Assembly: GCA_965248695.1 (NCBI GenBank)
Contig: CBDFKD010000002.1
Location: 5,472,001-5,536,000 of the forward strand
Direction: 5' to 3'
Origin: Acidobacteriota bacterium
GTDB taxonomy: Bacteria > Acidobacteriota > UBA890 > WLXD01
DNA: 64,000 nucleotides
Position numbers and translations under genes: made by a program. The number at the start of each line of letters is the position of its first letter. Within the stretch, counting starts at the first letter, position 1. The notes below the pieces were generated by a model. That model did no database searches and had not been told where the DNA came from. It saw only the letters and a list, made by a program, of their open reading frames with translations. Positions 1 to 64,000 of the stretch are shown piece after piece.

Positions 1-1201
1 CCTCGCCGGCACCGAAGTCGACCGCAGGCACCCCGGCGACGATGGTGTCGCCACCGACGGCCAACGCTGCCGCGAAGCGCGAGTCCGGACCGAAGCTGCC
101 GGTACCGATCTTCGAAACATCCGACCAGTTCCCGGATCCATCGTCGGTGTAGTGGAAGATCACACCCGAGTTGTTGCTGGCTCCCGGCGCTGCCACATAG
201 ATGCCGTCGTCTTCAACGGCGATGGCGGACCCGAATCCGAACGCCGACCCCTCGAACGGAAACATGCTGGCGGCGCGCGTGAGCTCGCCGCTCTCGGCGT
301 CATAACGGAAACGCCGCACCGCACCGAGTTGGTTGGCACCAACCGCACCCACGAGCAGCTCGGAGCCCCTGATCGCCAGCGATGAGCCGAAGCGATCGTT
401 CTCCATCGAGAAATCCCCGAGCGCCGTTACCTGCTCCCAGCCGTCGTCGGCGCGGCGGAACACGTAGACCAAGCCGGCGCGCTTGTTCGCCCTGGGGGCA
501 CCGACGACGGCCCACTCAGCGCTCATCAGCACCGCCGAGCCGAAGCGCTCGGGCGTCGGAGGCTCCGCCTCGTCATCTCCCTCGTTGTCCTCGCCCAGTC
601 CGGCGTGCGCAGCTGCCAGCCCACCATCCGCCGCCGCATCGTCACCGTCGACGGCGGGCTCGGAGTCCCGGCGCATGCCCGACAGGCGCGCAACCTGGAC
701 CCACTGGTGGTCCTGCATCTCGAACACGTAGGCCGCTCCCCGGTTGCCATCGGCCGCTGGCGCTCCGACGACCAGGCGCTCCCCATCGCGCGACATGGCG
801 GCACCGAACCGGTCGCCATCGAGTCCATCCGTGGGGACCAACGTGCCGACCTCGTTCCACGACCGGCCGTCGCGGTGGAACATGTACACGGCGCCGCTCG
901 CATCGTTGACCGCACCGACCAGCAAGAAGTCACCATCAACATCGATCGCGCTGCCAAAGCCGTCGCCGTCGACGGCGTCGGAGGCGGACAGCGCCGCCGC
1001 CTCGACCCAATCGCCGCCAGCGCGGCGGTACACGTAGACATAGCCCGAGCTGGCTAGACTGGCCGGCTCACCGACGAACACCTCCCCATCGGCGATCGCT
1101 ACCATCCGGCCGAACTGGCCAAAACCAACCTGGGCCTGAGCTGGCGCTGCGAACGCAACGAGGACAGGTACAACGGCGAGACAACGGAGGAGCTTCTTCA
1201 C
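1..1201 (-). CDS. Secreted FG-GAP repeat beta-propeller protein (3' end outside window)
   Basis: Not in the ORF track; translated by hand from GTG at 1201 (SD AAGAGG upstream). Signal peptide MKKLLRCLAVVPVLVAFAAPAQA, then repeated FG-x-A/S...VVGAP...GAxYVF blades (e.g. DRFGAAMSRDGERLVVGAP, ERFGSAVLMSAEWAVVGAP). Frame stays open to position 1. Confidence 0.85.
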   Translation of the reverse strand, partial: MKKLLRCLAVVPVLVAFAAPAQAQVGFGQFGRMVAIADGEVFVGEPASLASSGYVYVYRRAGGDWVEAAALSASDAVDGDGFGSAIDVDGDFLLVGAVNDASGAVYMFHRDGRSWNEVGTLVPTDGLDGDRFGAAMSRDGERLVVGAPAADGNRGAAYVFEMQDHQWVQVARLSGMRRDSEPAVDGDDAAADGGLAAAHAGLGEDNEGDDEAEPPTPERFGSAVLMSAEWAVVGAPRANKRAGLVYVFRRADDGWEQVTALGDFSMENDRFGSSLAIRGSELLVGAVGANQLGAVRRFRYDAESGELTRAASMFPFEGSAFGFGSAIAVEDDGIYVAAPGASNNSGVIFHYTDDGSGNWSDVSKIGTGSFGPDSRFAAALAVGGDTIVAGVPAVDFGAGE

Positions 1202-1328
1202 GCTTCACCTCTTGGGAGGCCGTGTGCGACGACGCATGGTGCATGCGGGCACGAGCCTCCGGAGCGGGGAGATGCAAGCAGTTTCGCCAATGGCGTCTCC
1301 GGGATCAAGCTCGGCCCGAGTCGCGAAA

Positions 1329-1979
1329 TCAGCCTTCTCCCGGTCCCGACCATCGAGGCCCGTCCGGGGCCCGGTACGCGTGCATGCGCTCCAGCAAACG
1401 GTCGGGATGGTCGTCGACCAACAGCTGCTCACGCCGAGGGCCGTCGAGGAACCCCTCCTGCACTGCGTAGTCGAGCATTCCCAGGAGCGCGTCGTAGTAG
1501 CCGGCCACGTTCAAGACTCCGACTGGTTTCCTGTGCATCCCCAGCTGCGCCCAGGCGCTGATCTCGAACAGCTCCTCGAACGTTCCGATGCCGCCGGGCA
1601 GCGCGATGAAACCGGAGGCCAGCTCGGACATCAGATGCTTGCGCTCATGCATCGAGTCGACGACGACGAGCTCGCTCAGCGACGTGTGTCCGACCTCGCG
1701 CACCTGCAACCCGTACGGGATGACGCCGGTAACCCGACCGCCGGCAGCCATCACCGAGTCGGCGATACGGCCCATCAGACCGACGCTGCCGCCGCCGTAG
1801 ACCAACCCGATGCCGCGATCGACGAGCGCCCGCCCGAGCGCCGCAGCAGCATCTCCGTAGTCGGCTCGAACGCCGGACCTGGATCCGCAGAAGACGCAGT
1901 AGAAGAGCCCGCCCGCGCCGTCAGGCGTTTGCTTGTATCCGCGCAGCGCGCTTCTCCCAGCGCTCGCGTGCCTTGGCAC
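1329..1979 (-). CDS. LOG family nucleotide phosphoribohydrolase (TIGR00730-type)
   Basis: CVFCGS, LVYGGGSVGLMG, MHERK and PGGIGTFEE motifs. Start uncertain (GTG 1979 or 1991). Confidence 0.9.
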   Translation of the reverse strand: MPRHASAGRSALRGYKQTPDGAGGLFYCVFCGSRSGVRADYGDAAAALGRALVDRGIGLVYGGGSVGLMGRIADSVMAAGGRVTGVIPYGLQVREVGHTSLSELVVVDSMHERKHLMSELASGFIALPGGIGTFEELFEISAWAQLGMHRKPVGVLNVAGYYDALLGMLDYAVQEGFLDGPRREQLLVDDHPDRLLERMHAYRAPDGPRWSGPGEG

Positions 1980-2205
1980 GCTCCTCCTCACGCGACTTCG
2001 GCGAGGCAGTAGTCACGAGGCTGCCCAACAAGCCCATCGAGACCGCCGTTACGTCGTCGACGGCGCGCTCGAATGCTTCCGTGTTTGCCTGCGACGGCGC
2101 CCGCATGCCGCTGATCTTCCGTACGTACTGCAGGGCCGAAGCACGAACCTCGGCTTGGGTCGCCGTGGGCTCGAAGTTGAACAGCGGACGAATATTTCGA
2201 CACAC
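1921..2205 (-). CDS. DUF2277 family protein
   Basis: MCRNIRPLFNFEP...SALQYVRKISG...PSQAN pattern typical of the family. Confidence 0.8.
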   Translation of the reverse strand: MCRNIRPLFNFEPTATQAEVRASALQYVRKISGMRAPSQANTEAFERAVDDVTAVSMGLLGSLVTTASPKSREEERAKARERWEKRAARIQANA

Positions 2206-2386
2206 GAGCGGATCCTCCTCGATGAATCGGAGCTGGCGAGTTGGCGCCCCATTTTGTCATGCGCGTGCGCCAGATCAGCGCGCCGCCGAGGATACGCCGC
2301 GGCTCCGGATTCAGGAAACCGGATCAGGAATTCGTGAATCCGTACTCGCCGCTGACGATCGAATACAGAAAACCCGGCGATATCGG

Positions 2387-2554
2387 GCACGCCAGCCGTC
2401 GCCCCAGGCCGCTCCCCTTTACGTCCATGATCGGGACAGGGCTGGCGTCCACGTTATCGCCGGGTCCTCCGGGCTCAGGTAACACCGTGCACGCCAGCCA
2501 CAGCCCCAGGCCGCTCCCCTTTACGTCCATGATCGGGACAGGGCTGGCGTCCAC
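2387..2554. repeat. Two 66-bp direct repeats (2387-2452, 2489-2554; period 102 bp), REP-like hairpins
   Basis: Units are identical except 3 nt (gtc/aca). Each is closed by the inverted pair ACGCCAGCC/GGCTGGCGT. Confidence 0.9.
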
Positions 2555-2709
2555 ACTGCCACCTGAGCTTCTATCGACAGAGGAGCAAATGTCGTGCCAA
2601 TACGGCTGGGCGTTTTGGCCCTACCAGGCTGCGTCGGCGCCGGCGATGGCGCTCGGAGCGGCAAGCGTCGTCCCGATTTCGGGATCGCCTGTGCCAGAAC
2701 CGGACGGCG

Positions 2710-3510
2710 CTACGAAGCGGGCTGTTCCACCGGATCGCTGGTGTACGGATCGTCCTCGACAACCCATCCATCCAGCAGGTTGATGATCCGGTCGCTGTAG
2801 CCAGCGTTCATCTCGGAGTGGGTCACCTGAACGATGGTGGTTCCCTCCTCCTCGTTGAGGCGCTTGAACAGCTCCATAATCTCCTTGCCCTGCGCCGTGT
2901 GGAGGTTGCCGGTCGGCTCGTCCGCCAGCAGCACCTTCGGGTTGCCGATGATCGCTCGAGCCACGCCTACCAGCTGCTGCTGCCCGCCGGACAGCTGGCT
3001 CGGGTAGAGATCCTTCTTGCCGACGATATTGAAGCGATCGAGGGTGTCCGCGACCATGCTCTTGCGCTGCGCCCGCTTGATGTTGCGATACGACAGCGGC
3101 ACGTCGAGATTCTCGTACACGGTCATGCTGTCGATCAGGTGGTAGCTCTGGAAGACGAACCCGATGTACTCACGGTTCAGCCGGTTGCGCTCTTTCGAGC
3201 TCAGATCGTGCACCGGGTAGTCCAGGAAGTAGTACTCGCCTTCCCAGGACCCATCGAGCATGCCGATGATGCTCAACAGAGTCGATTTGCCGGCCCCCGA
3301 GGGCCCCATGATGGTGACGAACTCACCCTGCTTGATGTCGGCGTTGATGCGGCGCAGCACGTACGTGCGCCCGAAGCCCGACTTGTACCACTTTTCGATT
3401 CCGCGCAGTCGGACGATCGGCGAATTGGGATCCCGTTCGATTAGCGGTTCCGTGCCACGGGCTTCTTTGCCCCCTAGAAGGTCACGCGCTTTCCACATAT
3501 CCCTCAACAT
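2710..3510 (-). CDS. ABC transporter ATP-binding protein (LolD/MacB-like)
   Basis: Walker A GPSGAGKS, LSGGQQQ signature, LLADEPTGNL, VTH. Confidence 0.95.
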   Translation of the reverse strand: MLRDMWKARDLLGGKEARGTEPLIERDPNSPIVRLRGIEKWYKSGFGRTYVLRRINADIKQGEFVTIMGPSGAGKSTLLSIIGMLDGSWEGEYYFLDYPVHDLSSKERNRLNREYIGFVFQSYHLIDSMTVYENLDVPLSYRNIKRAQRKSMVADTLDRFNIVGKKDLYPSQLSGGQQQLVGVARAIIGNPKVLLADEPTGNLHTAQGKEIMELFKRLNEEEGTTIVQVTHSEMNAGYSDRIINLLDGWVVEDDPYTSDPVEQPAS

Positions 3511-3545
3511 CGTGCAATAGGCTTGCCATTCCTGCGAGCGTATCG

Positions 3546-5198
3546 CTAATCGAGGCCCAGAACCTCCAGTCCCTGACGGTAGGTGATATCCACCGGGATC
3601 GACTGCTCGGCCAGCCGATCGAGGGCTGCCTGCAAGCCGGGACCGACGACGCCGGCGGTGGACCAGAATGCCGCGGTGGCATCGTAGTCCCCGTCGCCCT
3701 GTAGCCGAAGTAGCTTTGCCGATAGGCCGACTATCGCTTCCTGGACGCGGGCGGAATCGATCGAGTACGTGCCGTTGGAAACGTCGAACGAGAAGGCCTG
3801 CTGGTCGCGGAAATAGTTGAAGCGTGCCAGATTGGCCCGGCCGTGGGCGCTCGTAGGCCCGAAGCGGACCGAGCGGAAGATCGAGGCAAAGAACGTCACG
3901 TAGTTGTCCATCAGGTCGACGTCATCCAGATCACCGCTCGCATGCAGCTGCGTGAGCATGTGCAGCCCCAGAATGTCGGCCTTGCCCTCCTCCACCCAGG
4001 AGGCGTGCTCCGCCAGCGCCTGGCGAACCGTACCGCTCCCATCGATGGTGTTCTTGATACCGAGCCCATGTGCCACCTCGTGGAACATGGTGTTGGCGAA
4101 GAAGGCGTCGAACGTCACGTGGCCGCGCTGCTCGGGTGCGATGAGCTCGGCGGCAATCGGCGCCAGGATGCCATCGAACTTGGCGCGCATGGCGTTCTTG
4201 ATCTGCAACCGGCGCGTCCCCTTCTGCAGCTGCACCTGCTCGTCGTTGGGCAGGTTCACGGCGATCGATTTCGAGCCGGTGTTGGCCTCGCCGCCGGCGA
4301 ACACCAGATCGTAGGCATTGAGCTCGGCCTCGGTGCCCGGCTCCTCCGCTTTGTAGGCGTCGGGCACTGGCAGGGTGCGCTGCAACGACGGCAGCAACGT
4401 GGCGTAGCGTGCCAGTCGAGCACTCCACTCCTGATCTTTGATGAAGATCAGCGCTTCGTGCGACGCCTTGGCCCCGAGCAGCTGATCTTCGTAGACTTCG
4501 ATCGGGCCGATGACCACCTCGATGGTGTTGTCGGTCATCTCCATCCAGGCAACGTCGCTCGCCTGGTAGTCGTCGTCGAGCAGCGCCGCGGCCCGGAGCT
4601 CGAGGTAGTTGCGCAGCCCCGGGTCCTCAGCGAGCGTCGCCGCCTGGCGCAGCTTGCCGGCCACCTCCGCCGTCTGGGTGGCGAACGCGCGGTGATACGG
4701 GACTGTCGTCAGACTCCCCTCTGCATCCCGTCGCACCAGGGTGTAGAGCGATCGGACCGCCGGATCGTCGGCGGCGTCGATCTCCTCGCGCGTAATGTCG
4801 GCTGGATAGAAGTTGGCACCCGGCGGTTTGGCACCCACGCCTTCGACAAACGGCGCGTTGCCGTCGAGTCGATCCCAGGGGCCGGTGTTGAGCTCGGCGA
4901 AGCGTCGCTCGGCAGGATCCTCTAGTGCTTCTATCAACGACGCGCGATCGCCGTAAGCCTCGATCCAGTAGATCTCGTCGATTGCCCGGGCCGCGTCGAT
5001 CAGCAGGCGCAGAATCTGACGCTGATCGTCGCTCAGCATCGACAGGTCAGGGGCCAGACTGACTTCTGTGTACTTGGCCAGGCCGCGCTCGGCAGCGCTG
5101 GTCGAATTGGTCGCAGGTTGCGCCCGGTCGGAAGCAGGACTGCACGAGATAGCGGTCAAGGTGAGCAGCAGGAGTGCGGTGGCGCTGCGAAGAATCAT
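3546..5198 (-). CDS. Zn-dependent peptidase, M49/dipeptidyl-peptidase III-like lipoprotein
   Basis: Lipobox AISC; NLPND, FHEVAHGLG and EEGKAD motifs. Confidence 0.85.
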   Translation of the reverse strand: MILRSATALLLLTLTAISCSPASDRAQPATNSTSAAERGLAKYTEVSLAPDLSMLSDDQRQILRLLIDAARAIDEIYWIEAYGDRASLIEALEDPAERRFAELNTGPWDRLDGNAPFVEGVGAKPPGANFYPADITREEIDAADDPAVRSLYTLVRRDAEGSLTTVPYHRAFATQTAEVAGKLRQAATLAEDPGLRNYLELRAAALLDDDYQASDVAWMEMTDNTIEVVIGPIEVYEDQLLGAKASHEALIFIKDQEWSARLARYATLLPSLQRTLPVPDAYKAEEPGTEAELNAYDLVFAGGEANTGSKSIAVNLPNDEQVQLQKGTRRLQIKNAMRAKFDGILAPIAAELIAPEQRGHVTFDAFFANTMFHEVAHGLGIKNTIDGSGTVRQALAEHASWVEEGKADILGLHMLTQLHASGDLDDVDLMDNYVTFFASIFRSVRFGPTSAHGRANLARFNYFRDQQAFSFDVSNGTYSIDSARVQEAIVGLSAKLLRLQGDGDYDATAAFWSTAGVVGPGLQAALDRLAEQSIPVDITYRQGLEVLGLD

Positions 5199-5211
5199 GG
5201 GCTCCTCGGAG

Positions 5212-6549
5212 TCAGTTGATTGCTATCGGTAGGGGTGCGCCGTCCTCGTACAGCTGACCTCGGGATGCCTCGCAGCGGCCGTAAAGGGCGCCCGGCAGGG
5301 ATGCGACGAGCTCCGTCGGTAAGACGCGATTCCGCAGGTCCGTTTCCGCATCGGTGTCCGTGAGTACGCGTACATAGTTTCCGGTCAGCCCACTCCAGCG
5401 TCTGCCGTCACCGAACGGTTCGCTCGACTCCCAAAGAACCTCGACGTGGCGGCCCAACATCCGATGTCGGAAGCTCCCCTCCAGGTCGGCACCAAGTACG
5501 TGGAGTCGGCGGCTGCGAGCCTGAGCGACCGATGGATTCACCTGCCGCCGCATGTGGGCGGCTGCAGTACCGGCACGCGGCGAGTAGCGGAACACATGCA
5601 AGCGCGAGAACGCCATCGACTCGATGAACCGGATCGACGTTTCGAACTCGGCCTCGGTCTCGCCCGGAAATCCCACGATGACGTCGGTGCTGACCGCAAG
5701 ATCCGGGACCGCTGCGCGGGCCGCATCCACCAGCGTGGTGAACTCGGCCTGGCTGGTTCGCCGCGACATGCGCCGCAGCGTCGCGTCGCAGCCGCTTTGC
5801 AGCGGCAGATGCAGGTGCGGCTGCAGCCGCGGATCGGCCCACAGGTCGAAGAGCTCGGGGCGCATGTCCCATGGCTCCAGCGACGATAGTCGCACCCGTG
5901 GCATATCGGTGCGCTCGAGGATCGCCGCAACGAGATGTTCGAGACCATGCGGATCGCCGAGATCGTGGCCGTAGGAGCCGAGATGTACCCCCGTGAGCAC
6001 GGCCTCCTGGTAGCCGAGATCCGCCAGCTGCCGAATTTGGGCAACCACCGCTTCCTGCGACCGACTACGGCTGGCGCCGCGTGCGACCGTGACGATGCAG
6101 AAAGTGCAGCGGTTGTCACAACCATCCTGAACCTTGACGAAAGCCCGCGTCCGTCCCTGCCCTGCGGCGAAGGGTGTCGACTCCGAGTCGCCGATCGGGT
6201 CGGCGTCGGTCAGCAGCCCGGCGCCGGCGAGCAGATCAGCGAGATGGTCCTTGTCGCGGTTGCTCACCACCATGTCGACACCCAGGCGTTGCACCTCGGC
6301 CCGGGACAGATCGGCGTAGCACCCCGTCACCACGAGGCTTGCTTCGGGATAATCGCGCCGAATCTGGCGCAAGATCTTGCGTGACTTGCGCTCCGCCACC
6401 TGTGTGACGGCGCAAGTGTTGAAGACGAACAGATCGGCCGAATCCCCCGGAGCCACGACGCGGTGGCCACGGCCGGCCAACCCGCGCGCCAGCTCCTCCA
6501 TCTCGCCGATGTTCAACCTGCAGCCGATCGAATCGAGACGCACGCGCAC
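5212..6549 (-). CDS. mtaB: tRNA t6A37 methylthiotransferase MtaB (radical SAM)
   Basis: GCRLN, NTCAVT, VVTGCYA, KVQDGCDNRCTFC, DVIVGFPGET. Start GTG 6549 or 6597. Confidence 0.9.
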   Translation of the reverse strand: MRVRLDSIGCRLNIGEMEELARGLAGRGHRVVAPGDSADLFVFNTCAVTQVAERKSRKILRQIRRDYPEASLVVTGCYADLSRAEVQRLGVDMVVSNRDKDHLADLLAGAGLLTDADPIGDSESTPFAAGQGRTRAFVKVQDGCDNRCTFCIVTVARGASRSRSQEAVVAQIRQLADLGYQEAVLTGVHLGSYGHDLGDPHGLEHLVAAILERTDMPRVRLSSLEPWDMRPELFDLWADPRLQPHLHLPLQSGCDATLRRMSRRTSQAEFTTLVDAARAAVPDLAVSTDVIVGFPGETEAEFETSIRFIESMAFSRLHVFRYSPRAGTAAAHMRRQVNPSVAQARSRRLHVLGADLEGSFRHRMLGRHVEVLWESSEPFGDGRRWSGLTGNYVRVLTDTDAETDLRNRVLPTELVASLPGALYGRCEASRGQLYEDGAPLPIAIN

Positions 6550-6728
6550 GTCAGCTGGCCGCCAGAAAAAAGGCGCTGCGCGCGACGCGCGGTCCACCGA
6601 TACGGATCATTTGCCGAGTCTCCGAGATGCCTGGTGATTCTAGCAAGTGATGACCGTCAGAACCTGTTGTGGACAGGCACACAAGGAGCCACGGGGGGTG
6701 GCATCACGCCCTGTCCGGGGGGAGATTC

Positions 6729-6995
6729 ATGGCACGTTCACTTCGCAACCCGATCCTGTGCATGTGCGCACTGTTCGTCATTGGCGGCACGCTGCTGCCC
6801 GCGACCGCCGAAGCAGGGTGCTTCGGGGAGCTCGATTCCTGCATGAATTGCGCCCGGAAGTACTTGTGGGAGGGCATCAAAGGGCTCAGTGCGAGTCTGA
6901 TCCGCGACGCCAACGTGATGATGTGGGACTGCAATCTCGATGTGTACCACTGCATCATTCTGGGCAAGCACCACCGCTACGGATGCGCCATCTGA
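6729..6995 (+). CDS. Small secreted Cys-rich protein (88 aa; about 59-aa mature part with 6 Cys)
   Basis: SD GGGGGAG before ATG 6729; hydrophobic signal peptide ending in A-E-A; mature GCFGELDSCMNC...DCNLDVYHC...GCAI. Confidence 0.8.
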   Translation: MARSLRNPILCMCALFVIGGTLLPATAEAGCFGELDSCMNCARKYLWEGIKGLSASLIRDANVMMWDCNLDVYHCIILGKHHRYGCAI

Positions 6996-7029
6996 CCACC
7001 GAAGGCGGTCCGTTTTCGTGCTGGCGGAA

Positions 7030-7059
7030 CTGTCCGGGAGAGCTCGCTCTCCCGGGCAG
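7030..7059 (+). terminator. Strong intergenic hairpin (attenuator, terminator or stabiliser)
   Basis: CTGTCCGGGAGAGC-TC-GCTCTCCCGGGCAG, a 14-bp stem with no U-tract. Confidence 0.45.
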
Positions 7060-7086
7060 CCGCCCAGGACCAGGGGGGTGTTGCTC

Positions 7087-8265
7087 ATGGAGAACCTGTG
7101 CTCGCGGAACCTATGTCTCGAGATGCTGCGTCTCGGGAGGCTGCCCGTCGCAATGCCGCGGATCGGAACGGTGCGTATCGGAATGTTGCGCGCCGGACTG
7201 TTGGATGTCGGAGCACGGTGCTTTGGAATCCTGTGTTTGGTATCACTCGCTACTTGCCGCCCTGTCGAGCTGCCGGCGGAGTGGACTCTGGAGGCGGAAG
7301 AGCTCCGCACCCTCGGGCAAGAGCCCGTCGACGCAGCCACGGCGTTCTTCAATCCGGCCGCGGTGGGATTCGACGCTCAGAATCGAATCCATGTTCTCGA
7401 TACCGGTAACCACCGCGTACAAATCTTCTCGCCGGCCGGTGATCTCGTTGCTTCGCGCGGCAGACGCGGCAACGGCCCCGGAGAGCTCAGTGGCCCGGAA
7501 GGAATGTGGGTGTACCCAAGCGGGGAGATACTGATCGCCGATACCGGAAACCGGCGGCTGGCGCGTTTCGGCCCTGCGGGTGAGCCGCTCGATGCCGTCG
7601 CAGTCGACTACCTACCGCTCGAGGTGATGGGAACGGCGGAGCACATCTTCGTGCTGCGTCTACCACCGGCTTCCTTCATGTTCGGTCCCGCGGCGGAGCC
7701 CCTGGTGACCGTACTAGACCGCGACGGCACGCATCTCGACAGCATCGTGCCGCCGCAGCCAAGCGACGTAGGCATTCTCTACTTCCTGCTCAACACTCGG
7801 CGCATCGCACCGGCACCAGGCGGAGGGTTCGCGCTGGCCCATACTCACGTCACCAGCCAGGTGCAGCTGTACGACCGGCTCGGGACGCCAACCGCGACCA
7901 TCGATACGCTGTACAAGGCGGCCAGCTGGGCGCCGCTCGGCCGTCTGCCGCGCCACATCAGCGACCAGAGCCTGGATCGTGTGGCGCGTACCGCCACGGA
8001 TGTCGCTTGGGATGCTTCGCGCGGCCTCTACTGGGTGCTCGCCGGGTACGTCGACCGTACCTCTGAAGGAACTTGGACGACCGGCACCGAGCTCTATCGC
8101 TACGACACGAAGGGCGTCTACCGCGGCTCGGTGATGCTCCCCTATGCGGCGCGTGTCGTCGCGCCCGCTCCCGATCGGACCGTCTGGCTGATCGACGAAG
8201 AGGGCGTCCTGCACCAGCTCCGTCTACGCGATCCGGACCTCGCTCCGCCTCTGGGCGAGCCTTGA
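7087..8265 (+). CDS. NHL-repeat 6-bladed beta-propeller lipoprotein
   Basis: FFNPAAVGFDAQNRIHVLDTGNHRVQIF and GPGELSGPEGMWVYPSGEILIADTGNRRLARF NHL repeats; lipobox LATC. Several possible ATG starts (7087/7123/7153/7183). Confidence 0.85.
   Translation: MENLCSRNLCLEMLRLGRLPVAMPRIGTVRIGMLRAGLLDVGARCFGILCLVSLATCRPVELPAEWTLEAEELRTLGQEPVDAATAFFNPAAVGFDAQNRIHVLDTGNHRVQIFSPAGDLVASRGRRGNGPGELSGPEGMWVYPSGEILIADTGNRRLARFGPAGEPLDAVAVDYLPLEVMGTAEHIFVLRLPPASFMFGPAAEPLVTVLDRDGTHLDSIVPPQPSDVGILYFLLNTRRIAPAPGGGFALAHTHVTSQVQLYDRLGTPTATIDTLYKAASWAPLGRLPRHISDQSLDRVARTATDVAWDASRGLYWVLAGYVDRTSEGTWTTGTELYRYDTKGVYRGSVMLPYAARVVAPAPDRTVWLIDEEGVLHQLRLRDPDLAPPLGEP
7090..7239 (+). repeat. Degenerate 15-bp tandem repeat (about 10 units) in the 5' part of the NHL gene
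   Basis: Units such as gagatgctgcgtctc, gcaatgccgcggatc, ggaacggtgcgtatc, ggaatgttgcgcgcc. Confidence 0.6.
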
Positions 8266-8293
8266 CCAGCGTCGAACCCGGCCACGGCTCTCT

Positions 8294-8911
8294 TTACCGC
8301 CGTCTACGAAAACGCCACACGGTCGTACCGTGCTCGTCGCCCTGCGTGAATACGAGCACCTCGCCCGAAGCAAACTCGTAGCGGAAGGTGTAGCGCCGTA
8401 CAGTGGACTGATCGTCGAACGACCACCAGCGTCCCTCGACCTCGAGAACGCGCCCATTGCCGGTCCAGTGGGCCCGCTCACGGACCTCGGCGGCGCCGCG
8501 CTCGAATTCGCTCACCGAACCGGCCCAGCGATACGTCTGGACGTTCTGTTCCCCGTTCTCGGGCCGGAACTCGAACACGATTCGGTCGATCTGCTGGTCT
8601 ATCCGGTAGGAGACCTCGCGATCACGCCACACCTCGACCATCGGATCGCTCGAGGCGGCATCGAACAGCCACTCCCCGGTCATGTCGACCACCGGCACGT
8701 CCGAGATCCACGGCGTCCATTCGAGCGGCGGCCTCTCTGGCGGGTCGGCCTGCTCTTGAGCGACCGCCGATGCTGTTGCCAGCGCGGACAGTGTGAGAGC
8801 CGCCAGGATCGCGATGGCGGCGCGTTGCTGCCCGCGACCGACAGCAGAGAAGGAGGCGGCGGGCGGGATCGAACCGCCGAATCGCGGTTTTGCAGACCGC
8901 TGCCTTACCAC
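8294..8911 (-). CDS. Hypothetical secreted beta-strand-rich protein (lipocalin-like barrel?); start unresolved
   Basis: Signal-like AAIAILAALTLSALATASAVA-QEQ; DMTGEW motif and alternating beta strands. The nearest upstream canonical start is GTG 8911, inside tRNA-Cys. Confidence 0.65.
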   Translation of the reverse strand: MVRQRSAKPRFGGSIPPAASFSAVGRGQQRAAIAILAALTLSALATASAVAQEQADPPERPPLEWTPWISDVPVVDMTGEWLFDAASSDPMVEVWRDREVSYRIDQQIDRIVFEFRPENGEQNVQTYRWAGSVSEFERGAAEVRERAHWTGNGRVLEVEGRWWSFDDQSTVRRYTFRYEFASGEVLVFTQGDEHGTTVWRFRRRR

Positions 8912-8925
8912 TTGGCTACGCCGCC
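8854..8925 (-). tRNA. tRNA-Cys(GCA)
   Basis: GGCGGCG acceptor stem, anticodon arm GCGGT-CTGCAAA-ACCGC, GGTTCGATCC T-loop, U discriminator; followed by CCT rather than CCA. Confidence 0.95.
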
Positions 8926-9014
8926 TAATCAAGGGTCGACGCCGGACTCGCCGCGTCGTGCTGCTCGGCGGCCGGACCTGACACCCGCGGGACACCACAC
9001 GCGGGAGAAACTGA

Positions 9015-9090
9015 TGGAGCGGGAAACGGGATTCGAACCCGCGACCTCAACGTTGGCAACGTTGCGCTCTACCAGCTGAGCTATTCCCGC
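9015..9090 (-). tRNA. tRNA-Gly(GCC)
   Basis: GCGGGAATAGCTCAGCTGGTAGAGC..., anticodon arm CAACG-TTGCCAA-CGTTG, GGTTCGAATCC, encoded CCA; 76 nt. Confidence 0.97.
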
Positions 9091-9192
9091 TCCGGAATGC
9101 AAAGGATATCGGCGGGGTGAGACGCAGGCAAGAACCCCACAATTGGCCAAGCACGACTATCGCACCTGCCGGCTTTGCCGCATCGACAAGGC

Positions 9193-9570
9193 TCAGAGTC
9201 TGAAGGCGTCGCGTACCCATTCGGTTCGAAGTCTGCCTCGACCATCGGTCAGCAGGGCCACTACGTCGAAGCGAATCGACCGGTAGCCGTGCCCGTACTG
9301 TCGCAAGAACGCCGCCGCGGCACGCGCCAGACGAAGCTGCTTGCGAGCGTCGACGGCCTCCAATGGGGTGCCGAAACGGTCAGATCGTCTCGCCTTGACC
9401 TCGACGAACACAAGCGCGCCATCAGCGTCGACTGCGACAAGGTCAATCTCACCGCCCGCCCGGCGGTAGCGCCGCTCGATCACCTCCATTCCGGCCTGTT
9501 TCAGGCACTGCTCGGCATGGCGCTCGGCGGCGCGTCCGAACCGGGCGCGCCAGGCGTTGTGCTGTCCCAT
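9193..9570 (-). CDS. yraN: YraN family (UPF0102) endonuclease-like protein
   Basis: GxxAE...GEIDLV...LVFVEVKAR...RFDVV motifs. Confidence 0.9.
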   Translation of the reverse strand: MGQHNAWRARFGRAAERHAEQCLKQAGMEVIERRYRRAGGEIDLVAVDADGALVFVEVKARRSDRFGTPLEAVDARKQLRLARAAAAFLRQYGHGYRSIRFDVVALLTDGRGRLRTEWVRDAFRL

Positions 9571-9586
9571 GTGAAACAGGAGACGG

Positions 9587-11062
9587 TCAGCGGCTTGCGC
9601 GGCTCCCGGGCAGGCGCCGCCAGCGCACTCCGTCGGGAGTGTCCTCGATCTCGACACCGCGTGCCCGGAGGCGATCCCGCAAAGCGTCCGAGGCCTCGAA
9701 ATCCCGCCCCAGACGGGCCTCGGCGCGCGCCACGATCATGGCCTCGATCTCCGGCCCGACGCTGGGCCCGGAGGCGCGGATGCTCGTACCCTCGTACTCG
9801 ATGTCGAGCTCGCGGCGTTCCTCGCGCTGCAGGATTCCCCAGAGTGCATCGATGTCGGTGAGCCACTCCACTACTCCCTGGAGCGTCTGCCGGTCCGCCT
9901 CCTGGCGATCTAGCGCAGTGTTCACGTCGCGTACCAGGCTGAACACGTGACCCAGCGCACCGGCGCTGTTGAGGTCGTCATCCAGAGCCAGCCCGAAATT
10001 CTCTCGGGCGCGCTCGAGAGCTGCTCGTAGCAATGCGGTGCGCTCCGGATCGTCATCCGGCAAGCGCGGCGATCGCTCCTCGATCCGCGCCAGCAGCTCG
10101 TGCAGGCGGGCGATCGATGCCGACGCCTGTTCAATGGCCTCGAAGGTGAAATTCAACGGCCGCCGATAATGCACCGACGCGAGCAGGTATCGGATCGCCG
10201 TCGGATCGTGCCCTTCCTCGAGCAACTGCGCCAGGGTGTAGAAGTTCCCCAACGACTTGGACATCTTCGTCCCATCAACCACCAGATGGCTGCAGTGCAT
10301 CCAGTGGCGGACGAACTGCACTCCGGTGGCAGCCTCACTCTGGGCTATCTCGTTTTCGTGATGCGGAAAGATCAGGTCGGCACCCCCCAGATGGACATCG
10401 AAGCTCTCACCCAGGTACTTCATGCTCATCGCCGAGCACTCCAGGTGCCACCCTGGCCGACCGTTCCCGAACGGTGACTCCCACGACGGTTCGCCACCGG
10501 TAGCGGCCTTCCACAGCGTGAAGTCTCGCGGGTCCTCCTTCGCCAACCGATCTGTCTCGACGCGTTCGGTCGACTTCATTGCTTCCGGATCGAGGCGAGC
10601 CAGTTGACCGTAGCGGTCGAACGAGGCCACCCGGAAAAAGACGTTGCCCTCAGCAATGTAGGCATGATCGTTGGCAAGCAACTTCGAGATCAGGTCGATC
10701 ATGTCGTCGACGTGGTCGGTCGCCCGCGGGTAGCACGCAGCCGGTCGTACTCCGAGAGCGGTGAGACCACCAAGGAACTCGTCGACGAACGGGTCGGTGT
10801 ACTCGCGCAACGTGACACCCGCCTGCAGCGCGCCCGCGATCGTTCGGTCGTCTACGTCGGTGATGTTCATCACCAGATTCACCTCGTAGCCGCGCCAAAC
10901 GAGGTACCGGTGCACCAGGTCGACCCAGACGAAGAACCGGTAGTTGCCGATGTGCGGCACGTCGTACACGGTCGGACCACACGAGTAGACGCCGACCCGC
11001 GGCGCTGAAGCGGGCGCGAAGGGTTCCTTACGGCGGGTCGCGGTGTTGTAGAAGCGCGGCAT
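9587..11062 (-). CDS. cysS: Cysteine--tRNA ligase
   Basis: CGPTVY, HIGN, GRPGWHLECSAM, FPHHENE, KMSKS. Confidence 0.98.
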   Translation of the reverse strand: MPRFYNTATRRKEPFAPASAPRVGVYSCGPTVYDVPHIGNYRFFVWVDLVHRYLVWRGYEVNLVMNITDVDDRTIAGALQAGVTLREYTDPFVDEFLGGLTALGVRPAACYPRATDHVDDMIDLISKLLANDHAYIAEGNVFFRVASFDRYGQLARLDPEAMKSTERVETDRLAKEDPRDFTLWKAATGGEPSWESPFGNGRPGWHLECSAMSMKYLGESFDVHLGGADLIFPHHENEIAQSEAATGVQFVRHWMHCSHLVVDGTKMSKSLGNFYTLAQLLEEGHDPTAIRYLLASVHYRRPLNFTFEAIEQASASIARLHELLARIEERSPRLPDDDPERTALLRAALERARENFGLALDDDLNSAGALGHVFSLVRDVNTALDRQEADRQTLQGVVEWLTDIDALWGILQREERRELDIEYEGTSIRASGPSVGPEIEAMIVARAEARLGRDFEASDALRDRLRARGVEIEDTPDGVRWRRLPGSRASR

Positions 11063-11086
11063 TAGTGGCCTGATGCTGGCAAAGCC

Positions 11087-11455
11087 CTAGCAGGCCGTGG
11101 TGGAAGTGTGGCGGGCCTGGTTGCGACGAGTTGGGGCCAGATGCAAGGCGGCCTGACGCACACGATGCCCTAGCAGGCCGTGGTGGAAGTGTGGCGGGCC
11201 TGGTTGCGACGAGTTGGCGCCAGATGCAAGGCGACCTGACGCAGACGATGCACTAGCAGGCCATGGTGGAGGAGGGCCAACGCCGCAGATGGCCCCAAAT
11301 CGCCGCAACCCTTCGGGCGACTGGGGGTTGCGCGCGGATGCTGCTGCGTCGTTTGTCGTCAACGATGGGGTGACCATCGCCTCCTCCTCTCTCCTGGCCT
11401 GCGCCTCGCAAAACCCTGTCGCCAGACCCACCACACTTTCACCACGGCCTGCTAG
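11087..11455. mobile_element. MITE-like palindromic element, family A copy 1 (with an 83-bp internal tandem duplication)
   Basis: CTAG ends; imperfect TIR of about 34 bp CTAGCAGGCCGTGGTG(G/A)AAGTGTGG; near-identical to 37116-37395. Confidence 0.85.
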
Positions 11456-11763
11456 ACGCGGCACGAGACGGTATGTAGATCGGCGCCATCGGTGTCCATA
11501 CCGATCACCACGTCGATGCCATCAGCGACGACCACCAGGCGCGCTCGAATGGCGTCCCCCGCCGTGTCTCCGATGTCGGAGAGCGCCTGTCGCACGTCAA
11601 CCTCTAGCTGATCGCCATCGCAATCGGCGCCGCCGGCCGCAGTCAGGAACGCCCGGGTGGCACTCACCACCAGGCGGAGCATCTCCGAGGGTGTACCCGT
11701 CAGGGTGACCTCCTCGCCAACAAGCTCTTCGTTCATGATTGCAGCGATCGCCTCGTCGCTCAT
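11452..11763 (-). CDS. Hypothetical protein (103 aa)
   Basis: Co-oriented between ribF and cysS, with normal GC-rich codon use and an acidic globular composition. Confidence 0.6.
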   Translation of the reverse strand: MSDEAIAAIMNEELVGEEVTLTGTPSEMLRLVVSATRAFLTAAGGADCDGDQLEVDVRQALSDIGDTAGDAIRARLVVVADGIDVVIGMDTDGADLHTVSCRV

Positions 11764-11857
11764 GGCCGTACTGGAAGCTCGCGAAGGGCGCCAGTATAGC
11801 TCAGGCCATCCTCCGGACCGGGTCGGTCTGACCGACCGACCGCCGCATCAGATCCGC

Positions 11858-12793
11858 TCACGGCGCGGGTCGCGTCTCGAAGTAGCGTCGAGTCTCGTGG
11901 ACATCCTGCTGGATCTGCGCCGCCAGAGCCGAACCGTCGGGGAAGGCCCGTTCTTGCCGCAGCATCCGCAACAGAGCCAGTTCGATGTCGCGTCCGTACA
12001 GCGGTTCGTCGAAATCCAGCAGGTGAGCTTCGGCGACGAGCTCCCCGGCCGCCTCGAAGGTGGGCCGAATACCGATGTTGGCGACCGCTTGGTGGACCTC
12101 GCCGTCCATTGTGACCTCGGCGACATAGACGCCCCGACGCGGCGTACAAGCGTGGCCGATTCCCAGGTTCGCGGTCGGCGCCTCCAGCAGTCGGCCTCGC
12201 CCTCTACCGGCGACGACCACTCCGGCCAAAGCGTAGGGTCGCCCGAGCAAGCTGGCGGCCGTCTCGATCTCGCCGCCGCCAATGAGCCGCCGGATGCGCG
12301 TCGACGACACCGGCTCGCCATCGACGAGCACGGGCGGGACGCGCTCGACGTGGAAGCCTGCGTCGGCGGCGCGCTCCTCCAGGTAGGACGCCCTGCCGGC
12401 ACGCTCGCGTCCGAACGAGAATCCCTCGCTGACGTGCAAGGAGCCGACATCGAGCTCGGCGATCAGGAACTCGTCGACGAATCGTCTCCGACCCACAGCG
12501 GCGATCTCGCGATCGAACGGAATCACCACCGCCATATCAATGCCGACGGTCTCGATGGCCGCAATGCGCTGGCCGGTCGTTTGCAGCTGCGGGGGCGGCT
12601 CCGGTGCCAGAACGGCAAGCGTATGGGGATCGAAGGTGCATACCACCGCCGGCACCCCGCGCTGCCGCGCCGCCTCGAGCGTCCGGCGCATGACCTCCTG
12701 ATGCCCCAGGTGGACTCCATCGAAGTTGCCGATGGTGACCGCCGGCCGCGCCAGACCGAGATCCAGCTGCCGGAATCCGCGTACTACTCGCAT
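11858..12793 (-). CDS. ribF: Bifunctional riboflavin kinase/FAD synthetase
   Basis: TIGNFDGVHLGHQ, VSSTRIR, GRGR..PTAN, NIGIRPTF, EAHLLDF. Confidence 0.97.
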   Translation of the reverse strand: MRVVRGFRQLDLGLARPAVTIGNFDGVHLGHQEVMRRTLEAARQRGVPAVVCTFDPHTLAVLAPEPPPQLQTTGQRIAAIETVGIDMAVVIPFDREIAAVGRRRFVDEFLIAELDVGSLHVSEGFSFGRERAGRASYLEERAADAGFHVERVPPVLVDGEPVSSTRIRRLIGGGEIETAASLLGRPYALAGVVVAGRGRGRLLEAPTANLGIGHACTPRRGVYVAEVTMDGEVHQAVANIGIRPTFEAAGELVAEAHLLDFDEPLYGRDIELALLRMLRQERAFPDGSALAAQIQQDVHETRRYFETRPAP

Positions 12794-13590
12794 CGGGCGC
12801 GCTCGGGAAGCACCAGCTGGAGCATGAGCTCGTCGTGGGCGACCGCGACCCCGTGTGGAAGGGCCGCATCGGTCGCCGCGTGCTCCAGGTCATGACTCAG
12901 ATGCGTCAGATAGGCCTGTTTGGGTTGCAACCGCGCTACCTGCTCGAGTGCCTGATCGAGCGTAAAGTGCGATCGGTGCGGCTTGCGGCGTAGCGCATCG
13001 ATAACCAGCACATCGAGTCCTCGAAGCCTCGCAGCGGCCTCGCTGGGGATGTCGTTGCAGTCCGTCGCATAGGCGAAGTCCCCGATGCGGAAGGCGCGTA
13101 CGGCGCCTCCACCGTGCGGCAGCTCGATCACCTCGATCTTCAGCCCCGACAGCTCGAAACGGTCACCGATCTCCACCGGGGTCAAGCGCGGCACCGCGAT
13201 GGCGTCGGGCTCGAAGGCGTAGGCGAACATTCGCCGGACCGAGGCGAGCGTGTCCGGGTCGCCATAGAGCGGGATCGGGCGTCGGTACACGAAATTGAAG
13301 ATCCTCAGCTCATCGAGTCCGAGGACGTGGTCGGCGTGGCCGTGGGTGTAGAACACCGCGTCGACCCGGTCGATCCCTGCCCGCAAGGCTTGCTGACGCA
13401 GGTCCGTCGCGGTATCCACAAGGACCTTGACGTCCTTGCCATCGGGCGCCGTCCACTCCAGCAGCAGGCTGGCCCGTAGCCGTCGGTTGCGAGCGTCCGA
13501 AGATGTGCAAACATCACACTGGCACGTGATGACCGGGATACCCACTGAGGTACCGGTACCGAGGAAGGTCACACGGAGTCCGTCAGACAT
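12784..13590 (-). CDS. MBL-fold metallo-hydrolase (PhnP-like phosphodiesterase)
   Basis: FLGTGTSVGIP, CxCxxC, THGHADH, YATD, HLSH. Confidence 0.9.
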   Translation of the reverse strand: MSDGLRVTFLGTGTSVGIPVITCQCDVCTSSDARNRRLRASLLLEWTAPDGKDVKVLVDTATDLRQQALRAGIDRVDAVFYTHGHADHVLGLDELRIFNFVYRRPIPLYGDPDTLASVRRMFAYAFEPDAIAVPRLTPVEIGDRFELSGLKIEVIELPHGGGAVRAFRIGDFAYATDCNDIPSEAAARLRGLDVLVIDALRRKPHRSHFTLDQALEQVARLQPKQAYLTHLSHDLEHAATDAALPHGVAVAHDELMLQLVLPERARCE

Positions 13591-13707
13591 GATCAGGTAG
13601 AAGGTCGCGCGGAGGTTGCCGGTCGAGGACGTCGGCAGAGCGGGGGCTGCGAACGGCGGCCGATACTACCATGGCGGTGGTCGCGAAACTCCGGGCTCGA
13701 GGGGCGG

Positions 13708-13974
13708 ATGGAAGAGTTGCTGTTGTTACTTTACAGCCGTCCCGGGTGCCATCTTTGCGACGCTGCCAAGGACTCGCTAGCCCCCTTCGTAGAGCGCTAC
13801 GGTCTCCGCGTCGAGGAGCGCAACGTCGAGCTGAATCCGGGATGGGAGCGCAAATACGGCACCCAGATACCCGTCGGAGTGCTCGGCGGGCGCAAAGTGT
13901 TCAAGTACCACCTCGATTCCGGCCGCCTCGAGCGCTCCATTCAGGCGCTGCTACAAGTTCCGCCAGAGGCCTGA
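13708..13974 (+). CDS. Glutaredoxin-like protein (DUF836)
   Basis: YSRPGCHLCD and a cis-Pro IPV motif. Confidence 0.85.
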   Translation: MEELLLLLYSRPGCHLCDAAKDSLAPFVERYGLRVEERNVELNPGWERKYGTQIPVGVLGGRKVFKYHLDSGRLERSIQALLQVPPEA

Positions 13975-14059
13975 GGCGGGCGGCTCCGGCAGATCAGCGA
14001 AACCGTGGCTGTGCTAACCTCTCTTCGTCTTTCGAGCCGCATTGTACGGAGCAACCCCG

Positions 14060-14509
14060 ATGGGAATTCGGCGCAAACAGGTAGTGATCGCGGCGATCGT
14101 CATGACCCTGGCGCTCGGCTATCTCTTGTTCACCGGCATGCGCGACACTATGGTCTTCTACTACACCGTAAGTGAGGTTACCTCGCAGGGTGGGACGCTC
14201 AGCAACGTGCCACTCCGCGTAGCAGGCAAGGTGGTCGCCGGCACGATCGAGATATCGGCAGCGAATCATCTCGACCGCCGGTTCGTGATTCACGAGGGCG
14301 GCTCCGAGATTCCGGTCGTGTATCACGGCATCACGCCGGACACGCTGGTTGACGGCGCCGACGCGGTGGTGGAAGGCAAGCTGGGTACCGACGGCATATT
14401 CAACGCTACCTTCGTGATGGCGAAATGTCCGTCCAAGTACGAGGCTGAGACCGACCTCTCGAAGTACCGCGAGGCAGGCGTGGCGGCCCGCACCGAGACC
14501 TCTCCCTGA
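14060..14509 (+). CDS. ccmE: Cytochrome c maturation heme chaperone CcmE (CxxxY variant)
   Basis: N-terminal TM, LRVAGKV, VVEGK, AKCPSKY. Confidence 0.93.
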   Translation: MGIRRKQVVIAAIVMTLALGYLLFTGMRDTMVFYYTVSEVTSQGGTLSNVPLRVAGKVVAGTIEISAANHLDRRFVIHEGGSEIPVVYHGITPDTLVDGADAVVEGKLGTDGIFNATFVMAKCPSKYEAETDLSKYREAGVAARTETSP

Positions 14510-14534
14510 TCCTGGACAGCGGAGCGTCCCGCCG

Positions 14535-16496
14535 TTGATCGCTCTAGGCCACAGCGCCCTGATCGCCGCTTTCGCCACTGCTGCTTACACGATCGCCGTG
14601 GCATTGCTTGGCGCCCGACGACGGCAGCCCGCCCTCATCGGCAGCGCCCGAAACGGTGTCTATGTGACCTCGGGATTGGTCTTCGTAGCCGCCGGGTCGC
14701 TACTCTGGCTACTGGCCAACGATCGCTTCGTCGTGCGCTATGTGGCCGAGAACTCCCGCATCGCCCAGCCGCTCATATACAAGATATCGGCGCTCTGGGG
14801 CGGCATGGCCGGATCGTTGCTGTTGTGGACGGTAGTGCTGTGTGCGTACTCGACCCTCGCCGTGTGGACCAATCGTCGCCGTCACCCGGAGCTCATGCCG
14901 TACGTCTACGCCGTGTGCATGACGACCGCCATGTTCTTCATCGCGCTGCAGCTGTTCGCCGCCGATCCGTTCGAGACACTGCCGTTCACGCCGCTCGACG
15001 GCAGGGGGTTGAACCCGCTCCTGCAAAACCCTGCCATGGCCATCCACCCTCCAAATCTTTATATGGGGTTCGTGGGGTTCACGATTCCGTTCGCCTTCGC
15101 GATCGGCGCGCTAGCAAGCGGACGGCTCGACACCTCGTGGCTGCACGCCATTCGGCGCTGGACCATCGTCGCCTGGTTCTTCCTATCGATCGGCATCACG
15201 CTGGGGGCGCAGTGGGCCTATGTGGAGCTCGGCTGGGGAGGGTACTGGGGCTGGGATCCGGTGGAGAACGCATCCCTGATGCCATGGCTGGTGGCCACCG
15301 CGTACCTGCACTCGGTAATGATCGAGGAAAAGAAGCAGATGCTGCGGGTGTGGAACATGTTGATGGTCATCGCGACGTTCGCGTTGTGCATCTTCGGTAC
15401 GTTCCTGACCCGCTCCGGGATCGTCTCTTCAGTACACGCCTTCACCACCTCGAACCTCGGGCCCCTCTTCGCGATCTTCCTGGCGGCCATTCTCGCGGTC
15501 AGCTTGGGCCTCGTCGCCTGGCGACTGCCTGATCTAAGGAGCGCCAACCAGCTCGAATCGGTGCTCTCGCGCGAATCATCGTTCCTGTTCAACAACCTGG
15601 TACTGGTGGTGTCCTGTTTCGCCGTGCTGTGGGGGACCATGTTCCCGGTTATCAGCGAGGCTGTGAACGGCGTCAAGATCACCGTCGGGCCACCGTTCTT
15701 CAATCGCGTCAATGTGCCCATCTTCCTGATGCTCCTGGCACTCACCGGCGTCGGGCCACTGATCGCATGGCGCCGCGCATCGTGGCCCAGCCTGCGGCGG
15801 GCGTTCGTGTGGCCAAGTATTTCTGGCGTGGCGGCGATGATCGTGATGCTGGCGCTGGGGCTCGGAGGCCCTTACACGCTCATCTGCATCGGGCTGTCGG
15901 CGTTTGTCGTCGGCACCGTCGTGCAGGAGTTCTGGCGCGGCACGCGGGCGCGGTCGGCCGCCAACGATGAGACCTGGCACCAGGCCCTGGTCGGACTGAC
16001 CCTGCGTAACAAACGACGCTACGGCGGCTACATCATCCATGTGGGCATCGTCCTGATGGCCATCGGGATCACCGGCTCGAGCGTTTTCCAACGCGAGGTT
16101 GAGGCCACCCTGCGACCGGGCGAGACGGTCGACATCGGCGCCTATCGCCTCCAATACGAAAAGCTCGACCATTTCCAGTCCAGCGGCGTCGAGGTGAGCT
16201 CCGCATCGGTGATTGCTTTTGACGGCGGCACGCCCCGGTTCCGTCTGGTGCCGCAACGGCACTTCCATCCGGCGCAGGAGAATCCGACCACTGAAGTGGC
16301 GATCTGGAGCAGCCTCAGGCACGACCTGTACATCGTGCTCGCTGGCTGGGACGCGCAGCAAACCGCAACGTTCAAGGCCTACTTGAACCCGCTCGTCAAG
16401 TGGATCTGGATCGGCCTCGCAGTGCTCGCGCTGGGCAGCATCCTGGCAATGTTCCCCGACCGCAGCCACAGCCAGGTCGGCATCGCGAACTACTGA
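14535..16496 (+). CDS. ccmF: Heme lyase CcmF
   Basis: GLNPLLQ, IHPP, WAYVELGWGGYWGWDPVENAS, TRSG..SVHAF. Confidence 0.97.
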   Translation: MIALGHSALIAAFATAAYTIAVALLGARRRQPALIGSARNGVYVTSGLVFVAAGSLLWLLANDRFVVRYVAENSRIAQPLIYKISALWGGMAGSLLLWTVVLCAYSTLAVWTNRRRHPELMPYVYAVCMTTAMFFIALQLFAADPFETLPFTPLDGRGLNPLLQNPAMAIHPPNLYMGFVGFTIPFAFAIGALASGRLDTSWLHAIRRWTIVAWFFLSIGITLGAQWAYVELGWGGYWGWDPVENASLMPWLVATAYLHSVMIEEKKQMLRVWNMLMVIATFALCIFGTFLTRSGIVSSVHAFTTSNLGPLFAIFLAAILAVSLGLVAWRLPDLRSANQLESVLSRESSFLFNNLVLVVSCFAVLWGTMFPVISEAVNGVKITVGPPFFNRVNVPIFLMLLALTGVGPLIAWRRASWPSLRRAFVWPSISGVAAMIVMLALGLGGPYTLICIGLSAFVVGTVVQEFWRGTRARSAANDETWHQALVGLTLRNKRRYGGYIIHVGIVLMAIGITGSSVFQREVEATLRPGETVDIGAYRLQYEKLDHFQSSGVEVSSASVIAFDGGTPRFRLVPQRHFHPAQENPTTEVAIWSSLRHDLYIVLAGWDAQQTATFKAYLNPLVKWIWIGLAVLALGSILAMFPDRSHSQVGIANY

Positions 16497-16510
16497 CGGA
16501 AGGTCGCAAC

Positions 16511-17059
16511 ATGCACAGCGGAAACAACCAGGCAGGGAGCGCAACGCTGATCGTCCTGACGGCGCTGGCGGCCGGCGCACTGGGGCTCGCCAGCGCCTGG
16601 TGGATGGCGCAGCCGGACCACCGCATCGACCCGTTCACGCGTCTGGCTGGCGAGATCGGCTGTCAGTGCGGTGATTGCAATCTCAGACCGATCGGAACTT
16701 GCGGGTGTGGCTTCGCCGACGGAATGCTCGCGGAGCTGCGCGAGCTCGTCGATACCGGTCAGTCTGACGAGCAGGTGATGACTACGCTCGTGGCGCGCTA
16801 CAACTCGACGATCCGCATCAAGCCCGACAGCTCGGGCTTTGGTCTGCTCGCCTGGGCCGTACCGATCCTGCTGCTGACGATGGGCGCTGTCGGCGTCGGC
16901 GCGGTGTTGTCGCACTGGGCTCGCAAGGACTTCGACGACGACGACCCGAGCAAGCCGCCCGTGGCCTCGCCTTCGACGCCCGCGACGACCATGCAAGACG
17001 ATAATGACGCGCGCCTACGCGCCATCGTCGAGCGCGAGCTGGACTCGCTCAGCGACTGA
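16511..17059 (+). CDS. ccmH: CcmH-like cytochrome c biogenesis protein
   Basis: Follows ccmF; Cys cluster CQCGDC; G.SDEQV...VARY; TM with LAWAVP. Confidence 0.8.
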   Translation: MHSGNNQAGSATLIVLTALAAGALGLASAWWMAQPDHRIDPFTRLAGEIGCQCGDCNLRPIGTCGCGFADGMLAELRELVDTGQSDEQVMTTLVARYNSTIRIKPDSSGFGLLAWAVPILLLTMGAVGVGAVLSHWARKDFDDDDPSKPPVASPSTPATTMQDDNDARLRAIVERELDSLSD

Positions 17060-17571
17060 TGGAGATCGTCATCCCCTTGGCGGTGGTGATCCTGGCCACG
17101 CTGGCCCTCGTGTATCCGCTTGTACGCCCTCCCCTGCTAGCGCTCGAGAACGGTGCCGGGCCGTGGTCGAAGCTGGCTGCCCTGGAGGACCGCAAGCAAG
17201 TAATCTATGGCGCGATTCGCGAGGCTAGCTTCGACTTCCGCACCGACAAGATCGGCGAGGATAACTACCGGCAGGAGGTCAAGCTACTCAAGCAGCAAGC
17301 CATCGAGATCGTGGCCGAGATAGAAGCGTTGCGAACGCAGGCACCGCGCGCCGCCACGTCACTCGAGCAGAGGATTTCGGCAGCTCGCGAGCAGTTGCTG
17401 CAGGATGACCCCCAGGCCATCGATGCCGGCGATGAAAACGAAGCAAACGTGCGCGCGGCGGCCACCGACGACGCCCCCGCTGTCGACCGATTCTGCAGCT
17501 CGTGCGGGCACGGTGCAGACCACGACGATCGTTTCTGCGCCGCCTGCGGTGCCCGACTGCAAGCCACCTGA
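17059..17571 (+). CDS. CcmI-N-like membrane-anchored protein with C-terminal zinc ribbon
   Basis: TM, IREASFD..TDKI...Y motif, FCSSCG...FCAACG. Confidence 0.75.
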   Translation: MEIVIPLAVVILATLALVYPLVRPPLLALENGAGPWSKLAALEDRKQVIYGAIREASFDFRTDKIGEDNYRQEVKLLKQQAIEIVAEIEALRTQAPRAATSLEQRISAAREQLLQDDPQAIDAGDENEANVRAAATDDAPAVDRFCSSCGHGADHDDRFCAACGARLQAT

Positions 17572-17573
17572 GC

Positions 17574-18749
17574 ATGGACGCGAAGGGGTTTGCGCCGTGG
17601 ATCCTTGCCGCCGGGCTGGCCACCGTGGGGGTCGTCAGCGCGACGCCGTCGCAGAACGACACGACGTCGGTGCGGGCGCGAGCCACGCTTCCCGACGGCA
17701 CCACCGTAGCGCCGCTGATGCAACTCGAAGTACACGATGGCACGGCAGTGGTGTTTTCGGCTCGCGCTGACGCCGACGATACCGGCTTCGTGCACTGGGA
17801 TTCCGTCCCCGCCGCGCCAGGCATGCACGCAACCGTCAGCGCGGTGTACGACGGGGTGAGGTATCAATCCGAGACAGCGGTGGTAAACGCCGGATCGGTT
17901 CTGCAGATCGAGCTACCGGTATTCCCGGTGTCCACCGAGGGAAACCCGCTGCACATCGACACCCTGCACGTGATTGTCCAGGCCGACGATCCCACGGTCT
18001 ACCGCGTGCTGCAGTTCATGACGGTCAGCAATGCGAGCAGCACGGCTTTTGCGGGAGGCCCGTCACTAGGCGACGGACGCCGCGCCGGCCTGGTGATTCC
18101 GCTGCCGGACCAGGCATCCGCCGTCAGCCCGGCCCCGTTCCCGACGCCAGAGGATGCGCTACCGCGCACCGATGCAGGCATCGAGCCGGGTCGCGTCCTG
18201 GACGCACGCCCGGTACCGCCGGCGGGGCGACAGGTCGCCGTCACCTACACGTTGACCGCGGACGCCACGAGTCTTCCGTTCCGTATCGAGCTGCCCTACC
18301 CGGTGCAGACCCTCAGCGTCATGTTGGGCGGCGACGCGGCCGCCGATCTCGAGCTCACGACATCGACGTTGCAGCAGAATGAGCCGCAGGACATCGGTGG
18401 CGAACTCTACGAGCTGTGGACCGCCGAGGCTCTACCGCCCGGAGCCGAATTGTCGTTCGAGCTCGGGGTTCGGGGCGTGCGGTTGCTGCCGACCCACTGG
18501 GCGCTGATCGGACTCGCGTCAGCCCTCGTGGTAGCGATCGTTGCGACGATCCACGGCGGCGGATCGATGCAGCATGTCCGACACCGCCAGTCACGGCTGA
18601 TTGATCGCATCGCCCGCCTCGACGTGCAATACGAGCGCGGCGAGATCGCCGACCTGGAGTACTTCCGGGCTCGCGGGCAGGAGCTCGAGAGTCTGCAGCT
18701 GGTGGCTCTGCAGGCAAAAGCGGCGCGAGCGACGCGCACCGCTTCCTGA
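17574..18749 (+). CDS. Exported, C-terminally anchored hypothetical protein in the ccm operon
   Basis: Signal peptide, beta-rich periplasmic domains, C-terminal TM, then LIDRIARLD.QYERGEI...Y...R (CcmI-N-like helix). Confidence 0.75.
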   Translation: MDAKGFAPWILAAGLATVGVVSATPSQNDTTSVRARATLPDGTTVAPLMQLEVHDGTAVVFSARADADDTGFVHWDSVPAAPGMHATVSAVYDGVRYQSETAVVNAGSVLQIELPVFPVSTEGNPLHIDTLHVIVQADDPTVYRVLQFMTVSNASSTAFAGGPSLGDGRRAGLVIPLPDQASAVSPAPFPTPEDALPRTDAGIEPGRVLDARPVPPAGRQVAVTYTLTADATSLPFRIELPYPVQTLSVMLGGDAAADLELTTSTLQQNEPQDIGGELYELWTAEALPPGAELSFELGVRGVRLLPTHWALIGLASALVVAIVATIHGGGSMQHVRHRQSRLIDRIARLDVQYERGEIADLEYFRARGQELESLQLVALQAKAARATRTAS

Positions 18750-18756
18750 CGCCATC

Positions 18757-19467
18757 GTGCAAGCGACCATCGTCGCCCGTGGGCTCGGCAAACGATTCGG
18801 CGGCCACGTGGGGCTGGCCGATGTCGACCTGGACGTGCCGGCGGGTGAGTTTCTCACCATCTTCGGCCCCAACGGTGCCGGCAAGACCACCTTGATTCGT
18901 TGCCTGGCGACGCTGGCGCGCCCGACCACGGGCACGGTCGAGCTTCTCGGCGTCGCACTGGCCACGGCCGACGCCGGGATCCGATCGCGAATCGGCGTCG
19001 TCTCGCACCAGTCGTTTCTGTACGGGCAGCTCACCGCGCGCGAGAACCTGCTCTTCTACGCCCGTATGTTTGCAGTAGACGACGCTGACGACCGTGTTCG
19101 CGCGGTGGCCGATGTCGTTCAGCTGACGGATCGGCTTGACGATCAGGTGCGGACGTTCTCTCGCGGGCTGGTGCAGCGCTGCGCCATCGCGCGCGCGCTC
19201 GTGCATGAGCCTGAGATGTTGCTGTTTGACGAACCATTCTCGGGACTCGACCCGCTGGCTGCCGCACGGCTGGCGGATATGCTGCGAGCGGCGCACGAGG
19301 CCGGGCGTACCGTTGTCATGACCAGCCACGACCTGCGCCGCGGCATCGAGCTGGCAGATCGCGTGGCTGTGCTGCGGCGTGGTCGGCTGGTGCATATCCA
19401 GCCGGCAGCCACGGCGAGCGACTTCGAGGCCACCTACTACGGTCTCGTTACGGACGCTGACCGGTGA
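18757..19467 (+). CDS. ccmA: Heme exporter ATPase CcmA
   Basis: GPNGAGKTT, FSRG signature, FDEPFSGLD; upstream of ccmB. Confidence 0.9.
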   Translation: MQATIVARGLGKRFGGHVGLADVDLDVPAGEFLTIFGPNGAGKTTLIRCLATLARPTTGTVELLGVALATADAGIRSRIGVVSHQSFLYGQLTARENLLFYARMFAVDDADDRVRAVADVVQLTDRLDDQVRTFSRGLVQRCAIARALVHEPEMLLFDEPFSGLDPLAAARLADMLRAAHEAGRTVVMTSHDLRRGIELADRVAVLRRGRLVHIQPAATASDFEATYYGLVTDADR

Positions 19468-20141
19468 GCGCCGCCCGCCGCATCGCCCTCATCGTCGCCA
19501 AGGACCTGCGTGGCGAGCTGCGCACCAAGGAGGCCCTGACCTCGACGGTGTTCTTCTCACTGCTGGTGTTGTTGGTGTTCAACTTCGCGTTCGATCCCGG
19601 TACCCGTGACCTGAGCGTCGTCGGCGCCGGCATCCTGTGGATCGCCTTTCTGTTCGGGTCCATCCTGGCGATGAACCGCCTGATGCTCGACGAGCGCGAG
19701 GATGCCAGCCTCGAGGGGCTGATGCTCTGCCCGGTTGAGCGCACCAGCCTGTACGTCGCCAAGTGCATCACGTTGTTCGTGTTACTCACAACGACGGAGA
19801 CCGTGACCCTGGGCCTGTTCATAGTGTTCTTCAATGTGCCGGTAGATGGTCACTTCGGCGGGCTTGTCCTCGTCGTCGGACTCGGGACCATCGGGCTGGT
19901 GGCTTTGGGCACCACTCTCGCCACCATGTCGGTTCGGACAAGGACTAGAGAAGTGATGTTACCGCTGCTGCTCATACCTGTCGCCGTCCCGCTCTTGATT
20001 GCCTGCGTCGAGACAACCGGCTCCATTTTGGCCGGTCGAGGTCTCGCAGACGAGCTACACTGGCTGCAGCTGCTGACCGCTTTCGACGCGTTGTTCTTAG
20101 CGCTCGGGTACATGACATTCCCCGCCTTGCTCGAGGAGTGA
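19464..20141 (+). CDS. ccmB: Heme exporter permease CcmB
   Basis: KDLRGELR, GILWIA, E.EDASLEGL, LPLLLIPVAVP. Confidence 0.92.
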   Translation: MSAARRIALIVAKDLRGELRTKEALTSTVFFSLLVLLVFNFAFDPGTRDLSVVGAGILWIAFLFGSILAMNRLMLDEREDASLEGLMLCPVERTSLYVAKCITLFVLLTTTETVTLGLFIVFFNVPVDGHFGGLVLVVGLGTIGLVALGTTLATMSVRTRTREVMLPLLLIPVAVPLLIACVETTGSILAGRGLADELHWLQLLTAFDALFLALGYMTFPALLEE

Positions 20142-20875
20142 AACGCGTGACCGCCATCCGAATCGAGACCCCCCCCGCCGGTGGCGCTGACTTTCTCCGC
20201 ACACTCGTAGTGCTCGCGCTTGTAGCATCGCTCGTCGCGCTGTGGGCGGCGTTCATCTATGCGCCCACCGAACGCACGGAGCGTGACGTGCAGCGCATCC
20301 TGTACATGCATGTGCCCGCGGCCATGACCATGTACGTCGCGTACGGTCTCGTGTTTCTCGCCAGCGTCATGTACTTGGCGCGGCGCGACAGCCGCTGGGA
20401 CGAGTTGGCCGCAGCGTCGGCCGAGGTCGGGACAGTGTTCGCCACCACGGTCTTGGTTACCGGCCCCATTTGGGCCAAGAAAGCATGGGGTACGTATTGG
20501 ATCTGGGACGCGCGCCTCACCAGCATGTTGGTGTTGTGGCTGATTTTCTGCGCCTACCTGATGCTGCGCGCGTACGGGGGCGACCGCGAACAGGTGGCAC
20601 GCTACTGTGCCGTCTTGGCCATCATCGGCTTCGCCGACCTTCCGATAATCCACTACTCGGTACAGTGGTGGCGCACACTCCACCCTGAGCCCAAGATCAT
20701 GACGCAAGGCTCCATGGGCGGCGGCTTGGAGCAATCTATGCTGATTGCTTTCGCGCTCGGCACCCTGGCAGCATTTATGCTATTCGCAGTCCTGCTGCGA
20801 CTGCGATTGCGTCTCGAGCGCGCAGGGCGCCGGGTCGACGTAGCCGGGCAGCTACTTCGTTCGGAAATTTTGTGA
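20138..20875 (+). CDS. ccmC: Heme exporter CcmC
   Basis: RILYMHVP, TGPIWAKKAWGTYWIWDARLT, SVQWWRTLHP. Confidence 0.96.
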   Translation: MKRVTAIRIETPPAGGADFLRTLVVLALVASLVALWAAFIYAPTERTERDVQRILYMHVPAAMTMYVAYGLVFLASVMYLARRDSRWDELAAASAEVGTVFATTVLVTGPIWAKKAWGTYWIWDARLTSMLVLWLIFCAYLMLRAYGGDREQVARYCAVLAIIGFADLPIIHYSVQWWRTLHPEPKIMTQGSMGGGLEQSMLIAFALGTLAAFMLFAVLLRLRLRLERAGRRVDVAGQLLRSEIL

Positions 20876-20891
20876 CTTGGCGGCAGAGGGA

Positions 20892-21047
20892 ATGACGACA
20901 ACGATGAGCGACCTCGGGTTCTTGTTCGCCGGTTTCGCCGCCGCCTGGGCGGTCGCGTTCGCGTATCTGTGGTCTCTCGCGAAGCGCACGCAGGCTCTGC
21001 AGCAGCAGCTCAGTAGGATCGAGGAACGTATCGACCGGGACGGCTGA
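20892..21047 (+). CDS. ccmD: CcmD small membrane protein (51 aa; below ORF-track cutoff)
   Basis: MTTTMSDLGFLFAGFAAAWAVAFAYLWSLAKRTQALQQQLSRIEERIDRDG; TM plus charged helix directly after ccmC; SD GAGGG. Confidence 0.85.
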   Translation: MTTTMSDLGFLFAGFAAAWAVAFAYLWSLAKRTQALQQQLSRIEERIDRDG

Positions 21048-21075
21048 GGTTCGGCATTCGATCATCAAGACTCGG

Positions 21076-22263
21076 TCAGCTCAGATCGTCAAGAAACGAC
21101 ACGCCGTCCGAAGGTGCATCAACGCGGAAGTTCTCCAAGATCGTGGCACCAAGGTCCGCGAACGCATGCGACCCGAGTGATCCAGACCGTACGTGGTCGC
21201 CGATTGCCAGCAACGGTGCGCATTCGCGAGTGTGATCTGTCCCGGGCCAGGTTGGATCGTTGCCGTGGTCGGCAGTGAGCATCAGCATGCCGTCGACCGG
21301 CAACGATTCCAGCCAGGCCGGAATCGCCCGGTCAAGCTGCTGCAACGCCATCGCGTACCCGGCGACATCGTTGCGGTGACCGAACAGCGAGTCGAAGTCG
21401 AGCAGGTTAGCAAGCACGAACGGCTCGCGCGGTTCCGCCAAACAGCGGCGGATCGCCTCGATTCCACTGGCGTTGTCAGCTGTTTTCTCGAACGCGTCGA
21501 TGCCGCGTCCACCGAAGACGTCGTTGATCTTGCCGATGGCCCGCGTACCGACGCCGGCTTGGCTCAGGTAGTCGAGCGCCGTGCACCGCGGCGGCGGCAG
21601 CGCGTAATCACGACGTTGCGACGACAAGCGGACGAACGCTCCCGGTCCGGCGCCGGTGAACGGACGGGCGATCACTCGCCCGACGCCGTGTTCGCCGGTC
21701 AGCAATCGACGAGCCTGCGCGCAGAGCGCATACAGCTCCTCGACAGGGAGCACGCGTTCATGTGCCGCAAGCTGAAAGACGCTGTCTCCCGACGTATAGA
21801 GAATCGGGTTTCCGGACCGCAAATGCTCGGCACCCAGGTCGTCGAGCACAGCCGTACCCGAGGCCTTGAAGTTGCCCAACACCTCGGTGCCAGTTGCGGC
21901 CCGGAACGCATCGACAACCGCGACGGGAAAGCCTTCCGGATACAGGGGAGGCGGGCGCTCTGCGACCACGCCCATGAGCTCCCAGTGCCCCACCATGGTG
22001 TCCTTGGCGGGGCCCTGCTCGATCAATCGCCCGTGGGCCGCGCGTGCCTCGTTCGGCGATGCCGTCAGAGCCGGTACACCGTTGATCCGATCCAGGCCGA
22101 GGGCCGCCAGGTTCGGCAGGGCGGGCGATTCCGCCTCGATGACGTGCGCCAGCGTATTCGCGCCGAGGTCACCGAACTCAGCGGCGTCGGGCGCTAGCCC
22201 ACAGCCAACGCTGTCGCAGACGACGACGACGAGGGGGTCGAATACCGGCAGGTGGCGGCCCAA
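21076..22263 (-). CDS. deoB: Phosphopentomutase
   Basis: DSVGCG..PDA..FGD.GANT, KDTMVGHWE, YTSGDSVFQ, DFDSLFGHRND, TADHGNDP..GTDHTRE. Confidence 0.95.
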   Translation of the reverse strand: MGRHLPVFDPLVVVVCDSVGCGLAPDAAEFGDLGANTLAHVIEAESPALPNLAALGLDRINGVPALTASPNEARAAHGRLIEQGPAKDTMVGHWELMGVVAERPPPLYPEGFPVAVVDAFRAATGTEVLGNFKASGTAVLDDLGAEHLRSGNPILYTSGDSVFQLAAHERVLPVEELYALCAQARRLLTGEHGVGRVIARPFTGAGPGAFVRLSSQRRDYALPPPRCTALDYLSQAGVGTRAIGKINDVFGGRGIDAFEKTADNASGIEAIRRCLAEPREPFVLANLLDFDSLFGHRNDVAGYAMALQQLDRAIPAWLESLPVDGMLMLTADHGNDPTWPGTDHTRECAPLLAIGDHVRSGSLGSHAFADLGATILENFRVDAPSDGVSFLDDLS

Positions 22264-22315
22264 TCGACGGCCCGACTAGCGCACCGCACGCCCACTAGAG
22301 TTCGTCCGCACCCTG

Positions 22316-23080
22316 CTAGCGCTCGGCGTCGGGGTCGAGACCGAGAGCGGCCGCGAGCTCGTCGGCGCGCGTCTTGGCCGACTGCGCGTACACCGAACCT
22401 TCGTGGTTGTCGACAATGCGCTGGTACGCCAGCATCGCCGCCTGTGATTCCCCAGCGGCCTCATGTGCTGTCGCCTTGGCGGTGAGCGCCTCCTCGACCG
22501 GGAACCCGGCGGGTGGATTGCGAATCACCTGATCGAACACCGCAACTGCATCCGCGAAACGGTCGTGCTGGGCGAACAGGTCACCCAGCCGGAGAAGCGA
22601 CAACGCACGCAACAACGGGGCGGTCGCCTGGGCGCCGGCGCGCAGGCTGGCTTCGGCATCCTCCAGTCCTCCCGCTTGGGCCAGGCTTGACCCCAAATAG
22701 AACGACGCGATGCGACCCGATGGGTACGTGCCGTACATATCCACTACCGCACGCAGCGCCGGGATCGCGGCCTCGAGCTTCGCCGTTTCCGTCTCGTAGA
22801 CCGGTGCAGCCGGAACGCTGGCAGGCACCGTAGTTGGCGCGCCGGCGAGCTCGGCATTGAACGCCTGCAGGGCGACAGCGAGCATCGCGGCAGCATTCTG
22901 CTCCTGTCGGTTTCGATACGACCGTATCCCGGCAAGCACCGACAGGGCGGCGACGATGAACAGCAGCACGAGGCCAATGCTCTTGCGTCGCTGCATGAAC
23001 CACGAAACAACGGTCGTGGCCCCGCGCTGAAACTCGTCCTGCTGCTTGAGATCCTTACGGACTACGTGATCTGCAGACAT
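22316..23080 (-). CDS. Membrane-anchored TPR protein (YfgM-like)
   Basis: RKDLKQ.DEF N-terminus, single TM, TPR-like helices. Confidence 0.8.
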   Translation of the reverse strand: MSADHVVRKDLKQQDEFQRGATTVVSWFMQRRKSIGLVLLFIVAALSVLAGIRSYRNRQEQNAAAMLAVALQAFNAELAGAPTTVPASVPAAPVYETETAKLEAAIPALRAVVDMYGTYPSGRIASFYLGSSLAQAGGLEDAEASLRAGAQATAPLLRALSLLRLGDLFAQHDRFADAVAVFDQVIRNPPAGFPVEEALTAKATAHEAAGESQAAMLAYQRIVDNHEGSVYAQSAKTRADELAAALGLDPDAER

Positions 23081-23116
23081 CGCAAAATCTTAGCACGGTG
23101 CCAGGGCCGCGCTTGG

Positions 23117-23587
23117 TCACTCGGACGCCTTGACGAGATCGGGCCCCTCGACCCAGAACGCGCCATCCGGTCCGGTCTCGCGCTTCCAGATGGGCGCCTC
23201 CTGCTTGAGCGTATCGATAACGTACCGCGACGCTTCGAAGGCCTCGGCGCGGTGCACGGCCGACACCGCAATCGCTACCGAAGCGTCGCCGATCTCGAGG
23301 CGCCCGACACGATGGTGAATCGCCAACGCCTCGACCTCCCAACGCTGGCAGGCGCGCTCTGCAATGTCTCTCAACACCGCCTCGGACATTGGCACGTAGG
23401 CCTCGTATTCCAGGAAGCTGACCGCCTTGCCCTCGTGATGATCGCGCACCACACCCTCGAAGGTAACGATGGCACCGGCGACGGCCGAGCTCACACGTCG
23501 CGCCAGCTCGGCGGCGGAGATTGCTTCGCCGGTCACCCGGACCTCTACCGCGCCCTTGGCCTCGCCCGTGTGTCGTTGATCGCTCAA
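23117..23587 (-). CDS. moaE: Molybdopterin synthase catalytic subunit
   Basis: GAIVTFEGVVR, LEYEAY, HRVGRL, SAVHR, LKQEAPIWKRE. Confidence 0.95.
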   Translation of the reverse strand: MSDQRHTGEAKGAVEVRVTGEAISAAELARRVSSAVAGAIVTFEGVVRDHHEGKAVSFLEYEAYVPMSEAVLRDIAERACQRWEVEALAIHHRVGRLEIGDASVAIAVSAVHRAEAFEASRYVIDTLKQEAPIWKRETGPDGAFWVEGPDLVKASE

Positions 23588-23596
23588 GGTCGCCGT

Positions 23597-23842
23597 TCAG
23601 CCGCCGCTTACCGGCGGGATCATCGCCACCACATCGCCGTCGCGCAGACGCGTATCCCAGCCGGCGTAGCCCTCGTTGACGGCCACCAGGAGACGTTCGC
23701 GCATCCCCTCGAGCGCCGGCGCCCCGGCAGCCAGCGCTGCAAAGCACTCGGCCACGGTCGCGCCGGCCGACAGCTGCAGGTTGACGCGCTCGCCGCCGCA
23801 GATCTCGCGGGCGCGGGCAAACAGCAGTACTTCTATTTGCAA
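23597..23842 (-). CDS. moaD: Molybdopterin synthase sulfur carrier
   Basis: VLLFA.ARE...VAVN...GDVVAMIPPVSGG C-terminus; TTG start inferred. Confidence 0.93.
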   Translation of the reverse strand: MQIEVLLFARAREICGGERVNLQLSAGATVAECFAALAAGAPALEGMRERLLVAVNEGYAGWDTRLRDGDVVAMIPPVSGG

Positions 23843-23855
23843 GACGCGAACGGCC

Positions 23856-24875
23856 TCAGCCGCCGATCGCCGACATCGTCCGTGCCGGCCGGACGAAATC
23901 ATCGCTGTTGATCAGGTGCCCTTCTTCCTTGCGGCGCCACGCACCGGTGATGAGCTCCAGGAGCTGGTCGTCGGATGCGCCGGTACGCATGGGTTGCTTC
24001 AGATCGACCTCTGCGAGCGAGAACAGGCAGGTGCGCAACTTGCCGTCGGCGGTTACGCGAGCGCGGTTGCAGGCGCCGCAGAACGGCCGGGTAACCGGTG
24101 AGATGATCCCGATCTCCCCTACTCCGTCACGAAACCGGAAGCGCTCGGCAGTCTCAGCCGGGTGGTTCGCGTCGACCGGCTCGAGTCCGCCCCACGCGTC
24201 GTCGAACGCCGCGTGGACTTCTCGACCTGGCACCATCATTTCTTTGCTCCACACGTCGCCGGCCTCGAGCGGCATGAACTCGATAAACCGTACGATCACG
24301 TCCAGCTCGCGCGCCAGAGCACCGAAGGCAACGAATTCATCGTCGTTGAAGCCGCGCAACGGAACCACGTTGACTTTCACCGGCCCCAGGTCTGCTTGGC
24401 GCGCGACGTCGATGGCGTCAAGCACCTTGGATAGGCCGGTACGACGGGTAAGCAGGCGGAACCGTTCCGGCCGCAGGGTATCGAGACTGATGTTCACTCG
24501 CTGCAGGCCGGCAGCGACCAGGCCGTCGATCTGCTCGCGCAGAAAGATCCCGTTCGTTGTGAGGGCCAGGTCGTGCACCCCATCGAGTCCATCTAGCGTC
24601 GCCACCAGCCGGTACAGGTCGCGTCGCAGAAGCGGCTCGCCGCCGGTAAGCCGGACCTTGGCCACCCCCAGGCCGCAGAAGAGCCGCACCACGCGCTCCA
24701 TCTCCTCGAACGTCAACAGCTCGTCGCGCGGCTGGAACTGCGGCGCTTCTTCCGGAATGCAATAGGCGCACCGCAGATTGCAGCGGTCGGTCACCGACAG
24801 ACGCAAGTCACCAACAGGGCGTCCGTAGCTATCCGCAATGGGAGGGCTGGCGGGGGCTGGCTCAAGCATGACCAC
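23856..24875 (-). CDS. moaA: GTP 3',8-cyclase
   Basis: LRLSVTDRCNLRCAYC, LTGGEPLLR, FCGACNR, C-terminal MSAIGG. Confidence 0.97.
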   Translation of the reverse strand: MVMLEPAPASPPIADSYGRPVGDLRLSVTDRCNLRCAYCIPEEAPQFQPRDELLTFEEMERVVRLFCGLGVAKVRLTGGEPLLRRDLYRLVATLDGLDGVHDLALTTNGIFLREQIDGLVAAGLQRVNISLDTLRPERFRLLTRRTGLSKVLDAIDVARQADLGPVKVNVVPLRGFNDDEFVAFGALARELDVIVRFIEFMPLEAGDVWSKEMMVPGREVHAAFDDAWGGLEPVDANHPAETAERFRFRDGVGEIGIISPVTRPFCGACNRARVTADGKLRTCLFSLAEVDLKQPMRTGASDDQLLELITGAWRRKEEGHLINSDDFVRPARTMSAIGG

Positions 24876-24942
24876 AGGCTAGCCCGGTGTCGCGCGGCGG
24901 GTCAATCGCTCCGTGGTAGCATCCGCGCTCCGGGAAGGCGAG

Positions 24943-25404
24943 ATGAGCAAACTGCAGGGTTACGGCTGGCTGCTGGTGGGGGCCGTTCTGGCCCTGGCGG
25001 TGCCGATTCTGGCGATCGATCAGCTGGCGATCGGCATTCTCTCCGCTATCCTTCCGCTGCCGTGGGGGCGGCTGGGGATCGCAGTGCTGATCTTCTGGAC
25101 CGCGGCGGCGCTCTACTTCCGCAGCCACTGGGCTGCGACACTGGATCTTCTGCAGGCCAAACACCGTCAGCTTTCCGCAGCGAACGAGCGCCTCAGAGAC
25201 ATCGCCGCCGATGCCGAGCGCTCGGCCTACCTGCTGGCCGATAATCTCGAGGAGGTCAAAGCCGGCGATGGCGGCACGCACGCCATGTATCTCGACGGCG
25301 CCCGCGCCCACGCCGCCAAGCTCGCCGACGTCGGCAAACGCTGCCGAGCCGTCGGCGCGCAGCTGGTGGCGACACCGTCTACAGATGCCGACGACCTGCG
25401 GTGA
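24943..25404 (+). CDS. Hypothetical membrane protein with coiled coil
   Basis: Two hydrophobic segments then a helical region; GTGA overlap with the Nudix gene. Confidence 0.65.
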   Translation: MSKLQGYGWLLVGAVLALAVPILAIDQLAIGILSAILPLPWGRLGIAVLIFWTAAALYFRSHWAATLDLLQAKHRQLSAANERLRDIAADAERSAYLLADNLEEVKAGDGGTHAMYLDGARAHAAKLADVGKRCRAVGAQLVATPSTDADDLR

Positions 25405-25790
25405 GCGCAGCGATCGAGGTCGTCGCAGCGGTGGTCAGGAACGGCGATCGCATCCTGCTTTGTCAGCGTCACGACGGCGATCATCTGCCGCTGATGTGGG
25501 AGTTCCCAGGCGGCAAGATCGAGGCGGACGAGACACCGACAGCGGCACTCCTGCGTGAGCTCGAAGAGGAGCTCGGCGTCGTCTCCAGCATCGGCGCGCA
25601 ACTCGCCGAGGAGCGTCATGCCTATCCCGAGAAGCGTGTCCGGTTGCGCTTCTTCGAGGCGACCATCACCGGAACGCCGGAGCCACGCGTACACCGTCAG
25701 CTGCGCTGGGTACCGCTGGCCGATCTGGGCGACTACCCGGTACCGCCACCGAACGCCCGTGTTGTGGCGCTGCTACAGACGGAGCCGTAG
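25401..25790 (+). CDS. mutT: Nudix hydrolase, MutT-like
   Basis: WEFPGGKIEADETPTAALLRELEEELG Nudix box. Confidence 0.88.
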   Translation: MSAAIEVVAAVVRNGDRILLCQRHDGDHLPLMWEFPGGKIEADETPTAALLRELEEELGVVSSIGAQLAEERHAYPEKRVRLRFFEATITGTPEPRVHRQLRWVPLADLGDYPVPPPNARVVALLQTEP

Positions 25791-26038
25791 CGCCGAGGCT
25801 AACTGCTGAGCGATGTCATCGAACGTCGACGGCTGGCTCAGATCTGACAACTGAACTGCCCCTTCGCAGACTCCGGTGAACTCGTCGTTCACTGAACCTG
25901 TGGAAACCGTTGTTGAAAATCAACCGGCCGTGACCGACGGCGCGTATGACCGCAGGGCCTGCAGCGAATTGCACCATCAGCGGTGCAGCGTGACCGGACC
26001 TCGCCGGAGCCGGCGCGCCGCACTTGTGCCACCGCCTG

Positions 26039-27115
26039 CTAGCGGCCGATCCACACGCGCCATCGATCGACTACGCGCTGACCGCGAACCACGAAACACT
26101 CCGGAAAGCACGCTGCTGTGAGACAGGAGTGGTTCGGCAGGATACGCAGGCGCGTGCCGACCGGCTGGGTACGGGAGAGCTTGCCGTGTTCCTGGCTCAG
26201 CGAAACGACCCGCAAGTCGTCGTGCAACGTGCCGGCGTCGTAGTCATCGTAGATCTCGCCCATGGTCGCTGGCGGCAAGCCCGGGTCCTTGGAGAGGGCC
26301 AGCGCGCCCGCATCGAGAATCGCGTGATCGGGCCCGCTGGAGACGACGCTGCTGACGACGGTGAGCGCGCAGTCGGTCACCGCGCAGGAGCCGAGACGTA
26401 CCTGCATCATGTCGAAGTACGCGTAGTTGCCCGGCCGCGCTTCCGTGACACCGTCCAGATTGCGGACAGCGGTCATTGATGGCGTGGAGCCAACGCTGAG
26501 GGCGGGCACCTCGTGGCCGGCGGCGCGAAGCCGCGTAGCGACCTCGACCAGGCATCGTCGCTCAGCCTCGGCGGCTTCGGCACGGCCTTCCACCGTGTCG
26601 TGATCGTAGGCATCACCGGAATGCGACAAGAGGCCCGCGAGGCGCAGCCGGCCGGAGTCGATAGCGGCCACCAGGATTTCCGCCATGTCGGCAGCCGGAT
26701 CGATACCGGCGCGGCCGTACCCGCAATCGACCTTGATCCAGGTCTTGAATGGATGCTGGGTAGCGGACAAAGCCGCCACCGCCGCCAGCGAGTCCACCAC
26801 GACGCCCAGGTCGACACGCTGCGCCAACGTCAGCGCCTGAGGGATGCGCGACAGGATCATCGGAAACGCCCAGGTGATGTCTTCGAACCCTGCGTCGGCG
26901 AACACCTCGGCCTCGAACAGCGTCGCCGCGGTGATCCCGGTGGCGCCTTCCTCGACCTGAAGCTGCCCGATCTCGACGCACTTGTGCGTCTTGACGTGAG
27001 GCCGCAGCGCCACGCCGAGCTGCTCCGCCCGCGCCGCCATGGCGCTGACGTTGCACTCCAGCTTGTCCAGGTCGACGATCAGCGCCGGAGTCGGGAGGTC
27101 ATCAAGATTCATCAT
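26039..27115 (-). CDS. PLP-dependent D-threonine aldolase/D-serine dehydratase (DSD1) family protein
   Basis: TPALIVD, LRPHVKTHK, GSTP, RPGNY, LSQEHG, ILPNHSC. Confidence 0.9.
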   Translation of the reverse strand: MMNLDDLPTPALIVDLDKLECNVSAMAARAEQLGVALRPHVKTHKCVEIGQLQVEEGATGITAATLFEAEVFADAGFEDITWAFPMILSRIPQALTLAQRVDLGVVVDSLAAVAALSATQHPFKTWIKVDCGYGRAGIDPAADMAEILVAAIDSGRLRLAGLLSHSGDAYDHDTVEGRAEAAEAERRCLVEVATRLRAAGHEVPALSVGSTPSMTAVRNLDGVTEARPGNYAYFDMMQVRLGSCAVTDCALTVVSSVVSSGPDHAILDAGALALSKDPGLPPATMGEIYDDYDAGTLHDDLRVVSLSQEHGKLSRTQPVGTRLRILPNHSCLTAACFPECFVVRGQRVVDRWRVWIGR

Positions 27116-27138
27116 CTCGGGCTCCAGTCGTTGATACG

Positions 27139-28254
27139 ATGGCTACGGCCATGTCGAGAAAGATCCTGCACCTGGACCTCGATGCCTTCTACCCCTCCGT
27201 CGAGGTTCTCGACAATCCGGAGCTCGCCGGCAAGCCGGTGATCGTGGGAGGGCTCGGAAGGCGCGGCGTCGTCGCCTCCGCCTCCTACGAAGCACGTGCG
27301 TTCCAAGTCCATTCCGCGCTGCCGATGGCGATCGCCCGCCGTCGGTGCCCGGATGGCATCTACCTGCGTCCGCGATTCGATCGCTATCGCGAGCTATCGA
27401 GATCGGTGTTCGACATTTACCGCGAGTGGACCGATCTGGTCCAGCCGTTGTCGCTCGACGAAGCCTACCTCGACGTGTCGCTGCGGCCGGAGAGTGGGGT
27501 CGACATCGCCACCCGTATCCGTCGTCTGGTGCGCGAGCGCTCCGGGCTCACCGTGTCGGCCGGTGTGGCGGGCAACAAGTTCCTCGCCAAGCTGGCGTCC
27601 GACCACGAAAAGCCTGACGGCCTGACGGCAATCGCCGCCGTCGATGCGGTCGATTTTCTGGCCCCCCTCGACGTCGAGCGCATCTGGGGCATCGGGCCTT
27701 CGACCGCCGCTCGCCTGCGAGAGGCAGGATTGTCGATGATTGGCGATCTGGCGGCCGCCCCGCCGGAACGGCTGCACCAGCTGCTGGGCAAGAGCGGCGC
27801 CCGCATCGCAGAGCTCGCGCTCGGCATCGATACCCGACCCGTAAGCAAACCGGGACAGCCGAAATCGATCTCCGCCGAGACCACGTTCGATCGCGACATC
27901 CGCAGCTGGCGGGAGGCGGCGCCACACGTTCGAGATTTCGCAACGCGACTCTGCGCTTCACTCGAGCGCCGAGATCTATGGGCCCGCACCGTCGTGCTGA
28001 AGGTCCGCTTTCACGATTTTCGCACCGTGACCCGTTCCCATACTCCCGGGCACCCCGTGAGGGAAACAGACGAGCTGCGGAACATCGCCCGCGGCCTGGC
28101 ACGACGCGTCGAGCTGCGCCGCGGAACAGGCATCCGATTGATCGGACTTGGCGTCGCCAACCTCGGGCGCCTCGATCAGCTGGCCGAGCGTGCCGGTGCC
28201 GGGTCTGCAGCCAGCCCCCTGCCGCAGATGCGACTCTTCGAGCCTGTGGAGTGA
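27139..28254 (+). CDS. dinB: DNA polymerase IV
   Basis: HLDLDAFY.SVE, ASYEAR, SLDEAY, KFLAKLASD..KPDG. Confidence 0.96.
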   Translation: MATAMSRKILHLDLDAFYPSVEVLDNPELAGKPVIVGGLGRRGVVASASYEARAFQVHSALPMAIARRRCPDGIYLRPRFDRYRELSRSVFDIYREWTDLVQPLSLDEAYLDVSLRPESGVDIATRIRRLVRERSGLTVSAGVAGNKFLAKLASDHEKPDGLTAIAAVDAVDFLAPLDVERIWGIGPSTAARLREAGLSMIGDLAAAPPERLHQLLGKSGARIAELALGIDTRPVSKPGQPKSISAETTFDRDIRSWREAAPHVRDFATRLCASLERRDLWARTVVLKVRFHDFRTVTRSHTPGHPVRETDELRNIARGLARRVELRRGTGIRLIGLGVANLGRLDQLAERAGAGSAASPLPQMRLFEPVE

Positions 28255-28357
28255 TCCCGCTTGGTTTGGTCTGAGCTGGCGGAATAGACTGTGCCGGCGC
28301 CGGTCCACGCGGGGGCCCGGCGCGGCATCGTACGGCGATTCGTTGGGGGGACGACGC

Positions 28358-29035
28358 ATGGCTTTGGATGTTCTGATCACTGGCGCCAATCGTGGCATCG
28401 GTCTCGAGCTTGCTCGCCAGATGTCGCGCAGGGGCGATCGTGTCATCGCCACGGCGCGCAACCCCGCTGCTGCCGACGAGCTGCGAGATCTCGAGCTGCG
28501 CATCGAGCCGCTCGACGTGACCAGTGCCGATCAGGCCGCGGGGCTCGCTGCAGCGCTCGAGGGTTCGGCGCTCGATGTACTGGTGAACAATGCCGGTATC
28601 GGAGTGCGGGGAGGCAATCTCGGCGGGCTCGATTTCGACAAGCTCATGCGGTTCTTCGATACGAATGCGCTCGGAGCCCTGCGCGTCACAGAAGCCCTGC
28701 TACCACACCTGCGTCGTGGGCAGTCGCGCAAAGTCATCCAGGTCACCAGCCTGATGGGAAGCATCACCGACAACACCAGCGGCGGATCGTACGGTTATCG
28801 AGCCAGCAAGGCTGCGCTCAACATGCTCAATCGAAGCTTGTCGGTTGATCTCGCCGTAGAGGGTTTCACTTGCGCCGTGCTCCATCCGGGGTGGGTGCAA
28901 ACGAACATGGGAGGCCTGGCGGCTCCCACGCGGGTCGAAGACTGCGTTGCCGGGCTCCTTCGCGTCATCGACGACCTGAGCCCCGATGCCACCGGAAGCT
29001 TCTTCGATTTCACCGGACAGGCGCTGCCGTGGTGA
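28358..29035 (+). CDS. SDR oxidoreductase (CsgA/C-factor-like)
   Basis: ITGANRGIG, NNAG, YRASKAALN, LHPGWVQT. Confidence 0.92.
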   Translation: MALDVLITGANRGIGLELARQMSRRGDRVIATARNPAAADELRDLELRIEPLDVTSADQAAGLAAALEGSALDVLVNNAGIGVRGGNLGGLDFDKLMRFFDTNALGALRVTEALLPHLRRGQSRKVIQVTSLMGSITDNTSGGSYGYRASKAALNMLNRSLSVDLAVEGFTCAVLHPGWVQTNMGGLAAPTRVEDCVAGLLRVIDDLSPDATGSFFDFTGQALPW

Positions 29036-29214
29036 CGACCTCCGAGTCGGAGGCCACCAAGGGCGCGAAACACGACAACAGCTTCGACTGGCAGACCCAT
29101 CCCTCGGTAAACAGTCCGCGCCCGTGCCCGTGGTGCAGCTTTCCGGCGCTGCACGAGCAGCACTGCAAGCAGATCTGCCTGGCGTGTGGTTGGTATCGAT
29201 CCTGCGTGGACTGA
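29032..29214 (+). CDS. Small zinc-finger microprotein (60 aa)
   Basis: GTGA overlap with the SDR stop; CPWC...HCKQICLACGWYRSCVD. Confidence 0.7.
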   Translation: MTTSESEATKGAKHDNSFDWQTHPSVNSPRPCPWCSFPALHEQHCKQICLACGWYRSCVD

Positions 29215-29239
29215 GATGCTCGGCCGGGGCTGAAACCCG

Positions 29240-30676
<1,437 letters not shown>

Positions 30677-30943
30677 CACATGCTCCTGCGACCCTGGCTG
30701 AGTAGCCCTCGGACTCGGTGAGAGTGAATCGACGGTTCGCGTCGGAGCCGTGGACACGCTCAGGCTTCGGAAAACCTCATTGTATGGACTTTCCGCTGCA
30801 ACCGCCCGCGACGCGGGCGCCGCCCGCTGCGCGAACCCGAGGACGGCCTCGCGAGCCACACACGAGGAAAAACCGCCTCGATTCGGTTAAGGTACAAGAA
30901 CGATCAGAATCGCACGAACTGGACACTGAGGGGGCAACGGCCG

Positions 30944-31357
30944 ATGAGGGGCACGCCGTCCAAAGTCGCGTTGCTGGTGCCTGCTGGCGTCTGCTTGGCG
31001 ATCGCGGTGGCCATGGCTGTGCAGGTGTCACGTCCGCTACGCGAGGACGCCTACTGGCCACCGCTCGAGGACGCCCCTACCCTGCTCGAAGCCGGCTCGC
31101 AGGCCGAGATCTACGTTGCCGAAGAGCCACTGCTGCAGATCGCAAGCGACGGTGAGCTGCGCCACGGACCGGGGCATATTCCGGTGAATCCGAACGATCT
31201 CCGGATCCGCTTCAACGACTACGAGCGCGTGACGCGCGCCCAGCTGATGTTGCTGGCTGCCGCGCTCGGCGCCGGGCTGGCGCTGCTCATCGCCGGAATG
31301 ATGCTACCCGGTCGCCGGCCAGTGCTGGGGCTAACGCAGTCGGAAACATCACCGTGA
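30944..31357 (+). CDS. Hypothetical membrane protein (2 TM)
   Basis: SD GAGGGGG; N- and C-terminal hydrophobic segments; GTGA overlap with the next gene. Confidence 0.7.
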   Translation: MRGTPSKVALLVPAGVCLAIAVAMAVQVSRPLREDAYWPPLEDAPTLLEAGSQAEIYVAEEPLLQIASDGELRHGPGHIPVNPNDLRIRFNDYERVTRAQLMLLAAALGAGLALLIAGMMLPGRRPVLGLTQSETSP

Positions 31358-32049
31358 CCGAACGGGCCCGTTTCCGCACCGTCACACTGGTCCTGGTCGG
31401 GGCGCTGATTCTGGGCGTCATCGTAACGGTGAGCGCCATACAGGCGGACCTGACGCGGCGCACGCAGGCGGCGCTGGCGAGCGCCGGTGTCGCGTACTAC
31501 GGATTGGAATTCGACGGCCGCGACGCAGTTCTCGGCGGCTTCGTACCATCGACCGACGAGGCGACGCGAATCGTCGCCATCGTGCGCTCCGTACCCGGCG
31601 TCCGTGCGGTACGCAACGAGCTCATCGTCGAGCGACTAGTGGAGTCGGATCCTGCCCCGCCCGCGGTGGCGCCCGCCGAGCTACGCCTGCAACGGCTAGG
31701 ACCGATGCTGGTGATCTCCGGGCGCGTTGCCGACTCGGACGCGACGAGCATCATCAGCGCGGCGCAGGAGGCCTTTGGCAACACCCACGTCCGCTCCGAC
31801 CTGCGCGTCGACAGCGAGCTCGAGCCCAGCTTTTGGCTCGCCGACCCGGCTATCCTGCTTCGAATCATCAACGCCGCATCGGAAACCGGGCGGCTGAGCG
31901 TGCGCGGCGAGCAGGCGGTTCTCGGCGGACGAATTGTCACCAGCGCCGATCGCCGACGCATCAACGAGTTGGCGGCGACGATTCCAGGTCTGCGCTGGCG
32001 TTTCGATCTGTTCAACGGGCTCGGTAGCGCCGCCGGAGACAACGCATGA
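31354..32049 (+). CDS. Membrane-anchored multi-BON-domain protein (ArfA-like, no OmpA domain)
   Basis: DGRDAVLGG...VPGVRAVRNEL BON motif plus two further BON-like repeats. Confidence 0.75.
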   Translation: MTERARFRTVTLVLVGALILGVIVTVSAIQADLTRRTQAALASAGVAYYGLEFDGRDAVLGGFVPSTDEATRIVAIVRSVPGVRAVRNELIVERLVESDPAPPAVAPAELRLQRLGPMLVISGRVADSDATSIISAAQEAFGNTHVRSDLRVDSELEPSFWLADPAILLRIINAASETGRLSVRGEQAVLGGRIVTSADRRRINELAATIPGLRWRFDLFNGLGSAAGDNA

Positions 32050-33371
32050 CCTGGCTGTTGGTGCAGATCGGTCTGTGCCTGGTGCTGGCCGCGCTGGCCG
32101 GCTGGTTCATCGGCTGGTCGATGCGCGGGTTTCGGGAAACCGACCGCGTCGAGGATCTGAGACAGACGCTGAGCGCCACCACCGACGTGAAGGACCGCGA
32201 GCTGTCCGAGTCGTACCGGGAGGTCGAAAGCCTGCGCTCGCGCAACGACTCACTGGAACGCGCCAACCGCGCGCTCGAGACCAAGGTCGGCGAAGCCAGG
32301 AAGCCTTCAGCCCCAGATTCGACCCCGCGGGCGATGCTGGCAACACCGGCACGCCACCCGGTGCCAGAAGCAATGCCCGAGCGCTCGCGGGGGGGCGCTG
32401 CCGTGGAGGTGCTCGAGGACGCTCGACAGCGCCTCGATGCCCGCGCCGACCTCGCCACCGAGCGCCGCCTGCGGGCCAAAGTGGAAGCGGAGCTGCGTCA
32501 GAAGGCGGCAACGTTCGTGGCCCTCCAAGCGGAGGCCGACAGTCTTCGGACTGCCGTTGACGAGCGGGCCGCGCACATCGCCAAGCTGGAAAGCCGCGTG
32601 ATCGAGCTCGAGCCCCTCGAGGACCAGCTGGACGCCGGTCGAGCCAGGGTACGGGAGCTCGAGACCCGACTCGAGGCCGCAGCGGCCACCGACGCCTCTC
32701 CGGCACACAAGGCGAGGATGACGGCGCTCCAAGAGCAGCTGACTGCTCGCGATGTGCTCGTCAACGAGCTCCGCACTCGTGCCAACGACCTGCGCGCTGA
32801 GCTCGACAGCGTACGTCGTGAACGGCACGGATCGAGCGACAACCTGGCGGCGAGCGACGCCAAGGCCACGCGGCTACAGCGCGAGGTCGAGGAGACCGGT
32901 CGAAAGCTCCAGCGCCAGATCGAGCGCAACCGGAAGCAGGAGACCGTTCACAGGTCGGTGGTCGAGACTCTGCAGCGTGACCTCGATACCCTGAGACGGG
33001 ATGCGGACGACGCCCGATCGGCTCGTGAGGAGCTCGAATCGCGCCACGTTGCCGACGCCAGCGACGACGAGCACCTGCGCGAGGCGCTGGCCCGGCGCGA
33101 CTCGCAGATCGTTGCCTATCGCCGCCGGCTCGCCGATCTCGAGGAAGATCGCCACCTGGAGCTCCGCCAGCCTGGCCGCGATGACCTCAAGCTGATACGA
33201 GGTGTCGGCCCGGTCTTCGAAGGACTTCTGAACAAGATCGGGGTGACACGATTCGAGGAGGTCGCGCGCTGGAATGCCGATGACATCGAGCGGATCGCCG
33301 ACGCACTCGGTACGAACGTCAAGCGCATCGTCAGCGCCGGCTGGGTGGAGTCGGCCCGCAAGTTGCGCTGA
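32046..33371 (+). CDS. N-terminal TM, long coiled-coil and C-terminal HhH-domain protein
   Basis: Heptad-rich E/R/L/A body; DDLKLIRGVGP.FE.LLN.IG...F..VARW...WVESA.KL. Confidence 0.8.
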   Translation: MTWLLVQIGLCLVLAALAGWFIGWSMRGFRETDRVEDLRQTLSATTDVKDRELSESYREVESLRSRNDSLERANRALETKVGEARKPSAPDSTPRAMLATPARHPVPEAMPERSRGGAAVEVLEDARQRLDARADLATERRLRAKVEAELRQKAATFVALQAEADSLRTAVDERAAHIAKLESRVIELEPLEDQLDAGRARVRELETRLEAAAATDASPAHKARMTALQEQLTARDVLVNELRTRANDLRAELDSVRRERHGSSDNLAASDAKATRLQREVEETGRKLQRQIERNRKQETVHRSVVETLQRDLDTLRRDADDARSAREELESRHVADASDDEHLREALARRDSQIVAYRRRLADLEEDRHLELRQPGRDDLKLIRGVGPVFEGLLNKIGVTRFEEVARWNADDIERIADALGTNVKRIVSAGWVESARKLR

Positions 33372-34775
33372 TCAGCCGATCTGCGGCCGCAGCAAAACGA
33401 AGTAGGCGGCAAGAATCAACGCCAGGATCCGTGACATCCAGTTCGCCTCGTGCGCCCGCCCGGTCGCCATTTTGATGATCGGGTACGCGATCAGGCCAAG
33501 GGCAATACCGTCGGCGATCGAGTAGGTAAGCGGGATACCGATCAGCGTCAGAAACGCCGGCAACGCCTCGGTCGCGTCGTCCCACTCGATCGAAGTCGCG
33601 GAGCGCATCATTAACGCGCCGACGATCAGCAGCACTGGAGCGGTGATCGGTGGGTAGCTGCCGATCATGGCGATGAGCGGTGTCAGCAGCAGCGCCACGA
33701 GGAACAGGCCGGCGGCAGTGACTGCCGTGAGACCGGTGCGACCGCCCTGCTCCACTCCGGCGGCGCTCTCCACATAGCTGGTGACCGTGCTGGTGCCCAG
33801 CGCGGCCCCGGCCACCGTGCCAATCGCGTCCGACAGGAAAGCCCTTCCCGACCGCAGTAGCCGATCGCCTCGCATGAGCCGCGCCCGCTGAGCCACCGCC
33901 ACCAGCGTCCCGATAGTGTCGAACATGTCCATGAACAGCACGAGCACCACGTATGGCAGCAGATCCCACGACAGGGCCGCCACGATGTCCAGCTGAAGCA
34001 GGGTCGGCGCGATCGAGGGCGGCGCCGCCGTCAATCGGTCGGCAACTTCGAAGCGCGTCATCAACATCGACCCTGCATGTGAACCGGCCGCGGGCGCTGC
34101 GGAGAGCACGGCACGCGTGGCCAGCGCCGCCACCAGTGTCGAGACCATGCCAAGCAGGAGCGCCCCCTGAACGCGGCGCGCATAAAGGATCGCGGTAACC
34201 ACGAGGCCGAAGAAGAACAGCAGGCAATCGGGCGAGTTCAGCGTTGAAGTCAGGGAGACTGCCGTTGCCGGATCCGGCACGACGATCGCGGCGCTCTGCA
34301 GACCGATGAAAGCGATGAAGATCCCGATTCCCGCCCCGATGGCGCTCTTCATGGAGGCGCTCAGCGCGTCGATCATCAACTGACGCACCCCAAGCATCGA
34401 CAGAACGAGAAACAGCACCCCGGCGACAAAGATCACGCCCAGCGCGGCACGCCAGGGCTCAGGGTGCCCGGCGGCGGCAGCGGCGGGAATGATCGACAGC
34501 ACGAAGAAGAAGTTCTGGCCCATTCCGGGCGCTTGGGCGACCGGGAACCGCCCGTACAGACCCATCGTCGCGGTGGCCAGCGCCGCCGCGAGGCACGTCG
34601 CCACGGTGACCGCGCCGAAATCCATTCCGGTGGGCGAGCCGGTCAGTACGCCGCTCAGAACCGCCGGTTGGACGAAGATGATGTACGCCATCGTGAGGAA
34701 AGTCGTCGTGCCGGCGACCACCTCAGTGCGCACGCTCGTGCCCGCAGCATCGAGCTCGAAGAACCTCTCCAACAT
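33372..34775 (-). CDS. NCS2/AzgA family purine permease
   Basis: TEVVAG.TTFLTMAYI, APGMG.N.FF, FDTIGT, TSYVESAAG..QGGRTG. Confidence 0.95.
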   Translation of the reverse strand: MLERFFELDAAGTSVRTEVVAGTTTFLTMAYIIFVQPAVLSGVLTGSPTGMDFGAVTVATCLAAALATATMGLYGRFPVAQAPGMGQNFFFVLSIIPAAAAAGHPEPWRAALGVIFVAGVLFLVLSMLGVRQLMIDALSASMKSAIGAGIGIFIAFIGLQSAAIVVPDPATAVSLTSTLNSPDCLLFFFGLVVTAILYARRVQGALLLGMVSTLVAALATRAVLSAAPAAGSHAGSMLMTRFEVADRLTAAPPSIAPTLLQLDIVAALSWDLLPYVVLVLFMDMFDTIGTLVAVAQRARLMRGDRLLRSGRAFLSDAIGTVAGAALGTSTVTSYVESAAGVEQGGRTGLTAVTAAGLFLVALLLTPLIAMIGSYPPITAPVLLIVGALMMRSATSIEWDDATEALPAFLTLIGIPLTYSIADGIALGLIAYPIIKMATGRAHEANWMSRILALILAAYFVLLRPQIG

Positions 34776-34869
34776 GGCGACCCCGCGTGCCTGCTCTCCA
34801 TGACCGGCAGAGCGCCATGGTAGTGCAGCCGCGAGACGCGGACCATGCGAGCGGGTGACCTAAGGCCGG

Positions 34870-35463
34870 CTAGCGACCCCTGGCGGTGATGACGAACTCG
34901 TCGCGGCGATTGGCCGCCCAAGCGGCGTCGTTGTGGCCGGGATTCGCCGGCAGTTCCTCACCGTACGACACCACCTCGATTCTCGAGGCGGCGACGCCAC
35001 GGGAGACCAGGTAGTCGCGTGCGGCTTCGGCACGGCGCTGTCCGAGAGCCAGGTTGTAGCTCCCCGAGGCGCGCTCGTCAGCATGCCCTTCGATCAGAAT
35101 GGCAGCATCCGGTACGCTGTTCAGCCAGTCGATGTTGGCGTCGAGCACGGTCGTTTCACTGGCCTCGATGCTGTGCTGATCGAGCGCGAAGTAGATCGGT
35201 TGCAGCACACCCATGCGGTTGAGCTCGGCGGCGCTCATCCCGTCATAGGTGGTCTCGGACGACAGCCAGTCATCAGTTTCCGCGGCCGTGTCCGGGGCTC
35301 GGTATGCGATCGCAATGGGAACAGGCCGCGTCATCGCCGGACCTTCGATGCGACCGTCGGGCCAGTTGCCGCGCATGACACTTCGGCCCGGCGCGCAGCC
35401 CGCCGCCACCATGAGGGCGACAAGCGCAGCCGCCGAAACCATGTGTCTGGCGTGATCTCTCAT
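34870..35463 (-). CDS. OmpA-family peptidoglycan-associated lipoprotein (Pal-like)
   Basis: Lipobox AAGC; IEGHADER...YNLALGQRRA, VSYGEE.P, NRR. Confidence 0.9.
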   Translation of the reverse strand: MRDHARHMVSAAALVALMVAAGCAPGRSVMRGNWPDGRIEGPAMTRPVPIAIAYRAPDTAAETDDWLSSETTYDGMSAAELNRMGVLQPIYFALDQHSIEASETTVLDANIDWLNSVPDAAILIEGHADERASGSYNLALGQRRAEAARDYLVSRGVAASRIEVVSYGEELPANPGHNDAAWAANRRDEFVITARGR

Positions 35464-35798
35464 TCTAGCCCTCCTGGACGGCATCGCGACTACCACCGAT
35501 CGTTCGACAGGACACCGCTGGCGTTCAGCGTAATTCTCGTTGGTGCCCATGTTCGGCCGCGCCGACGCCGGCAACCAGACCAACTGTCTGGCGGGCGTCA
35601 AGCGGATGGACAGGAGCGGCAAGGAGCGGGCTGAGCTGACGAGTACCCGCGCCGAGTGCGATCACCGCTGAGGGCCAGGCCGCACAATTGCGGTGGCCGG
35701 CGCGACCATCGAGAGGCGTGTTCGGTTGATATGCGTCCGAAGATGACGTACGTAGGAGGTGCACAGGCCCTTTCGCCCGAACCCGCCGGAGGTAATCG

Positions 35799-36296
35799 AT
35801 GACCGAGTCCGACGTTCAGGAGCCCGCCCCACAACCCGATCCACCGAGCGCGCCTGCTGCCGCGAGTGCTAGCGGCAAGGCTGACCTCGGCAAGCGCATC
35901 GTCGCCGTCTTGATCGATAGCGCTATCGCGTTCGTGGTCGGGTTCATCCCGGGGATCGGGTCGCTGATCGGCGCCGCCTACATGGTGCTCCGCGACGGCA
36001 TGGAATTCGACTTCATGAACCATCGCTCGATCGGCAAGCAGGTGATGAAGTTACATCTGGAATCCGTCGATGGCGCCGCGCTCGACATCACTACGTCGCT
36101 CAAGCGCAACTGGATGTTCGCCCTCGCGCCGCTCGTCCCGCTGCTGATCATCACCATCGTTGGGTGGGTACTGGTGCCATTCGTCCTGTTCGGCGCGCTA
36201 GCGTTGATGATCGTCGAGCTGGTACTCGTGCTCACGGACGCCGAGGGACGTCGTCTGGGCGACAAGATGGCCGGTACCAGGGTCGTCGAGGACTGA
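35799..36296 (+). CDS. RDD family membrane protein
   Basis: SD GGAGG; KRIVAVLID, SIGK, RN, RRLGD.MAGTRV. Confidence 0.88.
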   Translation: MTESDVQEPAPQPDPPSAPAAASASGKADLGKRIVAVLIDSAIAFVVGFIPGIGSLIGAAYMVLRDGMEFDFMNHRSIGKQVMKLHLESVDGAALDITTSLKRNWMFALAPLVPLLIITIVGWVLVPFVLFGALALMIVELVLVLTDAEGRRLGDKMAGTRVVED

Positions 36297-36318
36297 TTCC
36301 TACTCCTACTGAATCTGC

Positions 36319-36347
36319 GGAACCTTCTGCGGCTGTCGTGCGTCTAA
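36319..36347 (+). promoter_or_regulatory. Putative ECF-sigma promoter
   Basis: GGAACC-N16-CGTCTAA, about 75 bp upstream of the ABC ATPase start. Confidence 0.6.
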
Positions 36348-36423
36348 TCTCACGAGGCTTTCGAGTGTCCGTGCGTCGAGTTCCTGTATCGCGGACACCA
36401 CCAACCGTGTGAAGGAGCGTCCG

Positions 36424-37119
36424 ATGTCGGCTGAGCCGCTGATCAGCATGGAGGCGATCAAGAAGGTGTTCGTCACCGAGGAGGTCGAGACGCACGCGCT
36501 TTCCGACGTACACCTCGATATCGATCCTGGGGAGTTCGTATCAATCTCCGGACCGTCCGGCTCGGGCAAGACGACGCTGCTGTCGATTCTCGGACTGCTG
36601 GACACCCCCAGCGGGGGCACCTATCTGCTCAACGCCAACGATGTGTCCAACCTCACCGCTTCCGAGCGCGCCCGGGTTCGAAACCGCGAGATCGGCTTCA
36701 TCTTCCAGAGCTTCAACCTCATCGGCGACCTGAACGTGTACGAGAACGTCGAGCTGCCGCTGACGTATCGCGGCATGTCCTCGTCGGATCGTCGCGAGCG
36801 CGTCAACGCCTCCCTGGACCGGGTCGGCATGACACATCGTGCCAAGCACATGCCCAGCCAGCTTTCCGGTGGTCAGCAGCAGCGTGTCGCGGTGGCTCGA
36901 GCCGTCGTCGGTGACCCCTCCATCCTGCTGGCCGATGAGCCCACGGGTAACCTCGACTCGGGCAACGCCTCCGCCGTCATGGACCTCATGTCGGAGCTGC
37001 ACCAGGGTGGCGCCACCATCTGCATGGTCACTCACGACCCGCGCTGGGCCGAGCACGCACAGCGCACCATCCACCTGTTCGACGGCATGGTCGTCGACGA
37101 GCAGGTCGCCGTCGTCTAG
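36424..37119 (+). CDS. ABC transporter ATP-binding protein (LolD/MacB-like)
   Basis: GPSGSGKT, LSGGQQQR, LADEPTGNLD, VTH; SD AAGGAG. Confidence 0.95.
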   Translation: MSAEPLISMEAIKKVFVTEEVETHALSDVHLDIDPGEFVSISGPSGSGKTTLLSILGLLDTPSGGTYLLNANDVSNLTASERARVRNREIGFIFQSFNLIGDLNVYENVELPLTYRGMSSSDRRERVNASLDRVGMTHRAKHMPSQLSGGQQQRVAVARAVVGDPSILLADEPTGNLDSGNASAVMDLMSELHQGGATICMVTHDPRWAEHAQRTIHLFDGMVVDEQVAVV

Positions 37120-37395
37120 CAGGCCGTGGTGAAAGTGTGGTGGGTCTGGTTACGGCGAGTTGGGGCCAGATGCAAGGCAGCCTGACGCACACGATGCCCT
37201 AGCAGGCCGTGGTAGAAGGCCAACGCCGCAGATGGCCCCAAATCGCCGTAACCCTTCGGGCGACTGGGGGTTGCGCGCGGATGCTGCGTCGTTTGTCGTC
37301 AACGATGGGGTAACCATCGCCTCCTCCTCTCTCCTGGCCTGCGCCTCGCAAGACCCTGTCGCCAGACCCACCACACTTTCACCGCGGCCTGCTAG
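37116..37395. mobile_element. MITE-like palindromic element, family A copy 2 (280 bp)
   Basis: CTAGCAGGCCGTGGTGAAAGTGTGGTGGGTCTGG ... CCAGACCCACCACACTTTCACCGCGGCCTGCTAG; homologous to 11087-11455. Confidence 0.85.
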
Positions 37396-37454
37396 GGCCC
37401 CACACCGGGTCAACGGCTCAACAGCTGCGGGATGGCGTGGGAGAATCGCACGCC

Positions 37455-38285
37455 ATGCTTACCGCCTCGTCTGACGCGCCGCCGTCCGGGTATCTGATCC
37501 CCATCGGTGGCGCCGAAAAGAAGTCCCGGGAACCGCTCATCCTCCGGCGGTTCGTGCAGCTGTGCGGCGACGACGACGCTCGGATCGTCGTCGTGCCGAC
37601 GGCATCCAAGCTGCGGACGACGGGCCCACGCTACGAGCGCGTGCTGACCGAGCTGGGTGCCGGCAGCACCACGTCGCTGCCGTTTCGCGATCGTGCCGAT
37701 TGCGGCCGCGAAGATTGGCTGCGAACCATCGACGAAGCCACCGGCGTCTTTCTCACCGGCGGCTCGCAGCTGCGCCTCAGCCGCACGCTCGGTGGAACGC
37801 CGGCCGCGCGGGCATTGCGACGAGCATCCCGTCGCGGAGCCCATATCGCCGGGACGTCAGCCGGTGCCAGCTACCTTTCCGAGCACATGATTGCGTTCGG
37901 CGAAGCGGGCGCTTCACCGCGGACCCACATGGTGGCCCTTGCCCCTGGCATCGGCCTCACTCGCGACTTCACCATCGACCAGCATTTCCGCGAGCGTGAC
38001 CGACTCGGCCGCCTGCTGACCGCGCTTGCCTACAACCCGTTCATTGTCGGTATGGGCTTGGACGAGAATACCGCCGCCTTCATCGCCCCGGACCGAACGG
38101 TGGAGATTGTCGGCAGCGGCTCCTGCACGCTGGTTGACGGCTCCGACCTCGAGTATTCGTCCGTCGGTGAACAGGCCGGCGATCCGGTCTGTCTTCTCGG
38201 CGTGAGGCTGCACATCCTGCTGCAAGGCGGCAGGTATGACATCGAGTCGCGGCAAGCGCATCGACCACCGGAGAGTGCATCTTGA
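37455..38285 (+). CDS. cphB: Cyanophycinase
   Basis: IGGAE, PTAS, FLTGG.Q.RL, GTSAGA nucleophile, IDQHF..RDRLGRL, GLDENT. Confidence 0.93.
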   Translation: MLTASSDAPPSGYLIPIGGAEKKSREPLILRRFVQLCGDDDARIVVVPTASKLRTTGPRYERVLTELGAGSTTSLPFRDRADCGREDWLRTIDEATGVFLTGGSQLRLSRTLGGTPAARALRRASRRGAHIAGTSAGASYLSEHMIAFGEAGASPRTHMVALAPGIGLTRDFTIDQHFRERDRLGRLLTALAYNPFIVGMGLDENTAAFIAPDRTVEIVGSGSCTLVDGSDLEYSSVGEQAGDPVCLLGVRLHILLQGGRYDIESRQAHRPPESAS

Positions 38286-41081
38286 TGAAGATCCTCGACT
38301 CGCGCGTCTATCTGGGACCAAGCCTCTACGCTCACTTCCCGGTGATCCAGATGACCGTCGATCTGGACATCCTGGAGCAATGGCCCAGTGCGCGCCTCGG
38401 CGACGGGTTTATCGATGCGCTCCTCGATGCGCTCCCGGGCCTGGCCGACCACGGCTGCTCGTATCGGCAGCCTGGTGGATTCGTCCGCCGTCTGCGCGAG
38501 GATGAGGGTACGTGGATGGGGCACGTCCTCGAGCACTGCGCCCTCGAGCTACAGAATGTCGCCGGCAGCCAAGTAAGCTTCGGACGCACGCGGTCGATCG
38601 GCGAGGAGCCCGGCATCTATTCCGTGGTGTACCAGTACGAGCAGGAGGATGTCGGCCGCGCCGCCGGCGACCTGGCGCTGACGCTGCTGCACAGCCTGCT
38701 GCCGGAGGATTTGCGCCACGCCGGAACGCTCGAGCGCGACTTCAACTTCGCCGAGGAGCGTGACGACCTGATCCGCTGGGCCCAGCGCCGCGCCCTCGGG
38801 CCCAGCACAGCTTCCCTTGTGCGGGCGGCCGAGGATCGAGATATCCCTTGGATCCGACTGAACGCCCAAAGCCTCGTGCAGTTCGGGTTCGGGCGCCATC
38901 AGCGGCGCATCCAGGCGACGATCACCAGCGAGACCCGACACATCGCGGTCGAGATCTCGTCGGACAAAGAGGAGACCAACAAGATCCTCGCAGCCCTCGG
39001 TCTCCCGGTACCTAAGCAACGTCTCGTGCGTTCGGTCCAGGCAGCAACGCGCGCCGCGGAGCGCATCGGCTATCCGGTGGTCGTGAAGCCGTACAACGCC
39101 AATCACGGACGCGGCGTCTCCATCGATCTGCAAGATGCCGAGCAGGTGGCCACCGCTGTCAAGCAAGCGCAGCAGCACAGCCGCAGCGTTCTGGTGGAGA
39201 GCTTCATCACCGGGCTCGACCACCGCATGGCGGTGGTCAACGGCGAGTTGATCGCCGCCGCCAAGCGCATGCCGGCGCATGTCATCGGCGACGGGACGCA
39301 CACGATCGAGGAACTGGTCGAAGCGGTGAACGAGGATCCCCGACGCGGGATTGGCCACGAGAAGGTGCTCACCCGGATCGAGTTCAACCACCAGTCCGAC
39401 AGGCTGCTGGCACAGGGCGACTATCGCCGCACGAGCGTGCCACCGAAGGACGAGATCGTCTTTCTGTGCGCCACCGCCAACCTCTCGACCGGGGGTACGG
39501 CGATCGACGTCACCGACGTCGTCCATCCCGACAATCGCGAGATGGCCGTCCGCGCCGCTGGAGCAATCGGCCTGGACGTAGCCGGCGTCGACTTCCTCAC
39601 CGATGACATCTCCAAGTCGTACAAGGAGTCGGGCGGCGCCATCTGCGAGATCAACGCGGCGCCCGGGTTCCGCATGCACGTGTCTCCTAGCGAAGGTGAG
39701 CCGCGCGACGTCGCCGGTGCGGTGATCGACATGCTCTTCCCGCCCGGCAGCTCGAGCCGCGTCCCCATTGCAGCGATCACCGGAACGAACGGAAAGACGA
39801 CCACGGCCCGCATGCTGGCGCACATACTCAAGCTTTCGGGGAACCGCGTTGGCCTGACTTCGACGGATGGCGTGTACATCGATGGTCAGCTCAGCGTGAA
39901 GGGCGACATGACGGGACCGGTGGCGGCACGCATGGTGCTTCGTGACCCGGCGGTCGATGTGGCCGTGCTGGAGACCGCGCGTGGCGGGCTGCTGCGCGCC
40001 GGCATGGGGTATCGCCGCTGCAACGTGGCGTGCTGCCTGAACATACAGGGGGACCATCTCGGCCTCCGCGGTATCGACACGCTGGAGCAACTCGCCGAGG
40101 TCAAGCGAATTCCCATCGAGGTGGCGTCGGATGCCGCGGTGCTCAACGCCGACGACCCCTCACTGCCTGCGCATGGCGGACTACACGGAGGCGGAACAGA
40201 TCTGCTACGTGACGATGAGTCGTGAGCACACGCTGGTTAAGGAGCATATCCGCGCCGGCGGGCGGGCCGTGGTTCTGGAGGAGGGCATGAACGGTCACAT
40301 GATCGCCCTCTACGACGGCGGCTCGCACGTGCCGTTGCTGTGGACCCATCTGATTCCAGCGACCCTCGAAGGGCGCGCCATGCACAACGTCCAGAACGCC
40401 ATGTTCGCGGCGGCGCTGGCGCACTGCCTCGACGTCAGCCTGGACAACATCAAGCAGGGGTTGCGAACCTTCGACACGACGTTCTTCCAGGCGCCGGGGC
40501 GGATGAATATCTTCGACGGCCACCCCTTCAAGGTGATCCTCGACTATGGCCACAACCCCGCGGCGGTGCAGGCCATGTGCGATCTCGTCAGCCGCCTGGA
40601 TCGGGATGGAAAGGCAATCTGCGTGCTGGCAGCACCCGGCGACCGCCGTGATGAGGACATCCGCAGCATCGCTAGGATCGCCGCGCCGCATTTCGACGAG
40701 TTCGTTTGCCGCCGCGACGATCAGCTGCGTGGCCGCGATGCAGACGAGATTCCACAGATGCTGGCCGACGAATTGAGGTCGGCTGGCGTCGCTGACGAGG
40801 CCGTACGCATGATTCCCGCCGAGGATGAAGCGGTCGAAGCAGCTCTGCGTGGTGCTCGCCCCGGCGATCTGCTTCTCATGTTCGCCGACAACTTGTCGCG
40901 CTGCTGGAAGCAGATTGTGCACTTCGAGCCTGCCGGCGAGACCACGGCGGTGCCCGCGCAGACGACGGCCGCTCCGATAGACCTTCCGGAAGCGCCCGTC
41001 AGCCTCCTTTCTGGCGACGAGCGTCTCATCCGCGACGAGCGTGGCGTGCGGCTAGCCCGCGAGGTCGAAGAGGCCGACTGA
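38285..41081 (+). pseudogene. cphA: Cyanophycin synthetase split by a one-base frameshift at about 40156-40159 (true pseudogene or sequence error)
   Basis: N domain HGCS...GTWMGHVLEH, LGPST, ATP-grasp KP..NHGRG / NLSTGG / EINAAPGFRMH, Mur domain ITGTNGKTT / ETARGG. Continues in another frame with PGRMN, DYGHNP, GDRRDED. Confidence 0.9.
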
Positions 41082-41085
41082 AGCC

Positions 41086-42792
41086 ATGCGGTTGATCGAT
41101 TCGCGGCGCCTCACGGGCCCTAGCCTGGCGCAGGACAGCCCGGGCGCCGTGCTCGAGGTCGAGCTGTCGCACGATGGCGACGACGCCATCATCGAAGCGT
41201 GGCGGGCCTCGGCGACGGAGCTCCTGGCCGAGCTCGGATGGGGTGACGAGCGTACTGCCGTGCGCCGCTATCCGGGGGGCGCGAGCCTGGCCATCAGCGC
41301 ACCCATCGATGGACTGTACGCCGCCTGCGAGATCAATGAGGCAGCTTGGACCGCGGCCGTGCTCGACGCCGGCTCGGACGCACCGTCCCGCCACACGCTC
41401 CCCGAGTTACGCCAGTTGGTGGCAGACGAGGCAAACCCATCATTGCTGGCACTGGCCGATGCGGCCGCCGCGCACCAGGTCGCGTTCCTGTGCGACGACG
41501 AGCTCGCGTCGGTCGGGCTGGGTTCTGGCTCGCTGGCGTGGCCCGTCGACCGGCTACCAGATCCCGCTGCCGTGGACTGGGACGTCGCACACGACGTGCC
41601 GACGGCGCTGGTCACCGGCACCAACGGCAAGACAACGACCGTACGGATGCTGGCCGCCATCGCCGCCGCCGACCGGTTGCGCGCCGGCAACACGTCCACG
41701 GACGGTGTACAGATCGCCGGCGCCACCATCCTCGAAGGTGACTACACCGGCGGGGAGGGCGCCCGCACCGTGCTGCGCGACCCCCGCGTCGACCTGGCGC
41801 TGCTGGAGACGGCGCGCGGCGGCCTGCTGCGGCGCGGCCTGCCGAACGGACGGGTAGATGTCGCCCACGTGAGCAACGTGGGCACCGACCACCTCGGCGA
41901 ATACGGGGTCACCGATCTAGACGCCCTGGCTCACGTCAAACTGCTCGTGGCGCGGGCCGTGAAGCCCGGAGGAGCGTTGTTGCTGAACGCCGACGACCCG
42001 ATCCTCCAGCGCCACGCCGCATCGACCCGCGTGCCGGTAACCTGGCTCACGCTCGACGCCGCGCCGCCGCCTGGCGATGCCATCGCCAGCGACGTGAGCT
42101 ATGTGCAGCAAGACGGCGACCTCGGACGGCTACGGCACGGTCGGTTCACTCCCCTGCTCACTACCGCCGCCGCTCCCTGCACGATCGGCGGCGCGGCGCG
42201 CCACAACGTCTACAACGCGCTCGCCGCCACAGCGATCGCCGACTCCGTCGGCCTCGCTCCGGATGCCATCCGCTCGGGCTTGGAGACGTTCCGCAGCGAT
42301 GCCACGCAAAACCCCGGCCGCGGCAACCTTTTCGAGCTCGGCAGCCTCAAAGCCTACGCCGATTTCGCGCACAACCCCGAGGGGCTCGAGCTGGTCCTGC
42401 AGATGGCGACCGCGATCCCCGCCAAGCGCCGACTCGTGATCCTCGGTCAGGCTGGCGACCGCGACGACCTGTCGATCGACCGGCTTGCCGAGATCACCTG
42501 GGACGCCCGCCCGGACCGCATCGTGCTCAAACACATGCCGGCGTATCTGCGCGGTAGGCCGGCGGGTGAGGTTGTCGGACGGCTGCGCCAACGACTGCTG
42601 GCCGTGGGAGCGCCCGGCGATCGCATCGAGGTGGCCGATTCGGAGGTCGATGCGGTGCGATCGGCACTCCGGTGGGGGCGGCCCGGCGATCTGCTCTTGT
42701 TACTGCTCCACTCCCAACGCGACGAGGTCTTGCGCATGCTGCAGCAGCTCGTTGCCGTCGGATGGAGTCCCGGGGAGGCGCTGCCCGGCTGA
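41086..42792 (+). CDS. CphA-related Mur-ligase protein lacking the ATP-grasp domain
   Basis: CphA-like start (MRLIDSRRLTGPSL), then VTGTNGKTT, GDYTG, ETARGGLLRRG, NPGRGN, DFAHNP, GDR. Confidence 0.85.
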   Translation: MRLIDSRRLTGPSLAQDSPGAVLEVELSHDGDDAIIEAWRASATELLAELGWGDERTAVRRYPGGASLAISAPIDGLYAACEINEAAWTAAVLDAGSDAPSRHTLPELRQLVADEANPSLLALADAAAAHQVAFLCDDELASVGLGSGSLAWPVDRLPDPAAVDWDVAHDVPTALVTGTNGKTTTVRMLAAIAAADRLRAGNTSTDGVQIAGATILEGDYTGGEGARTVLRDPRVDLALLETARGGLLRRGLPNGRVDVAHVSNVGTDHLGEYGVTDLDALAHVKLLVARAVKPGGALLLNADDPILQRHAASTRVPVTWLTLDAAPPPGDAIASDVSYVQQDGDLGRLRHGRFTPLLTTAAAPCTIGGAARHNVYNALAATAIADSVGLAPDAIRSGLETFRSDATQNPGRGNLFELGSLKAYADFAHNPEGLELVLQMATAIPAKRRLVILGQAGDRDDLSIDRLAEITWDARPDRIVLKHMPAYLRGRPAGEVVGRLRQRLLAVGAPGDRIEVADSEVDAVRSALRWGRPGDLLLLLLHSQRDEVLRMLQQLVAVGWSPGEALPG

Positions 42793-42796
42793 CCGG

Positions 42797-44044
42797 TCAG
42801 CCGGCCGCCAGCCGCATGATCTGGCCACAGATATAGGCGCCATACGTGCCCACGGCGTAGCCGAGCACCGCCAGCAATGCTCCAACCGGCGCCAGCGCCG
42901 GGTGGATGGCAGAAGCAACGATCGGTGCAGACGCGGCGCCGCCGACATTCGCCTGGCTGCCGACCGCCATGAAGAACACCGGCGCGCGGATCAACCGTGC
43001 AACGCCGAGCATGATGCCGGCGTGAATGAGCATCCAGACCCCACCGACCACGAAGAGTCCCGGATTGTCGAAAACCGCCATCAGGTTCATTCGCATGCCG
43101 ATCGAGGCGATCAGCACGTAGAGGCACGCCGAGCCGATCTTCGAGGCACCGGCGTGCTCGAGCTTCCGCAACCCGGTGGCCGAAAGAACGATCGCCATCG
43201 TGGTCGCCAGGACCACCAGCCAGAAGAACTGCGACGCGAGGTTATAGATTGCCAGACCCGGGGCGGCGACCGCGATCGCCGGAGCAATCCGATCCGCCAG
43301 GAAATGCGCCACCGCTGTAACACCGAAGCCGGCCGCCAGTATCTGCATCAGATCGGTCAGGCTGGCGATGCGCTCGTGCTCTCGTTGCTCGCGCTCAACG
43401 CGCTCTCGGAGCGCGTCAATGGCGGAGGTATCCGCGCCGGTCCAGGCGTCGATGCGCGCTGCTCGGCCAACCATGAACAGCAGCACCGCAAGCCAAACGT
43501 TGGCGACGATCACATCGACCGCGATCATCGCCGAGAACAGATCGTCGCCGACCTCGAAGACCTCCTTCATCGCCGCCTGATTGGCGCCTCCACCGATCCA
43601 GCTGCCGGCAACGGTGGTAAGGCCGCGCCAGACCGCGTCCGGCCCCGCGCCACCGACGATCGAGGGGTCGACCGCCCCGACCAGTAACACCGCAAGCGGG
43701 CCACCGAGCACGATGCCCACCGTGCCGGTGAAGAACATGATGAGCGCCTTGGGGCCGAGGCGGGCGATGCCGCGCATATCGACGCTGAGGGTCAGTAGAA
43801 CGAGGCTGGCGGGTAACAGGTAGCGCGAGGCCACGAAGTAGAGATTCGAAGACTCACCCGAGATGATGCCCGCGGTGCTGAACAGCGACGGCAGGAAATA
43901 ACAAACGAGAACCGTCGGTACGACGGAGTAAAACCGCTGCCACAGAGGCGACTTGCTGTGCGATGTGGTGAAAACGAACGCCAGCATCGCGAGCAACATG
44001 CCCAACACCACGGCGTCGTTGGTGATCAAGGCGTCGGTCGGCAC
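42797..44044 (-). CDS. DUF819 family membrane protein
   Basis: Multi-TM; GSWIGGGAN and GSQANVGG..SAP motifs. Confidence 0.88.
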   Translation of the reverse strand: MPTDALITNDAVVLGMLLAMLAFVFTTSHSKSPLWQRFYSVVPTVLVCYFLPSLFSTAGIISGESSNLYFVASRYLLPASLVLLTLSVDMRGIARLGPKALIMFFTGTVGIVLGGPLAVLLVGAVDPSIVGGAGPDAVWRGLTTVAGSWIGGGANQAAMKEVFEVGDDLFSAMIAVDVIVANVWLAVLLFMVGRAARIDAWTGADTSAIDALRERVEREQREHERIASLTDLMQILAAGFGVTAVAHFLADRIAPAIAVAAPGLAIYNLASQFFWLVVLATTMAIVLSATGLRKLEHAGASKIGSACLYVLIASIGMRMNLMAVFDNPGLFVVGGVWMLIHAGIMLGVARLIRAPVFFMAVGSQANVGGAASAPIVASAIHPALAPVGALLAVLGYAVGTYGAYICGQIMRLAAG

Positions 44045-44163
44045 GGGCTCGGTTTCCCTACGCCGTCACCACGGCGTCGGTGTATCCGATGCCGAGGCTC
44101 CGGTCGCTCCACTAGCCTACAGAGTGCCCGCCAGCGTCGCTACGGAACCGGGCGGGTCATGGG

Positions 44164-45666
44164 CTACCCGGCGATCCGCGCGATTGCCTCCATCGCCTCT
44201 CGCTGCACGCCCCGATCGGCATCCTTCATGGCGTCGAGCAAACCATCGAGCGCCGACTCAGACTCGATCATCCCCAACGCCCAGACGACCTGGCGACGTA
44301 CCTTCACGCGCTCGTCGGTCAGAGCACCCACCAGTGCCGGCACCGCCTCGGGGCTCTCGATCATGCCGAGCGCCCAGGCGGCCTCCGACCGCACATCGCT
44401 GTCGACATCGGTAAGCGTCGCGACGAGCGCATCTACATGCCCCACGTCCTCCATCATGCCGAGAGCGTGCGCCGCGGTGGCACGGATCTCCGCGTCGTCG
44501 TCAGACAGCGCCGTCACCATTGCGGCAGCGACTCGAGCCCGGGTCGCGTCCGACGGCGTCTCGATGCCCCCTTCCTGCCCTGCTCCTGTCTGTACCGCTG
44601 TCTCTGGCGGTGTGCTTGGCGAAGCCCAAGGCTGGAACGCAGCCAGGGGGAGGATCAAGACGAGGGTCGATAGCGCTACTGCCACATGCCAACTCCTGTC
44701 GAGGTTGCGACGCGACTTGCCGGCGCTCAGGAGCGCCAATAGGCGGCCCTCGAGCTGCGACGGGCGCGCCATCGGTAATGAAACGACGTGTGCTGCCCAG
44801 TCGCCGCGTGCGCGCCGCGCGATCTCTAGCAGATGCCTGGCGTACTCTGACCCACGCGCCCCTGTACGGATCACGACGTCATCGCACGCCAGCTCGCGCT
44901 CGGTGCGCAGCCGCATCGCCGCGCGCCACGCCAGCGGGTTGACCCAATGGACGGCGCACGTCGCATGGGCGGCGAGCTGACTGAGACAATCGCCGCGCTT
45001 GATGTGAGCCATCTCGTGCACCAGCACCAGCCGCCGGCGCTGCGTCGACCATCCGTCCGCCTCCGGCGGCAGAACCACCGTTGGGTGGAAGACTCCCCAG
45101 GCCATCGGAACGTCCGCCGCATCGTGCATCCGTACCGGCATCGCAGCCATGTCCAGAAGCGCGGCAACGGCATCGTTCTCGCGCTGGATCCGTCGGCTTG
45201 CCGGCCGTCCCTGCCGCACCATTCGACGCGCGCTGATGATGCCGCATGCCAACCGTGCCGCCAACAACACGACGCCAGTGAGCCAGGCCAGGCCGAGTCC
45301 GCGGGCCAGGTAAGACGGACCATGGTAAGAGGGCTGGATCATCTGCTGCAGTGGGATGAGCATCCGGGGCTCGGTCGCCGGCGGGCCGGCCTCCGGCGTC
45401 ACTGGCCTGGATACACCGTCGGCCGCGGCCACAGGAGCGGCGGCGAGGACGGGTACCGGCAAAGCCGGAACGAGCGGCGTCAGCAGCGGAAGCGCGAGGA
45501 CGCCGACGACGGCGGCCGCCCAGATCAGATGTCGAACGGCTGCCGACGAGCGCGAGAGCCAGCGCGTCGCCAGCTCGGCGGCAAGTAGCAACGCAGCAGC
45601 TTTGACCAGCACCACGAGGAGTGCCGCGGCGAAATCGGCGTCCAGCGCTTCCCACAGTCCGTTCAC
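44164..45666 (-). CDS. BlaR1/M56 metallopeptidase with C-terminal HEAT repeats
   Basis: SAAVRHLIW, LVHEMAHIKRGD, HWVNPL.W, ERE.ACDD; four VR..AAWALG-type HEAT repeats. Confidence 0.92.
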   Translation of the reverse strand: MNGLWEALDADFAAALLVVLVKAAALLLAAELATRWLSRSSAAVRHLIWAAAVVGVLALPLLTPLVPALPVPVLAAAPVAAADGVSRPVTPEAGPPATEPRMLIPLQQMIQPSYHGPSYLARGLGLAWLTGVVLLAARLACGIISARRMVRQGRPASRRIQRENDAVAALLDMAAMPVRMHDAADVPMAWGVFHPTVVLPPEADGWSTQRRRLVLVHEMAHIKRGDCLSQLAAHATCAVHWVNPLAWRAAMRLRTERELACDDVVIRTGARGSEYARHLLEIARRARGDWAAHVVSLPMARPSQLEGRLLALLSAGKSRRNLDRSWHVAVALSTLVLILPLAAFQPWASPSTPPETAVQTGAGQEGGIETPSDATRARVAAAMVTALSDDDAEIRATAAHALGMMEDVGHVDALVATLTDVDSDVRSEAAWALGMIESPEAVPALVGALTDERVKVRRQVVWALGMIESESALDGLLDAMKDADRGVQREAMEAIARIAG

Positions 45667-46058
45667 GACTGCCCTTCCCTGTGGCGTGCGAGATCCACCA
45701 GCTCCGAGAGCCGGTCGAGGTCCTGCTCCGCGAGCGAGCCGGAATCCTCGTCCAGCAGCGCCGCAACGACAGCTTCCCGGGACCCGTCAAAGAACGTGCG
45801 TACGAGGTGCTGGAGGGCACTGCGTCGTGCGTGCTCGCGAGCAACAAGCGGACGGTACACGTATCGCGGGCCGTCTTGCTGATGTTCGATGTGGCCCTTG
45901 TCCTCGAGGACGCGCAGCATTGCGCGCACCGCCGAGTAGCTCGGAGGAGCGGGTAGGAGTGCCCGCACGTCGGCAGCGCTCGAAATACCGCGCTCGTAGA
46001 GGATGTCCATGATCTGACGTTCTCGTCGACTCAGGTCACGGTGTATCGAATCGCTCAT
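45663..46058 (-). CDS. BlaI/MecI/CopY family repressor
   Basis: LSRRERQIMD, YSAVRAMLRVLE.KG, TFFDGS. Confidence 0.93.
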   Translation of the reverse strand: MSDSIHRDLSRRERQIMDILYERGISSAADVRALLPAPPSYSAVRAMLRVLEDKGHIEHQQDGPRYVYRPLVAREHARRSALQHLVRTFFDGSREAVVAALLDEDSGSLAEQDLDRLSELVDLARHREGQS

Positions 46059-46136
46059 GGCAACTCGCTGGTCGGGTGGCCCGAGGCGTCGGGGACGTTC
46101 TTCCCCGGGCGGGCCCTACGGTGGTTGACCATGTGT

Positions 46137-46168
46137 TGCTTCTTTAGCATGATGCTAAAACTCTAGCA
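46137..46168. promoter_or_regulatory. Putative BlaI-family operator
   Basis: Overlapping inverted repeats TTTAGCAT-G-ATGCTAAA (46143-46159) and TGCTA-N6-TAGCA (46153-46168) in an AT-rich patch upstream of blaI. Confidence 0.65.
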
Positions 46169-46265
46169 CCAACGGTCGCCCATCGTCAACTACCCTGCGC
46201 GGTATGCTCGGCCCCGTGGTCGCAGCAACCAATGCCTCTTGCCGAGCTTTCGGAGCTACCCCGCC

Positions 46266-47399
46266 ATGTCATATGACGCCATCGTCATCGGTCTGGGTAC
46301 GATGGGGAGCGCGGCAGCATGGCAGCTCGCTGGCCGCGGCTGCTCCGTGCTTGGCGTGGATCGCCACGTTCCACCGCACGCGTTCGGCTCGGCGCACGGT
46401 CGCTCGCGCATCATCCGCACGGCGTACATGGAAGACCCCGCCTATGTGCCCCTGGTGCGCCGGTCCTTCGACCTCTGGCGACAGCTCGAAGATCTGACCC
46501 GCACCGAGCTCTTGCGTAGCACTGGCCTACTGATGATCGGGCTGCCGGACGGCGATGCCGTGTCGGGCAGCCTGGCTAGCGCCCGAACGCACGATCTCCC
46601 CTACGAGCTGCTCGACGCCGCTGAGCTCCGACATCGGTTTCCGGCGTTTGAGCCCGACGATGATCTGGCGGCCTTCTACGAGGAGGTCGCCGGCATTCTG
46701 CCGCCGGAATCGTGCATCGCCGCGCTTCTGGAGGCGGCGGCCGGATCGGGAGCCGAGCTGCGCTACGGCGAGCAGGTGCTCGGATGGGAGCAGGACAGCC
46801 ACGGCGTGCGAGTGCGTACCGATACCGGTGAACATACGGCCCGGTCGCTCGTTGTGACCGCCGGCGCCTGGACGGCGCAGGTACTATCGACATTCGACTT
46901 CAAGCTCACCGTTGAACGCCAGGTGATGCACTGGTTCGAGCCCATCGCCGACCTCGATACGTTCGCCCCAGGTCGATTTCCAGTCTTCCTGTGGGAACCG
47001 CCCGTCGGGCCGGTGCTGTACGGCATGCCAGCGCTCGACGGTCCGGGCGGTGGCGTGAAGGTAGCGATTCACCATAGTGGCGAGACGACGACCGCCGATC
47101 GCATTGATCGCACCGTCCACGAAGCCGATATCGATGCCGTGCGCAGCTGCATGGCCGATCGCATTCCGAGCCTCAACGGACGCTGGCTCGAAGGCACCGT
47201 CTGTATGTATACGAACACACCCGATATGCATTTCATCATCGGCCGGCACCCCGCCGCGGGGCGCGTCTTCGTTGCCACCGGATTCTCCGGCCACGGGTTC
47301 AAGTTCGCCCCTGTAGTGGGCGAGGCGCTCGCCGACCTCGTCATCAACGGCGACACGCAGCTTCCGCTGGAGCCTTTCTCTCCGGCGCGCTTCAGCTGA
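46266..47399 (+). CDS. solA: N-methyl-L-tryptophan/sarcosine oxidase family flavoprotein
   Basis: GLGTMGS, GSAHGRSRIIR.AY, CMYTNTPD.HFII, GFSGHGFKF. Confidence 0.9.
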   Translation: MSYDAIVIGLGTMGSAAAWQLAGRGCSVLGVDRHVPPHAFGSAHGRSRIIRTAYMEDPAYVPLVRRSFDLWRQLEDLTRTELLRSTGLLMIGLPDGDAVSGSLASARTHDLPYELLDAAELRHRFPAFEPDDDLAAFYEEVAGILPPESCIAALLEAAAGSGAELRYGEQVLGWEQDSHGVRVRTDTGEHTARSLVVTAGAWTAQVLSTFDFKLTVERQVMHWFEPIADLDTFAPGRFPVFLWEPPVGPVLYGMPALDGPGGGVKVAIHHSGETTTADRIDRTVHEADIDAVRSCMADRIPSLNGRWLEGTVCMYTNTPDMHFIIGRHPAAGRVFVATGFSGHGFKFAPVVGEALADLVINGDTQLPLEPFSPARFS

Positions 47400-47439
47400 T
47401 CGTCCGTTCGAAGCACCACGCGGCGGCCGCCGGCCGCTA

Positions 47440-47729
47440 CTAGTGGTCTGTAACAGATGAACGTTGCCTATCGCAGATGGGATTTGCGGGTGAGATCAAG
47501 GCGCGGCGAGGACGGCGATGCAGTGAGCATCGTCGACGAGGTGCAACGCCGATATCGCCCGCAACTGCCCATCTGTCCGTAGGCCCATCAAGAGAACAGT
47601 GGCGAAATGGACCCGTCTGCCCCGTTGCTCCTCCTCGAAGATGGGCCAACATCGTCTCGTCGGTGCGCCTGGCATCCGAGCCCATTTCGCCACCACGATA
47701 GGCAACGTTCATCTGCTACAGGCCACTAG
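47440..47729. mobile_element. MITE-like palindromic element, family B copy 1 (290 bp)
   Basis: TIR CTAGTGGTCTGTAACAGATGAACGTTGCCTATCG ... CGATAGGCAACGTTCATCTGCTACAGGCCACTAG. Confidence 0.85.
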
Positions 47730-48676
47730 GAGGGGTTCAAGAGCGTCGCAGGATCGGTGTTGCCGCCGCAGACAAGCACCCCGACCCGGGCGCCATCCTG
47801 CAAGCGATAAGCTCGCGAGAGGAGCGCCGCAAGTGCCGCCGCACCGCCCGGCTCGGCGACCACCCGTAGTCGATCCCACAGCAGCCACCGCGCTCGGAGG
47901 ATCGCTTCGTCGGTAACCAGGACGCTATCGTCGACCCACCTCTGCGCACAGGCGAATCCTGTATCTCCGATGCGACTTGCCCCGAGCGAGTCCTGAGCCA
48001 AGCCGCCGACCGTGACATCCACCGGCTCCCCCTCGGCAAGAGCCCGCGACAGTGTCGGGCAGCCCTCGGGCTCGACCGCCACGACGCGTACCTCGTCACG
48101 AAGCCACGCCGACATCCCGCCGATCAGGCCGCCGCCACCGACCGCGACCAGAACGGCGTCGAGATCACCCGCCTGTTGTTGTAGCTCGAGCCCGACCGTG
48201 CCGGCTCCAGCGACGATCGACGCTTGATCGTACGCATGGACAATCAGCGCACCCGTCTCCTCCGCTCGCGCTTCCGCGGCCTGGCGGGCAACGTTGTAGA
48301 TCTCGCCGCCCTGCACTACCCGAGCTCCGAGCTCATGCAGCCGCGCGACCTTGATCGCAGGCGTGGTTTCCGGCACGAAGATCTCGGCGCGATGGCCGAG
48401 CTCACGCGCCGCGTAGGCCACCGCCTGGGCGTGGTTCCCTCCCGACGCCGCCACCACGCCCACGTCCGGCACGTCGGCGGCGAGCACCCGATTGAAGGCC
48501 CCGCGTGGCTTGAAGGACCCGGTATGCTGCAGCTGCTCGAGCTTGAGCAACAGACGCACGCCCGGCATCTCGAGCTCGGTTCCGTCGACCTCGATAACCG
48601 GCGTGCGACGCACATGCGGCGCGATACGCTCCGCCGCCGCGGTGATCTCGGCGCGTGACGGCGGCACTGCGCTCAT
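47726..48676 (-). CDS. Threonine/serine dehydratase family PLP enzyme
   Basis: KLEQLQHTGSFKPRG, SGGNH, VGGGGL, EPGGA, CGGN. Confidence 0.92.
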   Translation of the reverse strand: MSAVPPSRAEITAAAERIAPHVRRTPVIEVDGTELEMPGVRLLLKLEQLQHTGSFKPRGAFNRVLAADVPDVGVVAASGGNHAQAVAYAARELGHRAEIFVPETTPAIKVARLHELGARVVQGGEIYNVARQAAEARAEETGALIVHAYDQASIVAGAGTVGLELQQQAGDLDAVLVAVGGGGLIGGMSAWLRDEVRVVAVEPEGCPTLSRALAEGEPVDVTVGGLAQDSLGASRIGDTGFACAQRWVDDSVLVTDEAILRARWLLWDRLRVVAEPGGAAALAALLSRAYRLQDGARVGVLVCGGNTDPATLLNPS

Positions 48677-48870
48677 CGGCACCCTCGCCGGTACGGCTCG
48701 ACAGAGCTTCGCATCGTTCCTCCTCTGCTGGCATTCGACCGCGCTTGCGGGTATCGTCAGCCGCCGGCGCGGCGAAGAGCTGACATGGATTCTCCCACTA
48801 GCCGGTCGTTGAAGCGCCCCAGCAGGCGGGTCCCCAGCCCGACCACTCGCTAGCTCCCCGAGCCGACGAG

Positions 48871-50517
48871 ATGCCGCCACCATACGCTACCGATACCTCG
48901 TCGCGCCGCGCCGTCGTTGGCGCCGGTCTCATAGTGTTCGTGAGCTCCGCGCTCATCATGACCCTGGAGATCGTTGCCGCTCGACTCGTGGCGCAGCACC
49001 TCGGCGTGTCGCTCTATACCTGGACTGCGGTGATCGGGGTGGTGCTGGCCGGGATCACGGTGGGCAACTACGTCGGCGGCAAGCTCGCGGACCTGTATCC
49101 GCCGCGCGCCCTCCTGACGACCCTCTTCCTGCTCGCCTCCATGTCGAGCCTCTCGGTGCTGTTCGTTGTCGATTGGATGGGGTCCTGGGAGCGACCGGAG
49201 TACTTTTCGTGGCCGCTTTGGATCCTACGCAACGTCGCCCTCACGTTCATGGCTCCGGCAACCATCATGGGAACGATCTCCCCGGTGGCGGCCAAGCTGG
49301 CCTTGGAGGCACGGCGCGAGGTCGGCGCCACGGTGGGATCACTGTACGCCAGCGGCGCCGCCGGCAGCATTCTCGGCACCTTTCTCACCGGCTATGTCCT
49401 GATTGACGCGTTCGGAACCAAGACCATCGTCTGCGGAATCGCCGCCGGCCTCGGGCTCCTGGGACTGCTGGCGGCCGTCGGCCTGCGCCGCAGTCCGGCC
49501 TCGTTCTTCGTCGTATGGCTGTCGATCTTGTTCCTGGTTTCGGCTCTCTCCGTGGCGCCATGGAGCTGGAGCGAACGGTGGGGTCATTTCCTCGGTCTGC
49601 GTTTCGCCACCGACCATCTCCATTATCAAGACGAGAGCAGTTATTTCTCGATCGAGATCTATGACGCCGAGGACTTCGACAACACCCGTGTGCTGGCGCT
49701 CGATCACCTCGTCCACAGTTACGTCAACATGGACGACGTCACGCAACTGGAGTACGGCTACGAGACAGTCTACGCCGCCGTGACACACCACCTCGCCGAC
49801 ACCGACCAGCCCCTGAGGGCGCTGTTCATCGGCGGCGGCGGCTACACGTTCCCGCGCTATCTGGAAACCCGATTCACGGCATCGGCGATCGACGTCGCGG
49901 AGATCGACCCGGCCGTCAAGCGCGCAGCTCAAGCAGCCCTCGGTCTACCGGCCGATGAGGATACGCGCATCCACACCCACACTATGGACGCACGCAACTA
50001 CGTCGACGATCTCCGGCGGCGCAATCACCGCTCCGCGGACCCGCAGCGGTTCGATTTCGTCTACGGCGACGCATTCAACGACCTCGGCGTGCCGTACCAC
50101 CTGACCACCCAGGGGTTCAACGAACGGCTCGCCGAGGTGATGTCGCCCGAAGGCGTTTACATGATCAACGTCATCGACATCTACCGGGAAGGGCTTGGAG
50201 CGTTTCTGGGCGCCTATGTGGCCACGATACGACGCACCTTCCCGTTCGTGTACGTCTTCGCGGGCGACCCGGACGGACCTACGGACGAACGCGACACATT
50301 CATCGTGGTGAGCTCCGGACGAGCCTTGCCGATCCTGCAGATCGATCCGCAGGAGGGCGTCCCGGACGCATGGGGTCGGGTCTTCGCGTGGGCCGAGCGC
50401 GACCATCTGGGCGGCGAGATGATTACCGTCCTGGACCGGGCCCGTGGTCTGATCCTCACCGACGATTATGCCCCGGTCGACAACCTGCTGGCTCCAGTGT
50501 TCTCAAGCAACGAATGA
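48871..50517 (+). CDS. Fused MFS/spermidine synthase-like methyltransferase-fold protein
   Basis: N-terminal TM bundle (GS.LGTFLTG), IGGGGY, EIDP, DAR, DAF, LTDDYAPV. Confidence 0.88.
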   Translation: MPPPYATDTSSRRAVVGAGLIVFVSSALIMTLEIVAARLVAQHLGVSLYTWTAVIGVVLAGITVGNYVGGKLADLYPPRALLTTLFLLASMSSLSVLFVVDWMGSWERPEYFSWPLWILRNVALTFMAPATIMGTISPVAAKLALEARREVGATVGSLYASGAAGSILGTFLTGYVLIDAFGTKTIVCGIAAGLGLLGLLAAVGLRRSPASFFVVWLSILFLVSALSVAPWSWSERWGHFLGLRFATDHLHYQDESSYFSIEIYDAEDFDNTRVLALDHLVHSYVNMDDVTQLEYGYETVYAAVTHHLADTDQPLRALFIGGGGYTFPRYLETRFTASAIDVAEIDPAVKRAAQAALGLPADEDTRIHTHTMDARNYVDDLRRRNHRSADPQRFDFVYGDAFNDLGVPYHLTTQGFNERLAEVMSPEGVYMINVIDIYREGLGAFLGAYVATIRRTFPFVYVFAGDPDGPTDERDTFIVVSSGRALPILQIDPQEGVPDAWGRVFAWAERDHLGGEMITVLDRARGLILTDDYAPVDNLLAPVFSSNE

Positions 50518-50619
50518 GCGCGGTGGGCAGCACTTCGCGACCGGTCAGAACAACGTCCGGGCGGCCAGGCGGCGCCTGCTGACGCACCGACCGACCGGCG
50601 CTTCGCTAGACTCGGCGGC

Positions 50620-51813
50620 ATGAAGGACGATTCCGGCTCCGTAGCCACCACGAGCGGCCTGCTGGCGGTCTACCTGACGGTCTTCGTCGACATGGTGGCG
50701 TTCGCCGTGATTCTTCCGGCGCTGCCGTTCTGGGCCATGCGCATGGGCGCCGGGGGCTTGTGGCTCGGCGTGCTCCTGACCTCCTACTCGGGCGCCAAGC
50801 TCGTTGGCGCGGCGCTCGCCGGACGAGCCTCCGACATCTGGGGACGTAAGCCCGTGCTGGTCGCCTGCCTTGCAGGCTCGGGAGTCTCCTTCATCCTCAC
50901 AGGTCTGGCGCCCTCGTTGCTGGCTCTGGCGGCAGCGCGAGCGGTGGCCGGTCTGTTCGGCGGGACGGTGGCCACCGCGCAGGCCTACGTCGCTGACGTG
51001 ACTCGCCCGACGGAGCGGGCCAAGTACATGGGGCTTCTCGGCGCCGCCATCGGCACGGGGTTCATCGTCGGCCCCGGCCTCGGCGTCGGGCTCAGCCGGT
51101 TCGGGTTCCTGGTAGTAACGCTCGTCGCCGCGGCGCTAGCGTTCGGCAACGCCATCCTGGCCGTCGTCAAGATACGTGAGACGCAGCCGGCCGCTGCCCG
51201 TGCGCTCGTCGATGCGGAGTCTCGCGCCGGCGGCCGGCGCGGCGCGGTCGTCATCTTGTCGGCGACGTTTCTGATCATCTTCGCGTTCGTGTCGATGGAG
51301 ACGACGCTGGCGTTCGTTGCTCACGACCGGTACTCGCTCGCGGAGCGCGGTTTCGGCCTCATCCTGGTGTTCGTCGGGCTCGTGATGATCGTCGTTCAGG
51401 GCGGCCTGGTCGGCAGGCTGGCTCCGAAGTACGGAGAGAGGAGGCTAGCCTGCTACGGCGCTCTCCTGCTCGGCACCTCGCTGGTGCTGCTACCGCTGGC
51501 TCCCGGGCTGGCGGCGACCATACTGCTGCTGGGCCTGCTCGCCTTCGGACAGGGACTGGCGTCGCCGACGCTGTCAGCTCTGTTGTCGCGCTACAGCGTC
51601 GGCCATGAACGGGGCGGAATGCTGGGAATCGGCCAATCTACGGCCTCGGCAGCACGAACGATCGCGCCGATCACTGCCGGATGGCTTTACGACCAGGGGG
51701 CGCCCTGGCCGTTTCTACTAGCCGGCCTGATGGCGCTGATCGCCGGCCTCGTCGTCAGCCGCTCGCCGCGCGTCGACGTTACCGAAGTCAGCCAGCCGAC
51801 GGCGCCGTGCTAG
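50620..51813 (+). CDS. MFS efflux transporter (TetA/DHA1-like)
   Basis: GRASDIWGRKP motif A, AQAYVAD, G..GAA.G.GFIVGP. Confidence 0.9.
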   Translation: MKDDSGSVATTSGLLAVYLTVFVDMVAFAVILPALPFWAMRMGAGGLWLGVLLTSYSGAKLVGAALAGRASDIWGRKPVLVACLAGSGVSFILTGLAPSLLALAAARAVAGLFGGTVATAQAYVADVTRPTERAKYMGLLGAAIGTGFIVGPGLGVGLSRFGFLVVTLVAAALAFGNAILAVVKIRETQPAAARALVDAESRAGGRRGAVVILSATFLIIFAFVSMETTLAFVAHDRYSLAERGFGLILVFVGLVMIVVQGGLVGRLAPKYGERRLACYGALLLGTSLVLLPLAPGLAATILLLGLLAFGQGLASPTLSALLSRYSVGHERGGMLGIGQSTASAARTIAPITAGWLYDQGAPWPFLLAGLMALIAGLVVSRSPRVDVTEVSQPTAPC

Positions 51814-51815
51814 CG

Positions 51816-52094
51816 CTAGTGGCCTGTAACAGATGAATCGATAGTGCCGTGGTGGCGAAATGGGGTCGGATACAAGGCGCTCCGACGAGTCGATGTTGGT
51901 GCATCTCCGAGGAGGGGCAACGCCGCAGGCGGCCCGATTTCGCCGCCATCCTGCGGACAGATAGGCAGTTGCGGGCAAACTCGGCGTTGCGACTCGTCGA
52001 CGATGCGCCGCGGCATCGCCATCCTCGCCGCGCCTTGATCTCGCCCGCAAAGCCCATCTGCGGCGCTATCGATTCATCTGTTACAGGCCACTAG
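51816..52094. mobile_element. MITE-like palindromic element, family B copy 2 (279 bp, inverted relative to copy 1)
   Basis: TIR CTAGTGGCCTGTAACAGATGAATCGATAG ... CTATCGATTCATCTGTTACAGGCCACTAG; internal arms homologous to 47440-47729. Confidence 0.85.
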
Positions 52095-52960
52095 ATCGCC
52101 CGCAACGGTGTCAGCAACGAACGCAGCGGGGCGTGAACGTGCCCGTTCGTCGCCACGATGTTGCGGCCGTGGAGTAAGCGCTGCAGCTCGGCGCTACCGG
52201 AGCAGTCGGTCACGCGGCCGCCCGCCTCGTTCACCAACAGGATCCCTGCAGCGACGTCCCAGGGTTCCAGGTGTAACTCCCAGTAGCCGTCAAGGCGCCC
52301 GCACGCCACCAGGGCGAGATCGAAGGCAGCTGAACCCAGCCGGCGCAACCCGCCAGCAACCACCCCGACGCGCGGCACATTGTCGAGGTTGTTGTCGGCG
52401 AGCGTGTCCCGTGCGTACGGGAATCCGGTGGCCAGGATCGCGTCGCTCAGGTGATTTGTAGCGGACACCGTTGCCACGGTGCCTTCGAGCGTCGTGCCGC
52501 CACCGCGAGTGGCGGCGAACGTCATCTGCAACAGCGGCGCGTGCACCACGCCGGCTACCAGCTCGCCGTGCTCGATCACCGCGATCGATACACACCACAC
52601 GGGCAGGCCGTGGAGGAAATTGACCGTCCCGTCGAGCGGATCGACCACCCATAGACGCTCGGAATCGCCATCACGACGACCCGATTCCTCAGCCAGCACG
52701 GCATCGTGGCGCGGTATCCGATCGAGGATCCAGCGTTCCGCCTCGACGTCGGCAGCGCTCACCAGGTCCCGACGACGCCCTCCCTTGCGACGGGCGTCCG
52801 CGGCGTTGAGCTTGCCGTAGTGGCGGAGCAGCACGGTGCCGGCGCCATGGGCGATATCGATGAGCTGATCGAGCACGGCCGGGTCCCGGGGGCAGGGTCG
52901 TTGAGCAAGCGGGGAGGCAGAAGCCGCCGCAGATGGCGGCGTCGGTGCCCCGCAGGTCAC
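52091..52960 (-). CDS. suhB: Inositol monophosphatase family protein
   Basis: DLVSAAD, EE, WVVDPLDGT.NF, RRLGSAA, WDVAAG. Confidence 0.9.
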   Translation of the reverse strand: MTCGAPTPPSAAASASPLAQRPCPRDPAVLDQLIDIAHGAGTVLLRHYGKLNAADARRKGGRRRDLVSAADVEAERWILDRIPRHDAVLAEESGRRDGDSERLWVVDPLDGTVNFLHGLPVWCVSIAVIEHGELVAGVVHAPLLQMTFAATRGGGTTLEGTVATVSATNHLSDAILATGFPYARDTLADNNLDNVPRVGVVAGGLRRLGSAAFDLALVACGRLDGYWELHLEPWDVAAGILLVNEAGGRVTDCSGSAELQRLLHGRNIVATNGHVHAPLRSLLTPLRAI

Positions 52961-53023
52961 GCGGTGTCTCGGGAGTATCGCCGATCAACGCGACCGGTGC
53001 CGAGCCGCGGCATGAGATCAGCC

Positions 53024-53779
53024 TCAGTAGGCCTCGAGCGCTTCCTTGTCGAGCACCCAGATGACTCGATCCTTGGACTCCACCAGGCCTTCGCGACGAA
53101 AGCCGTTGAACGCCATACTGGTGGTCTCGCGCGTTGAGCCGACCAGCTGGCCGAGATCCGTCTGTGTCAGCCGCAGGCTGATCCTGAGGCCCTGGTCGTC
53201 GGGAGCCCCGCACTGCTCGGCAAGCTGCACCAGAGCGTGGGCCAGACGCGTCCGCACGTCCTCGGACAGAAGCGAGATCATGCGATCCTCGAGCGCCTCC
53301 TTGCGCTGCGCGATGACCGCTGTGACCCAGCTGCACAGATCAGGATGCTGCTCCAGGTATCCGACGAATCGATCCCGCTCGATGACGCACATGAAGGCGT
53401 CCTCGGCGATCTGGGCGTTGTCGCGACGGCGACGGGCGCCGATAAGCGCCGTCTCTCCGAACATCGCTCCGGGCCCCTCGAAGCCGAGAATGAGCTGCTT
53501 GCCGCCGGTAATCTCGCGGTACAGCTTCACCATCCCGGTGCGCAGGACGTAGAAATGGTCGCACAGGTCTCCGGCCCGGAAGACGTCCTCACCACGCTTG
53601 AAGAGCCGCAGGTCGGCGATGTTGACCAGCTGCTTGATCTCCCAGTCTGCCAAGCTCTTGAACATCCCCATCTGCTTGAGATGCCAGTACTTGGCCTGTG
53701 ACACCGCTAAAGCCGCTTCCATTCGCTCCTCCGCGATCAGCGCTCCTGAGGTCAACTCCGGGCGGCTCACTGGCCGCAT
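53024..53779 (-). CDS. Crp/Fnr family transcriptional regulator
   Basis: cNMP domain (G.VK, FGE.AL); HTH LTQTDLGQLVGSTRETTS. Confidence 0.92.
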   Translation of the reverse strand: MRPVSRPELTSGALIAEERMEAALAVSQAKYWHLKQMGMFKSLADWEIKQLVNIADLRLFKRGEDVFRAGDLCDHFYVLRTGMVKLYREITGGKQLILGFEGPGAMFGETALIGARRRRDNAQIAEDAFMCVIERDRFVGYLEQHPDLCSWVTAVIAQRKEALEDRMISLLSEDVRTRLAHALVQLAEQCGAPDDQGLRISLRLTQTDLGQLVGSTRETTSMAFNGFRREGLVESKDRVIWVLDKEALEAY

Positions 53780-53790
53780 TCATAGGGCGT

Positions 53791-53816
53791 TTTGCCGCCT
53801 GTGGTGCGCTGGTTAC
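53791..53816 (-). promoter_or_regulatory. Possible ECF16 (SigF-type) promoter for the crp gene
   Basis: Minus strand GTAACC-N16-CAAA versus the recalled SigF consensus GTAACC-N16-CGAA (one mismatch). Confidence 0.3.
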
Positions 53817-53902
53817 AGATCTTCGCAGCGATGGCGACGGGCCGACGGCGCAAAGAGCGTACGAATCAGCCGATGCCCGGCACTGTTGGCGGCCCCGGGC
53901 GG

Positions 53903-54574
53903 CTAGCTGGCGGCAGGTCGGTGGCCGTACAGCGTCCAGAGGTATCCGAGGAGGAAACCCGTCAGGCCCAACACGAGAATGCCACCGGTATGCCCCAACA
54001 GCACGTGGGCGGCATCCGAGTAGGGGCAGAACATGCGCCACGACGCCTCGGCGGACAGCCCTGCACCGGTGCCCGTCAGGAAACCAGCCACGAGCGGACG
54101 CTGGGGAAGGGTCCGGGCCACCAGCCAGGCGATCAACACCAGCGCCGGCAAGCCGATCAGTGACTCGGCGCGGAAGCAACCCATCCACATCGTCACGGTC
54201 CCACCGCTCGACATCGGGGCCCACATGAAGATCAGCAGGTTGACGACGATCTGCAGCGCATAGGCCGCCAGCACCACCGCGAAGATCTTCGTGGACGAGA
54301 CGCGCCAACCCGGAATGCCTTCACGCAGCGCGAAGATCAACAGCGCGAACGCAACCAACACCTGGATGGCGATAGGCACCCAAGCGAGCATCATGCCGAG
54401 CTCTCCGGTGTCGCGCAGCTGGTTGTAAGCCAGAGGCATCACCATCGCCACCACAAGGACCGGCAGCACGCCCAGCAACCGCTGCCACGGTGGACGCAGC
54501 GGGGTGACCGGGTCGATTTGGTCTCCTAGCGCACGTCGCAGGCGGTCGGGTACCTCCGGTCGCGACACACTCAT
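53903..54574 (-). CDS. NrsF/DUF1109-like membrane anti-sigma factor
   Basis: About 6 TM, two membrane-proximal Cys (GCF; FCP...HVLLGH); ATGA overlap with the sigma gene. Confidence 0.75.
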   Translation of the reverse strand: MSVSRPEVPDRLRRALGDQIDPVTPLRPPWQRLLGVLPVLVVAMVMPLAYNQLRDTGELGMMLAWVPIAIQVLVAFALLIFALREGIPGWRVSSTKIFAVVLAAYALQIVVNLLIFMWAPMSSGGTVTMWMGCFRAESLIGLPALVLIAWLVARTLPQRPLVAGFLTGTGAGLSAEASWRMFCPYSDAAHVLLGHTGGILVLGLTGFLLGYLWTLYGHRPAAS

Positions 54575-55134
54575 GCTGGCACCCTGGCGGCGCCGAACAT
54601 CTGCCGCAGGTCCTGCATCCCGCGGAACGCTCGCAACTTGGCGGCGCGTTCGCTGATGCCGAGCATGTTGCCGATCTCTCGGAAGGTAAACCCCCATACG
54701 TGGTGCAACAGCAGCGATTCCCGCCGATCCTCGGGTACTTCCAGCAATGCCTGACCGAGGTCCTCGCGGTCAGGAAACATCTCGGCAATCGGAGCTACCG
54801 GGATCTCGGGCAGCGTCTCGGGACCTGGACCCTCGTGCTTCGCCAGGCGTGCCGACGAGCGCCGGTACATCAGGTACACATGCCGTGCAATCCCGAAAGC
54901 CCACGGCTTGACGGGTCGTCCTGGCATATACGTTTGCCGCGAGCGATGTATCTGCAGAAACGTCTCCTGCATCAGATCCTCGCCGCGCGAATGGTCACGT
55001 GTGAGCGACGTGAGGTAGTTGCGTAAGGGCACCGACAGGGCAGCGAACAGCTCCTCGAACGCTTCGAGGTTGCCGTTCTGGTAGCCGACCATGAACTCGG
55101 TCAGCCGATCGGGCGAGACACCTTCAAGTCCCAC
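54571..55134 (-). CDS. ECF RNA polymerase sigma factor
   Basis: M..YQ.G...AFEELF, EDL.QETFLQIHRSR.TY..GRP.KPW, region 4 HTH. Confidence 0.93.
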   Translation of the reverse strand: MGLEGVSPDRLTEFMVGYQNGNLEAFEELFAALSVPLRNYLTSLTRDHSRGEDLMQETFLQIHRSRQTYMPGRPVKPWAFGIARHVYLMYRRSSARLAKHEGPGPETLPEIPVAPIAEMFPDREDLGQALLEVPEDRRESLLLHHVWGFTFREIGNMLGISERAAKLRAFRGMQDLRQMFGAARVPA

Positions 55135-55387
55135 TTCCGTTCCCTTTGCCCGTCACCGTCATCTGGTTTCGGCCCGCTCCCTCGCGAGCAGGTGACCTTC
55201 CTGCGGAACGAAAATAGGGGTTCGGGCGCGCCGGATCCGGAGATTACCATTCTCATTGACGGGCGCCCAGTTGCACGAGCAACCTCGTCGTGGCGTCCGG
55301 ATCTCGAGACACCGAGCATTTCGATTGGCTGTGAGGAAGGCCCACTCGCGCAAAGCGAGCCCGTTTCCGCAGTCGCTGGAGGCTGAC

Positions 55388-55969
55388 GTGAAGAAGCTCT
55401 TGATGTTGACGGTCCTGGCAACCGCCGGGGCGCTGCTGGCAAGCCCCGCCTGGGCCCAGCAGGACCAGGAAGCCGCGCTGTTCGGTGGCTACTCCCTTCT
55501 GCGTCTGAACCAGGGCGAGGATCAGGATCGCGCCACCCTGCACGGCTTCGTCGCCGACTACACGTACTTCATGGATCGGCGCTTCGGTTTCGTTGTCAGC
55601 GGCAGCTATCACAGGGGACCCGTCGATGCCGGTACCAATGGTCTGGGCGGGTCGGAGCTCAACTTTCGCCAGTACACGGTGCTCGCCGGACCGCACGCGG
55701 TTCTGCGGCGTACCCACACCTCCGAGCTCGGACTGCGCGCCCTCGCCGGCGCCGGCTGGCGTCGCTTCAGCGACGCTGGCCTGGAGCTCAGCAATAACGT
55801 GGAATTCACCTGGGCGGTCGAGGCACACCTCGACCTGAGGCTATCGGACAACCTCTGGCTACGCGTTCTGCAGCCCGGCATCGTCGGCACCAAGTTCAAC
55901 GACGTCCGGCGTACCGACTATCGCTTGAGCGTCGGCCTGGTGCTACACGGGGGCAGCATCTTGCAATAG
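55388..55969 (+). CDS. Small outer-membrane beta-barrel protein
   Basis: SD GGAGG, signal MKKLL...PAWA-Q, FGGYS.LR and amphipathic strands, C-terminal RLSVGLVL. Confidence 0.75.
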   Translation: MKKLLMLTVLATAGALLASPAWAQQDQEAALFGGYSLLRLNQGEDQDRATLHGFVADYTYFMDRRFGFVVSGSYHRGPVDAGTNGLGGSELNFRQYTVLAGPHAVLRRTHTSELGLRALAGAGWRRFSDAGLELSNNVEFTWAVEAHLDLRLSDNLWLRVLQPGIVGTKFNDVRRTDYRLSVGLVLHGGSILQ

Positions 55970-56083
55970 GTACCCGGGTACCCAGTTTCCCGGCTACCAC
56001 GCCACACTCGTCCGCCAGCACCGAACCCACACCAACGCCACCCGGACGGCGATCCTCGCAACGCCGTCGTAGAATCGGTGGCG

Positions 56084-58744
56084 ATGCCCACCCGCCCCAC
56101 ACCTCTGTCCGAAGTCGACGCGCGTGAAACGCGCGAGTGGATCGAGAGCCTCGAGGCCGTCCTGCATCATGACGGCCCCGAGCGCGCCCGATTCCTTCTG
56201 GCGCGCCTGGCCGACCGTGCCCGGCTCGACGGTATCGAGGTGTCGACGCTCCCGTCGCGGTACACCAACACCATCGGCGTGGACCGTCAGCCGTCGTATC
56301 CCGGTGATCTGGAGATCGAGGCACGCATCTCGGCCTATGTGCGCTGGAATGCCATGGCGATGGTCGTACGGGCGAACCGCGAAGCGGCGGAGCTCGGCGG
56401 TCATCTTTCGACCTACGCCTCCGCGGAGGCCCTCTACGACGTCGGCTTCAACCACTTCTTCCGCGCCCCCACCGATGAGCACGGTGGTGATCTGGTCTAC
56501 TTCCAGGGTCATTCCTCGCCGGGTATCTACGCGCGCGCCTACCTCGAAGGTCGGCTGACCGAAGTCGAGCTCGACAGGTTCCGCCGCGAGGTCGGAGGTG
56601 GCGGGCTGTCGTCCTACCCGCACCCCTGGCTGATGCGCGATTTCTGGCAATTCGCCACGGTCTCGATGGGCCTCGGCCCCATCATGGCGATCTACCAGGC
56701 GCGCTTCCTACGCTACCTGGAGAATCGCAGCCTTGTGCCGAGCAGCGATCGGAAGGTCTGGGCCTTCCTCGGCGACGGAGAGATGGACGAGCCCGAATCA
56801 CTCGGTGCGATCACGGTTGCGGCGCGCGAGGGGCTCGACAATCTGATCTTCGTGGTCAACTGCAACCTGCAGCGGCTGGACGGGCCGGTTCGCGGTAACG
56901 GCAGCATCGTGCGCGAGCTCGAGGGCCTGTTCCGCGGTGCTGGGTGGAACGTCCTCAAGGTGTTGTGGGGCACGGCCTGGGACGAATGGCTCACCGGGCC
57001 CCACGCCGACGTCCTCGTACGCCGCATGGAGGAGGCCGTCGACGGCGACTATCAGGCGTACGCCGCGGACGGTACCGGTAAGCTGTTGCGTGAGAAGTTC
57101 TTCGGTCGCTATCCGGAGCTCGCCGGCCTTGTGGAGCACCTGAGCGACGCTGAGGTGGCTGCCATGCCATCGCGACGCGGCGGACACGATGAGCGCAAGG
57201 TGTACGCGGCGTTTGCCGCCGCCGCGTCGCACAGCGGCCAGCCGACGATCATCCTGGCGAAGACGATCAAGGGCTACGGCCTGGGGACCGCGGCGGCGCG
57301 CAATCCGACCCACCAGCAAAAAAAGCTGTCCGACGAAGGCATCCGCGCATACCGAGACTGGCTGCATTTGCCGATCCCGGACGAGGAGATCGATGATCTC
57401 CCCTACATCACCTTGCCGGACGACGCTGCCAAATATCTGCACCAGCGCCGCGCCGAGCTCGGCGGCCCGTTTCCTAGCCGCCGCGCCGTCACGGAACCGC
57501 TGGCCGTCCCCGCCCTCGAGGCGTTCAAGGCTCAGCTACGCCCGTCGGGCGATCGGGAGTTCTCCACCACGATGGTCTTCGTCCGCATGCTATCGACGCT
57601 GCTGCGCGACGAGGCAATCGGGTCGCGCGTCGTACCGATCGTGCCCGACGAGGCCCGCACGTTCGGCATGGAGGGGCTGTTCCGGCAGGTCGGGATTTAC
57701 GCCCCCTACGGGCAGCTGTACACACCGACCGACCGCGACCAGCTCGCCTACTACCGCGAGGAGCAGGCGGGCCAGATCTTGCAGGAGGGAATCACGGAAG
57801 CGGGGGCATTCTCGTCGTGGATAGCAGCGGCAACGGCGTACGTGAACCATGGGATCGTCATGCTCCCCTTCTACATCTACTACTCGATGTTCGGACTGCA
57901 GCGCATCGGCGACCTTGCCTGGGCGGCGGCCGACATGCAGGCGCGTGGCTTCCTCCTCGGTGCTACGTCGGGACGAACAACGCTCGCCGGTGAGGGCCTG
58001 CAGCACCTCGACGGCCACAGCCATGTGCTGGCCTCCGCCATACCTACCTGCCGGGCCTACGATCCGACCTACGCTCACGAAGTCGCTGTGATCATCCAGC
58101 ACGGGCTGCAAGCCATGTACGTCGACAACGAGTCGGCGTTCTACTACCTGACGCTCATGAACGAGAACTACGCTCATCCGGGGATGCCCGAGGACTCCGC
58201 CGAGGGCATCGTGCGCGGGATGTACCTGCTTCGCGCAACCGAGACGACGCCGCAGGTGCAGCTCATGGGTAGCGGTGCGATCCTTCGCGAGGTCGAGGCT
58301 GCCGCCGAGATGCTGCGTGGCGATTTCGAGATCGAGGCGGACGTGTGGAGTGTTACCAGCTTCACCGAGCTCGGTCGCGATGGCATGCGCGTCGCGCGCT
58401 GGAACCGATTGCATCCGGAAGCGACCGCCCGCAGCTGTTTCGTACAGCAGCAGCTGGCCGATCGACCCGGCCCGGTGATCGCCGCCACCGACTATCTGGA
58501 GAGTTTCGCCGGCCAGATCAGGCCTTTCGTCGAGCGCCGCTTCGTCACGCTGGGCACCAACGGGTTCGGACGCAGCGACACCCGCGCGAGGCTGCGCTCG
58601 TTCTTCGAGGTCGACCGCCGCCATATCGTCGTAGCAGCGCTGAAGGCACTCGCCGACGACGGCGCCTATGAGGCCGCCGCCGTGGCCGGAGCGATCAAGA
58701 AATACGACATCGACCCGGACGCTGCCGACCCCGCAGCGCTGTAG
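56084..58744 (+). CDS. aceE: Pyruvate dehydrogenase E1 (homodimeric type)
   Basis: ETREW, LSSYPHP, TVSMGLG, GDGEMDEPES, PDEARTFGMEG, YYSMFG, GFGRSD. Confidence 0.97.
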   Translation: MPTRPTPLSEVDARETREWIESLEAVLHHDGPERARFLLARLADRARLDGIEVSTLPSRYTNTIGVDRQPSYPGDLEIEARISAYVRWNAMAMVVRANREAAELGGHLSTYASAEALYDVGFNHFFRAPTDEHGGDLVYFQGHSSPGIYARAYLEGRLTEVELDRFRREVGGGGLSSYPHPWLMRDFWQFATVSMGLGPIMAIYQARFLRYLENRSLVPSSDRKVWAFLGDGEMDEPESLGAITVAAREGLDNLIFVVNCNLQRLDGPVRGNGSIVRELEGLFRGAGWNVLKVLWGTAWDEWLTGPHADVLVRRMEEAVDGDYQAYAADGTGKLLREKFFGRYPELAGLVEHLSDAEVAAMPSRRGGHDERKVYAAFAAAASHSGQPTIILAKTIKGYGLGTAAARNPTHQQKKLSDEGIRAYRDWLHLPIPDEEIDDLPYITLPDDAAKYLHQRRAELGGPFPSRRAVTEPLAVPALEAFKAQLRPSGDREFSTTMVFVRMLSTLLRDEAIGSRVVPIVPDEARTFGMEGLFRQVGIYAPYGQLYTPTDRDQLAYYREEQAGQILQEGITEAGAFSSWIAAATAYVNHGIVMLPFYIYYSMFGLQRIGDLAWAAADMQARGFLLGATSGRTTLAGEGLQHLDGHSHVLASAIPTCRAYDPTYAHEVAVIIQHGLQAMYVDNESAFYYLTLMNENYAHPGMPEDSAEGIVRGMYLLRATETTPQVQLMGSGAILREVEAAAEMLRGDFEIEADVWSVTSFTELGRDGMRVARWNRLHPEATARSCFVQQQLADRPGPVIAATDYLESFAGQIRPFVERRFVTLGTNGFGRSDTRARLRSFFEVDRRHIVVAALKALADDGAYEAAAVAGAIKKYDIDPDAADPAAL

Positions 58745-58770
58745 CAACAATCGCAACAACGGAGACGAAG

Positions 58771-60039
58771 TTGGCTCAGATACGAGAGGTCACGGTCCCG
58801 GACATCGGCGACTTCGACGACGTCGAGGTCGTCGAGCTCCTGGTCGGCGCCGGCGATACCGTTGCGGCGGATCAGTCGCTGATCACCCTCGAGAGCGACA
58901 AGGCCTCGATGGAGGTACCGTCGCCGGTGGCCGGGGTGGTCGTTGATCTCCGCGTCGCGGTGGGCGACAGCGTTGCCGAGGGCCACGTCATCTTGACCCT
59001 CCAAGCATCCGGGACCGGGCCCGACGACGAGGCCTCGGCCGGTGCCGATCCGTTCAGCACATTCCGCCAGGAACCGCGGGCGCCTGAACCAGAAACCGTG
59101 TCGCCGGCGCCTCCGCCGCGGGAGCACGCAGCTCCGATTACCGTTGAGTCCGTAGATCCGGCTTCCCTTCCGTGGGCAAGTCCCTCGACGCGCAAGCTGG
59201 CGCGCGATCTCGGCGTCGACATCTCGGCGCTGTCCGGCAGCGGACGCGCTGGACGCCTGACGCGAGCAGATGTCGAGCAAGGTGCGCATCGGACCTCCGG
59301 GTCCCTGCTGCCCGAGATGCCCACCATCGACTTCGCCCAGTTCGGCGAGGTCGAGCTGCAGCCGTTGACGCGGATCCAACGGCTTACCGGTGAGAACCTC
59401 CACCGAGCCTGGCTGCATGTGCCGCACGTGACCCAGTTCGACGAAGCCGACATCACGGAGCTCGAAGCTTTCCGCAAAGCGCACAAGGCCGAGGCCGAGG
59501 AACTGGGCTTCAAGCTCACCTTCGTGAGCTTCATGATCGCCGCCGCAGCCGCCGCGTTGCGCAAGTTCCCGCGCCTCAACTCGTCGCTCGACCCGGTCGG
59601 TGGCAGCCTGGTCGCGAAACGCTACACGCACGTCGGGGTGGCGGTAGACACGCCAAAGGGACTCGTCGTGCCGGTGATCCGCGATGCCGATCAGAAGCGC
59701 GTATTCCAGCTCGCCGAAGAGCTCGCCGAGGTCAGCTCGCGGGCCCGAAACGGCAAGCTCACGCCGACAGACATCCAGGGGGGCAGCTTCACCATCTCCA
59801 GTCTCGGAGGTATTGGCGGCACTGCCTTCACGCCGATCGTCAACGCTCCCGAGGTCGCCATTCTCGGAGTTTCCCGCGCCCGCATGCAGCCGGTCTGGCA
59901 GGACGGGCAATTCGTTCCGCGACTCATGTTGCCGCTGTCGCTTTCTTATGACCATCGGGTCATCGACGGTGCCGCCGCTGCCCGTTTCACGACCTACCTG
60001 TCGAGCGTGCTGTCCGATATTCGCGGCCTGCTGCTGTAG
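58771..60039 (+). CDS. aceF: Dihydrolipoyl acetyltransferase E2
   Basis: One lipoyl domain (ESDKA), ASP..RKLARD E3-binding domain, YDHRVIDGA. Confidence 0.95.
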   Translation: MAQIREVTVPDIGDFDDVEVVELLVGAGDTVAADQSLITLESDKASMEVPSPVAGVVVDLRVAVGDSVAEGHVILTLQASGTGPDDEASAGADPFSTFRQEPRAPEPETVSPAPPPREHAAPITVESVDPASLPWASPSTRKLARDLGVDISALSGSGRAGRLTRADVEQGAHRTSGSLLPEMPTIDFAQFGEVELQPLTRIQRLTGENLHRAWLHVPHVTQFDEADITELEAFRKAHKAEAEELGFKLTFVSFMIAAAAAALRKFPRLNSSLDPVGGSLVAKRYTHVGVAVDTPKGLVVPVIRDADQKRVFQLAEELAEVSSRARNGKLTPTDIQGGSFTISSLGGIGGTAFTPIVNAPEVAILGVSRARMQPVWQDGQFVPRLMLPLSLSYDHRVIDGAAAARFTTYLSSVLSDIRGLLL

Positions 60040-60047
60040 CGAAGCCC

Positions 60048-61835
<1,788 letters not shown>

Positions 61836-61896
61836 CTGGTCACCACCAGCTCCATCTCGTCGCAACGGTTGCCCGACGACGCTGGTCGCCTCGGCG

Positions 61897-64000
61897 CTAC
61901 TCGGGCAGCGTGCCGATGGGCGAGAGCCGCAGCCGTCGCACTTCGATTTCCGGCCTCGGGGTGTCATCGCCGATCCGGACCACGGAGCGCAATCCGCGGC
62001 TCGTCACCGGTGCGGACCCGGGCACCGCACCGGCCACACCGACCACTGCCAGTGTCCGCAGTGGACCGTCCGGAGCCAGCGCACCGACTGCCGCCAAGGC
62101 GCGGATCTCCCCGCTGGCGAGCCTTCGTGCCCGCGATCTGGTGAGCCCGAGGGCAACGACGGCGCCGGGATCGAGCTCGGCGATCAGCCGGCGCAGCGCG
62201 TCCGGCGCAAGGCCGACTCCCGATGGCCAGGTTTGTTTCAGCACTCCTGCAGAATCGGCTATCTCGTACAGTTGCCATCCGTTGCCGGAGCCAATCGCTT
62301 CCCAAATGTCGTTGATCGCCAGGCGTGTTGCGTCCGCCTGCACATCGAGGAGCACGTCGGCGCGAATCTCGCGACCCGTCGAGCCTACGGCCCGTGCATT
62401 CGCCTCTGGTGTCAACTCGTAGGCGCTCTGGAGTCGGATATGGGCGGTGTCATCCCTTTCGGTCTCGAGCGCCGGAGGAACCGGCACCGTGATATCGACC
62501 CATTCGGTGCTCAGAGCCTCACGTTGTGTGCGGCGGTTTCCCCATCGCACCACGAGCGATGCCGTCCGGCCGCTGGCGACCGCCGGAACACGCGCCTGCA
62601 GTCGGACCTCCATGCCGGCGAGCTCTGCCGGCGGGAAACGCCGCAGGATATCGACGCCGCGATCCCAGTCGAGCTTGGGGCGAAATACGAGAATATCGCC
62701 GAAGCGCGTCACCAGATCGACGTTCACACGGTCGTTGAGCATCCAGGATTCGAGATCCGCGAACTCCTCGGGGGTCATCTTGTCGCCGTGCGCCAGCACG
62801 TAGTCGAGCAATGGGTAGTAGCCGCGCAACAACTGGTAAAAGTCGGAATGATCCCTGGTGTTCGCCAGGCGGGTGAACTCGGGCGGAAGGAAGCTTGCGT
62901 AGCCGTTGACCATGCGCGCCCAATGCAATGTCGAGCCGATCAGATAAACGCCCTGATTCCCTGGCCCGCCCAGCGGCATGACCGGTACGTGGAGCACGGT
63001 GGTGTCGGCCGGCTGGGTCGCGAGCCAGTGATCCGCCGGGTTCGCGGCCGGATCGACCGGGACCGAGGGCAGCGGAGCGACGCGGAACTCCACAACGACA
63101 ACGCCGATCAGCAACGCCGTCGCAACAGCGGGGAGCGATGGGCGACGCAGCGACCAACGACGGACGCTCGCCAGCCGCACCAGCGCTGCCTGCAGGACGA
63201 AGCCGCAATACGCGGCAACGAACAGATTCCAGTAAATCCCGAACCGGGCTATGGAACGCATCGCGTCGTAAGCCGGCAGCGTCTGATAGAGGACCCAGTA
63301 CGGACCGCGCCCGAGGTCAGTCTGTCCGGCGTGCACCGTCGGACCGTAGGCCAATACATAGGCAATCAGCGCCAGATATGCCAGCGTCACGAAAGTGCGT
63401 GCCGGACGAACCGCGTGCGGCGTTGCCCAGCGCCACAAGGCCAGCGCCACCGTCGCACTCGGTGCCACCATCAGTGCCGGGTGCGACGAACGGGCTGCCT
63501 GCAGCACCCATTCGGTAGCCAGAGGCCTCCCGGCCCACGCCGCTAGCAGAACGCTGGCGACGTGCAGCCCGGCGAAACCAGCTGTCGTCCAGCAGGCGAT
63601 CTGGAGGAACCGACGCGCTCCGTCGGTCCTCGGGCCAACGGCCGTTGACGGTGCGCTTGTGGCGGTGACGTCGTCGCTCCCGGGCCAGTCGCCGCGCCAC
63701 GCCTTGGGCAGCAGCCACAAAGTACCGACCAATAACAGAAGGTAGACCACCACCCCCGGGAACAGATTTCCCTCGGCCGTGGTGTAGGCCTGCGACAGCG
63801 GCTGCATGTAGCCGGCACGATTGAAGCCCGATGGTGAGATGAACGAGGTCGGCCGCGCCGACAAGGCGGCCAGTATCTCTACGTCATGCGCGAACCCCTC
63901 GGCGGACCGCACCTGCATGTACGGCGCCATTAGCGGAAGAAGGATGACGGCCATCAATGCCCCGGCGATCAGGAGATCGCGCAGCAAACGCGTCGCAGGA
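61897..64000 (-). CDS. Polytopic membrane protein, GT-C/YfhO-like, with extracytoplasmic C-terminal domains (5' end outside window)
   Basis: Frame open to the window end; PY..VR, LSA, E..LFPG, R...RF, H...MVNGYASF.P motifs typical of membrane glycosylation proteins. Confidence 0.7.
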   Translation of the reverse strand, partial: PATRLLRDLLIAGALMAVILLPLMAPYMQVRSAEGFAHDVEILAALSARPTSFISPSGFNRAGYMQPLSQAYTTAEGNLFPGVVVYLLLLVGTLWLLPKAWRGDWPGSDDVTATSAPSTAVGPRTDGARRFLQIACWTTAGFAGLHVASVLLAAWAGRPLATEWVLQAARSSHPALMVAPSATVALALWRWATPHAVRPARTFVTLAYLALIAYVLAYGPTVHAGQTDLGRGPYWVLYQTLPAYDAMRSIARFGIYWNLFVAAYCGFVLQAALVRLASVRRWSLRRPSLPAVATALLIGVVVVEFRVAPLPSVPVDPAANPADHWLATQPADTTVLHVPVMPLGGPGNQGVYLIGSTLHWARMVNGYASFLPPEFTRLANTRDHSDFYQLLRGYYPLLDYVLAHGDKMTPEEFADLESWMLNDRVNVDLVTRFGDILVFRPKLDWDRGVDILRRFPPAELAGMEVRLQARVPAVASGRTASLVVRWGNRRTQREALSTEWVDITVPVPPALETERDDTAHIRLQSAYELTPEANARAVGSTGREIRADVLLDVQADATRLAINDIWEAIGSGNGWQLYEIADSAGVLKQTWPSGVGLAPDALRRLIAELDPGAVVALGLTRSRARRLASGEIRALAAVGALAPDGPLRTLAVVGVAGAVPGSAPVTSRGLRSVVRIGDDTPRPEIEVRRLRLSPIGTLPE

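Follow-up and report, generated by a model that had tools for sequence, protein, structure and literature searches.

Four elements in the window, the whole 64 kb stretch of DNA that was analysed, are, as judged by their sequence, MITEs with the ends of two unrelated IS families, and they share an arm of about 105 nt. The reading that explains the data best, to which a probability of about 0.42 is given, is that this arm acts as a single-stranded DNA fold that would be bound by a host protein and would help the element to be copied.

The initial annotation had described four CTAG-bounded elements in two families, A and B, with a common Y-shaped design. All four are present with their eight arms (Table 1), as are the three arm sequences quoted there, and the gene calls place both B copies between convergent genes. 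The division into two families stands for the ends, which differ around the same arms, but not for the remainder: A and B elements are collinear across both arms and the junction, with a body identity of 63% (random window stretches: mean 53%), and differ mainly in their ends. The elements measure 279–369 bp, possess TIRs and have no coding capacity, and no DDE transposase is encoded between the TIRs. The TIR scores 28 over 34 nt in B1 and 31 over 34 nt in B2; it comprises 34 nt at 91% in A1 and 47 nt at 85% in A2. Measured from its own CTAG end, each of the eight arms starts at 57–58 nt. A1 contains an 83-bp tandem duplication (11087–11169 and 11170–11252). The A copies are each flanked by co-directional genes. 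The stop of the MFS transporter gene lies 2 nt before the left end of B2, and its product falls below every curated tetracycline-pump cut-off. Spurious ORFs are called over A1, A2 and B2.

Table 1. Features of the four elements, classed as MITEs by their ends, and of the neighbouring genes (bits from the covariance model).
Feature	Position	Strand	Remarks
Element A1	11087..11455	none	Y-form MITE, IS5-family-type ends, 369 bp
A1 right CTAG			contains stop of ORF 11452-11763(-)
A1 arm	11203..11308	+	loop carries a copy of A1's own terminal sequence; 49.9 bits
A1 degenerate arm	11321..11421	-	16.2 bits, E 0.033; 58 nt from right end
Solitary A-like end	26022..26042	-	4 mismatches in 20; at stop of gene 26039-27115
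Element A2	37116..37395	none	Y-form MITE, IS5-family-type ends, 280 bp
A2 left CTAG			contains stop of ABC ATPase gene; cyanophycinase next, same strand
A2 arm	37149..37251	+	terminal-repeat-like insert damages inner hairpin; 44.7 bits
A2 arm	37261..37362	-	variant outer motif, A.G replacing C.A pair; 20.5 bits
N-methyl-L-tryptophan oxidase family gene	46266..47399	+	reads towards B1
Element B1	47440..47729	none	Y-form (two-arm) MITE, IS630-type ends, CTAG on both sides, 290 bp
B1 arm 1	47473..47574	+	inner motif GAGGA/GACGA; core 47497-47551; 57 nt from left end; 63.4 bits
B1 arm 2	47596..47696	-	inner motif GACGA/GAGGA; 57 nt from right end; 49 bits
B1 right CTAG			contains stop codon of serine/threonine dehydratase gene
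Serine/threonine dehydratase gene	47726..48613	-	complete, stop inside B1 end
MFS transporter gene	50620..51813	+	reads towards B2
Element B2	51816..52094	none	Y-form MITE, IS630-type ends, 279 bp; opposite orientation to B1
B2 arm	51849..51948	+	core 51873-51925; 68.8 bits
B2 arm	51959..52061	-	core 51982-52037; 62.3 bits
B2 right CTAG			contains stop of inositol monophosphatase family gene
Inositol monophosphatase family gene	52091..52876	-	stop inside B2 end

The ends of B1 agree with an IS630 end at 14 of 18 TIR positions, and those of A1 with an IS5 end (NF033581) at 15 of 18. A score of 14/18 was reached by one of 102 other CTAG sites in the window and by one of 20,000 random sites. Since the B ends match IS630 and the A ends match the IS5 family, the elements are best classed as MITEs, and the stand-alone RNA system proposed by the initial annotation is abandoned; the search it suggested for autonomous IS with the same TIRs turned up similar ends for both families. 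The link to IS came first via loci L005 and L024 and then via a panel of 12 autonomous IS. Members of the IS630 (NF033545) and IS5 (NF033581) families share the terminal 18–32 nt and the CTAG/YTAR flanks with the elements, but encode a transposase, and all 12 lack the arm. Among the matches listed, TIR-only mini-elements without an arm occur at three loci; together with the armless autonomous IS, they imply that not every movement depends on the arm. When the ends of 83 scored elements were compared with 23 reference ends, 29 were IS630-like, eight IS5-like and 46 unassigned (among the matches listed), and the same arm body was found with different IS ends. CTAG, itself palindromic, borders all four window copies and 32 of 91 GTDB copies on both sides, and flank variants are compatible with TA, 3-bp or 4-bp duplications (both among the GTDB matches listed). 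Neither the window nor 1.25 Mb of its flanks holds an IS630 or IS5 transposase. An all-against-all comparison of 1106 ORFs yielded no recurrent mobile neighbour gene; the largest clusters were an ABC ATPase in 14 loci and a second cluster in nine, the others reaching at most five (among the matches listed). An apparent TIR pair at locus L013 was rejected: the ORF that it encloses has the same orientation and resembles a host enzyme, not a transposase.

The arm is readily distinguished from chance. A strict pattern gave three matches in the window and a looser one four, each against none in 100 dinucleotide shuffles. A covariance model trained without any window sequence gave 14 hits, with the eight arms ranking first at E values from 9e-16 to 0.033 and the ninth hit at 0.14; no arm was detected by this search behind the solitary A-like end. 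The two weakest arms are the A minus-strand arms, which had already been recognised as more degenerate. An asymmetry between strands in minimum-free-energy folding is seen in all four B arms and is absent in three of the four A arms; the A copies of the window therefore look decayed.

Beyond the window, the module was found in GTDB at no fewer than 118 loci in at least about 92 genomes and at least 10 phyla, using a scan pattern that fixes 20 core positions. Culturable carriers include Pseudomonas sp. 10-1B, Janthinobacterium and Solimonas aquatica. The window holds four copies, and some GTDB genomes hold at least four loci. A TIR frame scoring at least 17 of 24 surrounds 91 of 122 assessable matches among those listed. 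Here the usual form is a one-arm hairpin of about 165 bp, and the Y form is in the minority, with a longer right side in 18 of the 91 framed copies; the Y of about 280 bp is a two-arm derivative of the one-arm form. The left distance is 56–58 nt in 70 of the 91 framed copies listed, the left end having been sought only at 50–63 nt. When second arms were placed solely by how far they lie from the opposite end, 18 of 20 among the matches listed had the core AGG, against a mean of 0.9 and a maximum of four at control offsets. The nearest B-type bodies among the matches listed come from Acidobacteriota MAGs (82% at locus L067). Searches by blastn against plasmids (B2, A2, the B2 end, the A2 end and locus L047) and against phages (B2) returned only matches at chance level.

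Covariation in the arm, one of the checks suggested in the initial annotation, lies far above its controls: of the 219 double changes seen across 42 disjoint pairs of sequences, 176 preserve the base pair (shuffled mean 30, maximum 69). Paired cells amount to 84% against 58% after shuffling, a value equalled by none of 500 shuffles, and slid controls give 30–49%. The fold belongs to one strand. G-T exceeds A-C by 124 to 19 in the arms, by 72 to 17 in the TIR stem of one-arm copies and by 19 to 4 among close copies within genomes, although this bias could partly reflect strand-specific deamination rather than selection. The module strand is the more stable one in 58 of 59 elements (−104 versus −86 kcal/mol), and the asymmetry is equal under RNA and DNA energy parameters.

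From the sequence, the folding strand is better drawn as one unbroken helix that carries two A.G/S-S'/G.A motifs at a spacing of 10 nt, in each of which a central C-G/G-C pair would be flanked by sheared-type A.G pairs. The substitutions follow the isosteric set of sheared pairs. In 28 unselected arms, a count that retains three or four visibly mis-anchored rows and omits 14 of 42 as unanchorable or duplicate, pair L2.R6 is AC in 16, CC in three, GA in three, TA in two, AA in two, TC in one and CG in one, and pair L6.R2 is CA in 21, AG in five and CG in two. The purine-rich bulges drawn in the initial annotation are in the wrong register; the AA-bulge register was rejected, because just 10 of these 28 arms, chosen outside the pattern, have a Watson-Crick combination at its key pair. 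The tandem mismatches lie 8 bp apart, with their centres at 10, and the 4-bp spacer exchanges freely between Watson-Crick pairs (45/84) and tandem GA/AG (21/84). Additional GA tandems appear at varying stem positions. The outer motif mostly contains the weaker C.A/A.C pairs rather than G.A. The terminal loops are diverse, with no dominant sequence, and the loop at the Y junction presumably belongs to the GNA triloop class on one strand and the UNCG class on the other. A kink-turn consists of a 3-nt bulge directly adjoining tandem G.A/A.G pairs; this candidate was rejected, since the supported register has no 3-nt bulge and a single unpaired base beside the outer motif only.

Under the single-stranded DNA reading, B elements would have been moved in trans by an IS630-type transposase and A elements by one of the IS5 (NF033581) type; the target would be TA/CTAG, often within a stop codon. 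The arm would predate the ends and would have been refitted with those of several IS families at a constant 56–58 nt. Its fold would matter in the single-stranded state, which may arise on the lagging strand, during transfer between cells or by partial extrusion. A conserved host protein would bind the twin distortion and help the stiff 165-bp element to join its ends or survive processing. Well-folded copies would therefore leave more descendants. The Y form would give each strand one good arm, and the differing arms would avoid one long perfect palindrome. The fixed distance, the second arms, the lack of a significant orientation bias and the absence of a promoter or terminator match in the B elements point to a fold that goes with the ends of the element and not with host transcripts; the constant distance could, however, stem from common descent. 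Standard DDE cut-and-paste uses double-stranded ends, which counts against this reading, and we know of no precedent for a single-strand helper of DDE transposition.

The first candidate for the putative binder would be a bender of the HU/IHF type. HU has no sequence specificity, unlike the motif core, and this counts against it. Proteins of the HU family introduce two kinks into DNA at a spacing of 9 bp, and that of T. maritima prefers 4-nt loops at that spacing about 4-fold (cited passages of PMC2475624); the mismatches of the arm are 8 bp apart, not 9. Other MITEs carry an IHF consensus (PMC3184786, in the part cited), which is central in those of the Correia type. This consensus was found in none of the 91 GTDB copies among the matches listed and in none of the four window elements.

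It is possible, if doubtful, that the fold acts as RNA, in the form of a read-through rod whose near-perfect terminal stem would be cut or trimmed into a defined RNA and whose twin motif would bind an RNA-binding protein, stabilising transcripts or regulating the element. The stems are rich in G-U and the series of sheared-pair substitutions is typical of RNA, which also weighs against single-stranded DNA. All observed L2.R6 and L6.R2 pairs except CG fall within the isosteric tSH set listed for RNA, in which a combination of G with C is said never to occur (PMC8450098, passages cited). Among the matches listed, and with genes called by a simple custom scorer, the elements favour 3' ends, with 21 convergent sites against six divergent ones (background 115:115), and among 73 one-arm copies 28 ends have a terminal TAG that serves a called gene as stop codon. 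An influence on mRNA stability is described for ERIC and Correia repeats in the cited part of PMC3184786. However, a tail-to-tail bias is also known from unrelated MITE-like repeats, for which the cited passages of PMC2718517 explain it as the least harmful site. Furthermore, the 36 co-directional one-arm copies divide into 21 sense and 15 antisense (p=0.41), and the trend towards sense is not significant, the module strand being read by 52 of 78 left genes and the other strand by 46 of 83 right genes. The 18 Y elements show no preference for sites between convergent genes, with ten co-directional, three convergent, one divergent and four not classifiable (all among the matches listed). The initial annotation's idea that each 3' UTR receives one correctly oriented arm is thus weak. 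B1 and B2 contain no promoter or terminator match and no site of the rho-independent type (a G+C stem followed by a U run), and the diversity of the terminal loops likewise argues against an RNA role.

Structural camouflage without a specific partner is an unlikely explanation. It holds that tandem G.A and G-T mismatches keep one strand folded and block cruciform extrusion, so that similar motifs would persist for their stability and nothing else, on the premise that a perfect palindrome of 165 bp is detrimental in DNA and an unstructured spacer in RNA. Long palindromes are harmful via SbcCD. The swaps in the spacer and the GA tandems at variable stem places fit this idea, and the weak orientation bias matches the modest gain in stability of the module strand. 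Yet arms chosen without reference to sequence show a constant AGG/ACG core, 10-nt spacing and 57-nt distance, and the preference of the outer motif for the weaker pairs is unexpected from stability alone.

Very unlikely is a domesticated host element whose hairpin RNAs or cruciforms organise the nucleoid, as in E. coli naRNA4/REP325 with HU, where naRNA4 requires two hairpins and HU for cruciform bridging (cited part of PMC4550694). The two hairpins of the Y form and the wide phylogenetic spread agree with it, but the ends follow mobile IS families, the neighbouring genes are random, the A copies of the window are decaying, and most copies among the matches listed are one-armed. Neutral MITE filler, with covariation created by arm-to-arm copying of a palindrome and the motif by the search pattern, is largely refuted: palindromes do homogenise by template switching and the scan did fix 20 positions, but template switching yields strand-symmetric Watson-Crick pairs, not an excess of G-T over A-C or swaps to tandem GA, and second arms placed by geometry keep the core. 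The initial annotation's preference for a protein-binding fold over filler is upheld as regards filler by the covariation, the one-strand fold, the spread over phyla and the unrelated TIRs; binding by a protein we infer.

No family of Rfam 15 reached its gathering score on the arm in the sequences scanned, in keeping with the initial annotation's view of a candidate undescribed system. Its only hits in the whole window were two tRNAs; positions 47300–52200 gave none at E up to 10, and in the 20 loci scanned of the 118 listed one tRNA was hit, along with generic miRNA hairpins that scored far under the threshold. No published description of the arm module was found in the open-access literature searched. 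A relative was nevertheless noted in 2009: Gmet_R1xxx of Geobacter metallireducens, with 24 intergenic copies of about 113 nt, labelled "predicted short RNA elements" and present in a few deltaproteobacteria (Aklujkar 2009, PMC2700814, in part). By eye, its central palindrome resembles the inner hairpins described here, and on the reverse strand the left half of the outer motif is exact in nine of 24 rows and the right half present in several, but the spacer between outer motif and central hairpin is longer. The legend and passages of that source mention neither TIRs nor covariation, and neither an asymmetry between strands nor a link to IS.

MRSC-65-2, described as one of 250 mobile or repeat sequence candidates (Narunsky 2024, PMC11109978, in part), likewise has a single long covarying stem, many phyla and many copies per genome, and its account also leaves the question of DNA or RNA open. 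The conserved UYCCGG repeat that marks it is present in 11 of the 91 elements among the matches listed and in none of the four in the window. The arm family may be among the remaining 249 candidates.

Integron attC sites and REP/REPIN sequences are imperfect palindromes that are recognised in folded, single-stranded form, with a preference for one of the two strands. They lack DDE-type TIRs and are processed by a tyrosine recombinase or an HUH transposase; the elements share the strand-favoured fold but carry DDE-type TIRs. The bacterial MITEs Correia/CREE, ERIC, Nezha, Chunjie, P. fluorescens R0/R2 and MITEPye1 resemble them in length (100–400 bp), TIRs of autonomous IS, lack of a transposase, a long stem-loop, intergenic and 3'-end sites and, in some, TA-type flanks (PMC3184786, PMC2718517, PMC11578231, passages cited). 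In the sources cited, however, these are genus-level families with one IS type each, 97.4% of RefSeq MITE clusters being confined to one genus (bioRxiv 10.1101/2024.01.18.576219, in part), and a strand-specific non-canonical helix is not among their described features.

The interiors of MITEs are usually viewed as leftover or genus-specific; here it is the interior that is conserved, as a non-canonical fold of one strand lying at a set distance from the end, and the ends can be swapped. The arm might, tentatively, be a plug-in mobility module, a single-strand structure specific in sequence and shape, with a putative widespread bacterial protein as its reader, that would boost the copying or horizontal spread of any short DDE element carrying it at 57 nt from an end and would have been refitted many times, across at least 10 phyla, with ends of unrelated transposase families. 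If true, MITE biology would have a second, transposase-independent layer with a single-stranded stage, be it DNA or RNA. As the family is absent from Rfam and gives rise to spurious ORFs, its covariance model would aid annotation. The covariation pinpoints precise mutations, and the questions of why bacterial MITEs are such good hairpins and whether the fold serves the element or the host become testable.

The four elements of the window were located correctly by the initial annotation, and each is bounded by CTAG on both sides; one CTAG of each element includes the stop codon of the adjoining ORF. The arm, an internal hairpin of ~105 nt, starts 57-58 nt from its own element end in 8 of 8 window arms. 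Its pattern has three strict and four loose matches in the window, compared with matches in 0 of 100 shuffles, and a model trained only on GTDB arms has all eight arms as its best hits in the window. Flanking gene calls bear out the proposed location of B1 and B2 between convergent genes, and A1 and A2 are flanked by co-directional genes. The sole Rfam hits in the window are two tRNAs, and the B region has none at E values up to 10. In both A copies an arm loop contains the element's own terminal sequence, and the first 83 bp of A1 are repeated, which looks like self-insertion at the loop CTAG followed by recombination.

Features of the window with their positions
Feature	Position	Remark
Direct repeats	2384-2554	two of 69 nt, 94% identical, spaced 102 nt; no relation to the arm
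tRNA genes	8854-8925; 9018-9090 (-)	Rfam
A1	11087-11455	family A ends
A1 83-bp repeat and loop insert	11087-11272	own terminal sequence
Solitary A-like end	26022-26042 (-)	at stop codon; no arm behind
A2	37116-37395	family A ends
A2 loop insert	37199-37215	own terminal sequence
Cyanophycin synthetase	38282-41081	split over two overlapping frames (frameshift or sequencing error); first ORF spans profile positions 1-614 of 862, other-frame ORF next at 40131-41081
B1	47440-47729	family B ends
B2	51816-52094	family B ends

A conserved single-strand fold of the arm is well supported. Covariation, named in the initial annotation as one check on this structure, is strong: among 219 double changes, counted in 42 disjoint pairs of nearest-neighbour arms, 176 retain a standard pair (201 counting G.A), compared with a mean of 30 and a maximum of 69 in partner shuffles. 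In 80 de-duplicated arms, 84% of cells pair versus 58% in shuffles, and their covariation score is reached by 0 of 500 shuffles, with 5 of the 29 arm pairs set by the scan pattern and thus uninformative. The AA-bulge register originally proposed for the arm was rejected, as one of its pairs is Watson-Crick in just 10 of 28 arms lacking a strict-pattern match (3-4 mis-anchored rows included) and an alternative register covaries. In the latter, left and right motif positions combine in these 28 arms as GC 19, AT 4 and other 5 (L7.R1); CA 21, AG 5 and CG 2 (L6.R2); and AC 16, CC 3, GA 3, TA 2, AA 2, TC 1 and CG 1 (L2.R6). In this register the arm reads as a continuous helix in which X-A-S-G-Y occurs twice on each strand, with 10 nt between the centres. 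The X.Y pairs observed, all but CG, fall within the isosteric sheared (tSH) RNA pairs listed in PMC8450098, and a sheared-pair geometry of this twin motif is probable.

The fold is also strand-specific. Among 1092 free stem cells, there are 124 G-T against 19 A-C combinations and 73 G.A against 11 T.C. Within the terminal inverted repeat (TIR), G-T and A-C likewise number 72 and 17 across 60 one-arm copies and 8 and 4 across 14 two-arm, or Y, copies, and close copies inside 17 genomes give 19 and 4; strand-specific deamination could contribute to this G-T bias. RNA and DNA parameters alike rank the strand on which the arm folds well as the more stable one in 58 of 59 elements; three of the four window A arms have no such asymmetry.

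An exact-pattern scan of GTDB found at least 118 loci with at least 127 arm matches. The listed loci represent at least 92 genomes, counted from accession prefixes, and by record title belong to Pseudomonadota, Planctomycetota, Acidobacteriota, Myxococcota, Thermodesulfobacteriota, Omnitrophota, Actinomycetota, Gemmatimonadota, Spirochaetota and Krumholzibacteriota, mostly as MAGs, and single phylum assignments may reflect mis-binning. Among the listed matches, 91 of 122 assessable ones have a clear TIR frame, comprising 73 one-arm hairpins of ~165 bp and 18 longer, mostly two-arm copies. Counting from the left end, 70 of these 91 have the motif at 56-58 nt (sought at 50-63 nt; the same distance dominated in an unrestricted search); counting from the right end, 56 of the 73 one-arm copies have it at 55-57 nt. 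The core AGG is present in 18 of the 20 second arms found by distance alone, four of them window arms. By eye, most Y elements combine an arm with inner GAGGA/GACGA and another in which the two are swapped (for example window A and B, L013, L031, L045, L048, L052, L067, L082 and L096; exceptions L023 and L084), a mixture which would keep the long palindrome from being perfect. Whole elements form head-to-tail arrays of three (L038 ~9930-10660, period 245 nt) and four (L075 ~9950-10600, 163 nt), 3-4 bp apart. Adjoining stacks occur at L011 ~9940-10270, L107 ~245-570 and L073 ~6880-7340, the first two with different end types on one common target, which suggests insertion into one another's target sites. 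An arm without a CTAG end lies on a Mitsuaria plasmid (L120 1463-1561) between exosortase B and autokinase genes.

Judged from sequence comparison, the element ends are borrowed. The ends at L005 match both ends of one IS630 element, left-to-right and right-to-left, and an L024 end matches the left end of an IS5-family element, both family memberships being confirmed separately. Against a panel of 23 ends from 12 autonomous IS, window B ends match IS630 at 14/18 and A ends match IS5 at 15/18; a score of 14 was reached by 1 of 102 other window CTAG sites. Of 83 elements scored, 29 are IS630-like, 8 IS5-like and 46 unassigned, and each of the two assigned end types is seen on one-arm as well as Y bodies. 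The bodies of families A and B align collinearly; that of A2 is 72% and 70% identical to L048 and L096, which have other ends, versus 71% to L045, which shares its end type. The arm was found in 0 of the 12 autonomous IS, and the element flanks contain no IS630/IS5 transposase or recurrent mobile gene. TIR-only mini-elements of 55-65 bp (L015 ~13739-13800, L021 ~9552-9615, L035 ~719-768) share the ends of a nearby full element and have no arm; they are either deletion products or precursors. At L013, two end remnants in like orientation (6083 and 7352 (-)) lie either side of a 419-aa host ORF. At L067 ~9835-10112, a B-like Y element combines a window-B end with a differing IS630-like end, possibly an end swap in progress.

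Four features suggest selection on how well the element itself is copied: the fold keeps a fixed distance to the transposon end and persists when ends are swapped, the bias reaches into the TIR, and no orientation is preferred. A fold acting in a single-stranded DNA stage and bound by a host protein is therefore the favoured reading, with a probability of roughly 0.4. HU-family proteins are a candidate binder by analogy, since the kinks they introduce into DNA are 9 bp apart (PMC2475624); the fit is imperfect, with inexact motif spacing and no sequence specificity of HU. An RNA-level role is a close second, although itself doubtful. The reading of the initial annotation, that each transcript converging on a B copy would receive one correctly oriented arm in its 3' UTR, is weak: among the listed one-arm copies between co-directional genes 21 are sense and 15 antisense (p=0.41), and the Y copies lie chiefly between co-directional genes. 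Scans of B1 and B2 gave no promoter or terminator consensus. Listed one-arm copies occupy 21 convergent and 6 divergent sites (106 modules counted, 43 of them with at least one gene call missing). A bias towards 3' ends is to be expected with TAG as the target, and is also reported for unrelated repeats (PMC2718517). Camouflage requiring no binder is improbable and ranks third. Domestication is very improbable, and neutrality ranks last.

The elements behave like MITEs, non-autonomous mini-transposons, in their short length, IS-like inverted ends, lack of a transposase gene and several dispersed copies, and this status is well supported; target duplication and mobility are putative. A search of the open-access literature found no description of the arm module. 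The nearest prior record is a Geobacter family of 24 copies labelled as predicted short RNAs (PMC2700814, Fig. S1), whose reverse strand, read by eye, shows the outer motif with a longer spacer. An analogous stem, also widespread and with a different hallmark, is MRSC-65-2 (PMC11109978); the arm family could be among the candidates in that paper's supplement. Compared with the usual MITE pattern, the arrangement is a surprising inversion, in which the inside is conserved and the ends are exchangeable.
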